Positions 1-64,000 of a DNA stretch of 64,000 nucleotides are shown one piece after another. The notes below the pieces were generated by a model. The model was not told the origin of the DNA and did not search any database. It was given only the letters and a program-made list of their open reading frames with translations. This DNA is from a virus. Made by a program: the position numbers and the translations under genes. Positions within the stretch are counted from its first letter, which is position 1. Each line of letters opens with the position of its first letter. The stretch lies in the IMG/VR virus record IMGVR_UViG_3300045988_162215. One strand, written 5' to 3'.

Positions 1-807
1 TTCACTTTGTAAATAAGAATATTCATAGAAAGCATCTACCTCACGTTCACCATCTTTTGAATTAAGATAAGCTTTATGAACATATCTATCTTCTTTTTTA
101 AGATAATGCGCATCACAACCAATTACATATTTTATTTTAAATAAATCTGCTATTGCAATAAGACCCTTATTTGCAATAATTTGTTCATTAGAACATCCTG
201 GAGCAAATTCAATATAGAAGTCTTTTCCAAAAATTGATTGCATATCTTGAATAAAATTAACTGTAGCCGCATATGCTTCCTGTCGTCCAGCCTCGTTACC
301 TATCTGCTCAGCCGCCTTAAATTTCAAAAGATTATTAGAAAGTTCTCCACCAATACATGCTGTTGTTGCGATAACATGTCCCGGATTTCTTCCAATAACC
401 TCTTTTAATTCAGACTTTAAAGTTGGAACTCTTTCACCTCTATCACTATATTCGTTTAACCAAGCAAGTGAAGATAATTCTCTTAACTGCTTATGTCCAA
501 TCGCATCTTTTGCTATAAGAATAAAGTGATAATATCTTTGTCCTTTTGTTCTTTCATCAACAAGATAAATTTCATTGCCCAATGCAATTTTAAAATCTGG
601 ATTTTCTTCTCTTATTTTATCTTGATATTTTTGCACACGAACATGACCACTAAGACATTCATGGTCTGTAATGGCTATTCCCTTTAGTCCTAGTTCGATT
701 GCTCTATCAATCAATAATTCCGGTTTATTGATTGAATCAACTAATCTAAGATTTGAATATTCTGTATGTGAGTGCAGTTCCATTCTTAAATTCATTTTTT
801 TCGACAT
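1..807 (-). CDS. DNA polymerase III alpha-like PHP domain protein, N-terminal part (gene continues beyond window start)
   Basis: Manual translation of minus strand gives MSKKMNLRMELHSHTEYSNLRLVDS...AITDHECL..., the PHP-domain signature of DnaE-type polymerases. RBS aggaaaagg precedes the ATG at 807. The ORF runs off the window edge. Confidence 0.55.
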   Translation of the reverse strand, partial: MSKKMNLRMELHSHTEYSNLRLVDSINKPELLIDRAIELGLKGIAITDHECLSGHVRVQKYQDKIREENPDFKIALGNEIYLVDERTKGQRYYHFILIAKDAIGHKQLRELSSLAWLNEYSDRGERVPTLKSELKEVIGRNPGHVIATTACIGGELSNNLLKFKAAEQIGNEAGRQEAYAATVNFIQDMQSIFGKDFYIEFAPGCSNEQIIANKGLIAIADLFKIKYVIGCDAHYLKKEDRYVHKAYLNSKDGEREVDAFYEYSYLQSE

Positions 808-853
808 CCTTTTCCTATATTATAATTTATTATAACATAAATTTAATATAAAG

Positions 854-1825
854 TCAACTTCTTGTTTTATAATATTTTTCTTCATTTTCAGGTGTTAATA
901 AAAATCTTGTTGTTTCTAATTTTAAATCATCTATTGTGTAATCTGTATCATAAGGGATACGAATAAGTGGAATTTTATTATCAAAACAATATTTGTTTTT
1001 GATTAAATCTGATTTATGAGTTCTTTCATAGTAATCTTTTGTATCCCATCCATATCCAGTAAAAAAGAAATGTTGTTGACCATCAAATTCTATAATATAT
1101 TTATTATTGATATAAAAATCAAATTCTTTAATTTTTAAATCATCAAATCTTTTTTGGTACTCAAAAGAAATATTATTTTTAGTAAGTAATTTAATAATAT
1201 TTTCTTCATTTTTTGAATGAGTACAACCACAAGATTGAGAAAAGCCTTGTCTAAGATTACCCATATCTATATCACATTCATTTCCACAATCACATTTACA
1301 ATGCCAAAGAGTATGCCCTCCATTTTCACTATAGATAGGAAATAAGGCAACTAATTTACCAAAACGTTGACCTGTTAAATCAATTCTTGTTGCTCTGCAT
1401 CTCTCAGCAGCGAGTTCTCTATTTAAACATCCGCAAGATTGAGACTCACCTCTACGTAATGTCTCTGCGGGGACGTCTTTTTCATTTCCACACTCGCACT
1501 TACAATGATAAATTTTTCCTCTTTTTTTTGTTCTTTCTTCAAGCAAGTATTGAACAGTCCATCTACCAATTTTTTGTCCTACTAAATCATAACGGCAATC
1601 ACACTCATTTTTAGCAGTTTTTTTAGTTAAATAGCTACCTTGTTTTATAAAATACTTTTTACATAAATTACATTGACATAGCCACCAAGCATGATCTGGA
1701 TTTTTCCCCTCTGGGCATTCTGTTCGATATAAAACTTGATAATCACCAAAAATACAACCTGTTAAATCTTTTGCTCTTGAATGAATATCAGTTTTAAAAA
1801 TTTTAAAATTTTCTATTTGTTTCAT
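854..1825 (-). CDS. putative homing endonuclease-like protein (three Zn-ribbon DNA-binding repeats plus C-terminal DUF559/Vsr-like PD-(D/E)xK domain)
   Basis: Three repeats of G..G.W.V.......W.C.C.CGN......L..G.SQSCGC. C-terminal IIEFDGQQH...RIPY resembles the Vsr/DUF559 endonuclease fold. Confidence 0.4.
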   Translation of the reverse strand: MKQIENFKIFKTDIHSRAKDLTGCIFGDYQVLYRTECPEGKNPDHAWWLCQCNLCKKYFIKQGSYLTKKTAKNECDCRYDLVGQKIGRWTVQYLLEERTKKRGKIYHCKCECGNEKDVPAETLRRGESQSCGCLNRELAAERCRATRIDLTGQRFGKLVALFPIYSENGGHTLWHCKCDCGNECDIDMGNLRQGFSQSCGCTHSKNEENIIKLLTKNNISFEYQKRFDDLKIKEFDFYINNKYIIEFDGQQHFFFTGYGWDTKDYYERTHKSDLIKNKYCFDNKIPLIRIPYDTDYTIDDLKLETTRFLLTPENEEKYYKTRS

Positions 1826-1914
1826 AATATATATATATTCTCCTTTGATTTTGTCCTCGTGCTATATATAAAAATTCGAACTAGAGCTTTTAACAAGTTT
1901 GATTAAAAAATTTT

Positions 1915-3096
1915 TTATCTTACTAAAACACATTTTTCGACACTTCTGCTAACCGCGGTATATAGCCATCTAGCATGTTCTGTTCTATCAAAAGGAAAAG
2001 CTTCTTCAACTACTGTTACCTTATCAAATTCACTACCTTGTGACTTATGACAAGTGATTGCGTATCCAAAAGCGAACTCCCTTGGAACAATATCTCCAAT
2101 TCTAGGAATTAACTTACCAAGAGCATAAGCTTCTTTCCAATCAATACACTTTTCTCCTGTTTCTATCATATGTTTATCCATTTCTACTTGCTCAAAGATT
2201 TCTCCTTCGTCAGTTTCAAATACACATGTAATATTTTCGAGATTGTGATTTTTCATATTTATATATCTAGGAGCAACCCTAAAAGATTCAAAAGGGTTAT
2301 GAATAATTCCTGTTAAACCATTTACGAGAACGCTTTCTCCATCTTCAGATGTGTCATCCCAATAATTTCTTAAACAAATCATTTTTTCGCCATCTTGCGG
2401 CAGTCCCTCAAACCCATATAAACCTCTTATTTGATTATTTAAAGCTTGACGAGTAGCATTTGTACCACAAATAACCTGATCTGCCCATGTTAAATGTCCA
2501 GTTACAAGTTCTTTTTTAGGAATAACAATAACTTCATTTCCTTTATTAAACTCTATGTTTTCATAATTTCTAATTTTCATTGTGGTTTGGATAATTTCGC
2601 TTTCTGCTGCTTGACGCATAACTTCATCTAAAAAAATATGCGGTTTGTCAAGTAGGGTATGCGCCTCTTTCTTATCAATCTGCGGCAGCTGGAATGGGTC
2701 TCCAAGGAAGATCACATATACTTTATGAGCCAAAAGCAAATCTATCATTGACTTAGGCACCATAGATACCTCATCTACTACAACGATAGTGTATTCTAGT
2801 TTAGTTTTTGGTTTTCTATAAAACCCACCTGCAGGTCTTGGAATACTATCATAAAGTAATCTATGTAAAGTCATTGCATTTGGATTGCCTTTTTTTCTTA
2901 GCACTTCCGCGGCTTTACCTGTATATGCTGCATATGCGACTTTAGATTCTTCTACATCTAAAGCTGAGATGATAAACTTAACCAAAGTTGATTTTCCCGT
3001 ACCAGCATATCCAGATATTGTAGTATATTTTTCTCCATTCTTATATCGCTCTAATGCTGTTTTTAATCCTTCTTCTTGTTTATTTGTTAATTCCAT
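1915..3096 (-). CDS. SF1 DNA helicase, Dda/RecD-like
   Basis: Walker A GYAGTGKST, motif II VVDEVSM, and GDPFQLPQI typical of the RecD/Dda/Pif1 family. Confidence 0.7.
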   Translation of the reverse strand: MELTNKQEEGLKTALERYKNGEKYTTISGYAGTGKSTLVKFIISALDVEESKVAYAAYTGKAAEVLRKKGNPNAMTLHRLLYDSIPRPAGGFYRKPKTKLEYTIVVVDEVSMVPKSMIDLLLAHKVYVIFLGDPFQLPQIDKKEAHTLLDKPHIFLDEVMRQAAESEIIQTTMKIRNYENIEFNKGNEVIVIPKKELVTGHLTWADQVICGTNATRQALNNQIRGLYGFEGLPQDGEKMICLRNYWDDTSEDGESVLVNGLTGIIHNPFESFRVAPRYINMKNHNLENITCVFETDEGEIFEQVEMDKHMIETGEKCIDWKEAYALGKLIPRIGDIVPREFAFGYAITCHKSQGSEFDKVTVVEEAFPFDRTEHARWLYTAVSRSVEKCVLVR

Positions 3097-3098
3097 AG

Positions 3099-3308
3099 TT
3101 AATCTTCTCCAATATATAAATTTAATTCTTTCATTGCATTTTTTATTCCAACTGCTTCTGCATAAGCAGCTAATTCAATATGTGCAAATTCTTTATTTTT
3201 AATTTTTTTATCTATTGACTTTTTTCTTTCATTTATTTCGGTATCGATAAAATTAGATAAAGCTTTTAATTTTTCATAGACAATATTCATTTTATAACCA
3301 ACCTCCAT
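3099..3308 (-). CDS. hypothetical protein
   Basis: ORF preceded by an RBS. No recognisable motif. Confidence 0.3.
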   Translation of the reverse strand: MEVGYKMNIVYEKLKALSNFIDTEINERKKSIDKKIKNKEFAHIELAAYAEAVGIKNAMKELNLYIGED

Positions 3309-3451
3309 TTTTTAATATTTCTTCTATATCTATTATTCTATCTTCTGGATAATCATAATATTCATTTTCAAAAATTTCTGCAATTTTATGAATATCATCC
3401 CAAGCTTCTAAAGATCTTTCTTTTTTCCATTCTTTATATTCATTACTCATA
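3293..3451 (-). CDS. small hypothetical protein (about 52 aa)
   Basis: Manually found ORF MSNEYKEWKKERSLEAWDDIH.... Good RBS, follows the promoter at 3477-3505, and overlaps the start of the next gene. Confidence 0.25.
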
Positions 3452-3476
3452 TCTCCACAACTCCTTTTATAAATTT

Positions 3477-3505
3477 ATTATACCATATTTTTATTAAAAA
3501 CACAA
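3477..3505 (-). promoter_or_regulatory. sigma-70-like promoter (TTGTGT-N17-TGGTATAAT)
   Basis: Conserved extended -10 family. Confidence 0.45.
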
Positions 3506-3530
3506 ATAAGGGTAGCAATAAAGCTACCCT
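3491..3530 (-). terminator. intrinsic terminator (9-bp GC hairpin plus U-tract)
   Basis: AAGGGTAGC-AATAA-GCTACCCTT followed on minus strand by a U-rich run. Confidence 0.5.
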
Positions 3531-3961
3531 TGTAAAATTGATTGTGGTAAATATAAAATTTCTCTATTTATTTGTTTTGCATATTCAATAGTATTATAAG
3601 TTCCACCAAATTCAATGCCATCCCAAATAGCTAATAAAATATCACAATTATCAACCATATATTTATCTCTAATAAAGTAATTTTCCTTATGATATTCTTC
3701 ACTTACCATATAAATCCAAGAATCTTCCATAAGATATTCTTCAAATGGATGGTATTTTTTTCTCTTATATGGTAAGCAACAAACAAGAGGAACATTAAAT
3801 TCTTTAGCTACTGAACCAAAAATCTGATCTGCTCCTTGAGCCATGCCGCAATACGCTTCAGAAAAATTGTATATCTGAAATTGCTCTTCTATCCACGCGC
3901 GGACCTCTGCTTCATGGCCCCTTAATCTTTCGGGTCTATGCCCTGTTAAAGCTACCTTCAT
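3524..3961 (-). CDS. SLOG-family protein (DUF1273/YpsA-like)
   Basis: N-terminal KVALTGHRP motif and overall pattern of YpsA/DUF1273. Confidence 0.45.
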   Translation of the reverse strand: MKVALTGHRPERLRGHEAEVRAWIEEQFQIYNFSEAYCGMAQGADQIFGSVAKEFNVPLVCCLPYKRKKYHPFEEYLMEDSWIYMVSEEYHKENYFIRDKYMVDNCDILLAIWDGIEFGGTYNTIEYAKQINREILYLPQSILQG

Positions 3962-3973
3962 ATATATATCCTC

Positions 3974-5758
3974 CTAAAATATAAAAGCTACACTATCTAC
4001 TACTTCATAGTCAACTAAAAGGAGCTGTGGATTGCGGCTGCCGCACCATTCATTAACTCTACATTGACAAACAGCATTTATTTCAACAAATCCATTTTCT
4101 GAATATAATTTATTAAACTCTTCTTCATCCGTTCCAAATTTTATAATTGAACAATTATTTGGTAAAGATATTTTTATAGTTGTGTTTTTAAGAAGTTGAA
4201 TCATGTCTTTTGTTATTTTTAGGTTTTTAATATATACAAACGGTTCATCAATATCCTTGCCCCATAAATAATCATGGTCAGCTATTGATATAATTGCATC
4301 AGTATCTATGTTATTTTCTTCAAAAATATAATCTACCCAATAAATAGGCTCATCAGATATATCTTTTAATGCTTCATTTGTTTTTTCAAGAAAAGCAAAA
4401 ATATCCTCTCCTTGAACCTCTTCTGCTCCTGGTTCAGAAAATCTAATACCTAAGCCAAAAGCTCCTTGGTGTCCCTCTTCGTAAAGCGTACAACCGGTTT
4501 CCGTGCATATATCTTTAAAATTATTAACTCCAGTTCTATCACATCCACGAGCCGAACCCTGATAAGATACAGCTCCATCTCCATCAACTACTTTTGTTAA
4601 TATACAACATGGTCGCTGATATTTTGCCATAAACTTATTTGCTATCAACCCAGCTATGTTTTTATCAATCTCTCCAGGATTAAGTAAAAAAAGTAAAACT
4701 TTGTCGTCTAACAAGTGTTTTTCTTCAATTAAACTTTCAAGATGTTCCATTCCTTTATCCTGAGCTTTTGTTTGTCTATTTTTAACATTAGTTACAGTTC
4801 TTAAAGCCTGATCAAGGATAGTTTCTTTTTCGCCAAAAGCATGTCCTCTTTTAGTCGAATCAACTTCTTTAAAAGCTTCAAATTTGAGCATTGATTTAAA
4901 CAAAAGATTTTTCTCTTCTTCGGTTCCACTTCTTACCATTGCATTAACAAAAGGTGCAATATAGAACGCGGCGCCCATTGGTGTAATCCTAGTACCCAGC
5001 TTAAAAGAATTCTTTTGCGCCATCCCATGTATAAATGGATTCTTTAAATTTAATGGCTCAAAGCCTTTATTTATAAGATGTTTAGTTTCTAAACTTTTTA
5101 AAGACATCATATCTGCTAAATTACCTAATGCAACTAAATCTAAATAATCATTAGCATTTTCTTTTTTAAGTAAGCTATCTAAATATCGACAAAATTGCCA
5201 GACTATTCCGACACCTGAAAAATCTTTATTTGGATAATTACTTAATTGATTGTTTATTATAATAGCATTTTCTGATATTTTATCTGCTTCATGGTGATCC
5301 AAAACTACAACCGGGATTCCTAAAGAATGAAGTTTTTCATGTTCTTCATAATCATTACTTGAGGAGTCTGGGCATATAACCAAACTAAAATCAGATGCAA
5401 GGTCGACACAATCACTTAAACCATGTTGCTTGCCAGAATGTATAAACCAAGATAAATGATTAGATACCCAATTTGGAAATGTATCATAAAGATAATTTAT
5501 TAAAAGAGCTGAAGATGTGTATCCATCACAGTCACTATCCACAACTATCAGTGCATTATCGTTCGCTCCAATGCAACTAACAACCGCGGTTGCCGCAGCT
5601 TTTAATCTATCTTCACCTAATGATAAAGGACTATTTATGTCATCATCTGTTGTATTTAAGTAGTGCTGCAACTCTGAAGATTTTATTCCTCTATTAACTA
5701 AGACCCTATTGATTGCAGGGGTTTCTTGATTAAAAGGATCATATAACTTAACTTTCAA
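3974..5758 (-). CDS. RecJ-like DHH-family single-strand exonuclease
   Basis: DHH motifs VVDSDCDGYTS and VVLDHHEAD, DHHA1-like region, then a C-terminal extension. Confidence 0.6.
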   Translation of the reverse strand: MKVKLYDPFNQETPAINRVLVNRGIKSSELQHYLNTTDDDINSPLSLGEDRLKAAATAVVSCIGANDNALIVVDSDCDGYTSSALLINYLYDTFPNWVSNHLSWFIHSGKQHGLSDCVDLASDFSLVICPDSSSNDYEEHEKLHSLGIPVVVLDHHEADKISENAIIINNQLSNYPNKDFSGVGIVWQFCRYLDSLLKKENANDYLDLVALGNLADMMSLKSLETKHLINKGFEPLNLKNPFIHGMAQKNSFKLGTRITPMGAAFYIAPFVNAMVRSGTEEEKNLLFKSMLKFEAFKEVDSTKRGHAFGEKETILDQALRTVTNVKNRQTKAQDKGMEHLESLIEEKHLLDDKVLLFLLNPGEIDKNIAGLIANKFMAKYQRPCCILTKVVDGDGAVSYQGSARGCDRTGVNNFKDICTETGCTLYEEGHQGAFGLGIRFSEPGAEEVQGEDIFAFLEKTNEALKDISDEPIYWVDYIFEENNIDTDAIISIADHDYLWGKDIDEPFVYIKNLKITKDMIQLLKNTTIKISLPNNCSIIKFGTDEEEFNKLYSENGFVEINAVCQCRVNEWCGSRNPQLLLVDYEVVDSVAFIF

Positions 5759-5950
5759 TTATCTAACAGCCTCCAATACTATAACATTACTGCATTGCGG
5801 ACATTTAATAGTTTTTCTCATAGAATTATATTCTTTATAAGGATGATAATTACCCATTATCTCTATATCCTCTTTCTCAAAACTAAAAATACATCCACAT
5901 TTTGAACATTGCGTTTTTTGTTTTGTTCCCTTTTCTATTATATGTATCAT
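5759..5950 (-). CDS. zinc-ribbon protein
   Basis: CSKCGC...CPQCSN four-cysteine ribbon. Confidence 0.35.
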   Translation of the reverse strand: MIHIIEKGTKQKTQCSKCGCIFSFEKEDIEIMGNYHPYKEYNSMRKTIKCPQCSNVIVLEAVR

Positions 5951-7083
5951 AATATTATCCTTTCTTTAAATAATTGCAGAAAAATATCTGGACCCCTATC
6001 TATAGGTGAGTCCTTATACCCAATTAAATTATTATTATCGAACAAAAAACTTAATTGTGTTTTACTTCCATATTTTTTTTGCATATTTAATAAATTCTTT
6101 GTCAATTTCTTATATTCATCATCATTAACCTCTTGAAACTGTTTATCCAAACTAACGCAGATTTCTTCTGCACCCGCTTCAACCAATAATTTATATTGAT
6201 ATCCAATAAATGCAGAACCACAGCAAGCTACTGATATATCATTTTCTTTTCCAAAATAACTTGCATATAATAGTGTGCTTTTTTCAGATTCAAAAAGAAA
6301 AGCTTTTTTTATTTTCGCTATATTATCTTTACTTTTATTTAAGTTATATAAGTTAAAAGATAAAGGATGATTATACATTATCCCATTTATAATAGCCGGT
6401 CTATATTTTCCTCTATCAACAAGAGATAAATCCAAAGTTCTTTCTCTAATACCAATTAAATTATTATCCTTATCATAGTGCGGAATTACAATACCATTAT
6501 TCTTTGGATCGTAGCATATTCCCGCGGCATTGAGGATTTCTTTTTTCATACCTTCTCGTTCCCATATACCTATATTTGGATGCGGCAGTCGCGTTAAGAT
6601 AGAATCATCATATACTTTTAGTTCCACGGTTTGAGACTCTTGTTGTATATCTTTTATTCTATCATAACTATTTAAAATTTTCCAATCCTCAAGCAACGAA
6701 ACTAGATTTTTATCATCTATTTTTTGTTTTGGAGAAAACCCAAATTTTTCTGCAATATATCGAATAGCATCTGGTAATTCCCAATCAGTAGTATATTCTT
6801 TTCCTTCTGGAGTGTATTTAATCTTTTTTTGAACTCTTGATTTAACTTTTCTTGTCAATTCAAAAATATCAAACGTATCGCCACAATCAGTATAACATCT
6901 AAAAAGTTTGGTGTTATCATAATAAAAAAGTTTATGCTGTTGACCACAATGGCAAACTGTTTTAGATATTATTTTATCTCCTTGTAATATTGGATCTGCA
7001 TCAAATTCAGATAAAACATCAATAATTTGTTCTATTGTTAAAGAATTTTTAATTAAGTCTTTATCATATTCATAAGTTTGCAT
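5947..7083 (-). CDS. DNA primase (DnaG/T7-gp4-like zinc-binding domain plus TOPRIM)
   Basis: CHCGQQH...FRCYTDCGDTFDIFEL zinc ribbon. TOPRIM region with FLFESEKS and acidic residues. Confidence 0.6.
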   Translation of the reverse strand: MQTYEYDKDLIKNSLTIEQIIDVLSEFDADPILQGDKIISKTVCHCGQQHKLFYYDNTKLFRCYTDCGDTFDIFELTRKVKSRVQKKIKYTPEGKEYTTDWELPDAIRYIAEKFGFSPKQKIDDKNLVSLLEDWKILNSYDRIKDIQQESQTVELKVYDDSILTRLPHPNIGIWEREGMKKEILNAAGICYDPKNNGIVIPHYDKDNNLIGIRERTLDLSLVDRGKYRPAIINGIMYNHPLSFNLYNLNKSKDNIAKIKKAFLFESEKSTLLYASYFGKENDISVACCGSAFIGYQYKLLVEAGAEEICVSLDKQFQEVNDDEYKKLTKNLLNMQKKYGSKTQLSFLFDNNNLIGYKDSPIDRGPDIFLQLFKERIIL

Positions 7084-7143
7084 CTTTATACCTCTTTTTA
7101 TTAGTTATAACTAATATATAATTAGTTGTAACTAATTATTTTA

Positions 7144-8679
7144 TTAAAAAATGCTGTCTTCTTCAACTTTTATTTTCAAATCTTCAATTTCACATAATTC
7201 ATAATCATATTTTGTAACAAACATTGGGTCAATTCTGCAAATACCTTTGTTTGATTTACACCACATCAAGACATCTTTCCATCTTCCACGTCTATTCTTA
7301 TACACTGAAATCTTGGTGTCTGGAGGTTCAAAACCGCCTTTTTCAAGAATTGGCTTTAAAGCTTCTAGATCCTCTTGGCTAACTTTTAGCATAATCATAC
7401 CTAGATCGATTTTATCGGCAATCGACTTCGCGCCACGGAGAAGATTCTGGTCATATTCTTTTGCATCTCGATAGTCTCCATTTAGCTGAGTTGCTGAAAG
7501 AATAAAAATTCCATACTGATTACATATATCTTTTAATGTAATGGAAATCATAAAAAGAATATTATCTTCTCTAAGACGAACGCCGCCACTTCGTTTAGTT
7601 ACCTCTTCCAAAATTTTCATTGAGGTATGCAGATAATCAAGGAAGCAATACTGAATATCATGCTCTCTGATATTTCTTTTTATTGTATTCTCGATATCTT
7701 TTAATGAAAAATCTGGTAATGCTTTAAAATAAATTTGACTTTGTTTTAACAATAGAGAAGCTTTAGCAACACGTTCCCATTCACCTGCAAAATAATCTGC
7801 ATTTAGAATATGTTCTTCATCCACTCCAGAAACAAAAGCCAACATCATAGTTTGAATTTCATCAATCGGCTGCTCTGTTGCAATATATAATACTTTCTGC
7901 GGCTTCCCTGTGGTAACCCATTGTCCAGATTTGAGATCATACATCTGACCGCATCCAATGTAGCAAGCATCTGCTACCATAGACCTAGTTTTACCGATAC
8001 CTGTAGCCGCGGACCGCAAATAGAACTTTTTAAGTCTTGCGCCTTTTGTTATAGTATTGACATAATGACCGAATAAAGGATATCCAATTTCAGGATTCTC
8101 TTTTAAATCTTCAAGTAATTCATCAATACCAAAACCAACTTGACATTCATCATTTGGAGTTTCATCCACATATGTACTTCTTATTTCATCAATTTTTTCA
8201 TCAATCGTATCTGCAATCTTTTCTATTGGAGTATTATCAAACCAATCTTCTTGTTCTGCTTTTTTCTTTGTGTCAAAAATATTATCTGGATCATATAACC
8301 AAGATAAATCCATGTGTGCTAATCGTTCATAACCTCTAAAAAGAGTCATTTTTTTAAGTCTGTTATAATAATAATTAAAAGTAGCTAATGATGCTACATC
8401 AGAACATTTTAATAAATATTCTCTTCCTTGATAGGCTTTATATATACCCATTTTTTTAGGACGCTGATTAAGATAATCTTCAATCGCTTCTATTGTTATA
8501 GTTTGAGCACCCATTTTGTATAAATTATAAATAGGTTCAAAAACTATTTTATGAAAATCATCATAAAAATCTTCTTCATCAAAAGAATATTTATCTTCTG
8601 CATCTAAAAGATTCGGATTATTAAAAACCGTCCCAATAACCTGAATCAGTGCAGATTTATCAACATATTTACTTGCCAT
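7144..8679 (-). CDS. replicative DNA helicase, DnaB/gp41-like
   Basis: Walker A SAATGIGKT. C-terminal RecA-like region SATQLNGDYRD...RGAKSIADKIDLGMIML. Confidence 0.75.
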   Translation of the reverse strand: MASKYVDKSALIQVIGTVFNNPNLLDAEDKYSFDEEDFYDDFHKIVFEPIYNLYKMGAQTITIEAIEDYLNQRPKKMGIYKAYQGREYLLKCSDVASLATFNYYYNRLKKMTLFRGYERLAHMDLSWLYDPDNIFDTKKKAEQEDWFDNTPIEKIADTIDEKIDEIRSTYVDETPNDECQVGFGIDELLEDLKENPEIGYPLFGHYVNTITKGARLKKFYLRSAATGIGKTRSMVADACYIGCGQMYDLKSGQWVTTGKPQKVLYIATEQPIDEIQTMMLAFVSGVDEEHILNADYFAGEWERVAKASLLLKQSQIYFKALPDFSLKDIENTIKRNIREHDIQYCFLDYLHTSMKILEEVTKRSGGVRLREDNILFMISITLKDICNQYGIFILSATQLNGDYRDAKEYDQNLLRGAKSIADKIDLGMIMLKVSQEDLEALKPILEKGGFEPPDTKISVYKNRRGRWKDVLMWCKSNKGICRIDPMFVTKYDYELCEIEDLKIKVEEDSIF

Positions 8680-9196
8680 CTATAGATTCTCCTTCTTCAA
8701 AATTAAAAAATTTTATTTTCTTTTTTATTTTTGGAGGTTTTATAGTTATCTCTTTTGTTTTTTGTGTTATTGAAACAACATTTTTATCTTGATTTTGTTG
8801 TTTTGCTAAAAACAAACTATAATAATAATCATATGCATTTTGATATACATATGGCACAATACCTATTGAACCATTTGCTTTTTCTATTGAGTTTCCTTTA
8901 ACTTCAAAAAAATACACTAATGATTTTAATATACCGCTATAACTATATCCGTTTTCATTGACAAATTTATTGATATATTTATTTGTCATAGCCCAATTAC
9001 AAGAATCTCCATATACTTGTTTAATATAATCTTTTAATTTTGTAAGTTCAGGGTCTTCTTTTACCGCTAAAGGTTCTAAATTAGTATTATTTGGATCGCA
9101 AGTCTGATGAGCATATCTTCTCGCACCTACTCTAACAGCTTGTACTTTATCGCGGTCAAATGACTGTCCGCATATAATACATTTTACTTTATGCAC
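8669..9196 (-). CDS. hypothetical protein with N-terminal zinc finger (GTG start)
   Basis: CIICGQ...AHQTC. Conserved promoter plus RBS upstream. Confidence 0.4.
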   Translation of the reverse strand: MHKVKCIICGQSFDRDKVQAVRVGARRYAHQTCDPNNTNLEPLAVKEDPELTKLKDYIKQVYGDSCNWAMTNKYINKFVNENGYSYSGILKSLVYFFEVKGNSIEKANGSIGIVPYVYQNAYDYYYSLFLAKQQNQDKNVVSITQKTKEITIKPPKIKKKIKFFNFEEGESIDGK

Positions 9197-9230
9197 TTAA
9201 CAACCCTCAATTCTTCTTTAATATAATTAT

Positions 9231-9259
9231 ATTATATCATATTTTTTATTAGAAATCAA
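9231..9259 (-). promoter_or_regulatory. promoter TTGATT-N17-TGATATAAT
   Basis: Consensus family member upstream of 8669..9196. Confidence 0.55.
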
Positions 9260-9286
9260 AAAAGAGTTGCCATATAGGCAACTCTT
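9250..9286 (-). terminator. intrinsic terminator
   Basis: AAGAGTTGCC-ATAT-AGGCAACTCTT plus TTTTTTGATTT on the minus strand. Confidence 0.55.
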
Positions 9287-9297
9287 AATTATTTATG

Positions 9298-10239
9298 TTA
9301 TTTATTAGCTTCAACGAGTTTTTTAAGGTCTAAAACAATTAAACTCAAAGCTTCTGCCTGATCTCTTGTTGCTTTAGCTACAGTTTTCCCTTTACCAAGA
9401 TATTTTTCAACAATCTGGCTAATGCGCGGAGCCCAGAAGCTTCTAAATTTCTGACCATCATCTGTTTCTCCACTTTGGTCTGAAGAACCTGGAATATTAG
9501 CGACAATACTATTAAACTCTGAATATAATTTATCAAAGTCTAAATCTGCGGAAGCTTGGTTAATATTTACTCTAACATCTGTAAAATATTCTTCACCATC
9601 TTCTTCCATCTGCTTATCAATAGCTTCTCCAATAGCATTAACTAAGTTCTGATAACTTAAATCAATGTAATCTGGAGTGTATTTAAAACGAGACCCAGCT
9701 TCATATCTTGAAGTACCTCTCATAAACATAACAACTTTTTCAGACGAGCCATCTTGGGTTGGTACTGAACGAGTATAGCCTATGATATCGCACATTCTAG
9801 CAATAACATTATTTGCACGCTTATCAAGAGTAGGTACAATCTTATTATACTGCTGTCCGCCTTCATTTGTAAAAGTCTTATCAGTTTCATGTGAAATGAC
9901 AACTAAACCATAATCTAACTGAACAATTTTTCTTAGACATTCATCAAATTCTTTTTCGATCATGCCATAACCTTTACCAAAAGGAATGTCTGATACGGTA
10001 TCTGCATCATTATTACTGCATACATACTTTGAGCAGTAATCATAAGCAATATCAGCAGTATCAATAATTATAGTTTCGAATCTTTTCTTCGCATCATCTG
10101 TATTTAACTGCGTTAAAACTTGGCGGAATTCACTCCAATTATTTATTGGCTGAGCCATTGCGCCAGGGATGGCAGAGTAACCTTTCTCAAAGGCTAGCAA
10201 AAGGTGACCAGGGAATTTGACTGCGGTAGTGGTTTTACC
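9298..10239 (-). CDS. AAA_24/Sak4-like recombination ATPase, exon 2
   Basis: Begins in-frame GKTTTAVKFPGHLL with no start codon of its own (the tracked ORF used TTG at 10200). Contains IIIDTADIA....VVISHETD, typical of AAA_24. Confidence 0.55.
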   Translation of the reverse strand, partial: GKTTTAVKFPGHLLLAFEKGYSAIPGAMAQPINNWSEFRQVLTQLNTDDAKKRFETIIIDTADIAYDYCSKYVCSNNDADTVSDIPFGKGYGMIEKEFDECLRKIVQLDYGLVVISHETDKTFTNEGGQQYNKIVPTLDKRANNVIARMCDIIGYTRSVPTQDGSSEKVVMFMRGTSRYEAGSRFKYTPDYIDLSYQNLVNAIGEAIDKQMEEDGEEYFTDVRVNINQASADLDFDKLYSEFNSIVANIPGSSDQSGETDDGQKFRSFWAPRISQIVEKYLGKGKTVAKATRDQAEALSLIVLDLKKLVEANK

Positions 10240-11288
10240 CAGATATGTTATCGCAAAGGCTTTTTATCCTTTGCTTCTTATGGTTTCCCATAAGTTCAGC
10301 GTACCCTCTTATCTCTACTTAAAGAGATATTAGACTCTCTTGGATTTATTATATTCTAAAAATTTGTTATGTTTTCTTTCTAAGTAAATGCTATCTAATG
10401 AATAAAGTTTTTCAAACAAAGGTACTGAATAAATTGTACTAATAGAAAATTCCCATAAACCTCTATTATCTTGGTTTAAACTACTAGGTACATTTAGAAA
10501 ATTTTTTATATCTTCTAATAATTCAGACCTATGCGCACATAATCTAAATCTACAATAATCTTTATCAATAGAAATAGTGCCATCACCATCAAAAAAACCT
10601 AAAATAAAAGCATATGTTAAGTTTTTATCTTCAAATAATGGTAAATGCATTTCTTTATAAGTTTTTCTATTTACAATACCAAATTTACTTAAAGCTTCTT
10701 TTTGCGGTCCGCTACTCCAGTTTAAACGAACAACAGAAAAACCGTTACCAGTTTCTCTTTCTATAATAGGATTTTCTATTTCAAGTTCTTTTTTTATTTT
10801 TTCTAGAATCTCTTTATCAACTGCGGATAATTCTATATTGATCCTATTCCTATCTTTTTCAACCCAACCATCTGCTGCAATAAAACCTAAAATCCAAGCT
10901 TGTGTGGGCGTTTTTATATCATTAAAATATGTATGATTAACACTTTTTGCTCTAGCAGCATTTGAAATTTGATTCTGTTGAGCTTTTGTTCTTATTTGAA
11001 CATTATTAGATTCTAATATTTTTTTGACTCTATATGGAGTAATATTAAAAATTCTTGACAGTTGAGCCATAGAAGCTCCATTTGTATATTGTAAAATTAA
11101 TTCGTTGATGTCCATATCTGTAAACATACTCCTTAACAATTTTTAGTTTCAAAATCCACGCGTTGCGCGTGTTGCTTATTTTACTAAACAACTTCCGCTA
11201 GGATTGGCATGAGATATATAATCTTTTAGCTTTCCCTCTTTTAGTCTAATGTTTGCTTTATAGTTACCTATAAAGAGACCAGTTATTT
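10240..11288 (-). mobile_element. group I intron (inferred) carrying a LAGLIDADG homing endonuclease gene, inserted in Walker A codons of the ATPase gene
   Basis: P1-like pairing of exon AGACU with intron GGUCU including a U.G wobble at the splice site. P2-like hairpin CTTTATAG-GTAA-CTATAAAG. The intron ends ...AUAUCUG before exon 2 GGUAAAACC. Splicing restores the P-loop YGGWKT|GKTTTA. Confidence 0.55.
10330..11139 (-). CDS. LAGLIDADG homing endonuclease (double-motif), intron-encoded
   Basis: Two LAGLIDADG motifs: LGFIAADGWV and LGFFDGDGTI. Confidence 0.8.
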   Translation of the reverse strand: MLRSMFTDMDINELILQYTNGASMAQLSRIFNITPYRVKKILESNNVQIRTKAQQNQISNAARAKSVNHTYFNDIKTPTQAWILGFIAADGWVEKDRNRINIELSAVDKEILEKIKKELEIENPIIERETGNGFSVVRLNWSSGPQKEALSKFGIVNRKTYKEMHLPLFEDKNLTYAFILGFFDGDGTISIDKDYCRFRLCAHRSELLEDIKNFLNVPSSLNQDNRGLWEFSISTIYSVPLFEKLYSLDSIYLERKHNKFLEYNKSKRV

Positions 11289-11375
11289 AGTCTTCCAACC
11301 ACCATACAAAAACACAGAATAGCCTCTCATATCTCTACTTACCTGATGTGGTTTAATATCCATAATATTTAACAT
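11289..11375 (-). CDS. AAA_24/Sak4-like recombination ATPase, exon 1 (29 codons, ends inside Walker A)
   Basis: RBS AAAGGAG, then ATG, then MLNIMDIKPHQVSRDMRGYSVFLYGGWKT. Stop codons follow immediately. The last exon nucleotide is U and pairs with an intron guide sequence (AGACU/GGUCU). Confidence 0.5.
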
Positions 11376-11519
11376 TTTATTTTCTCCTTTTATTAAAACC
11401 AAAATTCCGTTTCAAAAAGTTCTAAAGTGATTTTTGTTTTGCAAATATGGCTGTTTGCGCTCCAAGAATAGATTTAAACCTCCAATAATGGAGGTTTAAT
11501 CTTTATCTTTTATATTTAA

Positions 11520-12473
11520 TTAGAAGTTAAATCCACCTGCTGCGGCTGGCGCAGATGCAACTGCAAATCCATTAGCTGGAGCAGCATTCTTTGAAGCAAG
11601 ATACTCATCATTTCTCTTTTTAACTTCTGCCAAATGTACTTCTCTATCAGCCTGAGCTTTCTTCATTTCATCTGCTGTAATTCCATTATCTGGATCTCCA
11701 AGAACATACTCAACAGGCTTAGCACCTGTAATCTGCCATTCTCTTACATTTCTCTCTTCTCTCTCTACAGAAACTCCGCCAAAAGCATTCTCTTTCTGAA
11801 CTTCTCTTGTAAGAGTAGCATTTACAATATTTCCCCAAACACCAGTAAACAAAGGATTTTCTTTTGAAATATTCTTACTCAAGAAATACTTAATACCATT
11901 TTCATCCTTACAAACGAAATCAACTGGTAAAAGCGCACCTTTAAAGTTGAATACATATCCGCTTATCTGAAGATATGGCTTCTCAATGCCCTTCTCAGGA
12001 TTAGCTTCAATATCCTTTACCTTATTAATGTACATATCAACATCAAAGTAATTTCTCTTATCTGGCTCAAACTTAGAAAGAGTTGTAATAAAACCGCCCT
12101 CATTTCTCTTTGCAGCTACATAAGTTTCATTACCATCGCGGTTTGAAATAAAATCATTAACATCAAGTGAAGTATCACACTTAACGATAGTTGCATTCTC
12201 TTTTCCATCACTAAGAACAGTCTTACCGTTTTCAATAATGTTCTTTAATACGCCAAAACTAGCGTTCTTATTGCCCTTTGAAGTAAGCTCTTTTACAAAT
12301 GTATAATGTACTGTAATAACATTTGTACAATCTTCATCAGTTGCAATATCAATCGTTCCTGAAATATAAGGCTTACCAAAATTATCAGATTCTTTGTTCT
12401 GAACTGTCTTAATAGCTAACTTATGCTCATAAATATAACCTTTAATAATTTCTTGATTCTTTACTTTTCTCAT
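11520..12473 (-). CDS. hypothetical protein (possibly ssDNA-binding; Gly/Ala-rich C-terminus)
   Basis: No defining motif. Sits between the recombination ATPase and the nucleotide-metabolism genes. GC-rich 3' end. Confidence 0.35.
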   Translation of the reverse strand: MRKVKNQEIIKGYIYEHKLAIKTVQNKESDNFGKPYISGTIDIATDEDCTNVITVHYTFVKELTSKGNKNASFGVLKNIIENGKTVLSDGKENATIVKCDTSLDVNDFISNRDGNETYVAAKRNEGGFITTLSKFEPDKRNYFDVDMYINKVKDIEANPEKGIEKPYLQISGYVFNFKGALLPVDFVCKDENGIKYFLSKNISKENPLFTGVWGNIVNATLTREVQKENAFGGVSVEREERNVREWQITGAKPVEYVLGDPDNGITADEMKKAQADREVHLAEVKKRNDEYLASKNAAPANGFAVASAPAAAGGFNF

Positions 12474-12516
12474 TAACTTTTCTCCTTAATTTTGTTTATT
12501 TATTTACTATAATTAT

Positions 12517-12545
12517 ATTATACCAAAAATTTTGAAGTTAATCAA
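12517..12545 (-). promoter_or_regulatory. promoter TTGATT-N17-TGGTATAAT
   Basis: Upstream of 11520..12473. Confidence 0.55.
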
Positions 12546-12547
12546 TT

Positions 12548-12922
12548 TTATTCCACATCAAATTTAACTTTTTCGCCCATTGTAGAGAGCAAATATGTTA
12601 CAGGAGAACCTTCAATTTTTTCTACATAACCGTCATTAACTAATTTACGTAACGCGCCAGACGAGCCATGGGAACTTATAGCAAGACCTTCCGCGATAGA
12701 TTTCGCAGTAAACATGTTACTATAAGTGGCTTTATTCTCTTGCATAAAAGTTAAAACTCGTTTACCATTCTCAGTAAAAGTAGTTTCTTTTACTCCCATA
12801 TTTGATGCAACAAGAGCATTAAAAAATTCAAGCGCATCCTGTGATAAAGTAATCTTATTAGAATTTAATTGATTTTGAATTTCGTTAATAAAAATTTCCT
12901 TTTTACTCATTTTATTTTCCAT
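12548..12922 (-). CDS. small winged-helix-like DNA-binding protein (paralog family with 15448..15723 and 61536..61958)
   Basis: Shared pattern SIAEGL....G...LRKLV..GYV....G....Y.L with the other two proteins. Confidence 0.35.
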   Translation of the reverse strand: MENKMSKKEIFINEIQNQLNSNKITLSQDALEFFNALVASNMGVKETTFTENGKRVLTFMQENKATYSNMFTAKSIAEGLAISSHGSSGALRKLVNDGYVEKIEGSPVTYLLSTMGEKVKFDVE

Positions 12923-12942
12923 CCTTTTTTAGTATATTATAA

Positions 12943-12970
12943 TTATATCATATTTTTTAATTAAAGTCAA
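12943..12970 (-). promoter_or_regulatory. promoter TTGACT-N17-TGATATAAT
   Basis: Upstream of 12548..12922. Confidence 0.55.
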
Positions 12971-12974
12971 ATAA

Positions 12975-13760
12975 TTACAATCCCATAATTCTGATTATTT
13001 CATCAACAGATACTATGGAACTACCTGCTTCTTTTAACGCGTCCAACAATTTTTTATATTGTTTACCATAGAATAGTAATTGATCATGTTCATCCTTTGT
13101 AGGGCGGCGGCCGCAACATTTTTTCTCTGTACAGAAACCACATACATCGCACTTTGGTATAAAATATTCATCAACAATAGTCTCCCATTCTCCAGAATAT
13201 TTACAAAGTGCTTTCATAATATCTAACATTAACTGTCTAAATTCCCAATATGCTCTATTACATAATCTCTGATGAGACATATCAATTAAATGTCTAAGGT
13301 TTGTTCTTACTACTACTTTTGTTGTCATACCTATTGGAAGAATATTTGCAATATCTTCTCTTGGTATATTTTGTTCCTCTAACTCTTTATAAGTATCTGA
13401 TACAATAGTTATATAATTTTCATATGTATCTTTTACTTCTTTAGATTTTTTTATTGAAGGTGGAACAATAGATTCAACATTATTATAATCAATATATCTA
13501 GTGCTTGCTTGAAGTCGAGTCGGACCTCCTGCAATATGCGTATAAAATTCTCTAATAACTCTTGCAGAATATCCTTCTAAAATCATATATACTTGCGGGT
13601 ACTCCGCGGTCCGCATATGCCCAGAACTCAAGCAGTCTAGTCCTCTACGATAATTTTTTATTTGGTCTGTTGTATCTGCATTCCAACATATACCAGCTTC
13701 TTCGCCTATCATTGAGATAGGCGTTTCAGTGGTATATTTTTGAATAATAACTTTACCCAT
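12975..13760 (-). CDS. thyX: flavin-dependent thymidylate synthase ThyX-like
   Basis: THIAGGPTRLQASTRY resembles the ThyX RHRx7S motif region. Size and context fit. Confidence 0.5.
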   Translation of the reverse strand: MGKVIIQKYTTETPISMIGEEAGICWNADTTDQIKNYRRGLDCLSSGHMRTAEYPQVYMILEGYSARVIREFYTHIAGGPTRLQASTRYIDYNNVESIVPPSIKKSKEVKDTYENYITIVSDTYKELEEQNIPREDIANILPIGMTTKVVVRTNLRHLIDMSHQRLCNRAYWEFRQLMLDIMKALCKYSGEWETIVDEYFIPKCDVCGFCTEKKCCGRRPTKDEHDQLLFYGKQYKKLLDALKEAGSSIVSVDEIIRIMGL

Positions 13761-14389
13761 TAAATTAGCTCCTTTAATATTTCATCACAAACGCCCAAGT
13801 TAAGTGCTTCTGAAGCTAACATCCACCAATCATCGCGGCGATGCTTTTCATATAGTTCTTCATCAATGTTAGTATTAGAAATGGTAATTTGTTTTAATAC
13901 TTCTAATTGCTTATCATAAAACTCAGCAAAATTTCTAAACTTACCAGCGTCTCCACCATTTGCAGTTGAACCTTCATGGTACAAGAAAGTTGAATTTGGA
14001 TAACAATATCTCTTATGACCTGAAATAAAAATAAAGAAACCGCCACTATATGCACAACCAACACAAATAGTATAAACAGGAGTCTTAGAGAGTTTTATTG
14101 CATCAATTACAGTTAGAGTGTCTGTTAAACTACCGCCAGGAGAATCTATATAAATTCTAATCGGCTTTCTATCTGTAGGCTGAATATTATGATCTTCATC
14201 ATATCTATTCCAAAAACGAATTACTGTATCAACTGCAATACCAACACCTTCTGTAATATCTCCGATATAAAGTTGTCTATCAAGAGAATTGCTATAATCC
14301 AATATCTTTTCAAAATCTATTTTTGAACTATCCTCTTGCAAAACTGGGCTGTCACCAAGCAAATCATTTAAGTAGTCATTAAAATCCAT
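13760..14389 (-). CDS. ClpP-like serine protease
   Basis: IYIDSPGGS, GCAYSGG (catalytic Ser), LYHEGS (His), like the ClpP core. Confidence 0.7.
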   Translation of the reverse strand: MDFNDYLNDLLGDSPVLQEDSSKIDFEKILDYSNSLDRQLYIGDITEGVGIAVDTVIRFWNRYDEDHNIQPTDRKPIRIYIDSPGGSLTDTLTVIDAIKLSKTPVYTICVGCAYSGGFFIFISGHKRYCYPNSTFLYHEGSTANGGDAGKFRNFAEFYDKQLEVLKQITISNTNIDEELYEKHRRDDWWMLASEALNLGVCDEILKELI

Positions 14390-14401
14390 ATCCTAGCCTC
14401 C

Positions 14402-15391
14402 TTATTTATTTCCTTTTGTACTGTTGAAACCATAATTATAAGCATCATAAAGATTGATATAATATTTTTCTTTTTCATCAAGTTTTTCTCTTGGACATTC
14501 TTCTAATAATTCCCAAGAATAAGAATCTAATCCATATTCAAGCATATCTTTATAAAGTTTGTTTCCTTGCGGGGTGTCGATTCCGAGCCCGCATTTCGCG
14601 TGTTGCTTCCACCTAGAAGCCAGGTCTACGCTCTGACCAATATAGCACATATCTGTTTTTTGATTTGTGATTTTATAAATGCCTGTAACAATAGAGGTAC
14701 CTAGAACATTATTACATAATTCATTCATTCTTTTCTGATAAAAGGTTGACCAAATTAACATACTTAATACTCTAGGTTTATTTAATCGAGGTCGAATAGA
14801 TTCTAATGCTTGAATATCATTTTTTTCTGATTCTGGAATTGATAAACAATAGAAAGAAAGCTTCTCCTTTATCTCTTTTTCTTTAAGCGCGGCCGCGCGT
14901 GTGGCGTCCCTAGTTGACTTAATAGATGCTAGCTCATCCTGAACCCGCGACAACTCAGCTAAGCACTCTTTCTGTTGTTGTGAATATGATTCTTTTAAAA
15001 CTTCAATTCTTTTATCGTATTCTATTGTTTTCTTTTCATAATCATTATTAAGCAATTCAAAATATTGCTCAAAAGCTTTTTGAGATAATGCTTTTTGATT
15101 TGAAAAGGCTTTGTCTACTTTATCTTTTATATTTTCTAAACGATCTAGTGTTTCTTGTTCTTGTCTTTTAGAAGCAGTATTTAATGTTTCTAAATAATTA
15201 GCTTCTTCATTTAAGTTTAATAATTGTTTTTTTAATTCTTCGTTTTTACTTTCAATTATTCTATTTTCATTATCTGTTTTTTCATTTAATATATGTATAT
15301 TCTTATTATCTTTTTTTATTTTAATATAATTAAATAGAAGAATCAATAAGATAATTATTAAAATAAGAATAATATATATTATAAGTATCAA
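14402..15391 (-). CDS. GIY-YIG nuclease-domain protein with N-terminal transmembrane helix and long coiled coil
   Basis: N-terminal ILIIYIILILIIILLILLF. Central heptad-rich region. C-terminal GIYKITN...YIGQS...R..H GIY-YIG motif. Confidence 0.6.
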   Translation of the reverse strand: MILIIYIILILIIILLILLFNYIKIKKDNKNIHILNEKTDNENRIIESKNEELKKQLLNLNEEANYLETLNTASKRQEQETLDRLENIKDKVDKAFSNQKALSQKAFEQYFELLNNDYEKKTIEYDKRIEVLKESYSQQQKECLAELSRVQDELASIKSTRDATRAAALKEKEIKEKLSFYCLSIPESEKNDIQALESIRPRLNKPRVLSMLIWSTFYQKRMNELCNNVLGTSIVTGIYKITNQKTDMCYIGQSVDLASRWKQHAKCGLGIDTPQGNKLYKDMLEYGLDSYSWELLEECPREKLDEKEKYYINLYDAYNYGFNSTKGNK

Positions 15392-15447
15392 CTCCTATAA
15401 AAAAATAGGATTAGGATATTACTATCCTAATCCTTTAAATACATGAA

Positions 15448-15723
15448 TTACTCAGCAGCAACTTCTGCGTCTGGATCGAAAGCGTATCCTTCGTCTGTAA
15501 GCTTAATAAACTTAACTGGCTTATGTGAACCATCTGCATTCTCAATCTCAGCTGGAATTCTCTCAGCGAGACCCTTTCTCTGGAGACCTGCTGTTACGAT
15601 ACCGTCAACTGACTTCTTCGGAATATCAAGTGCCTCTGCGATGTCTGCGCTTGTAACATTATCGCTCTTGTCCAGTCCCTTCAAATAATCTAATACCTGT
15701 CTTGTCTTATCACTCATTGCCAT
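15448..15723 (-). CDS. small winged-helix-like DNA-binding protein (paralog family)
   Basis: SADIAEALDIPKKSVDGIV..L..KGL. Coding region markedly GC-richer than surroundings. Confidence 0.4.
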   Translation of the reverse strand: MAMSDKTRQVLDYLKGLDKSDNVTSADIAEALDIPKKSVDGIVTAGLQRKGLAERIPAEIENADGSHKPVKFIKLTDEGYAFDPDAEVAAE

Positions 15724-15783
15724 TTTCGTGTACTCCTTTTAAATAATTATTTTTTATTTAGTGCATTAACACTTTATATAATG

Positions 15784-15812
15784 ATTATACCAAAAAATTT
15801 TTAAGAAATCAA
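15784..15812 (-). promoter_or_regulatory. promoter TTGATT-N17-TGGTATAAT
   Basis: Upstream of 15448..15723. Confidence 0.5.
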
Positions 15813-15988
15813 ATCTTTGCTCTTATTAGCTCATCTATTTTATAGACATCTTCTTCATCTAAATCATTTACCAAGCTAGCCATCTTAGCTAAATTTTCTG
15901 ATACATTATTACCTTTTTGACACTCTTGCTCTAATTGAGCAATCTGATTAGCAATTTTTCTTAATTGCTTATTAGATAACTGTTTCAT
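15810..15988 (-). CDS. small hypothetical protein (about 59 aa)
   Basis: MKQLSNKQLRKIANQIAQLEQECQ.... Strong RBS taaggag, directly downstream of consensus promoter 16033-16061. Confidence 0.3.
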
Positions 15989-16032
15989 AATACTCCTTAA
16001 AATTATTTATGGTATTTCTTTTTTACAAGTAT

Positions 16033-16061
16033 ATTATATAAAAAATTTTATATTTTTTCAA
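16033..16061 (-). promoter_or_regulatory. promoter TTGAAA-N17-TATAAT
   Basis: Upstream of the small ORF 15810..15988. Confidence 0.5.
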
Positions 16062-16140
16062 CTTATAGATACCATAAACCCTGTTGTGCTTTTATTTTTT
16101 AGAAGGTATTATTACTTACAAAATTTTTTAATACGATTAA

Positions 16141-17220
16141 CTACTTTTGACCAAAGACGTCTACCAATCTACAATCTTTAGCATCTTTATCTTCTCGCAT
16201 AAATTTGAAAAAACCATGTCTAATTGTATGTTCATTCTTGTCTAATTCCATACATTGGATTGCACAAACCTTATTAAGATATTTTTCTGGATTCTTAGAC
16301 ATATCTTCTTTCATTTCATCAGATATACCTGAATGAATTGTTCCTATATTAACAATAGAACCATTCTCATTATAAACTCCAATTTTAATTCTCGAATTGC
16401 ACCATCCCATATAATATGGTTTTGTTACTGCAATCTCTTCTCCATTATCTCCAATTACCCAATATTGCCAACTCTCAATTTCTTTTCCATAATACTCTTT
16501 AGTTGGCTCTTCAAAACCAATAACAACAGCATCTATGAAATCAACTTTCTTTGCTTTAAGCATTGTAGTTGGGCGCTTACCAGGTTCATAAATACCATCT
16601 TTCTTTTTAATTACCATGCCTTCTTCTCCCGCGGCAAGGGCATCTCCAATCTGGCTATAGAGATCTTCTGTCTCGGCCGCCGCAAGTTCCAAAAAATCAT
16701 ATTTATCTAAGCCATGTAAATAATAGATTTTTTTAAGAATACTGTATCTTGTCCAATTATTAGTTTTACTCTCTACAAAATCTATATTTTTATACATCAA
16801 TATATCGTGAATATAGTAATGAATCTTACCATAAGAGCCATTCTGCCTTTCAATCGCTTTTGTTGGTAAACAACCCATAATGCTAGTTACATTTTTTGAA
16901 CTACCATTTGGATAATAGATCTCTCCAACTAGGATTGTTCCATCTGGAAGAGAACTAAGTGCATCTACGATATGTGGAACATTAGCACTCTTCTCAGATT
17001 GAAGTCCTGTTACTGTGCTTGCACTACGAGAAAAGAGATAAGAATTATGCTCATATTTTTCATATTGATACCAATAACCATCTTTTTTTAGTTCGCCAAA
17101 ATATTCTCCACTATTACAAGCGGATTTCAATAAACTCTCTGTTCCTTTTGAAATTTTTTGAGCTTCGTACATTTTTGCTCCTGGATATAATTCTTGTATT
17201 TTCTCTTTATTAAAACTCAT
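16141..17220 (-). CDS. ATP-dependent DNA ligase
   Basis: Nucleotidyltransferase motif I GELKKDGY (KxDG). EGMVIKKKDG motif. Confidence 0.6.
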   Translation of the reverse strand: MSFNKEKIQELYPGAKMYEAQKISKGTESLLKSACNSGEYFGELKKDGYWYQYEKYEHNSYLFSRSASTVTGLQSEKSANVPHIVDALSSLPDGTILVGEIYYPNGSSKNVTSIMGCLPTKAIERQNGSYGKIHYYIHDILMYKNIDFVESKTNNWTRYSILKKIYYLHGLDKYDFLELAAAETEDLYSQIGDALAAGEEGMVIKKKDGIYEPGKRPTTMLKAKKVDFIDAVVIGFEEPTKEYYGKEIESWQYWVIGDNGEEIAVTKPYYMGWCNSRIKIGVYNENGSIVNIGTIHSGISDEMKEDMSKNPEKYLNKVCAIQCMELDKNEHTIRHGFFKFMREDKDAKDCRLVDVFGQK

Positions 17221-17241
17221 TGTGCAAATCCTTTCTATATA

Positions 17242-17973
17242 TTACCAATCAACAGCAATATCAACTTGATTTGGATCGCTTGCTGCGAATCCACCAGTAT
17301 CTAAAACAATACCTGTACCTAGAGAAGTTTCTACTGTTGAACCTCTTGGGTGTGTATCAAGATTTGCTGCTACAATCACATAATCTCCATACATTTTAAC
17401 ACCATCTTCTCTAATCCAATATTCTCCTTGAATACCTTGCGCTTGTGCATTAGAAACAACGCCATTCATATCCAAATTATAATAAGTTTCTTTTCCAGTC
17501 GGTCCATAATATACGCCACCGCTTGGTGTTAAACAAGAACCATCATTTTGATAAGAATATGTTTGAACTGGCTCAGTTTGATAAGATATATTTGAATTTG
17601 AAGATGGCGCAGATTCCTGTACTACAGGCTCTTGTTCTTCTTCTTTATCCAAATTTTCTTTTTCTAATTCATCAAGGTTTTCTTGAAGTTCAGTTATTTT
17701 TTCTTCTAACTGCGTTTTTTCTTCACTAAGAGTGTCTAACTGCTTATTCAAATCAGTTAAAGACGCGTCCCTAGCTTCGACTGCATCTGTTAGTGTTGCA
17801 ATCTGCTCATTCATTATAGAGTTCTGACCTTCTAACTCTCTTGTTATAGTGATAGTACACATTGCAAATCCAAGACAATACATTGCAAAAAAAAGTATAA
17901 ACATCACTATATTCGATTTAGTAATAATTTTCATAATCTCCTCCTGTTTATGAGCAGGATTAAAAATGTACAT
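17242..17973 (-). CDS. 3D-domain (MltA/YuiC-like) cell-wall-binding or hydrolase protein with N-terminal TM helix and coiled coil
   Basis: C-terminal GGVYYGP...YVIVAANLDTHPRGSTV...GIVLDTGGF...DIAV 3D-domain pattern. Confidence 0.5.
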   Translation of the reverse strand: MYIFNPAHKQEEIMKIITKSNIVMFILFFAMYCLGFAMCTITITRELEGQNSIMNEQIATLTDAVEARDASLTDLNKQLDTLSEEKTQLEEKITELQENLDELEKENLDKEEEQEPVVQESAPSSNSNISYQTEPVQTYSYQNDGSCLTPSGGVYYGPTGKETYYNLDMNGVVSNAQAQGIQGEYWIREDGVKMYGDYVIVAANLDTHPRGSTVETSLGTGIVLDTGGFAASDPNQVDIAVDW

Positions 17974-18046
17974 TATATATGAAATCAGTTATTACATCAT
18001 TTAACAATTTTGTAATTAAAATGTAACAATTTCATTTCATATATAT

Positions 18047-18076
18047 ATTATATCAAAAATTTTTTAATTTTTCAAT
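18047..18076 (-). promoter_or_regulatory. promoter TTGAAA-N17-TGATATAAT
   Basis: Upstream of 17242..17973, just after the terminator of the topoisomerase operon. Confidence 0.55.
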
Positions 18077-18108
18077 AAATTAAAATAAAGCGCGGCTTCC
18101 GCCACGCT
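18077..18108 (-). terminator. intrinsic terminator after the topoisomerase genes
   Basis: AGCGTGGC-GGAA-GCCGCGCT plus TTTATTTTAATTT on the minus strand. Confidence 0.55.
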
Positions 18109-18113
18109 ATATC

Positions 18114-20444
18114 TTAAAGTTTAACTACTTTAGAGACATTTCCTTTTATTAGGATATTGCCTACTGCGGTTTTGCCTAACATTGGAATATCTTTTGTTGA
18201 AATACATAAAGTTTTATCTCCTACTAAAAGAAGATTATCTTCATCAGCAATCATTTCTGAACCAACAATATCTGCACCTTTATATATTATAATACCCTTT
18301 CCGCCACGACCTTGTAATGGAAAATCAGATAATTCCATCTTTTTACCTAAGCCATCTTTACCAATTATAGCGATTGAGTCTGTTGTTTTATGAACTGGAA
18401 GAATATTCTCTACTTCATCATTTTCAGAAAGCTTAATTCCCTTAACTCCAGAGGTTAATCTTCCAATAGGATTGATAGACTTGGTTTCAAAATGAATTGC
18501 ATATCCGCCCTTCGTAATAAGAATTACATCCTCTTCATCTAAGAAAGTTACTCCAACAACAGAATCTCCTTCTTTTAATTTGATTGCTGCAATTCCATTA
18601 TTTCTATTTGTTTTCATATATTCTTCAATATATGTTTTCTTAAACAAACCTTGTTTAGTTACAAAGACTACATATTTTGCATTTGTCTTTCTATACAAAG
18701 AACTCATTGCAATAACTCTTTCATCATTTTCAAGATTAACAATGGTATTGATTGCAATTCCTTTTGAAGCATTTGTTCCGGTTGGAATATTATCAACAAT
18801 AGTCCGATACATTTTTCCCTTATTTGTAAAGAACATCAATGTATCTACTGTATTTGTAGAAATCATTTCCATAATGCTTTCGTCTGCGGATTTCACACCC
18901 TTGCCGCCACGTCTCTGAACTTTAAAACTACTTGTAGGAACTTTTTTAATTAACCCATTTTGAGTTAATGTAACTACAACGTTCTCAGGAATTACCTCTG
19001 CAATTTCTTTTTCTTCTGGTTTTACAGAAATTTGAGCTAACTCTGTTCTACGATTATCGCCATACTTATTAACAATAGCAGATAAATTATCCTTTATCAT
19101 AGATAACTGTCTTGCATGATTTGTTAAAACATCCTTAATATCTGCAATTTTATCAACTAATTCTTTCTTTTCATTCTCTAATTCAACCTTCTCCATATGA
19201 GCTAAACTAGATAATCTCATAGCAAGAATAGATTTAGCTTGAATTTCACTAAGGCTATACTTTGTTATCAATGCTTCTTTAGCTTTTGCTGAATCAGAAG
19301 ATTTCTTAATTAAAGCAATTACGTTATCAATATCTTCAAGAGCAATCAATAACCCTTCAATAATATGAAGCCGATCTTCTGCTTTATGTAAATCAAAGTT
19401 TAATTCTTTTTTAAGACAATCTATATTATGGTCAACATAAATCTTACAACAGTCTTTAAGATTTAATTCAACAGGTGTCTTATCAACAAGAGCAATCTGA
19501 TTATAACTAATAGAAATTTGAAGTTTTGTTTTTGCAAATAATTTATTTATTAAACTACTTGGCTCAATTCCTTTTTGGCATTCAATAACTACTCTGATAC
19601 CTTTCTTGTTACTTTCATCTCTGATTTCACTAATTCCTTCAATTTCTTTATTATTACAAACCTCTGCAATATTTGCTAATAAATCTTCAATAGTAACTCC
19701 ATATGGAATTTCATAAAAAACAATTTTATTCTTTTCAATATTATATTTCCCACGAAGTTTAATGCTTCCATGTCCAGTTCTCATAATATTTGGAATATCA
19801 TTTTTGTTGATAACAATTCCACCAGTAGGGAAATCTGGTCCTGGTAACATTGGCTCTTTGCCATCAATATAATCATAAATTGCATTGGCTACTTCTTTAA
19901 GATTATGCGGCAACCAATTACACGCAATTGCAACACCAATTCCTGTATTTGGATTGCACAAAAGATTTGGAAAAACAGCTGGTAATGTAATTGGCTCTTC
20001 ATCAGCATCATCATATGTTGGGGTAAAATCAACATTTTTTTTCTTAATACCCGCCAGCATACCATCTTCTGTGATTTTCGCAAGTCTAGCTTCTGTATAA
20101 CGCATCGCGGCTGCGCCATCACCATTTTGATTTCCACATGAACCATGAAAATCAATAAGTGGATATCTCATAACCCATGGCTGCGCAAGTCTAACTAGAG
20201 CGCCGTATATACTCGAGTCTCCATGAGGATGGAGCGAGCCCATTACATCTCCAACAATTCTAGCGCACTTTACATGCGCTTTATTGCTTGTTCTTCCACC
20301 TACATATGAACCCCATAAGATTCTTCTTGCAACTGGTTTAAGTCCAGACTTAGATTCTGGGATTGCTCTATCTGTATTAACTGATACTGCATACTCAATA
20401 AAGTTAGTACCTAATTCATGTAAGATATCATTCTGCATTTCCAA
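18114..20444 (-). CDS. type II topoisomerase subunit A (GyrA/ParC-like)
   Basis: HPHGDSSIYGALVRLAQPW and active-site AAMRYTEARL. Confidence 0.85.
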   Translation of the reverse strand: MEMQNDILHELGTNFIEYAVSVNTDRAIPESKSGLKPVARRILWGSYVGGRTSNKAHVKCARIVGDVMGSLHPHGDSSIYGALVRLAQPWVMRYPLIDFHGSCGNQNGDGAAAMRYTEARLAKITEDGMLAGIKKKNVDFTPTYDDADEEPITLPAVFPNLLCNPNTGIGVAIACNWLPHNLKEVANAIYDYIDGKEPMLPGPDFPTGGIVINKNDIPNIMRTGHGSIKLRGKYNIEKNKIVFYEIPYGVTIEDLLANIAEVCNNKEIEGISEIRDESNKKGIRVVIECQKGIEPSSLINKLFAKTKLQISISYNQIALVDKTPVELNLKDCCKIYVDHNIDCLKKELNFDLHKAEDRLHIIEGLLIALEDIDNVIALIKKSSDSAKAKEALITKYSLSEIQAKSILAMRLSSLAHMEKVELENEKKELVDKIADIKDVLTNHARQLSMIKDNLSAIVNKYGDNRRTELAQISVKPEEKEIAEVIPENVVVTLTQNGLIKKVPTSSFKVQRRGGKGVKSADESIMEMISTNTVDTLMFFTNKGKMYRTIVDNIPTGTNASKGIAINTIVNLENDERVIAMSSLYRKTNAKYVVFVTKQGLFKKTYIEEYMKTNRNNGIAAIKLKEGDSVVGVTFLDEEDVILITKGGYAIHFETKSINPIGRLTSGVKGIKLSENDEVENILPVHKTTDSIAIIGKDGLGKKMELSDFPLQGRGGKGIIIYKGADIVGSEMIADEDNLLLVGDKTLCISTKDIPMLGKTAVGNILIKGNVSKVVKL

Positions 20445-22347
20445 CTGCCTCCTGACTGTGCGCCTTGATATACTCTTTTCTTGCTACAATGCCCGTTCCC
20501 ATAAGCTGTTCAAAAAGTACATTTGTTGCTGTTGTATCTTCAATAGTAATCTGTTTAATAATTCTTTTATCTGGGTCTGTAAGCGTTTCAGCTGTCTCAT
20601 CTACGTCCATCTCACCAAGACCCTTCATTCTTCCAACCTGATACTTCTTCCCCTTATTCTTTATACGATAGTCATCTAATGCTTCATCATTTTTAAGATA
20701 AATATATTTATCCTTACCTTCTGTAATTTTATAAAGAGGAGGTACGCCTGCATAGATATATCCATCTTCAATTAGCTGCGGACAGAAATTCCAGATAAAG
20801 GTATAAAACAGATTCTTTATGTGGCTTCCATCAACATCGGCATCACTCATTATAATAATCTTGCCATAACGCAAATCAGACTTTGAATACGTTACTTTCA
20901 TTGTCTTTGGATCAATAGTCAAACCAAAAGCATCAATCATTGTCATAATTTCTGCATTTTTTTGAATCTGTGCAAGTGTAGCCTTCTGACAATTAAGAAT
21001 TTTACCTCTTACAGGCATTACTGCTTGAAACTCATTATCTCTCGCGGTTTTGAGATTACCTGAAGCTGAATCTCCCTCTACTATGTAAATCTCACATTTG
21101 CTTCTATCCTTTGAGTAACAATCTGCAAGTTTACTATCAAATTTAAGAACCTTCTCTTTCTTCTTTTTGTCTCTATCACGAACAGCGTCTCTAGCTTTTT
21201 TCGCGGCTTCCCTTGCTTTGCGCGCGCTAATCGCCTTATCCGCAATTACCTTTATCTCTTTTTCATTTCCCACAAGCCAGGTCTGGAGATTCTCAACAAA
21301 TGCCGCGACTTCACTCTTACAATCCATAGACACAACTCTTGTTTTTACCTGTGAATCATATGCAACATTAGGACAAGTTGCATTGAACACAATAAACAGT
21401 CCTTCTTGAATATCATCACCAGATAAATTTTCTTCGCTATCTTTTATCCATTTCTTTTCTCTAAAGAACTTATTCATTTCTCTTGTTAATGATGCTTTTA
21501 ATTGAGTCTGAATTGGACTTTGCTCAACCAAACCCGCATTTACATAACTAACAAAAGTAGATGAATAATTAGATGTATAAGTTAAAATTAAATCTAATTT
21601 ATACTTACCATCTACAAACTTTACATTCATTCTATTGTTAATAATTTCTTTATTGCCAATCATATCATCGGCTAAATCATCAAGACCATTCTTTGAATAA
21701 AAAGTTGTTGTTACTCCATTATCTTTTAACACAATAGTCAAACCGGGACATAAACAAACAATAGTCTTAAACAAAGATTTCAATTTATTAACTTCTGGTT
21801 CTGGATGTGTAAAAAATTCTTTTGAAGCTTTCCATGAAACAATAGTTCCAGATTCTTTTGTCCAAGGACCATGAAATCTCTCTGAAAATTCACCTTCATT
21901 AAAAACTATTTTTTCATATTCATTATCTCTATGTGTCTCTACTACCAACCAATTACTAAGGAATGTAGTGATTTTAGAACCTATACCAAAGGAACCTAAT
22001 GAAGTTCCTTCATACGTTCCATCTTCTCTATATTTTCCAGATGTATTTAAAACGCTAAAAGCTGCTTCAAGAATAGTCTTTCCATCTTCTCTAAATGAAT
22101 TAGGAATAAAACCTTGACCGAAATCTCGAACAGTTACAACATCTTTATCAATTTCTACATCAATTTCATTACCATGTCCAAGTCTAAATTCATCAACTGC
22201 GTTTGACACAATCTCTACTACTAGTTGAGTTGAGTATGTAGTATCACCTGCATAGACTCCTGGACGAAGACGAGTAAACTCTAATGGAGTTAAGCTTTCG
22301 ATAGATTTATCATCATATAAATTACTCATCTGTATAACTCCTTTCAT
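20428..22347 (-). CDS. type II topoisomerase subunit B (GyrB/ParE-like ATPase plus TOPRIM)
   Basis: IVEGDSASGNLKTARD...VMPVRGKILN and PLYKITEGK. GHKL ATPase N-terminus. Confidence 0.85.
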   Translation of the reverse strand: MKGVIQMSNLYDDKSIESLTPLEFTRLRPGVYAGDTTYSTQLVVEIVSNAVDEFRLGHGNEIDVEIDKDVVTVRDFGQGFIPNSFREDGKTILEAAFSVLNTSGKYREDGTYEGTSLGSFGIGSKITTFLSNWLVVETHRDNEYEKIVFNEGEFSERFHGPWTKESGTIVSWKASKEFFTHPEPEVNKLKSLFKTIVCLCPGLTIVLKDNGVTTTFYSKNGLDDLADDMIGNKEIINNRMNVKFVDGKYKLDLILTYTSNYSSTFVSYVNAGLVEQSPIQTQLKASLTREMNKFFREKKWIKDSEENLSGDDIQEGLFIVFNATCPNVAYDSQVKTRVVSMDCKSEVAAFVENLQTWLVGNEKEIKVIADKAISARKAREAAKKARDAVRDRDKKKKEKVLKFDSKLADCYSKDRSKCEIYIVEGDSASGNLKTARDNEFQAVMPVRGKILNCQKATLAQIQKNAEIMTMIDAFGLTIDPKTMKVTYSKSDLRYGKIIIMSDADVDGSHIKNLFYTFIWNFCPQLIEDGYIYAGVPPLYKITEGKDKYIYLKNDEALDDYRIKNKGKKYQVGRMKGLGEMDVDETAETLTDPDKRIIKQITIEDTTATNVLFEQLMGTGIVARKEYIKAHSQEAVGNAE

Positions 22348-22365
22348 ATTATTTTTAATATATTT

Positions 22366-22394
22366 ATTATATCATATTTCTATTTATTTGTCAA
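22366..22394 (-). promoter_or_regulatory. promoter TTGACA-N17-TGATATAAT (perfect -35)
   Basis: Upstream of the gyrB-like gene. Confidence 0.6.
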
Positions 22395-22928
22395 TCTCAT
22401 TGCATAAAAGAACTTAAAATCTTTTTTATTAAGAAATTCGTTTTGATTTAATTTAGCACATTCTCTCATTGCTCTATCAATAAACCTCATTGTTTTTGGT
22501 GCAATAACAGCTACTTTCTTTTTTTCATTCCACCAATCAAGTTCTTTCTTATAAGAAAAACTCTTTCCATTATACGCTCGACCAGCGCCCATAAAATCAC
22601 AAAACATTTCTACTGCATATCTATATGGCATCTCAACAGGTTGAGTTCCCTTTTCAAAATTATCACACCAATATTCCCAATGATGTTTGTTGCGGCCTCG
22701 GTGATGGAACCACGCATTTGAATATCCTTTCTTCTTCTTACAAGCATCAATAGGAGAATAAGTTCCTTGATAATATCTTACACTTTCCCAAAATTCTGTT
22801 GGAGAGAATTTTGATAAATCATGTAAAATTCCTTGAATAGGTATTCCCGCTTTAAAACAATAATAACCTACCCAATATTTATGAATACAGATTTTTTTAA
22901 AATGTAAATAAATATTCTTCAATTTCAT
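22380..22928 (-). CDS. hypothetical His-rich protein
   Basis: HDLSKF...WFHHRGRNKHHWEYW. No confident family. Confidence 0.35.
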   Translation of the reverse strand: MKLKNIYLHFKKICIHKYWVGYYCFKAGIPIQGILHDLSKFSPTEFWESVRYYQGTYSPIDACKKKKGYSNAWFHHRGRNKHHWEYWCDNFEKGTQPVEMPYRYAVEMFCDFMGAGRAYNGKSFSYKKELDWWNEKKKVAVIAPKTMRFIDRAMRECAKLNQNEFLNKKDFKFFYAMRLTNK

Positions 22929-22980
22929 TTTTGTTTTATTTTTTTCTCCTTTAATAGTATAACCTAAAATTTTTTGGTTG

Positions 22981-23205
22981 TCAATATTTCTTCACAATTT
23001 GAAGTGCCATATCATTCATAGGCATTACTAAAATTTCATTTTTTGGGAAAAACTCTTGTACCGTTTTTGCATATTTTGTCCCATCAACAAAATCAATTTC
23101 ATCTAAATTAACATGAAGTACAACTACGTCTCCCGGATTAACTGATAAAGTATTCAAACTTAGCTTTAGAGAATTGTTATTGATTACTTCTATACTTTTT
23201 ACCAA
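22981..23205 (-). CDS. hypothetical protein
   Basis: ORF with promoter upstream. Confidence 0.35.
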   Translation of the reverse strand: MVKSIEVINNNSLKLSLNTLSVNPGDVVVLHVNLDEIDFVDGTKYAKTVQEFFPKNEILVMPMNDMALQIVKKY

Positions 23206-23268
23206 ATTTCTCTTCTCCTTTCAGATTTTTTATTTATCAGTAGAACCTTATTTTTTAATTCTATATAA

Positions 23269-23297
23269 ATTATATCATAAAATTTGATAATTTGCAA
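23269..23297 (-). promoter_or_regulatory. promoter TTGCAA-N17-TGATATAAT
   Basis: Upstream of 22981..23205. Confidence 0.5.
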
Positions 23298-23320
23298 GGG
23301 GTCTATTAAAAATTGGAGTT

Positions 23321-23353
23321 AAAACAAAAAAAATAAGGGAGCATAAAGCTCCC
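23321..23353 (-). terminator. intrinsic terminator after the endolysin gene
   Basis: GGGAGC-TTTAT-GCTCCC plus TTATTTTTTTTGTTTT. Confidence 0.55.
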
Positions 23354-23364
23354 ATTATTTTATA

Positions 23365-24435
23365 TTAAACTCTTTTTGTATAGTCCAGGCAAATCCATCC
23401 TGCACCTGACTTGAGTTTTCCCCAAGATCCAGATTGCTCAACAATAGTATAGATACCCTTATCCCTAATCACTGTCGTGACTTTGTAGCCTGCACTTGGA
23501 CCAGAACGAACATTTAATGCACCTGTCGTTACTTGAACTTTGAATTCAGTAGAAGATTTAGCTCCTATTAACTCATTTATTTTTGTAATAGTATGTTTAC
23601 CGGCTTTACCATCTACACCAAGTCCATATTTCTTTTGGAATGTAATAACAGTATTTTCAGTAGCTCCGCCAAAAACACCATCTGTTGCGATATTTGTTCC
23701 TAATATTTTATTTAAATCAGCCTGGAGAATCTTTACATTAGATCCTGAAGAGCCTTTCTTTAATAAAATATTTGTAGGAAGCGCGGCAACCAAGCTTGAT
23801 GGAGTAGGAGAAGCTGGCTGTGAAGGTGCTACAGAACCGCCAGCCGCGCCTAACAGCTTATTAACCTCATTTGCAATATATCCTTGCTTATTATATAAAT
23901 ATTCACCTGGACATGCTTTAGCTGAAAACCATCTGTGAACTGTCATATTCTGCTTATCGACCTGTCCAATTAAAGACTTGTCACCTTGCCATTTTAATTC
24001 TTTAATATTATTTCTTTTACAAATATCAGCACAAAGTTTTATTAAAGAAGCCATTGCAGCATCAGAAACATGATATTCAGGACCTGGGCCATCATTAGCT
24101 ACTTCTATTGTTATTGCTCTATGATCATTTGCTCTATTAGAAGATGCCCAACTTCTATCTTGTTCTTCTACGTACATTCCAATTCTACCATCTGAACCAA
24201 TACCATAGTTAGAACTTGCTTCAGATCTTTGGAATACTTTTCCTATTGTTTCGATACTTAAATTGCCATCTACAACATGGATAGTAATAGTATCAATAAT
24301 ATGATTTCTAGGTACAGTACGATGTGGGCTAATTAAGGTATAAGCAACTAAATTACTATTACTCATCGCTTTCATCTCCTTTATCATCTTCAAGATTTTT
24401 GAAAAAATCTTCTGGTAAATCATCAATGTTATCAA
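23365..24435 (-). CDS. endolysin: N-acetylmuramoyl-L-alanine amidase (Amidase_2/PGRP) plus PG_binding_1 plus SH3b
   Basis: TIHVVDG...SNYGIGSDG...HRAITIEVAND amidase_2. LKKGSSGSNVKILQADLNKILG...DGVFG PG-binding. C-terminal SH3b-like GYKVTT...GSWGKL. Confidence 0.85.
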   Translation of the reverse strand: MITLMIYQKIFSKILKMIKEMKAMSNSNLVAYTLISPHRTVPRNHIIDTITIHVVDGNLSIETIGKVFQRSEASSNYGIGSDGRIGMYVEEQDRSWASSNRANDHRAITIEVANDGPGPEYHVSDAAMASLIKLCADICKRNNIKELKWQGDKSLIGQVDKQNMTVHRWFSAKACPGEYLYNKQGYIANEVNKLLGAAGGSVAPSQPASPTPSSLVAALPTNILLKKGSSGSNVKILQADLNKILGTNIATDGVFGGATENTVITFQKKYGLGVDGKAGKHTITKINELIGAKSSTEFKVQVTTGALNVRSGPSAGYKVTTVIRDKGIYTIVEQSGSWGKLKSGAGWICLDYTKRV

Positions 24436-24490
24436 TTACTTGTAATGTTTCATTATCCATAATTCATTTTCCTCCTTGTAATTTATTACA

Positions 24491-24524
24491 ATAAAAAAGA
24501 AAGTAGATATAACTATCTACTTTC
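24491..24524 (-). terminator. intrinsic terminator after the phoH gene
   Basis: 11-bp hairpin GAAAGTAGATA/TATCTACTTTC plus TTTTTTTATT. Confidence 0.55.
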
Positions 24525-24535
24525 TTAAATATCTC

Positions 24536-25804
24536 TTACATATTTTGTGCTAATTCAGCAATTCTTGAACGGTGAATTTTATTTAATGTTATTTCAGAAT
24601 AGAAAGGTTGTCCTTTAAATACTTCTGATACCCTTCTCATTCCATTATTAGCGCCTGCATATAGTGCAGAATCAACTTGAGCATTAGAATCTCCATCAAG
24701 AATACAAATACTATCTTCTCCAATTCTTTGGAGTGCGAGCCGCATTAGTTCGATATCAAGATTTTGTGCTTCTGTTATATAAATACCGGCATGCATTCCT
24801 GTGGTATCAAAACCTCGGATATCAGACATAGGTAACAAAAGAATATCTCCTTCTGCAAGAAGTTTCTCTACATAAACCCTATCTCCTATTTTACTATTTA
24901 AAAAGTTGCCGATTTGAGAATCCATTAACTTTTCATCTCTCGAGCCTGGATAAAAACCTAATTTAGCTGAACCTTTTGTTGCTACAGTGTTACAGAAAAT
25001 AATTATTTTATCAATAATTCCTCTTTCATATAAGTCAAATAAATAAGCAAATGAGAGATATGATTTACCACTTCCTGCGGGACCGCGTAACATACAAAGC
25101 TGGCTGTGCTGTAGTGCATCCAAAGCCGCGACCTGATATGGATCTTTTCCGGTTACTTTACCAAACTGTCTTGTATTTAAAACTGGGAAATTAAATTTTT
25201 GATATTTATTATCTCTATAAACAAAACTATCAATAATTTCATCATTATCATTAGTAATAAATAAATATTCATTTTCTAATAAATTATATTTATTATCTCC
25301 TAATGTATAAACTTTACTATAAAATTCTGCTAGTTCTTCTTCGGTCATTTGAATCTTCTCATAACCGCAATACTCTTCTTCCTCTTCTACGATAGTGTTG
25401 ACTGTTAAACCTTGAGAACTTGCTAATAAAGAACAGTTTAAATCTTTAGTAGAGAATACTAAAGTTTCGTCTTTTTCAAGATAATGTTCTTTAGCATAAC
25501 ATGCAGAACAAATAATTTTTAAATCATTATTGATTGGAATACCTGTTTTTAACGCCAATTTCTCTATTATGCTATTATAAAGAATTGCAACATATTTATC
25601 AGTTTTTTCTGATAAAAGGCGAGTTACTATTCTAGCTTGATACTTTATATCTTCGTCTTTATTACTTGAAGTTTTTATATTTTCTAATTCTTCAAGTGTA
25701 ATAGAGGAAATAAAAAATTTTTCATCTTTATTAAAGATATTTTTTGCATCGTGTAATAATGCACAAGTATCATAAAACATTACTGTGGTCTTAATAATAC
25801 TCAC
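24536..25804 (-). CDS. phoH: PhoH-like ATPase with N-terminal PIN domain (YlaK-like)
   Basis: N-terminal FYDTCALLHD (PIN). Walker A GPAGSGKSYLS. Confidence 0.75.
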   Translation of the reverse strand: MSIIKTTVMFYDTCALLHDAKNIFNKDEKFFISSITLEELENIKTSSNKDEDIKYQARIVTRLLSEKTDKYVAILYNSIIEKLALKTGIPINNDLKIICSACYAKEHYLEKDETLVFSTKDLNCSLLASSQGLTVNTIVEEEEEYCGYEKIQMTEEELAEFYSKVYTLGDNKYNLLENEYLFITNDNDEIIDSFVYRDNKYQKFNFPVLNTRQFGKVTGKDPYQVAALDALQHSQLCMLRGPAGSGKSYLSFAYLFDLYERGIIDKIIIFCNTVATKGSAKLGFYPGSRDEKLMDSQIGNFLNSKIGDRVYVEKLLAEGDILLLPMSDIRGFDTTGMHAGIYITEAQNLDIELMRLALQRIGEDSICILDGDSNAQVDSALYAGANNGMRRVSEVFKGQPFYSEITLNKIHRSRIAELAQNM

Positions 25805-25861
25805 TCCTTTTGTATAAAATTATTCCTCACGAAATATAAAAAATCGTGAGGAATGATTAAC

Positions 25862-26350
25862 TTATTTTGTTTTATTCTGTTTCTTTTTTCTGTCAATAGC
25901 ATTAGTTACAATATCTCTCTGTTTAATAGAGAAGAAAATATCATCTTCAAGGTCAAGCTTTTCATTCTTTAAATTATTTAATTTTCTAGTAAGAATATTA
26001 AACTGTCGATAGAAAATCTTTGCGGATTTTTCTTTAGGATCCCAACCTTTTGTTGATTGGCAAGCTGCAAGTAGATTCTGGTATATCTTAAACTGCTTTT
26101 TTGTATCTGCAATTTCATAAATTAAAGCATTACGAACTGCCCGCTTATAAGCAATAGTCGCTCCAAAGAGATAACTTTTTTTCTTATTATCTTCTGGATG
26201 AACAAAGCACTTTCCTCTAAAAAGCTTATTCTTATAGCTAATTATAACATCTGTTCCATTAAAAGAATCGCTCCATCCTTCACTTACAATATGAAATTTT
26301 CGTTCAATAAACTTTTTCATTATATTATCTCCTTTATAAATAGTTTTCAC
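25862..26350 (-). CDS. hypothetical protein
   Basis: ORF only. Confidence 0.35.
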   Translation of the reverse strand: MKTIYKGDNIMKKFIERKFHIVSEGWSDSFNGTDVIISYKNKLFRGKCFVHPEDNKKKSYLFGATIAYKRAVRNALIYEIADTKKQFKIYQNLLAACQSTKGWDPKEKSAKIFYRQFNILTRKLNNLKNEKLDLEDDIFFSIKQRDIVTNAIDRKKKQNKTK

Positions 26351-26894
26351 ATTCTTTTACCTTTGTAAAAATTTCTTCAATAATATCATCCAATAAAATT
26401 GGAGTTGAATTATGTGAATCTACTCCTACATGATACATATATGGTCTATCTTCATAAAAGTTGGTCTGCTGGTGCGTGTGACCGAACAAATTGATCACAC
26501 ATTGTTTGATGCTTTTGTCACTAAGATTCGCGGTTAGGGTTGGAAAATGAGAAAGATAAAAATTCATTTTTTTATACTTAATCATAGTTGCCCACCCCTC
26601 CAAAGTTACATTAGGAAGGGTGTCATAAAGTTTCCATCTAGCATCTGTATCATGGTTTCCTCTAATAATATGGATATCTCCGTTTAATTTTTTAAGACAA
26701 TCCATACCATTTGTGCTATTTCCGAGCATAACATCGCCTAAATGATAAACAGTATCTTCTGTAGAAACTACTTCATTCCATTTCTTAATAATATCTGCAT
26801 CATTTTCCGCGGCACTGGCGTACCCGCGCGGACCCCAAATAAATTCTCTATCATGTCCAAAATGAGTATCGCTCGTAATCCAAATCTTTCCCAC
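26334..26894 (-). CDS. calcineurin-like metallophosphoesterase (phosphatase)
   Basis: SDTHFGHD, GDVMLGN, GNHD motifs. Confidence 0.7.
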   Translation of the reverse strand: MGKIWITSDTHFGHDREFIWGPRGYASAAENDADIIKKWNEVVSTEDTVYHLGDVMLGNSTNGMDCLKKLNGDIHIIRGNHDTDARWKLYDTLPNVTLEGWATMIKYKKMNFYLSHFPTLTANLSDKSIKQCVINLFGHTHQQTNFYEDRPYMYHVGVDSHNSTPILLDDIIEEIFTKVKECENYL

Positions 26895-27407
26895 TTAATT
26901 CCACCCACTTTCTAAAATATATCTCTTAATTTCGCCATCTTCTTCAACAATATTTATTGCATCAAATCCTTCTTCAAATTTTGGAATAGTGAAGTTATTA
27001 AACATATTTTTAATAGCATCTTCTGGAACTAACTCTCTTCCAATTCTATGAGAATTTCTTTCTAATGCTGTTTCAAGACTTGTTCTTAAAACAATAGCTT
27101 CAACCTTAACACCTCTAAGGTTCACACCTAAAGAATTAAGTAATTTAAGGCGACTGCCCTGATTCAGATGTGTAGCATCTGCAACTGTAACATCATAATC
27201 TTTAAGTCCTCTTACAATCTCTTCAATAAAAGTCTTAAAAACCTTTTTCTCCTTAGAAAAATACTCTTCGTCTTCTCTAACAATAGAAAAACGAACCTGA
27301 TCTCTAGATACAATTTTCCAATTACTCTGACAATGAGTGTTGATAAATGTAGATTTTCCAGATCCTGGAATGCCAACCATTACATATAATATTTTATTTT
27401 TTGTCAT
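26895..27407 (-). CDS. P-loop kinase, polynucleotide-kinase-like
   Basis: VGIPGSGKSTF Walker A. Size and order (kinase then phosphatase) resemble Pnkp kinase modules. Confidence 0.5.
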   Translation of the reverse strand: MTKNKILYVMVGIPGSGKSTFINTHCQSNWKIVSRDQVRFSIVREDEEYFSKEKKVFKTFIEEIVRGLKDYDVTVADATHLNQGSRLKLLNSLGVNLRGVKVEAIVLRTSLETALERNSHRIGRELVPEDAIKNMFNNFTIPKFEEGFDAINIVEEDGEIKRYILESGWN

Positions 27408-27669
27408 TATAAACCAACTCCTTTAATTGACCATATGTTCTTATACGATTACCATTTTCATCAAAATTATGATTTTCAAATTCAAATAGAAAATCATTAT
27501 AAGTATAAGAACCTTTACACTCTACATGATTAACTTCTTTTTGACACTTTAAGCAGAACAGCTTTTTTAAATGTCCACCTTCGCGTTCTGCGCCTTTCTT
27601 CCTAGGAATGGGAATCCCGCGGCTGCCGCACGCAGTACAATATAAATCTGATATTATTGTTTTTATCAT
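27394..27669 (-). CDS. zinc-ribbon protein
   Basis: CTACGS...CLKCQ. Confidence 0.35.
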   Translation of the reverse strand: MIKTIISDLYCTACGSRGIPIPRKKGAEREGGHLKKLFCLKCQKEVNHVECKGSYTYNDFLFEFENHNFDENGNRIRTYGQLKELVYNDKK

Positions 27670-27678
27670 TATATATAA

Positions 27679-27984
27679 TCAACTCCTTTGTATTTCATAT
27701 GTTAATCCTTTTATATGTATTACTTTTTTATCTTTTACATAGTGATTCCAAAATTTTGCACCCAAGCTATCTTTTGAAGTAAGAGTATATCTAAGTGATT
27801 TATTAGGAAAAGCCATTAAAATATCATCGACAATAGATTTTCCATATCCTTCACCTCTATGGTCTTTATTAACTTCAAAATATTTACAATAGACATAATT
27901 TTCATGTTCTACAATAGTAGCATAAGCTATTCTAGTGATATTTCTACGATTTACAAACTCATAAATATTAAAAGTTTTTTCCAT
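27679..27984 (-). CDS. small GNAT-family acetyltransferase
   Basis: HRGEGYGKSIV motif region. Confidence 0.45.
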   Translation of the reverse strand: MEKTFNIYEFVNRRNITRIAYATIVEHENYVYCKYFEVNKDHRGEGYGKSIVDDILMAFPNKSLRYTLTSKDSLGAKFWNHYVKDKKVIHIKGLTYEIQRS

Positions 27985-28024
27985 ATAATTTTATCAACCC
28001 TTTCTTTATTCATATTATGTATAT

Positions 28025-28053
28025 ATTATATCATAAAATTTATAAAAAATAAA
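28025..28053 (-). promoter_or_regulatory. extended -10 promoter (TGATATAAT, weak -35 inside terminator U-tract)
   Basis: Upstream of the GNAT gene. Confidence 0.4.
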
Positions 28054-28078
28054 GTGGCAGGAATTAACCTGCCACTTT
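28043..28078 (-). terminator. intrinsic terminator after the RNA ligase gene
   Basis: AAAGTGGCAGG-TTAATT-CCTGCCACTTT plus ATTTTTTAT. Confidence 0.55.
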
Positions 28079-28082
28079 AATC

Positions 28083-36317: not shown

Positions 36318-36593
36318 TTATGCTTCTGCTGCTGCTTTCTTGAGAGCCTTTGCCCTGCGAATAAGCTGCTTACTCTTTAACTTCTTAGCATCATATGCTT
36401 CTACAAGCTGCTTATCTTCGGCTTTCTTAATATTATCAATATCCTTGCAATGCTTAATTCGCTCCTTAGAATCTGTGGATACAGACGTGTTCTTAATCAT
36501 ATTAGAAGCCTTCTGCATTCTTCTGGTCTTTTCTGCTTCAGATTCATTAGAAGCAATACTGTTCGTAAATACTATTGTCCATGTCTTTCCCAT
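36318..36593 (-). CDS. Lys-rich small hypothetical protein
   Basis: ORF plus promoter 36636-36664. Confidence 0.35.
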   Translation of the reverse strand: MGKTWTIVFTNSIASNESEAEKTRRMQKASNMIKNTSVSTDSKERIKHCKDIDNIKKAEDKQLVEAYDAKKLKSKQLIRRAKALKKAAAEA

Positions 36594-36635
36594 AATAAAA
36601 TCTCCTTTACTTTCTATCCTTTATCTTATACATAT

Positions 36636-36664
36636 ATTATATCAAAAATTTTTTAAGTTTTCAA
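36636..36664 (-). promoter_or_regulatory. promoter TTGAAA-N17-TGATATAAT (copy 1 of a 50-bp direct repeat)
   Basis: Upstream of 36318..36593. Confidence 0.5.
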
Positions 36665-36677
36665 ATTTTTGACTAGC

Positions 36678-36747
36678 AGCCCCCACGGGACTCGGACCCG
36701 CGATGTCGCAGTCAAAGTGCGATGTGTTACCAACTACACCAAGGGGC
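36678..36747 (-). tRNA. tRNA-Gln (anticodon TTG)
   Basis: Cloverleaf: D stem GTGT/ACAC. Anticodon stem TCGCA/TGCGA with loop CTTTGAC. T arm GCGGG-TCCGAGT-CCCGT. Confidence 0.6.
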
Positions 36748-36756
36748 ATCAAAATA

Positions 36757-36790
36757 GCGTGGTGTGGGAGTCGAACCCACTATTTACATC
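36757..36790 (-). pseudogene. orphan tRNA 3' fragment (T arm GTGGG-TTCGACT-CCCAC plus acceptor 3' strand), no 5' half
   Basis: Sequence GTGGGTTCGACTCCCACACCACGCT with no matching 5' acceptor, D arm or anticodon arm upstream. Confidence 0.5.
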
Positions 36791-36820
36791 CCACTATTCA
36801 TCTCTTTATCTTATACATAT

Positions 36821-36849
36821 ATTATATCAAAAATTTTTTAATTTTTCAA
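36821..36849 (-). promoter_or_regulatory. promoter TTGAAA-N17-TGATATAAT (copy 2 of the direct repeat)
   Basis: Upstream of the tRNA fragment and tRNA-Gln. Confidence 0.5.
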
Positions 36850-36924
36850 CTCATACATCTATAAAAATAAAATTTTTAGTATTATAGAATATGCTTATTT
36901 TTCCTTTCTCAACTTTCTGTATAT

Positions 36925-36953
36925 ATTATAACAAAAAATTTTTAAAATTTCAA
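36925..36953 (-). promoter_or_regulatory. promoter TTGAAA-N17-TGTTATAAT
   Basis: In tandem with 36821-36849. Confidence 0.5.
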
Positions 36954-37000
36954 ATAAAAAAATGCGGCAGCCGATGGTGAGATCCCAAAGCGGCTGCCGC
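36951..37000 (-). terminator. intrinsic terminator after the holin-like gene
   Basis: 10-bp GC stem GCGGCAGCCG/CGGCTGCCGC with 16-nt loop plus ATTTTTTTATTT. Confidence 0.5.
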
Positions 37001-37005
37001 GCACT

Positions 37006-37392
37006 TTAATTCCTATGTTTCAAATCATATAATTTAGCTTGGATAATGCTATCAACCCATGTATCAAAATCTGCATTTGCTTTTGTTAATAATTGATAGC
37101 CTTCCATAGTCATAGATGCAATAGCTTTATCTATTGCTATTTTCTTTATTTCTTCTATTTTTTCTGGAGTCCAAGCATCAGTACCCTTAATATCTTTAAC
37201 CACAGTATCTTGAACATCTTTGACTACATTCTCGATTGCTGTATAAAGCATTTCAGTGTACTTACCAAGCTTTTTTGTTTCAAGATAACTTTTAACTTGT
37301 TTACCTATAAAAGTAAAGAATGGAATTATAATAATTGTCCAAATTGTTTGTAAGACTGTTGCCCAGTCTATTGTTGATAAAAATTGACTCAT
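37006..37392 (-). CDS. putative holin-like membrane protein
   Basis: N-terminal TM segment WTIIIIPFFTFIG, then a charged amphipathic C-terminus. Located before the tail-fibre module. Confidence 0.35.
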   Translation of the reverse strand: MSQFLSTIDWATVLQTIWTIIIIPFFTFIGKQVKSYLETKKLGKYTEMLYTAIENVVKDVQDTVVKDIKGTDAWTPEKIEEIKKIAIDKAIASMTMEGYQLLTKANADFDTWVDSIIQAKLYDLKHRN

Positions 37393-37600
37393 TTTTATTC
37401 CTCCTTATTGCCCCATATTAAAGAATCATTTACTTTAATATAGATATTGTTTAAATCAAATTTTGTATTTATAGCATAATTATACATTCCAATCTAAATC
37501 GCTTCTTCAAATTCTCATTAGTATTGTAACAGTTGCGTGTGATTCTATTTATTATATTTCTGGAAGTTTTGCTATATACCTTCGACTAGAATTATATTGA

Positions 37601-39604
37601 TTATTTTTCTGTCCACCCACTCCATGATTGAGTATCTGTATTGTAGACGTTGAGCCAGATGCGGCAAGGTTGTGGATATGCCTCATATAAGATGACTATT
37701 ATCTTACAACCATGTCTAGAACTCCCATCTTGGTTTATGTTTGGTATTTTTTTAACCTCTCGATAGGCATAAAATGTTCCACTTACAGGAGAATTATAAA
37801 CATTAGATCCTTCGCTTGCTACATATCCACTACAATCAGGAGATTTAAAATGCTTTAAATCTGTTGTTATATTCAAGCAATCACTTACCAAATTATTGAT
37901 TGCACCTTTTGGAGTAAACTTATTTATTTCGCTTAAATTCGAGTTTAGCGTAGATAATGCACCTGTAACAGTACCATTTCCTATTGATGAAATATCCGTT
38001 GTTCCTATCTTAGATAGTCTTGCATCATTACCTGCACATACTGTTCCAGCAGTAGTGCCTGTTTCCCAATTGTTAAATGAAATTGTTTGATCTACTTTTC
38101 CTGTAAAAGTTGATACAACTGTACTATTTTTTTCTCTCATATATATAGTTAATGCGCCAGTTCTAGCAGTAGCACCTTCTTCAATGCTATCTAATTTTGA
38201 TTTGTCGGACGAACTCATAAAGCCATTCAATGAAGTTGTAGCAGTTGTATGAGTATGAGATGCAGGTGTAAATGTGCTTGGTTTACTTGTAATTTCACTC
38301 CAAGAATAACTTGGCTTTTTACTAGCTTTTGCCCAAGCATATACGTCTGATGCTGGTGCTGAACCTGCTGTGTTAGCGTAGTTAACTGATTGAGAGCTGA
38401 TATTATTTGTTGTTATAAGCTCTGCGCTTCTAGTCCAAGAAGTTCTATCTGCATCGCTTCCCATAATAAACGCTTTCATTTCTTGTCTATCTACACCGAT
38501 AGCAGTAGCACCACCTACATCACTACCTGAATAACAATCCATAATAATCCAGTCTTTATAATGATTATCTCCATTTACAGTAGTGTTCATCATTAAGAAA
38601 CCAACTTTATTCACACCAAAATAATTTGGATTTTGTTGCCCTCCATTATTTGTATATGAACCTGTCACTGTCCCAGCTCTATTAGCATAATTAACACTAA
38701 AATTAATAGGATTGTACACATACATATTTGATGAATCGTTTCCACCCCAAATCCAAGTAGGTTGTCCACCTTGTCCTGACCAGTTGAAATGATGTCCGTC
38801 AACAGTATCGGCATTACCACCATTAGCAGGCAGAGATGTTGGAAAATCAGTTATTTGTGATTTTGTATGAGTGTGACTACTAGCAGCTTTTCCATCTACA
38901 AGACCTTTTAATACCTTACCTTGAGCAGCAGATAAAGAATCTGTTGTACTATTGCTTGTAAGATTATTTTGAATACCTCTCCATGTATTATTATCAGTTA
39001 ATTCAATAGTAGTATTACCACTCTGATTCATAGTAAATGTGCCTTTATTTGTACCAGCTTGCTTAATTGTAACAGTTCCATTGCCAACAGTAGGAATTGT
39101 AGGTTTATTTGTTAAATCATTATAAGAACCACTAAAACTACTTGTTCCAGCTCCAATATTTGCTCTTGCATTAGCTTTTTCAGTACTACTCAAACCTTGA
39201 TTTGCAACTGTAGATACAGCTTTAAAATTACCAACATTACCTAATCCAACTTCACTTGCAGTATATGTTGGTTTAGTTGATGCTTTAGCCCATGCATAAA
39301 CATCACTAGCAGGTCTAGCATTAGTTAATCTAGCATCTGTATTTTTAACATATCCTACATCATCTGTAAATTCACTTAATTTTGAATATGTTGTATCTGT
39401 GAATTTAGCGTTACTTGGTACATTAACACCTACTGTATGTCCACCAACAGTAGCAGCATTACCACCGTTGGCCGGCATAGAAGTAGGAAAATCTGTAATA
39501 TCAGATTTTAAATGAGTATGTCCTATTTTAGAAAATACTTTAGCTATTTTATCAGCAAAATTTTTAAATTGTGTAGAGAGATATGTTTTATTTACATAAC
39601 CCAT
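37601..39604 (-). CDS. tail fibre protein (paralog A)
   Basis: N-terminus MGYVNKTYLSTQFKNFADKI shared with the next gene. Repeated ITDFPTS(M/L)PANGGNA.TV.GH and SDVYAWAKASKKP(T/S)Y motifs. Ser/Thr/Gly/Asn-rich. Confidence 0.6.
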   Translation of the reverse strand: MGYVNKTYLSTQFKNFADKIAKVFSKIGHTHLKSDITDFPTSMPANGGNAATVGGHTVGVNVPSNAKFTDTTYSKLSEFTDDVGYVKNTDARLTNARPASDVYAWAKASTKPTYTASEVGLGNVGNFKAVSTVANQGLSSTEKANARANIGAGTSSFSGSYNDLTNKPTIPTVGNGTVTIKQAGTNKGTFTMNQSGNTTIELTDNNTWRGIQNNLTSNSTTDSLSAAQGKVLKGLVDGKAASSHTHTKSQITDFPTSLPANGGNADTVDGHHFNWSGQGGQPTWIWGGNDSSNMYVYNPINFSVNYANRAGTVTGSYTNNGGQQNPNYFGVNKVGFLMMNTTVNGDNHYKDWIIMDCYSGSDVGGATAIGVDRQEMKAFIMGSDADRTSWTRSAELITTNNISSQSVNYANTAGSAPASDVYAWAKASKKPSYSWSEITSKPSTFTPASHTHTTATTSLNGFMSSSDKSKLDSIEEGATARTGALTIYMREKNSTVVSTFTGKVDQTISFNNWETGTTAGTVCAGNDARLSKIGTTDISSIGNGTVTGALSTLNSNLSEINKFTPKGAINNLVSDCLNITTDLKHFKSPDCSGYVASEGSNVYNSPVSGTFYAYREVKKIPNINQDGSSRHGCKIIVILYEAYPQPCRIWLNVYNTDTQSWSGWTEK

Positions 39605-39617
39605 ATATTATCCCTCC

Positions 39618-40640
39618 TTATCCAAAATATGTTGAAAAATCTATATTTGAATTTTCTACTGCTAAAAGATCTGTGGATGTGCCGTTGGTATTCGCGGAAA
39701 GTGTCCCTGTGGATGCATTAACGCTAATACTTCTGACGCCAGTATTCGTAACCGTAATGGAACCAGAACTTGTGATTGGCCCTCCCGAAACGCCAATTCC
39801 GCCTCCAGCAGTTAAATTAACACTTGTAACAGTTCCACTTGGCTCATCACCAGATGGAATATAAATCCATTCAGTTCCATTAGAAATAAACATATCTCCC
39901 ACTTTAGCTGCGGCTCCCGCGTAGGTGCCAGCTGTGATAACCTTATATGCCCAACCATCATTATCAGAAGATGCGGCTGGTAACGCAGTAATAGTACCAT
40001 CAGTACCTAAACTACCTTGGAATGTCATAGGAGCTTTTGTCATTTTATCTAATTTAGCCTTATCTTCTTTTGATAAAAGACCATCACTTGTAGAAGTAGC
40101 TTTTTCATAAGTAGTATCTGTAAATTTAGCATTTTGTGGAACAGATGTACCAATAGTAAAACCACTGTCTGCAACAGTATATCCATCTGCACCCCATGTT
40201 ACTACGTGTCCTGCGGTTGTGCCGCTTGGTAATCCTTTAACCTGGGCATCGTTTGTTACATTATCTAAACCTAAAGATTCTTTTGTAACTGAATCTATAG
40301 CTTCTTTTACAGCAGTACCTGATTGCGGGTTGCTAGACTTAGGATCGTAACTCTGGTCTGCTTGAAGACTAGACGAGCCCGCGCCGATATTTGCTCTAGC
40401 TTGTGCCTTCTCTTCTTCTGTAAGAGATTGAGCTGTTGTTAAAACAACATTATCAATATTGGCTTCTACATCTGAAGCTGAGTTTGCGCTAAATGAAGCG
40501 ACTGTTGTTCCATTTTGCTTAAGTGTTAATTTACCTTCATTTACTGTAGGTAAATCTGTTTTCTTTGCAAATATTGTTGAAATTCTAGTTGCAAAATTTT
40601 TAAACTGAGTTTCAAGAAACTCTTTATTTATATAACCCAT
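39618..40640 (-). CDS. tail fibre protein (paralog B)
   Basis: N-terminus MGYINKEFLETQFKNFATRI. LT(L/I)KQNG..V.SFS repeat motif. Confidence 0.6.
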   Translation of the reverse strand: MGYINKEFLETQFKNFATRISTIFAKKTDLPTVNEGKLTLKQNGTTVASFSANSASDVEANIDNVVLTTAQSLTEEEKAQARANIGAGSSSLQADQSYDPKSSNPQSGTAVKEAIDSVTKESLGLDNVTNDAQVKGLPSGTTAGHVVTWGADGYTVADSGFTIGTSVPQNAKFTDTTYEKATSTSDGLLSKEDKAKLDKMTKAPMTFQGSLGTDGTITALPAASSDNDGWAYKVITAGTYAGAAAKVGDMFISNGTEWIYIPSGDEPSGTVTSVNLTAGGGIGVSGGPITSSGSITVTNTGVRSISVNASTGTLSANTNGTSTDLLAVENSNIDFSTYFG

Positions 40641-40649
40641 TTTGACCTC

Positions 40650-41084
40650 CTAATTAAAATATTCTGAAAAATCTATATCAATATTTTCTTTTTCATTTTC
40701 TGAAATGTAATTAGAATCATTATCTAATTCACTCACTTTCGTCGGTGTAATCAGCTCTATATCAGCATCAAGGGCTTGATTAAGGGAGAACGAACCGACG
40801 GCCGCGCCATTTTGGAAAACTGTAATTAAACCGTCTCCCACATGCGCTTGTGAAAAATTTAATAAATCATATTTTTTAGTTTGTGTATTCCATACATATA
40901 AATCTTTATTATTTATAACATATAAAATAACTTTAGAGCCTATTGTTGGTAATTCTCCTATACTGTTTGCTCTATAAATTGCTTCTTTTGATAAGAAATT
41001 AGCAACTTCAACATTTAAGTTTTCACTTGTAGATAAATTTGTATCAAAAAGCAAGTCTGGGCAAACCATTTCTACATCTAGCAT
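40650..41084 (-). CDS. tail-associated protein sharing fibre repeat motif and C-terminal IDFSxYF tail
   Basis: GDGLITVFQNGAAVGSFSLNQALDADIEL. C-terminus NIDIDFSEYFN vs. NSNIDFSTYFG in paralog B. Confidence 0.4.
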   Translation of the reverse strand: MLDVEMVCPDLLFDTNLSTSENLNVEVANFLSKEAIYRANSIGELPTIGSKVILYVINNKDLYVWNTQTKKYDLLNFSQAHVGDGLITVFQNGAAVGSFSLNQALDADIELITPTKVSELDNDSNYISENEKENIDIDFSEYFN

Positions 41085-41420
41085 TTAATCACCTACTTCT
41101 GTATTTTCCATTAACTTTGGATTTAAAATATCATCAACAGATACATCAAAAATAGGAGAAGCACAAACTGTTCCATCTACAAGCAAGATTTTTAATTGTG
41201 CTTTAACTAAAGGCATAGAAAATTTTAAAGTCTCTTCTTGAGTAAATCCAGCTGAAATAGTCATCTTATCTTCATCTAAATCTACTTCTTTATTTAAATA
41301 AGATTTATTTAATAAAGAATAATTTTTATTTTTAATTGAGATCCATACATCTTTAATTTCAGAAAAATCTTCTAAATTATTTATTTTGAAAATAATTCTA
41401 GGAGTTGTTCCTCTTATCAC
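41085..41420 (-). CDS. hypothetical tail-module protein
   Basis: ORF only. Confidence 0.35.
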   Translation of the reverse strand: MIRGTTPRIIFKINNLEDFSEIKDVWISIKNKNYSLLNKSYLNKEVDLDEDKMTISAGFTQEETLKFSMPLVKAQLKILLVDGTVCASPIFDVSVDDILNPKLMENTEVGD

Positions 41421-41707
41421 TCTTCCTTTACCTCCTTTTTTTTAAAATAGTGGAAGTGGGTAACCACTTCCACTTATATTTATTAGATACGGAAGCAGAC
41501 GGGCGCCGCCACCCAGTCATAAGTAGCAATTCCCGCTGCCAAAATAGAACAGAAGAGTAGTGACTACTCCTCATACTCCTTGCCAACAATACTAGCGTAT
41601 TCTTCTTCTGTAATAATACCTTTTACGACCATATTTCTAACTCTGACTTCACTCCAAAGACCAGAATCATAATATGACTTAATTTTATTATACATTTTGC
41701 TCATACA

Positions 41708-41989
41708 TTATACCTCCAAATCTATCCCAGACATCAATGCTATATAATCAATATCTGCACGTTGTTTCTGAATATCTATAATCTCCAATTCTTTCAAATA
41801 TTCTTGATATTCTGCTTTAGTCAACTTAGCTTCTTCATATTCATAAAAAATAGTTTCTTTTCCAGACATTTCATCTGTCTTTATGTTTTCTACAATATTC
41901 TGTCTTATATATACAGTCGTTTTAGAAGAAGTAGTGTCAACTAAATCAGGCTTTACAGAAGATTGTGATTTTATATATTTTAATTTCAT
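41708..41989 (-). CDS. hypothetical protein
   Basis: ORF only. A 45-aa ORF (about 41570-41704) follows with an ATG overlapping the stop. Confidence 0.35.
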   Translation of the reverse strand: MKLKYIKSQSSVKPDLVDTTSSKTTVYIRQNIVENIKTDEMSGKETIFYEYEEAKLTKAEYQEYLKELEIIDIQKQRADIDYIALMSGIDLEV

Positions 41990-42004
41990 AACTAATACCT
42001 CCTA

Positions 42005-44206
42005 TTAAGTTGTTGCAAGTGGTTTGCAAGAAATGGCAGCGCCGGACCACCAGCCCGCAATAGAAGGCGCCATGTCCAAAATCGAGGACAACGCACCCAC
42101 AAGAGAAGCGGAGCCAATAGCGCCCCTCGCACACGCATAATTAACTTGCGAATTATTAAACCATAATCCATCACAATAATAAGTTGTTGCACTTCCACTA
42201 GCAATAGTAGGTATTAAACCATTGTCAGTAATTAGCATCTTACTAAGGTATCCACTATGTGTACCGCTAGGTGTAGCACCACTAATAGTAATATATCCAC
42301 TACCAGTTTCATTGTATCCATCAGTTGTTGAACCGTCAGTCTGTCCATAAGTCATCTTGATTTTCTGTGTTCCTTTATCATTGATCCAACCGCCAATACG
42401 GCTATTTATATTTCCATACCAATGTTCTATACCAAATACTTTAACACCACTGACATTATCTTGATTTCCCCAGAACAATCCTTTTGTATTCATAGTACCT
42501 GTATTCTTAATATCTCTAGTAGAACCAGAATTAGTGCCTGCTCCGAATACAGTCTGCGTATCAGTTGATTTACCAATAAGCAATAATAGAAGATTGATTA
42601 ACACTCTGTCATTAAACAATTCTGTATACCAGATTATATCTGAACTTGTATTATTTGCTTTTGCATAAGTGATTTCAGTAGTAGCAGTCTGATTTGTCAT
42701 AGGTGCTTTGCCTGAAATACTTCTTAGTACGCTATTGACATTACTTCCGTTGTAGATTGGCATATAACAATATTCTATCTCATTGCCATTATTGTCAATA
42801 TGCGACCAACAAACAAAATCATCAAGTTTTTTATCACAGAAATAAATATTTGCAGTATTATCACCATTATTTACGATCTTCCAATATACCTTCGGAATAC
42901 CAACCATAGCATTTCCACCATAGGAATCATTAGCAACATCAGAATCAGTACCGTCAAGTTTCTTGGTATAATCATTTGGATTTAATTCATAATCAACTGT
43001 ACCGTCATATTTAAGCATACAAGGCTTCAATTTTTTGATAAACCAAGCATCACCCCAGTCCCCGTAATCAAACGTATTTGTCGAATAATTCATATGCGCA
43101 GATTTATATATGGCATTATCACAATCAGAAAGATATGTAATCATACTTGCCGGGTTAGACTCATTCTGGTCAAGTTTGAATCCATACAAATTATAGTCTT
43201 TACACTTAATACCAACAGTTTCATTAAGAGTAGAGGTATTATAGAAACCTGTTGTGCTTACGGGGAATGCCTTGTAATAATACACATCGTCAATATTAGC
43301 AGAAAGTGAAGTATCAACATAAAATTTATTCTTATGCTGTCCAAACTCGTTGCGCTTTACTTCAACGACTAAATCACCGTCTGTTTCATTGACAGGTGCA
43401 GAACCAAGTTTTCTTCGAATAATTACTTTATCTACAATACAAGCAACCTGACCGTCAATAATTGTATCGGCAGGTTCTTCCCATTTCAGCTTGTATTTTG
43501 CAAGTTCTGTGTCATATACCCCGTTAATAGATACCATAGGTTGTGGCATCATATTCATTATATAAACATTGTCAGGTGTAATAGATGTATCTACCCAAGT
43601 AGAAGTAGCAGTATCATAATATTGAAAATGCCCATTATAATATCTCAAATTTCCAAATCCATTAGAAGTTAAGAAATCAGCTTGAATATCAACAGACAAT
43701 TTTCCAATATTCTGTGTTGAACCATCTGTAAAGGTGACAATTATACTATTATCCTCATCTTTTGTGATTGATTGGATGGATTTTCCATCTTTACCATTTG
43801 TTCCTTGTGCTAATATTCCAGTATCAGTATCACCAATGAACCAATTCTTTGTGATTGGATCAATATGTGGAGTAATGCCATTATCACCATCTGGACCTTT
43901 TAATGATTCCAGCCATTCAGTTTCAGTACCGACAAATCCATTATCAACTGCAATTTCGTATGCGGATTTTCCAGCAGTTCCACCGCCTGAACCTTCTAAA
44001 ACTCTCCATTTACCAAGAACGGGGTCAATATCGTTATTTATATTATATACATACATCTTACCTGTTTCTTCACACATTGCATGGAAGATATTTGGTAAGT
44101 AGTTAGGAGAGTATGAAACCATATCAAGAATAGTTGCGAAACTGTCACGCTCAACATTTTGCTTTTTATTTTGAATTTTAAGATTATCAATCAAGCTAAT
44201 AGCCAT
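42005..44206 (-). CDS. tail fibre / receptor-binding protein
   Basis: Gly/Ser/Thr/Asn-rich beta-type composition. Located in the fibre module. Confidence 0.5.
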   Translation of the reverse strand: MAISLIDNLKIQNKKQNVERDSFATILDMVSYSPNYLPNIFHAMCEETGKMYVYNINNDIDPVLGKWRVLEGSGGGTAGKSAYEIAVDNGFVGTETEWLESLKGPDGDNGITPHIDPITKNWFIGDTDTGILAQGTNGKDGKSIQSITKDEDNSIIVTFTDGSTQNIGKLSVDIQADFLTSNGFGNLRYYNGHFQYYDTATSTWVDTSITPDNVYIMNMMPQPMVSINGVYDTELAKYKLKWEEPADTIIDGQVACIVDKVIIRRKLGSAPVNETDGDLVVEVKRNEFGQHKNKFYVDTSLSANIDDVYYYKAFPVSTTGFYNTSTLNETVGIKCKDYNLYGFKLDQNESNPASMITYLSDCDNAIYKSAHMNYSTNTFDYGDWGDAWFIKKLKPCMLKYDGTVDYELNPNDYTKKLDGTDSDVANDSYGGNAMVGIPKVYWKIVNNGDNTANIYFCDKKLDDFVCWSHIDNNGNEIEYCYMPIYNGSNVNSVLRSISGKAPMTNQTATTEITYAKANNTSSDIIWYTELFNDRVLINLLLLLIGKSTDTQTVFGAGTNSGSTRDIKNTGTMNTKGLFWGNQDNVSGVKVFGIEHWYGNINSRIGGWINDKGTQKIKMTYGQTDGSTTDGYNETGSGYITISGATPSGTHSGYLSKMLITDNGLIPTIASGSATTYYCDGLWFNNSQVNYACARGAIGSASLVGALSSILDMAPSIAGWWSGAAISCKPLATT

Positions 44207-44224
44207 GTTTTATCTCTCCTTTCT

Positions 44225-45295
44225 TTATGCGAATATCATTGTTACACCGTCAAATCCGGCTGGATCAATTAAGTAGTAGCAAATATAAATAATACCATCA
44301 ACAGTTACTTCCTGTTTTGCATATGAATCAAAAACACTCCAACCTGTTCCTTGGTCTTTAATAGAAGTTAATTCTCCACCAGTAGGCAAGTTCTTTGGAT
44401 ACGCATATACAATTCGTCCAAATGTTGCGTTAATATTTCCATATGTAAGTGCCTTTTTAATTTTCAGAGAAGTTTCTGATAATCCTTTGATTAAAGTTTC
44501 TGTGATAGTAAAATCAGAACCATCATCCTCAATAACGCCATAATAAGACTGTCCAACAAAATACACATTCGTATTTGCACTAATCTTTGAACTCGTTCCT
44601 TTAATATCTTCACACTCAATCTTTACATTGAATGTCTTATTAGTAGCAGGAGAGAATGTATGTGTATAACTTACCAATCCACCAGTAGGATGAGTTGTAT
44701 CTGTTTTTACTAATACATTATCTACATAGAATCTGACTTCTTTAATATTTTCTGACTTTTTCGTTACATTAGCATTGATAGTAATACTTGATAATGTTTC
44801 ACTAACTGTGTCATAAATAGTCTTCACAGGATTGATACCTAAAGTCATTGTAGGTTTCTCATAAGGATGGAGCAACATATCAATAACATCTGGTAATGGT
44901 GTTTTATCAAATACTTGATTGTTCTTAATTCCACCTAAGTTAACAGCAGATGTTCCTGTGTAGGTATCTCCACCAGAACCACCTTGACCGTCTGCTCCTC
45001 TAAGGTTTGGAGTAGTAAATGTTCCGTCAGCAGTTGTTACATCTAATTTATAAATCTCATCTGTGTTGTTTTCATTTTCTGTGATAGTAGGGGAAAAACC
45101 ATCTTCTGGCTTCTTAATAGTTAATTCGCTTGTTTGAGATGCACCACTTGTATCTGTCCACTCGAAAGTGATGATATAAGAATCATCTGTCTCTGTCTGT
45201 GACTTGATAGTACAAGGTGCACCTTTGAGTGCTCCAACTCCTAAAAGAGCTTTATCAGTATAACTCTTTGCCAATGCATATGTTAAAATATCCAT
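44225..45295 (-). CDS. tail fibre protein (N-terminal domain paralogous to 49453..51201)
   Basis: LAKSYTDKALLGVGALKGAPCTIKS.TETDDSYIITFEW vs. LAKKFTEQSMSGTGSVAGAPCTIKSITKEGTTNTVTFEW. Confidence 0.5.
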   Translation of the reverse strand: MDILTYALAKSYTDKALLGVGALKGAPCTIKSQTETDDSYIITFEWTDTSGASQTSELTIKKPEDGFSPTITENENNTDEIYKLDVTTADGTFTTPNLRGADGQGGSGGDTYTGTSAVNLGGIKNNQVFDKTPLPDVIDMLLHPYEKPTMTLGINPVKTIYDTVSETLSSITINANVTKKSENIKEVRFYVDNVLVKTDTTHPTGGLVSYTHTFSPATNKTFNVKIECEDIKGTSSKISANTNVYFVGQSYYGVIEDDGSDFTITETLIKGLSETSLKIKKALTYGNINATFGRIVYAYPKNLPTGGELTSIKDQGTGWSVFDSYAKQEVTVDGIIYICYYLIDPAGFDGVTMIFA

Positions 45296-45311
45296 TTATT
45301 TTCTCCTTTCT

Positions 45312-45506
45312 TTAAATCTGTTTCCATTCTCCTTCAGAGTTCAACATATAAACATTAGAAGTAGAAATATCAAGAATCGTGCTTCCTGGGCTTGCATAGT
45401 CATACTCTTCAGCTACTTTAGCTACATCAGAGGCGGAATCCGCGACTAAAGAAAGTATGTTATATTCAACAGTATTACCTTGTTGTATTATATTTATCAT
45501 ATCCAA
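45312..45506 (-). CDS. small hypothetical protein
   Basis: ORF only. Confidence 0.3.
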   Translation of the reverse strand: MDMINIIQQGNTVEYNILSLVADSASDVAKVAEEYDYASPGSTILDISTSNVYMLNSEGEWKQI

Positions 45507-45558
45507 TATCTCCTTTCATTCATTCCTAATTTACATAAAAAAAATAAGGTCAGGATTT

Positions 45559-46695
45559 TTATATCCTGACCTCATCAATAGTATAGATATAGCCTTCATC
45601 ACCTAGCACACCAGATTTTTTATCTAATTCATTTACCCAATCTGGAAGTTCTTTTCTAATTAAATCAAATTCTTCTTTTCCTTTATAATCGCTCTTTTTT
45701 ATTTCATCCATAAAATCAAAGAAAGTAATTTTAGGAATAATGCCTATCATATCTTGAGCATGAGCTGCATATTGAATAGTGTACATATCTTGAAGAACTT
45801 TTTTATCAATTTGATTTTCTATTTCTTTATAACAAGAGAAATAGAATCTTTGTGCATTGAAGAAATTCTGACGCGCGAAGAGCGGTTTGCGCTCCAAACA
45901 CTGGACATATGTGAAGTATTGACCTATCATCATTTCTACAGTGAATCTAGTTATATTACCATTAAATGGATTGTGCTTTTTGCAAAATTTAATTGCATTT
46001 ATAGACGCGGCGGTCGCGCCTACTTGGCATAGATCCCAGTTATAGAGTGGCTCACCATCATTTTCTTCTATTCCAATTCTAGTTATAGAATGCTCAGACC
46101 CAGTTCTCCAAAAATAAATTGGATCATCTATAATGTTAATCTTAAATGGACTTCCTTCTACGGTCATTCGTATCCTCCAGTTGAACTCTCCATCCTCCAT
46201 GGCTCTAAGTTCTGAGAACTCAATATCGTGCTCCCGCAAGAATTTGACATTGTACAAGCGCCCGAATAGCCACGGGTGCGTAGCATCATTGCGGGGAAGT
46301 AATCTAATACCTTGCGGATTTGGATCTCTTATCTCCTGAAAGAAAGGTCCTTGAACCTCAACGCAGTTAGGAGTCACGCTGCTAATCAACCGCTCTAGCG
46401 CGAGTGGTCCCATAAATACATCATCTGCATCTATGAAAGTAACCCAAGGGGTACTACATTTCTCAAGTCCTCGCTGCCTTGCAACGCCCGGCCCGCGGTT
46501 CTTTTCACATTCTACTATTGTTATATCTAAATCTGGATAATTTGAAACAATATCAGAGTAATTATCTCCAGGATTGTCCATAGAGATAATTACTGAGACA
46601 TTATCTTTAATAGTTTGAATTTGAATAGATGCAAGACAATCTGCTATATGCTTTTCTGCTTTATAAGCTGGAATTACAACAGTTATATCTTTCAT
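45559..46695 (-). CDS. family 2 glycosyltransferase
   Basis: VVIPAYKAEKHIADCLASIQ...DADD (GT2 DxD). Confidence 0.7.
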   Translation of the reverse strand: MKDITVVIPAYKAEKHIADCLASIQIQTIKDNVSVIISMDNPGDNYSDIVSNYPDLDITIVECEKNRGPGVARQRGLEKCSTPWVTFIDADDVFMGPLALERLISSVTPNCVEVQGPFFQEIRDPNPQGIRLLPRNDATHPWLFGRLYNVKFLREHDIEFSELRAMEDGEFNWRIRMTVEGSPFKINIIDDPIYFWRTGSEHSITRIGIEENDGEPLYNWDLCQVGATAASINAIKFCKKHNPFNGNITRFTVEMMIGQYFTYVQCLERKPLFARQNFFNAQRFYFSCYKEIENQIDKKVLQDMYTIQYAAHAQDMIGIIPKITFFDFMDEIKKSDYKGKEEFDLIRKELPDWVNELDKKSGVLGDEGYIYTIDEVRI

Positions 46696-46752
46696 TTATT
46701 TAAGCTCCTATTGTTTTTCTTTTATTATAGCAAATTTTTATAAAATTGTCAA

Positions 46753-49452
46753 TTAAACAGTACAGTATAAATAAACATTATGCTCTAAGTTATAACAATA
46801 TCTTACTACACTAATATCTTCTCCTTCAACTTCTATTGTTGAATAATCTGGAGTTGTACTTTCATTTCCAAATATAGAATTACAAATTATATTGCCATAA
46901 TTTTTATAAGAATTATATGCACCCAAATAGTTTACTATAATATTTTGTCTAACATCATAATTTGTTCTATAAAAAGAATTAAAAGAGTATTTATAAGATA
47001 CTGAAATATTTGGAATATAAATAGTTTGTAATTTATCACATCCATAAAAGCATCCATTCATTCTATTATAAATATTTGGACTTAATTTAATAGAACCTGT
47101 TATATTATTACAGCCATTATAGGCATTTCTAAAAATGCTAACGTTTTGACCACATACAGCTTTACTTAAATTAGTACATCCTGCATAACAATTTTCCATA
47201 TCTGTAACTAAAGGCCCGCATGTTGCTTCTATCAAATTAAAACAATTTCGATATGCATTGTCTAATTTAGTTACATTATTTCCACATACTGCATTTTTTA
47301 AACTATAACAATTTTCGTATGTATGATTTAGATATTGAACATTATTTCCACAAACAGCATTTTTTAAATTATGGCATCCTAAATATGCATATGCCATTGA
47401 AGTTACATTAGGCCCAGATACAGCTTCTTCAAGAGAAAAACAATTTGTATAAGCATAGTCCATGTTTTGTACAAGATTACCACAAGCTGCTCTACCTGTT
47501 ATATTAGAACATCCATAATAAGATTGATACATATAATTAACATTATCTGGACAAAAAGGTTCTCCATAAACATTTTGACAATTTTGAAAAGTGTTCCAAA
47601 ATCTATTTGTTTCAGTCCAACTATACCCATTTCCCCACAATTCTGAAAGATTTAATACTAAGTTATAACAATTTAAAAACATGCTGTTACAATTATAATT
47701 CCATTTATATAAACCAGCATACATTTCAATAATATAATTGTTTGCTTCCCATCTTCTAACAGCTGGTTCTATACTAGTTGAAGAAAATTGATTACCATTT
47801 AACTCTCTTAATTGAGTTTTTATTGTAATACTGTCTATATTACTAAAGGTAAATGTTGGAAGATATACGATTCCTGTTGCTTGATATACATACATATTAT
47901 ATAAATTATTATAATAACCACTTTTTACGAAAGAATATTTATTATCTGGAATATTATTTGGTAAATCATTATAGTTTATATTTTCCCAAGTAATAGGTTT
48001 TCCTAAAATAGAATATGAATTCGTATTTCTTTTAAAAGTGTTATCCCATGCTCTATTGTGTAAAACAAAAAAGTTTAATCTATTATTTGTATTAAAATTA
48101 TATAGTGCATTGGTAAAAGACTGATAACTGCCTATTTTATTTTGCATTAAATAAACATTTCCACCAGATAACTTTTGACAATTATAATAACAATTTGATA
48201 TGTTACTTAAATCATTATTATTGCTAAAAACAGGAGTTCCTGTTAAATTAGTACAATTATAATATGTCTGATACATAGAAGTAATATTATTAGAACTTAC
48301 TGGACTTCCTGTTAAATTTGTACAATTCCAATATGTAGATTGTAATTGCGATACGTTGGGACTTACTTTTGGACTACCAGATATTTTATAACAATTAAAA
48401 TATGTTTGATACATATCGGTAACTTTAGATCCACATACCGGTTCACCAGTTAAATTATAACAGTTATAATATGTTTGATACATATTGGTAACTTCAAGTC
48501 CACAAACAGGGTTACCTGTAATATTGTAGCACCCTAAATATGTTCCACTCATATTAGTAACTTTATCTCCACATATTGGAGGTCCTGTTAAATTAGAACA
48601 GTTTTGATAACAATTTTCAAAATATAAAACTTCTGGTCCACATACAGGATTACCAGACAATTTGGTACAATTATTATAAGTATAAAAGAAATGAGTAGTA
48701 TTTGGTCCACACACAGGTTCACTATTTAGATTTTGACAATTATAATAAGCATATTGCATTTCAAGTACATTGTTATTTGTTACTGCATTTTTAATATTTT
48801 TACAATATGAAAAAGCATATCCCATATATTTTACATTTGGTCCTACATAAGCTTCACTTAGATTATAACAACTTGAATATGCATTATCATAATAAATAAC
48901 TTTATTACCACAAGCAGCAGTGCCACTTATATTATAACATAAATTATATGTATCTGTCATATCAACAATAGTGTCACTACATTGAGGCTGCCCTTTTAAG
49001 GCAGTACATGACTTATAGGCATTCCTCATATTTGTAATTGCATTGCTTGTATAAATTCCTTGTTTTAAATAATTACAATAGCTAAAAGCATTATCCATGC
49101 TTCCATAAAAAGAATAATTGCAATTTTTATCTGGATATATATAAAAATTATTTCCATTTTGATATGACCAGGCTCTTTCTCCACCTGGTAAACTAAATAA
49201 TGTTTTTGAATTTTTTAATTCATTTGTTGGTTCTTCAGATAAGAAAAATATATTTTCTATTTTGTTTCCCATATTAAAGCCTGAAGCTGGAAGTATAGCA
49301 TAGTCAATAGCAGAAGAACCTCCTTGAATACTATTTATCGCATTTGGCATTTCTGCTAATTTATATTTATTATCTGTAGATAATTTATATCTAATTGCAT
49401 CTGCAATATTTGTTAGTAAATGAGGATTTACTAAACCTCTATTTGTTGGCAT
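46753..49452 (-). CDS. BspA-type leucine-rich-repeat (LRR_5-like) Cys-rich tail/receptor-binding protein
   Basis: More than 20 degenerate 22-23 aa repeats of form Y.NC.NL.G.PVCG..VT.M..TY. Confidence 0.55.
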   Translation of the reverse strand: MPTNRGLVNPHLLTNIADAIRYKLSTDNKYKLAEMPNAINSIQGGSSAIDYAILPASGFNMGNKIENIFFLSEEPTNELKNSKTLFSLPGGERAWSYQNGNNFYIYPDKNCNYSFYGSMDNAFSYCNYLKQGIYTSNAITNMRNAYKSCTALKGQPQCSDTIVDMTDTYNLCYNISGTAACGNKVIYYDNAYSSCYNLSEAYVGPNVKYMGYAFSYCKNIKNAVTNNNVLEMQYAYYNCQNLNSEPVCGPNTTHFFYTYNNCTKLSGNPVCGPEVLYFENCYQNCSNLTGPPICGDKVTNMSGTYLGCYNITGNPVCGLEVTNMYQTYYNCYNLTGEPVCGSKVTDMYQTYFNCYKISGSPKVSPNVSQLQSTYWNCTNLTGSPVSSNNITSMYQTYYNCTNLTGTPVFSNNNDLSNISNCYYNCQKLSGGNVYLMQNKIGSYQSFTNALYNFNTNNRLNFFVLHNRAWDNTFKRNTNSYSILGKPITWENINYNDLPNNIPDNKYSFVKSGYYNNLYNMYVYQATGIVYLPTFTFSNIDSITIKTQLRELNGNQFSSTSIEPAVRRWEANNYIIEMYAGLYKWNYNCNSMFLNCYNLVLNLSELWGNGYSWTETNRFWNTFQNCQNVYGEPFCPDNVNYMYQSYYGCSNITGRAACGNLVQNMDYAYTNCFSLEEAVSGPNVTSMAYAYLGCHNLKNAVCGNNVQYLNHTYENCYSLKNAVCGNNVTKLDNAYRNCFNLIEATCGPLVTDMENCYAGCTNLSKAVCGQNVSIFRNAYNGCNNITGSIKLSPNIYNRMNGCFYGCDKLQTIYIPNISVSYKYSFNSFYRTNYDVRQNIIVNYLGAYNSYKNYGNIICNSIFGNESTTPDYSTIEVEGEDISVVRYCYNLEHNVYLYCTV

Positions 49453-51201
49453 TTAAAATTCCTCCTCATCTAATACAATTAAATTATTTAAAGCATTATA
49501 GACCGCGGAAGCCGCTATGGGATTATTAGACTCGGCTGAGAGCTCCTTATCAACAGCCGCGCTTAATATACCTTCATCAGTAATATTAAGATAATTTCCA
49601 ACTTTAATTCCACCTAAAATTTCATTTGTTGCTATTGGTATCTCAGATATACCAGTTCCTAGTTTGATGCCATAGATTTGATCAATATAGGTATCTGGTG
49701 GATTAGTTGTTTCAACATAATAGTCTATTTTAGTAAAATCATTATTTATTTTATAAACTAAATTTGTTTGTATATTTATACAAATATCTTCATTATTACC
49801 TTTTGCAGTTTGTAACGCTTCTACTGAATATACACAACTTACTTGATGAACTTTTTGTGAAGTTAAATTATATGTTGTAAATAAAACTAAATCATAATTT
49901 AGCATAGAAGTAGATAATGTAATTGTATCAGCTGGAGTGGTTTCCGTAAGATGATATAATAATTCTACTTTTCCAGTTGGTCCTCCTCCATTTGAAATAG
50001 TTTTATTTGTCCACTTGTTTAAAATTTCATCCCAAACAAGAGCCTGACTATTTTTTAAATCTACTAACTCAACATCTTTTAAGCTAGAAATCGCGGACGC
50101 CTGATCAGCCCAAGCCCAGCCCCCTTCGCCGTCAGCAGTTGGAACTTGATCGACAGTTGCAGTAGACGCATCTAAATCAGCTTTTATAATTTTTGAATTA
50201 TAAACTAAGTTTCCTGTATCTGGATCTTCGCCTAATTTTTCAAGTACGTCTTGATTTTCAAAAATATAACCAACTTGAGCATTTTTATATAAAAGTTCAC
50301 CCGCGGTTCCCTCGCTTAGTTCCTCCAGTACTCTAGAGTTTGAGAACGTTTGACCGACGTCCGCGTCTTTATAGGTAAGTTTTCCATCTAGATTTTCACC
50401 TAATTTATCAAGAATAGTTTTATTAGAAAAATGTTCTCCATTAACTTTAACTGTATTATAATATAAATTATTATCATTATCAGCAGAAATTTTATTTAAA
50501 ATATCTTTATTTTTAATATCATCATCATACATTAGTTTATTATCTTTATAAACTAATTTTCCGTCCAGTGATTCTGATAATTGTAATAAGATATCTTGAT
50601 TCATAAAAATAAAATCAATAAGAGTATTATCATAAGCCAATTTTCCATTTATAACAGACAATTTTTTTAAAATATCTTCATTATCAAAAGTAATAGATTT
50701 ATTATTAAAATATATATTTCCAGATGCATCAGAAGCAAACTTATCCAATACATCTTTATTATTAAATTCTTGCCCTTTAACTACTCTGCCATTATATACT
50801 AAATCATCATTTTCATTTGCTGATAATTTTTCAAGAATATTAGCATTATCAAAACTTTCAGCTTTACCATCTTTAAGAATTGCAGTATGTTTACCATTTT
50901 TATCTTGAATAACAATAGTAACAATACCTTGCTCTTCATCTCTAACCATCGCGGCAGTCGGTGAGTAACCCTCAGGACCTGTATCTCCTTGTGCGCCCTT
51001 AGGACCTTGCTCTCCATCTTCTACCTGCATCTCTGACGTCATCACAGTGCCATCCCGCATCTGCCACTCAAAGGTTACCGTATTAGTAGTTCCTTCTTTT
51101 GTTATACTTTTTATAGTACAAGGCGCGCCCGCAACAGAACCAGTTCCAGACATAGATTGCTCTGTAAATTTCTTGGCTAAATTAAGAGTATCTAAATCCA
51201 T
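49453..51201 (-). CDS. tail fibre with collagen-like Gly-X-Y stretch and eight tandem 22-aa repeats
   Basis: GEQGPKGAQGDTGPEG. Repeats D(I/V)L(E/D)KLSE..DGKL.Y....(V/I)..F.N. Confidence 0.55.
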   Translation of the reverse strand: MDLDTLNLAKKFTEQSMSGTGSVAGAPCTIKSITKEGTTNTVTFEWQMRDGTVMTSEMQVEDGEQGPKGAQGDTGPEGYSPTAAMVRDEEQGIVTIVIQDKNGKHTAILKDGKAESFDNANILEKLSANENDDLVYNGRVVKGQEFNNKDVLDKFASDASGNIYFNNKSITFDNEDILKKLSVINGKLAYDNTLIDFIFMNQDILLQLSESLDGKLVYKDNKLMYDDDIKNKDILNKISADNDNNLYYNTVKVNGEHFSNKTILDKLGENLDGKLTYKDADVGQTFSNSRVLEELSEGTAGELLYKNAQVGYIFENQDVLEKLGEDPDTGNLVYNSKIIKADLDASTATVDQVPTADGEGGWAWADQASAISSLKDVELVDLKNSQALVWDEILNKWTNKTISNGGGPTGKVELLYHLTETTPADTITLSTSMLNYDLVLFTTYNLTSQKVHQVSCVYSVEALQTAKGNNEDICINIQTNLVYKINNDFTKIDYYVETTNPPDTYIDQIYGIKLGTGISEIPIATNEILGGIKVGNYLNITDEGILSAAVDKELSAESNNPIAASAVYNALNNLIVLDEEEF

Positions 51202-51370
51202 TCCTTTACCTCCTTTATTTCAAATTCTTCTAAGTAAATATGAAAATTAGGGACATAAAAATATAGGTAATTACCCAAACCTATTTTTGGATTAAAAAAG
51301 TTCAAACATCCATTTTGGTTCAGGTGTACGAGTGTCTGCGCTCCGAGCAGATTCTGCACTCTTGTTATCT

Positions 51371-51408
51371 AAATAAAAAAAATGGAGTTTCTTAGTCAAA
51401 GAAACTCC
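51371..51408 (-). terminator. intrinsic terminator closing the tRNA array
   Basis: GGAGTTTCTT-TGACT-AAGAAACTCC plus ATTTTTTTTATTT. Confidence 0.6.
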
Positions 51409-51436
51409 ATAATAGTAAAACGGCTTGTTCAAGAAA

Positions 51437-51510
51437 TTGAGGAGGAGAGACTCGGACTCTCGGTCTTTCGCGTATCAGACGAATGCTTTAACCATCTAAG
51501 CTACTCCTCA
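51437..51510 (-). tRNA. tRNA-Ile (anticodon GAT)
   Basis: Acceptor TGAGGAG/CTCCTCA. Anticodon stem TTCGT/GCGAA with loop CTGATAC. T arm GAGAG-TCCGAGT-CTCTC. Confidence 0.55.
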
Positions 51511-51511
51511 G

Positions 51512-51573
51512 CGCTGCACACAGGATTCGAACCTGCAAAGCCTTTCAGCTCCCTCACCACCCGGACATACAGC
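51512..51573 (-). pseudogene. degenerate tRNA-like element (62 nt; intact T arm and acceptor, defective D and anticodon arms)
   Basis: T arm GCAGG-TTCGAAT-CCTGT and acceptor GCTGTAT/GTGCAGC. Anticodon region GGAGC-TGAAAG-GCTTT has a 6-nt loop. Confidence 0.4.
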
Positions 51574-52356
51574 ATACATTTTAGAATTAAAAATTTTATT
51601 TTAATTTCCTTACTTAACGCCTAGACATTGTTAAGGGGTCTGCGTTGCCGCACCATCTTCCTTTATTTCCTCATTCCATAAAAATAAAATTTTAATTCTT
51701 CAACTCGGTACTTTTCATCTCAACTTCTAATTTGCCTAGATAGTAACCGATAATTCTTATTAAGACCTGAGATAGTCGATCAAATATTTTAATCTAAAAC
51801 CGGCAATAGTTAAAAGATTAAGTCCGTTATAGTTACGAACCCACAACTCGAAATTTCATTTCCTACCTCTTATTAGCGTGGGTGGGCGTCGCCGCACATA
51901 AAGTTATGTTTAATGGAAACTTTATGTTATAAACCATATAATATGGAACTGCATTGGGTGTAAGTTATCCTACTTTAGACTCTTACTCGACTCAAGGTCA
52001 ACGCCATTCTTCATGGATGCTTTTGCAGCGGCTCTCGTCGCTATATTCCATATACTACACTTATTTTTAGCAGTAGTCGCATAGCTTTCTTTTATAGTCT
52101 GTTTGGCTGCCGACTTTCTATCGCGTTTTTGTTCGCATCACCCTGGGTACTGATAGACATTTCGCGCTCCCATTGAACCAGCTTTGAATTTAAGACCTAC
52201 ACTGTGTGGCGAGATCTATGGTCTTTAGTTTATTCAACTAATGAGCGTTATGCACTCTGCTCTCGCTTTTCAGTCTTATTTATATCTAACGGGCTTCCTG
52301 CACCTAACAGGATAATTAAGTAGGAGATCTTTTAGACTAACACCCGTTAGAAATAA

Positions 52357-52439
52357 CGCCAGCACTAGGATTCGAACCTAGATATCCAGATGGATAGAAA
52401 ACTTAGCAAGTTTCTGCGATGCCCTTACGCCATACTGGC
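52357..52439 (-). tRNA. tRNA-Ser (anticodon GCT), type II with long variable arm
   Basis: Acceptor GCCAGTA/TGCTGGC. Anticodon loop TTGCTAA. Variable hairpin ATCCA-TCT-GGAT. T arm CTAGG-TTCGAAT-CCTAG. Confidence 0.7.
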
Positions 52440-52443
52440 AAGA

Positions 52444-52516
52444 AGCCCGTAACGGGAATCGAACCCGTATCAACTGCTTGGAAGGCAGCTATGCTAGCCG
52501 TTACACCACACGGACA
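52444..52516 (-). tRNA. tRNA-Gly (anticodon TCC)
   Basis: Acceptor GTCCGTG/TACGGGC. Anticodon stem GCTGC/GCAGT with loop CTTCCAA. T arm ACGGG-TTCGATT-CCCGT. Confidence 0.65.
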
Positions 52517-52520
52517 TAAA

Positions 52521-52566
52521 TCTGGGCAGTAGGATTCGAACCTACAACGTCTTGCGTGCCTTAGCA
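52521..52566 (-). pseudogene. orphan tRNA 3' fragment (T arm GTAGG-TTCGAAT-CCTAC plus acceptor 3' strand TGCCCAG-A) immediately downstream of ORF 52568..53002
   Basis: No complementary CTGGGCA 5' strand or D/anticodon arms found upstream. Confidence 0.45.
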
Positions 52567-52567
52567 A

Positions 52568-53002
52568 TCATAATGTAGATAGAATATCTTCGGCTTTAAA
52601 ATCTTTAGCCTGCTTTTGTGTAGAAAGTCTTGTGCCAACAGTCCAAAATTTTGTCTCATAAGTTCCAAATACAGGGAACATATAAAACTTTCCATTGAAC
52701 TCTGTCATAAAATAGTCCACATCTTCAGTAGAGTAAGTTACTTTTTTTGTTTTTCCATTGTCACGCACTTCATATTTAGTACGAACAAGGAAGCCTGTTT
52801 CATCTACTGGCATAGCGTGTTTTACTTGTATCTTGTAAAACTTTCCGTTTTTTTCAATTACTAAGTCATACTTTTGATGATTTCCGATTGGAATAAGAAC
52901 ATTCCAGCCTTGTTCAATCAAATATACCTGACATTTTAATTCTGTAATATCTCCAATTTGAGATGGATTAAGGTTTTCCAATACTATCAATCCTTTCTCC
53001 AA
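52568..53002 (-). CDS. PD-(D/E)xK-like nuclease-fold protein inserted in tRNA array (paralog of 54716..55129), candidate homing endonuclease
   Basis: Shared QIG.I.E...L.EQGW.V..PI.....YDLV.EK.GKFY..Q.K with the paralog. D...EK.GK resembles a PD-(D/E)xK core. Confidence 0.4.
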   Translation of the reverse strand: MEKGLIVLENLNPSQIGDITELKCQVYLIEQGWNVLIPIGNHQKYDLVIEKNGKFYKIQVKHAMPVDETGFLVRTKYEVRDNGKTKKVTYSTEDVDYFMTEFNGKFYMFPVFGTYETKFWTVGTRLSTQKQAKDFKAEDILSTL

Positions 53003-53068
53003 AGATATTCTTTATGAATTTCCAAGACAAGCAAGCGTTTATCCTAGCTGAGTTAAACCAGCTAAAAA

Positions 53069-53142
53069 TGGACATGGGGAGAATCGAACTCCAAACACCC
53101 TTGTGGGTTCTCCACGGTGACGGCATCCAGCACTACATGCCC
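53069..53142 (-). ncRNA. tRNA-like gene with non-canonical anticodon loop (identity unresolved)
   Basis: Acceptor GGGCATG/CATGTCC, D stem GTG/CAC, T arm GGAG-TTCGATT-CTCC. Anticodon region GTGG-AGAAC-CCAC gives a 5-nt loop. Confidence 0.35.
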
Positions 53143-53146
53143 ATAA

Positions 53147-53219
53147 TGTGCCTAGAGGGGCTCGAACCCTCGACTCTCAAATTAAAAGTTTGATACTCTG
53201 CCAGCTGAGTTATAGGCAC
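53147..53219 (-). tRNA. tRNA-Lys (anticodon TTT)
   Basis: Acceptor GTGCCTA/TAGGCAC. Anticodon stem TCAAA/TTTGA with loop CTTTTAA. T arm GAGGG-TTCGAGC-CCCTC. Confidence 0.7.
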
Positions 53220-53443
53220 TTAATTTGGCATTGGATAGCTTATCTTCCCCGGCTATCAACGGCGAGTTATTTATAGTCTACTCTTAGACTAAGTGATGCC
53301 AACTCACTTTTCTTATAGACACATAAGCGTGATTTCAGTACCGACTTCCATCTGAAATTCATACTCTTTCTGCTACGCACCGCTATTGCGTTAACACAGA
53401 TACCCTTTGTTTAATTAGCGATTTTATTCTCGTCGGAGTTTAA

Positions 53444-53515
53444 TTCTTCAGGTTAGATTTGAACTAACAGCTTTGGTTCTGTAAACCAATGTTTTATCCA
53501 TTAAACTACTGAAAA
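53444..53515 (-). tRNA. tRNA with anticodon ACA (Cys-decoding position; unusual A34)
   Basis: D stem GTTT/AAAC. Anticodon stem TTGGT/ACCAA with loop TTACAGA. T arm GTTAG-TTCAAAT-CTAAC. AT-rich acceptor TTTTCAG/CTGAAGA. Confidence 0.45.
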
Positions 53516-53815
53516 TTATTTACAATATTTATCTATAAATGAATCACAACCAAGATCGCAACAAAGCTTATCTAATTCTTTTGTTGGCATTGACTGAAAT
53601 TCATCTTTAATTACATAAACATCCCAACAACAGCTTTCCAAAAGTTCTTCGTCACTAATATCATCAAAACAATCATATGATTCAGTAACCTCTAGAGCCA
53701 TGTCAAGTCCAATTTCATCTGCTTCTGCTAATGTACTAACATCATAAACAGCTAATGTGTTAATACCATGCATTCCACCGTATGTACTTTCATAAGCATA
53801 AATAAAAACCTTCAT
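53516..53815 (-). CDS. acidic Cys-rich hypothetical protein
   Basis: ORF with promoter cassette 53849-53877 upstream. Confidence 0.35.
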   Translation of the reverse strand: MKVFIYAYESTYGGMHGINTLAVYDVSTLAEADEIGLDMALEVTESYDCFDDISDEELLESCCWDVYVIKDEFQSMPTKELDKLCCDLGCDSFIDKYCK

Positions 53816-53848
53816 ATAATTATCAGCCCTTTCTTTAACTTTCTATAA

Positions 53849-53877
53849 TAATTATATCAAAAATTTTATTATTTTTC
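53849..53877 (-). promoter_or_regulatory. promoter TTGAAA-N17-TGATATAAT plus RBS cassette
   Basis: Upstream of 53516..53815 and the downstream tRNA. Confidence 0.55.
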
Positions 53878-53879
53878 AA

Positions 53880-53950
53880 ATATGTGCATTAGGATTCGAA
53901 CCTAAACAAAAAGCTCCAAATGCTTTCGTGCTACCATTACACCATACACA
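53880..53950 (-). tRNA. tRNA-Gln (anticodon TTG), second copy
   Basis: Acceptor ATGTGTA/TGCACAT, D stem GTG/CAC. Anticodon stem AAAGC/GCTTT with loop ATTTGGA. T arm TTAGG-TTCGAAT-CCTAA. Confidence 0.55.
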
Positions 53951-54082
53951 TCTTCAATTATTATATAATTGAATAAATTTAATTTAACGCGCGTTCTGTA
54001 TATTAGGTCATTACATTAAAGCAGTTCTATGGTTGAACTTTTACCAGAATGGGATTCCAAACCCTCGACTTTCTTGTAATGA

Positions 54083-54153
54083 AGCATGAAGTTGGAGTCG
54101 AACCAACCTATGAGGTTTTGCAGACCTCCTCCTAGCCGCCCGGACCTCCATGC
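54083..54153 (-). tRNA. tRNA-Cys (anticodon GCA)
   Basis: Acceptor GCATGGA/TTCATGC. Anticodon stem GAGGT/ACCTC with loop CTGCAAA. T arm GTTGG-TTCGACT-CCAAC. Confidence 0.65.
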
Positions 54154-54231
54154 AAAATATAAACTAGACACTAATATTTAATAATTGATTTGTCTTTTAA
54201 TTCTTTAATATTATAGCTGTATGTATCTAAA

Positions 54232-54303
54232 TACTCCCGACAGGATTTGAACCTGCATAGCGTGCCTTAGAAGGACACTGCCTATCCATTAGGCTACGGA
54301 AGC
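54232..54303 (-). tRNA. tRNA-Arg (anticodon TCT)
   Basis: Acceptor GCTTCCG/CGGGAGT, D arm GCC-TAATGGATA-GGC. Anticodon stem GTGTC/GGCAC with loop CTTCTAA. T arm GCAGG-TTCAAAT-CCTGT. Confidence 0.65.
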
Positions 54304-54307
54304 AAAA

Positions 54308-54380
54308 TACGGGTGGTGAGATTCGAACCCACACTTGACGAGGCTTAAACTCGTTGTCTCTGCCGTTGGACTACACCCGC
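54308..54380 (-). tRNA. tRNA-Leu (anticodon TAA) with atypically short variable region
   Basis: Acceptor GCGGGTG/CACCCGT. Anticodon stem ACGAG/CTCGT with loop TTTAAGC. T arm GTGGG-TTCGAAT-CTCAC. Variable region only 5 nt. Confidence 0.5.
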
Positions 54381-54668
54381 TTATCAGGCTAGCTGCAGTG
54401 GTATCGAGGAATTGCACCCCGGTTTCCTCTTTATAAGGAAGGCGACTTATCTAGTTAGTCGAATACCCTAGCCTATAAAAATGGCAGTCCACTCTTCTGC
54501 CGATTTAATGAGTTTCTTGCTTCTCCTGCGCAAGGCTTAATTAAATGCTTTATTCTAGGTGTTGTCGCGACACGTCACTAGAAAGAGTGTTATAATAAAA
54601 CTAAGCACATAAAATTTTTAGATTTACAATCCAAACCATCTTCTTTAAAATTGCTGTTTGTGCTTAAA

Positions 54669-54743
54669 TGGGCGGAGAGGGAATCGAACCCACTCGGGAC
54701 ATAAAGCCTTCGGTTTTATTCCTCGTCCGAGATTTGAACTCGG
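54669..54743 (-). pseudogene. two tandem tRNA 3' fragments (T arm plus acceptor 3' strands) at the 3' end of ORF 54716..55129
   Basis: CCGAG-TTCAAAT-CTCGG-ACGAGGA (overlaps the ORF's last codons) and GTGGG-TTCGATT-CCCTC-TCCGCCC-A. Confidence 0.5.
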
Positions 54744-55129
54744 TATTTATATGTTTGAAACCCTTGATTATTTGCATTTGGCTCTGTTCTTAATCTTATA
54801 GATTTTCGATTTTGCTGAATATCTTTTATTGGTATTAGCCACATATTCAAATCTTTGTTTACACAAAATAAATAATCAAGCTCAGAATGGTTTAAAAGAT
54901 TATCATAAACACCGCCATTTGTACCTCCAGTGGAACGAAAATCAATATCTCCATTTTCAGTTTGAGTAGCCTTACATTGGACAGTATAAAATTTTCCATC
55001 TTTTTCAACCACTAAATCATACCACTGAGTGTCATTTATTGGAAGAGATATTGTATATCCTTGACAAGTGAAATAATTTATTGCCATACTTAAACCAATT
55101 CTTCCAATTTGTTTTCTGTTAGTTTTCAA
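54716..55129 (-). CDS. PD-(D/E)xK-like nuclease-fold protein (TTG start) inserted between halves of a tRNA-like gene
   Basis: Paralog of 52568..53002. RBS AAAGGAG. Flanked by complementary acceptor strands GGGCGGG (upstream) and TCCGCCC-A (downstream). Confidence 0.45.
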   Translation of the reverse strand: MKTNRKQIGRIGLSMAINYFTCQGYTISLPINDTQWYDLVVEKDGKFYTVQCKATQTENGDIDFRSTGGTNGGVYDNLLNHSELDYLFCVNKDLNMWLIPIKDIQQNRKSIRLRTEPNANNQGFQTYKYRVQISDEE

Positions 55130-55149
55130 AATTATATAAAAACTCCTTT

Positions 55150-55191
55150 CGAGACCAGACCGATGTGTCTACCTTATCACGCTACCCGCCC
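55150..55191 (-). other. tRNA 5' half (acceptor GGGCGGG, D-like arm, start of anticodon region) transcribed from promoter 55214-55242
   Basis: GGGCGGGTAGCGTGATAAGGTAGACACATCGG.... Its acceptor strand is complementary to the 3' fragment at 54669-54676, about 480 nt downstream. Confidence 0.45.
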
Positions 55192-55213
55192 TTAATTTTT
55201 ACTTTCTATAAAT

Positions 55214-55242
55214 ATTATATCAAAAATATTTATGAAAATCAA
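55214..55242 (-). promoter_or_regulatory. promoter TTGATT-N17-TGATATAAT
   Basis: Drives the tRNA 5' half plus PD-(D/E)xK ORF transcript. Confidence 0.55.
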
Positions 55243-55244
55243 TT

Positions 55245-55284
55245 TGATATTTAAAGCGGCAACCGGTTTGAGATCTCAAACCGG
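55245..55284 (-). terminator. palindromic hairpin (possible terminator) between tRNA-Met and promoter 55214-55242
   Basis: CCGGTTTGAGATCTCAAACCGG perfect palindrome flanked by GC-rich arms. Moderately U-rich tail. Confidence 0.35.
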
Positions 55285-55383
55285 GCAACCGCGTTGCAAA
55301 GAAAGGTTTTATATGAACCAAGTTTTTTAACAGAACTTGGAAAACTGGGAAAGGAAGGAAGGTCAATCATGAATCTGACCTAA

Positions 55384-55454
55384 TGGCGGAAGCAGGACTC
55401 GAACCTGCGTCTCTAGCCTATGAAGCTAGCAAGGAGCCACTCCTCTATTCCGCG
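55384..55454 (-). tRNA. tRNA-Met/Ile2 (anticodon CAT; C1xC72 mismatch suggests possible initiator type)
   Basis: Acceptor CGCGGAA/TTCCGCC. Anticodon stem CTAGC/GCTAG with loop TTCATAG. T arm GCAGG-TTCGAGT-CCTGC. Confidence 0.6.
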
Positions 55455-56115
55455 ATATTATCATTTACTAATTTAATATTCTCAATAAAAACAAAATAAA
55501 ATAGTTCTTCAACTTACTAAACATATCTTCAAAATTATTACTCTACATAGGAGATAAAGGCTGAGCAAGGCTAGCTAATTCCTTACTTCTTTACCCCAGC
55601 ATAATTGCCATGTCTATGACAGGATTGATTACCTATACCTTTCACTTAAACCATTCAGCATATATAATTTTATAAAAAATTCTTCATTCTTTAATCTTTT
55701 AATGAAATTAAATATCTGCACTTTGCATTAAGCTACTTAGAGTTGCATACAGTTCTTATATCAACATTTCTGTTGTTTCATTGCAAAACGGATTATTGGT
55801 ATTTCCTAGGATTGACTTTGAGTACCACCTCGCCGCCCTAACTAGGAGAGGAAAGCATTTCTGCTAACTTTCTATTGCTCCGCCGAACCGCGTCCTGAGC
55901 TATTTTGCGATATATCTAGTGCCATGACTTTACTTTGGGTTTCCAACCTCTTCATTTCAGTATCACTACTTTCAATGCGGACCACTATCCACAAGTATCC
56001 TTGTTTCGTTCGTGCCGAGCTCTTTTCGCCATGCCTTAGCTGTGTGGTTAGCACATCTACACTAAGATATTCATTTTGTTTTTATTCAGAATATTAAATT
56101 TTCAATGAACATAAA

Positions 56116-56188
56116 TGCTGCCCCTAGGAGTCGAACCCAGTGTCATCGGATATAAGCCGATTCCCCAAAACCGTCGAGGACAAGCAGC
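56116..56188 (-). tRNA. tRNA-Ile (anticodon TAT, AUA-decoding)
   Basis: Acceptor GCTGCTT/GGGCAGC. Anticodon stem ATCGG/CCGAT with loop CTTATAT. T arm CTGGG-TTCGACT-CCTAG. Confidence 0.5.
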
Positions 56189-56579
56189 TAGTTGCATTAC
56201 TGCTCCATTACGCGCACCTGTCTACGCAACTTCCGCACTACGCCTGGACACTTGATATTCTTAGGATTTTCTTCAAGTGTTGCCAATCTATTCTTTAAAA
56301 TTGCTAATTTCTGTTCTCTTGTCATAATATCCAATCCCTTTCTATTGTTATATAATAGATCCAATCCTGCTGGTTATTAGCAAGTAAACATCGTTCACAA
56401 ACCAGCTGGATCTATACCACATTTTAGACAGTAGCCGCCTGTACGCTTCACCACTCACGTACCTAGGAGAATTTCTGCATTTTGCTTTCAATCTAACAAA
56501 ACAACTCTAAAACTAAAACAACTTTACTTACTGTTTAAGTTGAATCAGAGGCTAATTTGATTAACTTGCATATAAGTAG

Positions 56580-56655
56580 TGATCCCGGCGGGACTTGAAC
56601 CCAAGCGCATCTCGACCTTGAAAGGGTCGAATCCTAGCCTTTAGAAGACGGGACC
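56580..56655 (-). tRNA. tRNA-Glu (anticodon TTC)
   Basis: Acceptor GGTCCCG/CGGGATC, D stem TTCT/AGGA. Anticodon stem CGACC/GGTCG with loop CTTTCAA. T loop TTCAAGT. Confidence 0.55.
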
Positions 56656-56658
56656 AGA

Positions 56659-56731
56659 TGACTCCAGATAGATTTGAACTATCATCCCCTGACTGAGAAT
56701 CAGGAATCCTGAACCATTAGACGATGGAGCC
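56659..56731 (-). tRNA. tRNA-Glu (anticodon CTC)
   Basis: Acceptor GGCTCCA/TGGAGTC. Anticodon stem CCTGA/TCAGG with loop TTCTCAG. T arm GATAG-TTCAAAT-CTATC. Confidence 0.55.
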
Positions 56732-56857
56732 TTGAATTAGGAATTTTGGCAAGATTCCTTTAACTTGGAGCCCTTATCATCCTCGAACCCTAGGAGGTTT
56801 TGTTACTTTTTATTAACGAGAGTTAGAACAAATTTTCCTTTCGCAGTTTCTCTCAAA

Positions 56858-56930
56858 TGGATTGTATTGGTGTCGAACCAATTCCTCTTGGGCTTCAACC
56901 AAGCGCTTCTACCGAGTTAGCTTACAATCC
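56858..56930 (-). tRNA. tRNA-Phe (anticodon GAA)
   Basis: Perfect acceptor GGATTGT/ACAATCC. Anticodon stem CTTGG/CCAAG with loop TTGAAGC. T arm ATTGG-TTCGACA-CCAAT. Confidence 0.7.
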
Positions 56931-56979
56931 TTTCTAAAGTGACTAAAGTCGCCTTCCATAATTACATCTCCTTTTCATT

Positions 56980-57008
56980 TACTATAATAATTATATCAAA
57001 AATTTTTA
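56980..57008 (-). promoter_or_regulatory. promoter TTGATT-N17-TGATATAAT plus RBS cassette
   Basis: Upstream of tRNA-Phe, tRNA-Glu and further tRNAs. Confidence 0.55.
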
Positions 57009-57186
57009 TGAAAATCAATTAAATTGCTTTTTGTCTATGTATTCAAGAAGCATAACTTGGATACATAAGGTGAGCTAGTACGTCAACTCCACACATCTCA
57101 ATCTAACGGCATATCTTAGACATCTTTATTCATCATTTCGTATGATAGGAGTGAGGGAAAGCTATACTCGACAATCTCTCCTATAA

Positions 57187-57260
57187 CGTCTTGATATTTA
57201 TCCCCTCAAGCGGGTGAGGCGACATCGAAAGATTCGAACTTTCAACCTTCCTTCCATACG
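57187..57260 (-). pseudogene. degenerate tRNA-like element (canonical T arm GAAAG-TTCGAAT-CTTTC, acceptor pairs, no anticodon arm)
   Basis: CGGCATT...GATGTCG acceptor with wobble pairs. The central region cannot form a 5-bp stem and 7-nt loop. Confidence 0.3.
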
Positions 57261-57413
57261 GACGGTTATGCTTCCTTTTACACCAATGCCGCAAATGTAC
57301 TTATTGCAGTAAGTACACCGAGTTATTTTGGCTTTTTCGTATAATATACTGCAATATATCATTGACTAATATCAACCAAACAAGTCCTTCGACTAGTACT
57401 CCGCACGCAGACC

Positions 57414-57485
57414 TTAATTCGGTCCGGAGGGAATCGAACCCTCATAATCTTCTCTTATAACTCTACCAAACTCCTCGTCGTTGGC
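57414..57485 (-). pseudogene. degenerate tRNA-like element (T arm GAGGG-TTCGATT-CCCTC, acceptor TGGTCTG/CGGACCG, no foldable anticodon arm)
   Basis: As described. The anticodon region TAGAG-TTATAAG-AGAAG does not pair. Confidence 0.3.
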
Positions 57486-57619
57486 AGACCACACTTGCTT
57501 TACACCAGAGGTTTAGTGATGCCCCTCTATCATCAATGGCTAACTTTGTTTTTTACACCGGAAGGTTCCGCCGCACCCACCATCAACACTCATTAACAGC
57601 GAAGTTCACCTAGAGTAAA

Positions 57620-57692
57620 CTCCCACAACAGGGCTCGAACCTGTGACCCACGGTTTAACAGACCGTTGCTCTACCAACTGAGCTATATGGGA
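57620..57692 (-). tRNA. tRNA-Asn (anticodon GTT)
   Basis: Canonical D arm GCTC-AGTTGGTA-GAGC. Anticodon stem ACGGT/ACCGT with loop CTGTTAA. T arm ACAGG-TTCGAGC-CCTGT. Acceptor TCCCATA/TGTGGGA. Confidence 0.75.
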
Positions 57693-57916
57693 ATATTAAA
57701 GAGAGCAACCACGAAGGGATAGTCTAGGAAGATTTCACGCTCTCACGCGATAATTATTTCTCAGATTTTTTATATTGCGATCACTGAGAAATGAACAAAT
57801 TATCAACGATTTTTTCTCGCCCACTAAAAAGACCGCGATTTATTACTACAACTTATTGTCGCTTTTGCCCAGATAGGTTAGTAAGTTGCAACTACGTACG
57901 CCCTATCAAACGTTAA

Positions 57917-57988
57917 TTCCGATTATGTGAATCGAACACATATTACCGGGTTACAAAGCCGGGGTTCTAGCCTTTGAACTAAATCGGA
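57917..57988 (-). tRNA. tRNA-Thr (anticodon TGT)
   Basis: Perfect acceptor TCCGATT/AATCGGA, D arm GTTC-AAAGGCTA-GAAC. Anticodon stem CCGGC/CCCGG with loop TTTGTAA. T arm ATGTG-TTCGATT-CACAT. Confidence 0.65.
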
Positions 57989-58005
57989 TTATTTTCTCTA
58001 TAATT

Positions 58006-58034
58006 ATTATATCATAAATTTTTTATTTTTTCAA
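58006..58034 (-). promoter_or_regulatory. promoter TTGAAA-N17-TGATATAAT
   Basis: Upstream of tRNA-Thr, at the start of the tRNA array. Confidence 0.55.
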
Positions 58035-58099
58035 GTAGGTATTTTATTATCAAAAAACTTTTATTTTCTTTAATAACTCTTTACCAACTTTCTATAATA

Positions 58100-58128
58100 A
58101 TTATATCAAAAATTTTATTATTTTTCAA
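58100..58128 (-). promoter_or_regulatory. promoter TTGAAA-N17-TGATATAAT (tandem with 58006-58034)
   Basis: Second copy about 95 bp upstream of the first. Also carries the RBS cassette. Confidence 0.5.
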
Positions 58129-58134
58129 ATGATT

Positions 58135-58302
58135 TTATTTTGCTCCAATAGAGCCATCTTTATATAAGCGATATGTTAAAATGTCTCCGCCTATACAACC
58201 TACAATTTCAATGTAGTCTGGAGTAAGATGCCTTTCAATCTCATAATCAAAGCGATTAAGAGAAAATTCATTTGCATGAACTCTTAACTCTGCATCTGTC
58301 AT
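58135..58302 (-). CDS. small hypothetical protein (55 aa)
   Basis: Strong RBS ggaggt. ATGA overlap with the stop of the upstream gene. MTDAELRVHANEFSLNRFDYEIER.... Confidence 0.35.
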   Translation of the reverse strand: MTDAELRVHANEFSLNRFDYEIERHLTPDYIEIVGCIGGDILTYRLYKDGSIGAK

Positions 58303-58592
58303 ACTTGATAGTTAACCTCCCTTGCCTTAGCATTGATAAAATTCTTATATAATCTCATTTTTGCTTGAGATTTCCATGCCCAACCAACAAAAGAACCATC
58401 TTCTTTACCATAAACTTTATCTGGCTTAAATTCTGCAATCAAAAATTTAATAAACTCTGCTGGTGTCATATTTAGTATGCGGGCTGGCACTACCCAGAGC
58501 TGAGTATCCCAATTATGTGAACCTAAATGTTCGCAATACCACATGATACCATTTGTCCATTCTTCACATCTGTATAGTGCCATACCTTTCAC
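58299..58592 (-). CDS. hypothetical protein
   Basis: ORF only. Confidence 0.4.
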   Translation of the reverse strand: MKGMALYRCEEWTNGIMWYCEHLGSHNWDTQLWVVPARILNMTPAEFIKFLIAEFKPDKVYGKEDGSFVGWAWKSQAKMRLYKNFINAKAREVNYQV

Positions 58593-58598
58593 TCCTTA

Positions 58599-58940
58599 CT
58601 ACATTGTAATAGCAATTCCTAGTTCACTAAGCAAATTTGCCACATCCTTCTGCTCTGTCGCGGAAGCCTGTGTTACTGGCACATCTGCCTTAGATACACT
58701 TCCACCACTAGGCTGCGTTGCCGCGACCGTATCAAAAGCATTTGTTGGAAGAGCATCTTCATCACCACTTGTAACCGCAGTCTTTGCACATGTTAATGTC
58801 AACTTAATCTGAACCGGCTCACCATTCTCTACTGTATTTACTCTAACCTCTTTACCATCATTATAGAGAAATGCATTATCGCCAAATGCTTCAATAATCT
58901 TTGCTGCTACTTCCAGCTTTGCAATCTGTCCCTTTGCCAT
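58599..58940 (-). CDS. hypothetical protein (GC-rich coding region)
   Basis: ORF with promoter cassette 58973-59001. Confidence 0.4.
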   Translation of the reverse strand: MAKGQIAKLEVAAKIIEAFGDNAFLYNDGKEVRVNTVENGEPVQIKLTLTCAKTAVTSGDEDALPTNAFDTVAATQPSGGSVSKADVPVTQASATEQKDVANLLSELGIAITM

Positions 58941-58972
58941 TTTCTTTCCACCTTTCTTAACTTTCTATAATA

Positions 58973-59001
58973 ATTATATCAAAAATTATTATTAAAATCA
59001 A
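58973..59001 (-). promoter_or_regulatory. promoter TTGATT-N17-TGATATAAT plus RBS cassette
   Basis: Upstream of 58599..58940. Confidence 0.55.
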
Positions 59002-59005
59002 TATA

Positions 59006-59188
59006 TTATTTTTCTTCTAATGTGTCATTTCTCTGCATCCTATTAAAGCAATTTTTACATACTAAATAGGTGCCTTTTACTGTGAAAACTCGATATCTAC
59101 AATCGCGCCCTTTCCATCTACGGACATCAATTCTTCTGCCACACCATTCACAATAAACAGTTTTAATTATATCCGTTGAACGCTTCAT
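59006..59188 (-). CDS. zinc-ribbon protein
   Basis: CEWCGRR...CKNCF. Confidence 0.35.
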   Translation of the reverse strand: MKRSTDIIKTVYCEWCGRRIDVRRWKGRDCRYRVFTVKGTYLVCKNCFNRMQRNDTLEEK

Positions 59189-59219
59189 AAATATCTTCCT
59201 TTCTTAACTTTCTATAAAT

Positions 59220-59248
59220 ATTATATCAAAAATATTTATGAAAATCAA
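59220..59248 (-). promoter_or_regulatory. promoter TTGATT-N17-TGATATAAT plus RBS cassette
   Basis: Upstream of 59006..59188. Confidence 0.55.
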
Positions 59249-59249
59249 T

Positions 59250-59720
59250 TTAACAAATATGATTTAACTTATAAAATCTCATAATTGCTTTCTGAAGTTT
59301 CTCCCAGAATTTTGCTAAAATAGCAGTGTGGGATTCTGCATACTGTACCGCCCAACCGGTTGCCGCGCGTTCATCTGGACACTCATAATAAAGCTCTTCA
59401 GATACGCCGCCATTAGAAACAAAAAATTTAATAATTTCAGAATCAGCTAAATCGGCATCAGAGAGTTCGTCTATTGTTTCATGATGTCCAATTTCGTGCA
59501 AAATACTCCACAAAAAGATATCACACTTAACCTTAGGTTTGAAAAACTCAACCGACCGCATAAAATCAGCATTATTCTTCTCTGAAACAACAAGAGAATA
59601 AGTAATTTTATTACTCAAGGGATAATATGCAAAGTCACTATCTTCTTCAATAGACAATTCTTCATCTATTGTTTTAACAAAATCATTTAATAATTTAGTT
59701 ATCTTTGATAAACCTTTCAT
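59250..59720 (-). CDS. putative Zn-metallopeptidase-like protein (HExxH)
   Basis: ILHEIGHHE motif. Confidence 0.35.
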   Translation of the reverse strand: MKGLSKITKLLNDFVKTIDEELSIEEDSDFAYYPLSNKITYSLVVSEKNNADFMRSVEFFKPKVKCDIFLWSILHEIGHHETIDELSDADLADSEIIKFFVSNGGVSEELYYECPDERAATGWAVQYAESHTAILAKFWEKLQKAIMRFYKLNHIC

Positions 59721-59753
59721 ATTTATTCCTTCCTCTCTTAACTTTCTATATAT

Positions 59754-59782
59754 ATTATATCAAAAAAATTAAAAATAATCAA
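59754..59782 (-). promoter_or_regulatory. promoter TTGATT-N17-TGATATAAT plus RBS cassette
   Basis: Upstream of 59250..59720. Confidence 0.55.
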
Positions 59783-60641
59783 TTTGATCAATATCTTCTT
59801 CATGAAGTTTTTTACAAGAATGGCATACATTATATGTAAAAGGTATCTTTGTTGATCCATATGTTGAAGTAATTTGATCATATTCTCCAGGATAGCACAA
59901 TTTTCCACAAAAGCATCTAATTATTCTATTGTCTTTTGTTGCCGGAACATACATATAAGTATTATTATTTTTTGAACGCAAGATATTGATAACCTTAGTT
60001 ATAGTATCATCTGCTTCAAAGAGATCCCAATATTCAGCTTTTGTATGCTCATTGTAATAACCAACAGATAAATTTACTGCGGCAATATTCCAATTTCGAC
60101 CTAAAATACAAATATCTGTAAAGCTACCTTCCTCAAAAGTAAAACCAAAACTACAAATATAGTCAATGAAAGAAAGATTCATACAATTATAGAATACCGC
60201 GTCTTCACTTCCACACCTATCTAATTCAATCATAAAATCAATATTAAAAGGTGCTTCACTATAATTTTCTACTAATTTATTTGTTCCAATGCCGCCATGT
60301 TCTTCTCCTGTTGTAAAAATAAGGTGTGGTCTATATCCTTCAGTTAAAATTGATAAAATAAGAATTACGCCAGCTCTATCATCTGCACCTAAACCTTGCG
60401 GCGACCACATAACCATTTCTTTTTCATCATAAAAAAACTGAAAAGGCTCTACTGAATGAACTGTATCTAAATGAGCAACAAGAGCAATAGGTATATCACC
60501 TTCTGCCATAAGATAATTTTTATCATCAGTTATTTTATTTTTATAACCAAATTGTGATAATAACATTTTCAAATATTGAAGTAAAGCTGCTCCACTTGTC
60601 TTTTTTTGAAAAATTGTTTGCATAAAACTTCTATCTATCAT
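59769..60641 (-). CDS. M28/M42-like metallopeptidase domain protein with C-terminal Cys cluster
   Basis: AHLDTVH and GADDRAG metal-ligand motifs. CFCGKLC...CHSCKK. Confidence 0.35.
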   Translation of the reverse strand: MIDRSFMQTIFQKKTSGAALLQYLKMLLSQFGYKNKITDDKNYLMAEGDIPIALVAHLDTVHSVEPFQFFYDEKEMVMWSPQGLGADDRAGVILILSILTEGYRPHLIFTTGEEHGGIGTNKLVENYSEAPFNIDFMIELDRCGSEDAVFYNCMNLSFIDYICSFGFTFEEGSFTDICILGRNWNIAAVNLSVGYYNEHTKAEYWDLFEADDTITKVINILRSKNNNTYMYVPATKDNRIIRCFCGKLCYPGEYDQITSTYGSTKIPFTYNVCHSCKKLHEEDIDQIDYF

Positions 60642-61449
60642 TCGGCGGTACCTCCTTTATGGTAACCTCGATCCCAGACTTTTCTAACGCTTTAGCTAAA
60701 GTCATATGATGCTCACAAGAGTCGCACAAACCTAAGTCGCAACGTCTTTGACAATCAATTCTAAATTTTGCAAATGATGGAGCGATAGTGGTATTTAAAA
60801 CATCCTCTGTATATCCATCAATAATATCACTTAATTTGCCTTCCCATTTACCACTATTATAAATCTTATAAAGAATATTCTGTTTTTCTAATAATTCATA
60901 ATAATCATCCTTATAAAATTCAATGGTATCAATATAATCTTCATAGAATGAAACATCTTCTGGTCTAATGAAGAACTTTTCATCTGGCGGAATTGTATTA
61001 TATTTATCCTCTTCAATATAGTTAGCAATGCAACGAATCTTAATATTTCTATTATTACAATAAGTTCGTAATTTTTTAAGGTCAAAGCATAAATAATCTC
61101 TAATAAGAATTTCTGAAATACCAATTTTTGATAATTCTCTTACATCACGCCAGCAAGATATTGGTTCTGCATATAAGAAATTTAATTTATTATTATTCTT
61201 ATAAATAAAATCTATATCAGTTGTCTTAAAAAGAATATTCGGATGTACCGCGGCTGCCGCCTTAAAAATCTCTATCTCGTCATCTGAGATCTCTTCATCA
61301 ATAATATTTACAACTAATTTCTGAGATTCCTTTAATACGTTTTTACAAAAATCAAGCAATCTGTTGTTTGATGTGTACATAATTTCAATTTCAACATTGT
61401 CATTATCAAAATAACGAAACTTATTTGTATATTTAATACAATAATTCAT
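60631..61449 (-). CDS. hypothetical Cys-containing protein
   Basis: CDLGLCDSCEHH. No family assigned. Confidence 0.3.
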   Translation of the reverse strand: MNYCIKYTNKFRYFDNDNVEIEIMYTSNNRLLDFCKNVLKESQKLVVNIIDEEISDDEIEIFKAAAAVHPNILFKTTDIDFIYKNNNKLNFLYAEPISCWRDVRELSKIGISEILIRDYLCFDLKKLRTYCNNRNIKIRCIANYIEEDKYNTIPPDEKFFIRPEDVSFYEDYIDTIEFYKDDYYELLEKQNILYKIYNSGKWEGKLSDIIDGYTEDVLNTTIAPSFAKFRIDCQRRCDLGLCDSCEHHMTLAKALEKSGIEVTIKEVPPNDR

Positions 61450-61492
61450 AATTTAACAACTCCTTTTCTATTTTTCTATTGTTATTATATCA

Positions 61493-61523
61493 TAAAAAAA
61501 ATAGGAAGTCAATTCGACTTCCT
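61493..61523 (-). terminator. intrinsic terminator after 61536..61958
   Basis: AGGAAGTC-GAATT-GACTTCCT plus ATTTTTTTTATG. A -10 element TGATATAAT immediately follows. Confidence 0.55.
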
Positions 61524-61535
61524 ATTTTAGTCTAA

Positions 61536-61958
61536 TTACTCTGGTGAGCCATCCTCTGTAACCTCATTCTCATCCACCGTAGCCAAACGGTATCCCTTAA
61601 CCTTACGCTTACCATCTTCAACGTCATCCTTAATAGCAACTCCAGCCTTTACAAGCTGTGACAGTCTAGCCTGTACCTTTGCTCTTGTAATCTCCTCGCC
61701 CTCAATCTGAGAAGTGATGGCATCAATAGTCTGAAGTTCATCAGTAAGAACAGCCTCTACCTGAGCTCTGAGTTCGTCACCAGCCGCGCGCTTCTTTGCT
61801 GCACTCTTCTTCGCGGACTCCGCCTTCTTATCCAGCTCTGCGATTCTTGCGTCAATGAATGCCTGAACATCAGCAACTGCAACTCCATCAACAGACTCCA
61901 TTGATGCGATAGCATTTGAAATTGCGTTAAAATAGTCTCTCTTAGTCATCTTTTCCAT
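61536..61958 (-). CDS. small winged-helix-like protein (paralog family, GC-rich)
   Basis: EITRAKVQARLSQLVKAGVAIKDDVEDGKRKVKGYRLA pattern. Confidence 0.4.
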   Translation of the reverse strand: MEKMTKRDYFNAISNAIASMESVDGVAVADVQAFIDARIAELDKKAESAKKSAAKKRAAGDELRAQVEAVLTDELQTIDAITSQIEGEEITRAKVQARLSQLVKAGVAIKDDVEDGKRKVKGYRLATVDENEVTEDGSPE

Positions 61959-62013
61959 AGTATTTTCTCCTTTTTCTTTTTTGTTTTGTTTTTTATCTCT
62001 TTTGTATGTATAT

Positions 62014-62042
62014 ATTATACTACTAATTTTTTAGAAAATCAA
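62014..62042 (-). promoter_or_regulatory. promoter TTGATT-N17-TATAAT
   Basis: Upstream of 61536..61958. Confidence 0.5.
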
Positions 62043-62053
62043 CTGTTTGGTAA

Positions 62054-64000: not shown

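Follow-up and report, generated by a model that had tools for sequence, protein, structure and literature searches.

The 64,000-nt stretch of viral DNA analysed here (IMG/VR record IMGVR_UViG_3300045988_162215; hereafter the window) contains, between positions 52,517 and 55,242, part of a tRNA array in which two open reading frames lie on the minus strand. ORF1 (52568..53002) is 144 aa long in the mechanical ORF call and ORF2 (54716..55129) is 137 aa long. A first-pass annotation, made from the letters alone, had described them as related through a shared core, and this is borne out: the cores YDLVIEKNGKFY and YDLVVEKDGKFY are common to both, and both match the Pfam family PF11645 (PDDEXK_5; E = 6e-23 for ORF1 and 2e-18 for ORF2). 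ORF1 also matches I-Ssp6803I (PDB 2OST, E = 1.1e-9) with YDLV...QVK aligned, and alignment A1 shows no variation at residues D38, Q51 and K53. By homology, therefore, ORF1 and ORF2 are homing-endonuclease genes of the I-Ssp6803I type, within the PD-(D/E)xK family. ORF1 likely starts at the TTG at 52990, 3′ of the ribosome-binding site GGAGAAAGGA, which would give a protein of 140 aa; its nearest homologues are mostly 135–140 aa.

ORF2 lies within a split tRNA-Tyr(GTA) gene. A sigma-70-like promoter (55214..55242, minus strand; TTGATT, 17 nt and a TG-extended TATAAT, 10/12 matches) is located 5′ of exon 1 (55156..55191, minus strand), which comprises the acceptor strand GGGCGGG, a D arm, the anticodon-stem 5′ strand TCGGT and the loop nucleotides C32, U33 and G34. 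A 437-nt insert (54719..55155, minus strand), which we term a mini-helix intron of the CCA-less subclass, separates nt 34 from nt 35. Exon 2 (54669..54718, minus strand) begins on the loop side with U35, A36, A37 and A38, followed by the anticodon-stem 3′ strand ACCGA, a long variable arm (GGC-TTTAT-GTC), a T arm, the acceptor strand TCCGCCC and a discriminator A. The order first reported, with the 5′ half GGGCGGG at 55191..55156, a promoter upstream and ORF2 next, is present in full on the minus strand. The reported complementarity of GGGCGGG to a TCCGCCC-A ending at 54669 holds as well. ARAGORN, with introns allowed, joins the two and reads 55191..54669 as one tRNA whose acceptor stem has 7 bp, whose 5-bp anticodon stem is perfect and whose insert is 437 nt long. 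The Ser-GGA identity given to the split gene is an ARAGORN miscall, and the true identity is tRNA-Tyr(GTA). When exon 1 and exon 2 are joined in silico the program returns tRNA-Tyr(gta), and in an exact search permitting GGA or GTA the uninterrupted matches were solely tRNA-Tyr(GTA), sharing about 90% identity with the two exons combined. These uninterrupted counterparts occur in metagenomes; two of them (L101 and L102) read ...ATCGGTCTGTAAAACCGA..., and against them the junction is unambiguous. By this comparison, ORF2 is carried by a precise insertion in the anticodon loop. The reading frame runs into the tRNA itself, its stop codon TAA (54718..54716) being nt 35–37 of tRNA-Tyr, in exon 2.

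The insert has tRNA-like ends. Its first 7 nt (GTCTCGA, 55149..55155, minus strand), followed by the ORF2 ribosome-binding site GGAG, form the 5′ strand of an acceptor-like stem and pair at 5/7 positions with ACGAGGA (54726..54720), the 7 nt located 3′ of a T-arm-like hairpin (CCGAG-TTCAAAT-CTCGG). A discriminator-like A (54719) is the last nucleotide of the insert; in the inserts of many relatives a CCA follows this base. Given this layout of stem, T arm and discriminator, the insert RNA resembles a tRNA in its acceptor/T-arm half, while an mRNA replaces the D and anticodon arms. The last codons of ORF2 (R-V-Q-I-S) span the T-arm mimic (hairpin CCGAGTTCAAATCTCGG, 54743..54727), as had been noticed at the outset. 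Of the two T-arm/acceptor 3′ fragments originally described after ORF2, both exist, but the inner one is neither debris nor a piece of another tRNA: it supplies the 3′ half of a tRNA-like mini-helix, supported by covariation, which the opening 7 nt of the insert complete.

Pairing in the mini-helix is conserved across lineages. The fraction of paired cells is 92.4% in a set of 14 distinct tRNA-Tyr inserts and 66% in shuffles; 15 of the 17 mini-helix pairs have changed on both sides, the observed score was reached in 0/500 shuffles, and slid controls reach 45% at most. The commonest pair at stem position 2 is a U-G wobble, which points to RNA rather than DNA. The T-arm mimic accompanies 17/22 split contexts versus 1/22 contexts with an intact tRNA downstream (Fisher p = 1e-6, a value that ignores relatedness). 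The copy in the window has 5/7 acceptor-like pairs, with G-A and A-A mismatches at the ends. In a thermodynamic fold of the full 523-nt precursor the T-arm mimic has a pairing probability of about 1.0; that of the acceptor-like stem is about 0.12, and the split anticodon stem fares likewise.

ORF1 interrupts an Asp(GTC)-like gene, also on the minus strand. The 5′ part (~53027..53063) consists of a hairpin and D-like region, the anticodon-stem 5′ strand CTTGC and the loop TTGT (nt 32–35), with no matching 5′ acceptor strand. The insert (52559..53026, 468 nt) lies between nt 35 and 36, with a 1-nt ambiguity, and exon 2 (52521..52558) supplies C36, A37 and C38, the anticodon-stem 3′ strand GCAAG, the variable region ACGTT, a T arm (GTAGG-TTCGAAT-CCTAC), the acceptor strand TGCCCAG and a discriminator A. 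The T-arm/acceptor piece after ORF1 (ending TGCCCAG-A, within 52558..52521) is thus present as first described, but it is not an orphan, as its 5′ part lies at ~53063..53027. The ends of the ORF1 insert pair (CTTGG/CTAAG), and the helices TCATAA/TTATGA and AGAATATCTT/AAGATATTCT enclose ORF1. A T-loop is absent from this insert, which nevertheless shares the end logic of the ORF2 insert: a terminal stem that starts at the first nucleotide and leaves a 1-nt 3′ overhang.

A sibling contig (L001) carries an intron-less Asp-like allele at the same place. The two contigs differ here by a 468-nt indel, equal to the ORF1 insert, and their identity is about 97% on either side of it. Against the Rfam tRNA model the intron-less allele (L001 7365–7428) reaches 32.3 bits, over positions 8–63 only. 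Because the gene is aberrant in both interrupted and uninterrupted alleles, ORF1 insertion did not cause the loss of the 5′ acceptor strand; this host gene probably does not function as a tRNA. ORF1 homologues elsewhere (L086–L090 and L092) reside in canonical split tRNA-Asp genes, with the anticodon GTT in L090. ORF1-type inserts lie at 35/36 after U, and their last nucleotide is G or T, in many cases G. The comparison with relatives lacking the ORFs, as originally proposed, has defined both insertion sites, through L001 for ORF1 and L101/L102 for ORF2, and we hold the anatomy and mobility of the inserts with high confidence.

The same split layout is found in many independent phage contigs, and the predicted mini-helix recurs in many gut phages. 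A strict pattern scan of 494 kb of fetched loci returned 17 unique mini-helix cases and none in reversed-sequence controls. Hosts in the census are Tyr, Asn, Glu, Lys, Leu and Gly tRNAs, interrupted at positions 32/33 to 36/37, and in every case the insert has stem nt 1 as its exact first nucleotide and N73 or CCA as its exact end. ORF content varies (PD-(D/E)xK, HNH, GIY-YIG or none), and the smallest inserts, of 47–66 nt, are little beyond a mini-helix. One 158-nt insert (L044) is without the GIY-YIG ORF kept by L045 (847 nt), with its stem, T-arm mimic and ACCA intact. As judged from these inserts, the mini-helix is the ORF-independent core of the insert class. Variants include a group (L038) with a split tRNA from which the T-arm mimic is absent, and a tRNA-Lys insert in L001 with a 3-nt tail. 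ORF2 homologues lie near tRNA-Tyr also when they do not split it, with 12 loci having tRNA-Tyr 0–21 nt downstream and 3 having it upstream. Found in or beside tRNA-Tyr, they link the endonuclease family to its target tRNA. Free-standing, segB-like insertion, one of two possibilities raised initially, describes relatives in which ORF2 homologues lie 0–21 nt upstream of an intact tRNA-Tyr, but not this window.

How might such an insert be removed? Exon 1, insert and exon 2 would be transcribed as one RNA from the promoter at 55214..55242, which would drive the entire pre-tRNA, ORF2 included. RNase P would cut 5′ of the mini-helix, between 55156 and 55155, and a tRNA 3′-end endonuclease (e.g. RNase Z) would cut after the discriminator, between 54719 and 54718, releasing a tRNA-ended endonuclease mRNA. 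The remaining tRNA body would stay base-paired with a 3′-OH/5′-phosphate nick in the anticodon loop, and an ATP-dependent RNA ligase would seal this nick to give tRNA-Tyr, with the expected exon junction ...ATCGGTCTG-TAAAACCGA.... The endonuclease would cut uninterrupted tRNA-Tyr genes of co-infecting relatives, so that the insert spreads. We regard this reading as a whole, in which mobile endonuclease carriers would be excised by RNase P and a 3′-end endonuclease and their exons rejoined by a ligase, as evenly balanced between right and wrong. Excision at the RNA level through the mini-helix, at the predicted sites, seems to us an equally open wager, and religation to a working tRNA is a more tentative proposal. 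In CCA-bearing relatives the 3′ endonuclease would need to cut exactly after the CCA; as Bacillus-type RNase Z avoids CCA-bearing precursors, we know of no 3′ enzyme for this step.

The window does encode a candidate exon sealer, an RNA ligase (28083..29306, minus strand; PF09414 with an N-terminal OB domain, E = 1.3e-20) whose best solved relative is the Naegleria gruberi RNA ligase (5COT, E = 6.6e-28) and which matches phrog_968 (3e-60). A polynucleotide-kinase-like protein (26895..27407, minus strand; phrog_505 polynucleotide kinase, 2.8e-20) and a calcineurin-like phosphoesterase (33692..34402, minus strand; PF00149, 2.4e-11) may be its end-healing partners. Naegleria-type ligases prefer nicks in duplex RNA, and a textbook substrate for them would not be an anticodon-loop nick. 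The usual explanation for RNA-repair genes in phages is that they counter anticodon nucleases of the host. The ligase genes are not specific support for exon sealing.

The strongest competitor to excision and rejoining is selfish insertion without religation, in which the cassettes kill the tRNA genes they invade and the tRNA halves are discarded; we consider it rather unlikely, though it deserves serious weight. The mini-helix may in that case let RNase P and 3′-end enzymes free and stabilise the endonuclease mRNA. Phage tRNAs are usually dispensable, and decaying hosts exist: the anticodon stem is broken in L004 and in the ORF1-homologue copy L091, L007 is degenerate, and the Asp-like gene is aberrant. 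The low pairing probabilities of the acceptor-like and anticodon stems in this copy fit the same account, as does the lack of a known enzyme that cuts exactly after CCA and leaves exon 2 intact. However, the ORF-less inserts of 47–66 nt have no mRNA to free, and yet keep perfect stems, T-arm mimics and CCA in otherwise canonical tRNAs; L044 has lost its ORF and kept its mini-helix; and free-standing homologues are expressed without any mimic. Most split hosts, moreover, retain 6–7/7 acceptor and 5/5 anticodon-stem pairs across ~440 nt, although this exon covariation is ambiguous and could date from a functional state of each tRNA that preceded its invasion.

It is far less probable that the inserts are degenerate or very compact self-splicing group I introns with a ribozyme core overlapping the ORF, comparable to the Synechocystis tRNA-fMet intron with I-Ssp6803I. 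A group I intron of a tRNA gene is the known setting of this endonuclease family, and a phage tRNA (L066) has a true group I core beside a PDDEXK_5 ORF. The position of ORF1-type inserts after U, many of them ending in G, is also suggestive, and site 35/36 is used by group I introns in tRNA-Asp and tRNA-Asn of Patescibacteria (PMC13011429). The group I/II intron scan proposed in the first-pass annotation nevertheless gave no Rfam match to a group I or II intron or small ribozyme in either insert, lenient single-insert searches included, and none to RF00028 at E up to 10 with each insert searched alone; L066, as positive control, scored 61 bits on Intron_gpI. Non-coding sequence amounts to only ~26 nt in the ORF2 insert and ~50 nt in the ORF1 insert, and ORF-less versions are merely 47–66 nt. 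The tRNA-Tyr exon 1 ends in G and its insert in A, so that the U expected ahead of the 5′ splice site and the G expected at the intron end are both missing, and ORF1-type inserts end in T as well as G. The initial suggestion of ORF-bearing tRNA introns thus survives at the DNA level, in precise anticodon-loop insertions, uninterrupted alleles and I-Ssp6803I relatives, but not as to group I/II type.

Archaeal introns can carry endonuclease ORFs, and the label of one ORF2 homologue assigns it to a Methanobrevibacter metagenome bin. Bulge-helix-bulge (BHB) introns, cut out by a splicing endonuclease in a gut methanogen that the virus infects, were accordingly weighed and found highly improbable. 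By inspection, neither junction can form two 3-nt bulges with a 4-bp helix between them. Among the products of the window is an endolysin, a muramoyl-alanine amidase that has peptidoglycan-binding and SH3 domains, and the window also has sigma-70-type promoters, Shine-Dalgarno sites and a ROOL RNA, which together point to a bacterial host. Equally improbable is pseudogene debris, with halves scattered around free-standing endonuclease genes by tRNA recombination and their complementarity left over: tRNA arrays are indeed mosaic among sibling contigs, and L001 and L004 have a true 3′ remnant of the resident tRNA-Lys located 3′ of the endonuclease-bearing tRNA-Lys, but the insertions are nucleotide-exact against uninterrupted alleles, the inner 'fragment' and the opening nucleotides of the insert pair with each other, with compensatory changes across lineages, and the pattern scan had zero control hits, so that covariation and empty-site alleles already contradict it.

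The closest known systems each share part of this arrangement. I-Ssp6803I, the endonuclease of the group I intron in a cyanobacterial tRNA-fMet gene, has in common the PF11645 family, anticodon-loop insertion and, presumably, an uninterrupted tRNA gene as target; here, no group I ribozyme is found, the carrier is a phage rather than a cyanobacterial chromosome, and the insert is bounded by a tRNA-like mini-helix in the case of ORF2 and by a plain terminal stem in that of ORF1. T4 segB and the T5-group endonucleases are free-standing homing endonucleases in phage tRNA clusters, presumably cutting tRNA-region DNA of relatives, and free-standing ORF2 relatives resemble them; in phages SelmaRatti and BCP78, likewise, tRNA-Ser has a PDDEXK_5 gene immediately upstream. 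Unlike segB (GIY-YIG), the window genes belong to another protein family and lie inside tRNA genes rather than between them. tmRNA, which is matured by RNase P, has the same topology of 5′ acceptor strand, internal ORF, T arm, 3′ acceptor strand, discriminator and CCA, and the Rfam tmRNA model weakly matches the T-arm mimic (54726..54765). The likeness is one of topology: no pseudoknots were found in the insert, its ORF encodes a nuclease and is equipped with a ribosome-binding site and a start codon of its own, and the RNA is nested in another tRNA. In mitochondrial tRNA punctuation and MALAT1 mascRNA, RNase P and RNase Z are recruited by a tRNA-like fold that is part of a longer transcript, and so define RNA ends; the flanks there are not rejoined, whereas here they are tRNA halves that would stay base-paired. 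Archaeal BHB introns and split tRNAs resemble the proposed pathway in protein-dependent intron removal at varied positions followed by ligation, but differ in their BHB motif, their host and their cyclic phosphate/5′-OH ends, as against the 3′-OH/5′-phosphate predicted here. Lak megaphages have 'enigmatic' introns in tRNA genes, including tRNA-Tyr(GTA), whose presence or absence also varies between related genomes (bioRxiv 10.1101/356790; PMC6784885). Compared by description only, that account is without a mechanism, a mini-helix rule or endonuclease ORFs (PMC6784885). In the phages described here, the mini-helix could let the tRNA-trimming enzymes of the cell cut the insert out without a self-splicing ribozyme.

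ORF1 (52568..53002) and ORF2 (54716..55129), both on the minus strand, are present and paralogous as the first-pass annotation described them (~26% identity between the two), and the tRNA pieces and promoter lie where it put them. Both match the PDDEXK_5 profile PF11645 (81.8 bits for ORF1, 67.2 bits for ORF2, cut-off 26.1), and ORF1 also matches the sequence of 2OST, the PDB entry of I-Ssp6803I, with E = 1.1e-9 (ORF2 only E = 0.2). D38, Q51 and K53 are invariant in an alignment of 12 diverse members and line up with YDLV...VQVK of 2OST; from the I-Ssp6803I literature we take these residues to be the catalytic D ... Q/E-x-K core. The two products are thus predicted I-Ssp6803I-type homing endonucleases of the PD-(D/E)xK family PF11645. 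In Synechocystis, a group I intron in the tRNA-fMet gene encodes I-Ssp6803I. Among homing endonucleases, the PD-(D/E)xK fold was first seen in I-Ssp6803I (reviewed in PMC3384342).

The two ORFs had been read either as intron-borne or as free-standing insertions comparable to segB. Genes of the segB kind lie between intact genes, whereas ORF1 and ORF2 in the window do not. The free-standing state is found in many ORF2 homologues and in PDDEXK_5 genes of two cultured phages, both annotated as hypothetical: Escherichia phage SelmaRatti, which is T5-like (MZ501103.1, 70652..71023), and Bacillus phage BCP78 (JN797797.1, 2147..2542). Each of these genes sits 2-13 nt upstream of a tRNA-Ser(GCU), and the two phages are experimental entry points. 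A search of 50,697 GenBank phage records with the ORF2 protein returned no cultured phage with an insert such as that in the window.

When introns are allowed, ARAGORN joins 55191..54669 (full span 523 nt) as a type II tRNA with a 437-nt insert. The name it assigns, Ser(GGA), is wrong, because the ORF2 family keeps with tRNA-Tyr and a search for GGA or GTA returned GTA only. In a set of 80 viral loci that hold relatives, the family sits in or beside tRNA-Tyr(GTA): its members either precede an intact gene by 0-21 nt or lie within the anticodon loop. An exact search of metagenomes for the joined junction, allowing G or T at the critical base, gave two matches; both carry T and lie in uninterrupted tRNA-Tyr genes that share ~90% identity with the two flanking tRNA halves, exon 1 and exon 2, taken together. 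Viral contigs gave no exact match to the intron-less Tyr junction. Comparison with these uninterrupted relatives fixes the ORF2 insertion site, so that the junction is unambiguous, with ...TCGGT-CTG closing exon 1 at 55156, the insert occupying 55155..54719 and TAAA-ACCGA opening exon 2 at 54718. The insert ends ...ACGAGGA-A and is followed by TAAA, giving a rebuilt anticodon loop of CTGTAAA, and the ORF2 stop codon TAA is formed by tRNA nt 35-37. In L004, a locus from another contig with an identical ORF2, the anticodon-stem strand of exon 1 is changed from ACATCGGT to ACCCTAGT (1270..1310), which breaks the stem; this looks like a recombination patch within an otherwise identical element.

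The 3′ end of the ORF2 insert consists of a hairpin, CCGAG-TTCAAAT-CTCGG, followed by ACGAGGA and a final A. This inner T-arm/acceptor piece had been taken for a tRNA fragment; it is instead one half of a structure termed here the mini-helix, in which ACGAGGA pairs with the first 7 nt of the insert, GTCTCGA, at 5/7 positions, and the hairpin mimics a T arm. The stem of the window copy is weak. In relatives 6-7/7 positions pair and the pairing is kept as the sequences differ (GTTATAT/ATATAGC, GGTAGAA/TTCTATC, GCGAGAG/CTTTCGC); many end the insert with N73-CCA, and exon 2 follows directly.

Among 14 distinct inserts, 92.4% of stem cells pair, against 66% in shuffled and at most 45% in slid alignments, in a test that leans towards structure because the junctions were located partly by pairing. 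Changes on both sides are seen in 15/17 stem pairs, and none of 500 shuffles reaches the observed score. When contexts were classified independently as split or intact, using only the position of the host acceptor 5′ strand, the T-arm mimic was present in 17/22 split contexts and in 1/22 where the ORF is closely followed by an intact tRNA (Fisher p = 1e-6, relatedness ignored).

A census was made with strict criteria: a T-loop motif in both mimic and host T arm, at least 6/7 pairs in the mini-helix stem and in the host acceptor stem, an anticodon stem with all 5 bp formed, U33, and a purine at position 37. Over 494 kb this gave 17 unique cases; reversed-sequence controls gave none. Relaxing the stem to 5/7 pairs adds the window element and two further loci (L011 and L017), with L046 and L056 doubtful and the controls still at zero; a looser pattern lacking the T-loop or GC requirements was swamped by AT-rich false positives. 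Host genes are Tyr, Asn, Glu, Lys, Leu and Gly tRNAs, insertion positions range from 32/33 to 36/37 and insert lengths from 47 to 861 nt. Long inserts hold PD-(D/E)xK, HNH or GIY-YIG ORFs, and short ones, including natural inserts of 47-50 nt (L036, 3288-3421; L033, 1742-1866), hold little beyond the mini-helix. The same tRNA-Gly(TCC) insert measures 847 nt in L045 (2948..3867) and 158 nt in L044 (2948..3178), where the GIY-YIG ORF is deleted and the stem, mimic and ACCA are intact as in L045. Because the mini-helix is kept in the ORF-less short inserts and in L044, it, rather than the ORF, is the conserved core. We propose the mini-helix intron as a class, and the window insert is a predicted member, opening with a 7-nt strand that pairs with the 7 nt after a 5-7-5 T-arm-like hairpin and ending exactly at the discriminator.

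ORF1 is carried by a 468-nt insert (53026..52559) that splits an Asp(GTC)-like gene at position 35/36, a junction uncertain by 1 nt. The sibling locus L001 has an uninterrupted allele at the same place with flanks ~97% identical. A match for the 5′ acceptor strand is absent from both alleles, the Rfam tRNA model covers only positions 8-63 of the L001 allele, and the host gene is unlikely to be a normal tRNA. ORF1 homologues in seven other loci (L086-L092) split tRNA-Asp at the junction CTGT / CTTRR...YYAAG-N / YAC. Their host tRNAs are canonical except in L091, where the anticodon stem is broken; L090 reads GTT. The insert ends pair from the first nucleotide with a 1-nt 3′ overhang, and longer helices close the ORF; ORF1-type inserts have no T-loop, and their last base is G or T.

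A third PDDEXK_5 gene, of 143 aa, lies within tRNA-Lys(TTT) in L001 (6695..7285) and L004 (4258..4850), where the interrupted gene is followed by a tRNA-Lys 3′ remnant running from the anticodon loop onward; the corresponding window site has an intact tRNA-Lys (53147..53219) and no endonuclease. The remnant looks like a homing or repair footprint, and together with the presence/absence alleles it may be counted as an indirect sign that insert-less alleles are cleaved. Other RNAs were seen in further related phage loci. An HDV-like ribozyme match (RF02682, 38 bits, below cut-off) directly follows the 3′ end of a split tRNA-Asp (L075, 2476..2543) and recalls the ‘theta’ ribozymes next to gut-phage tRNAs (PMC10879173). 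A GOLLD-like RNA (103 bits, below cut-off) lies at 3301..3757 of L092, and tmRNAs were found in L005 (3292..3705, 63 bits) and L066 (139..628, 97 bits).

What has to be explained is a set of precise, polymorphic insertions, an endonuclease family, and a covarying tRNA-like mini-helix whose ends match those of the insert. We infer that the insert is excised by RNase P and a 3′-end endonuclease and the tRNA then religated. RNase P would cut on the 5′ side of the stem, an enzyme such as RNase Z would cut after the discriminator, and a ligase would seal the 3′-OH/5′-phosphate nick, so that the tRNA-Tyr junction would read ATCGGTCTG-TAAAACCGAAGG; the endonuclease would spread the insert by cutting uninterrupted alleles. 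The main rival keeps the processing and omits the religation. Weak points of the inferred processing are the poor stem of the window copy and the decay seen in some copies. In all 17 strict cases the insert stops exactly at the discriminator or CCA, and its flanks restore a 5-bp stem around an anticodon loop of 7 nt. The window encodes an RNA-related gene run (24536..35977, minus strand), in which a PIN-PhoH protein (24536..25804), a polynucleotide-kinase-like protein (26895..27407), an RNA ligase (28083..29306) and an HNH endonuclease (29550..30113) are followed by a protein with a major-vault-protein shoulder and repeat domains, unusual in a phage (30702..33197), a phosphoesterase (33692..34402) and a DUF2828/DUF7788 ‘RNA-binding protein’ (phrog_850; 34508..35977).

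Group I introns occur at 35/36 of tRNA-Asp and tRNA-Asn in Patescibacteria (PMC13011429). L066, where a PDDEXK_5 ORF lies next to a group I core, served as positive control for the Rfam searches (61 bits). The earlier interpretation stands insofar as the ORFs interrupt tRNA genes precisely, but its group I/II intron is not borne out: Rfam is negative for both inserts: at E up to 10, over 7.5 kb of the array region and with each insert alone, it detects neither a group I intron (core P3-P9, RF00028) nor a group II intron nor a small ribozyme. The non-coding part of the Tyr insert is only ~26 nt. Group I introns follow a U before the 5′ splice site and end in G; in the Tyr gene exon 1 ends at G34 and the insert ends in A, and in ORF1-type inserts exon 1 ends at U35 but the last nucleotide is G or T. 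Terminal inverted repeats acting at the DNA level are unlikely because wobble pairs are frequent, the second pair of the stem is predominantly U-G and the motif of the T-loop is strand-specific. Staggered cuts of the RNase III type misfit the geometry, with overhangs of 1 or 3 nt rather than 2. A bulge-helix-bulge (BHB) intron, with two 3-nt bulges separated by a 4-bp helix, could not be drawn by inspection at either junction: the Tyr junction is an anticodon stem and loop followed by a 5-7-bp stem, and the Asp junction is a continuous helix. A group II intron would be a six-domain RNA several hundred nucleotides long that carries a reverse-transcriptase ORF; Rfam matches none in the inserts, which at 437 and 468 nt are nearly all nuclease ORF.

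The tRNA array spans 51437..57988 on the minus strand and contains 16 of the 17 tRNAs that default ARAGORN finds in the window. A CUA-anticodon (amber-suppressor) tRNA lies at 54231..54304 (minus strand), and in-frame TAG is absent from ORF1 and ORF2. Endonuclease ORFs in L009, L036, L045, L047 and L065 stay open only with TAG as a sense codon, which indicates stop-codon recoding in those phages. A full-length ROOL RNA (RF03087, 274 bits, E = 1e-62; 608 nt at 55483..56090, minus strand) sits between tRNA-Ile(TAT) and tRNA-Met. The ~845-nt segment 51511..52355 (minus strand), between tRNA-Ile(GAT) and tRNA-Ser(GCT), has no minus-strand ORF of at least 40 aa and no Rfam match, and may be an undescribed non-coding RNA; the tRNA-Arg(ccg) with a 459-nt intron that ARAGORN draws at 51511..52058 has poor stems and looks spurious. 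The tools overlooked or only half-recognised three tRNA-like sequences, all on the minus strand. The one at 53070..53143, GGGCATG...CATGTCC-A, has odd D and anticodon arms; that at 54400..54467 matches the tRNA model with 28.9 bits, slightly below the Rfam cut-off; and that at 57218..57291 is a tRNA whose anticodon loop has 6 nt.

Outside the array lie genes of a large phage, coding for replication, lysis and structural-type proteins. Its host is bacterial, since the endolysin is a muramoyl-alanine amidase and the promoters are sigma-70-like; megablast of the array against cultured phages gave no match, and a reference-genome scan gave distant, uninformative matches with no hint of the host. 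The identical ORF2 protein occurs on contigs of pig and human gut metagenomes (ENA assemblies ERZ940893, ERZ28656836, ERZ943914 and ERZ27255328), the longest ~143 kb. A LAGLIDADG endonuclease gene (10330..11139) and a GIY-YIG gene (14402..15391), both on the minus strand, lie among the replication genes; with ORF1 and ORF2 they make this a genome heavily colonised by selfish nucleases.

The anatomy described here is a new variant of endonuclease-bearing tRNA introns, and a new intron class if the processing is real. In the full-text literature the mini-helix architecture was not found described; the nearest account is that of ‘enigmatic’ introns in Lak megaphage tRNAs, Tyr(GTA) among them (PMC6784885), which mini-helix introns may explain. 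As a joint claim, we tentatively suggest a third intron kind of the bacterial world in phage tRNA genes, neither self-splicing nor BHB-type, in which the insert takes the fold of a tRNA's acceptor/T-arm half, CCA-ended or not, the cell's tRNA-end enzymes serve as splicing endonucleases, a ligase rejoins the anticodon loop and a ~47-nt framework has been colonised repeatedly by PD-(D/E)xK, HNH and GIY-YIG genes, like group I introns; we think it somewhat more probable that some part of this fails than that all of it holds. Bacterial and phage tRNA introns are thought to be group I self-splicers. The only conserved RNA feature here is a mini-helix that ends at the splice sites, which points to a non-group-I route using enzymes that every cell has and RNA ligases frequent in large phages. 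Both the free-standing and the intron-borne state occur in one protein family, showing how an endonuclease can pass from the first to the second. Default ARAGORN skipped both split genes; because standard tools miss or mislabel such genes, phage tRNA repertoires are under-counted, including those used for codon adaptation and stop-codon recoding. At 47 nt in its ORF-less form, the system is very small and lends itself to testing. Even with the tRNAs never rejoined, the elements would package a selfish gene in a new way, as an mRNA with tRNA ends; should the route prove real, the RNA-repair ligases of phages would gain a second role beyond countering anticodon nucleases.
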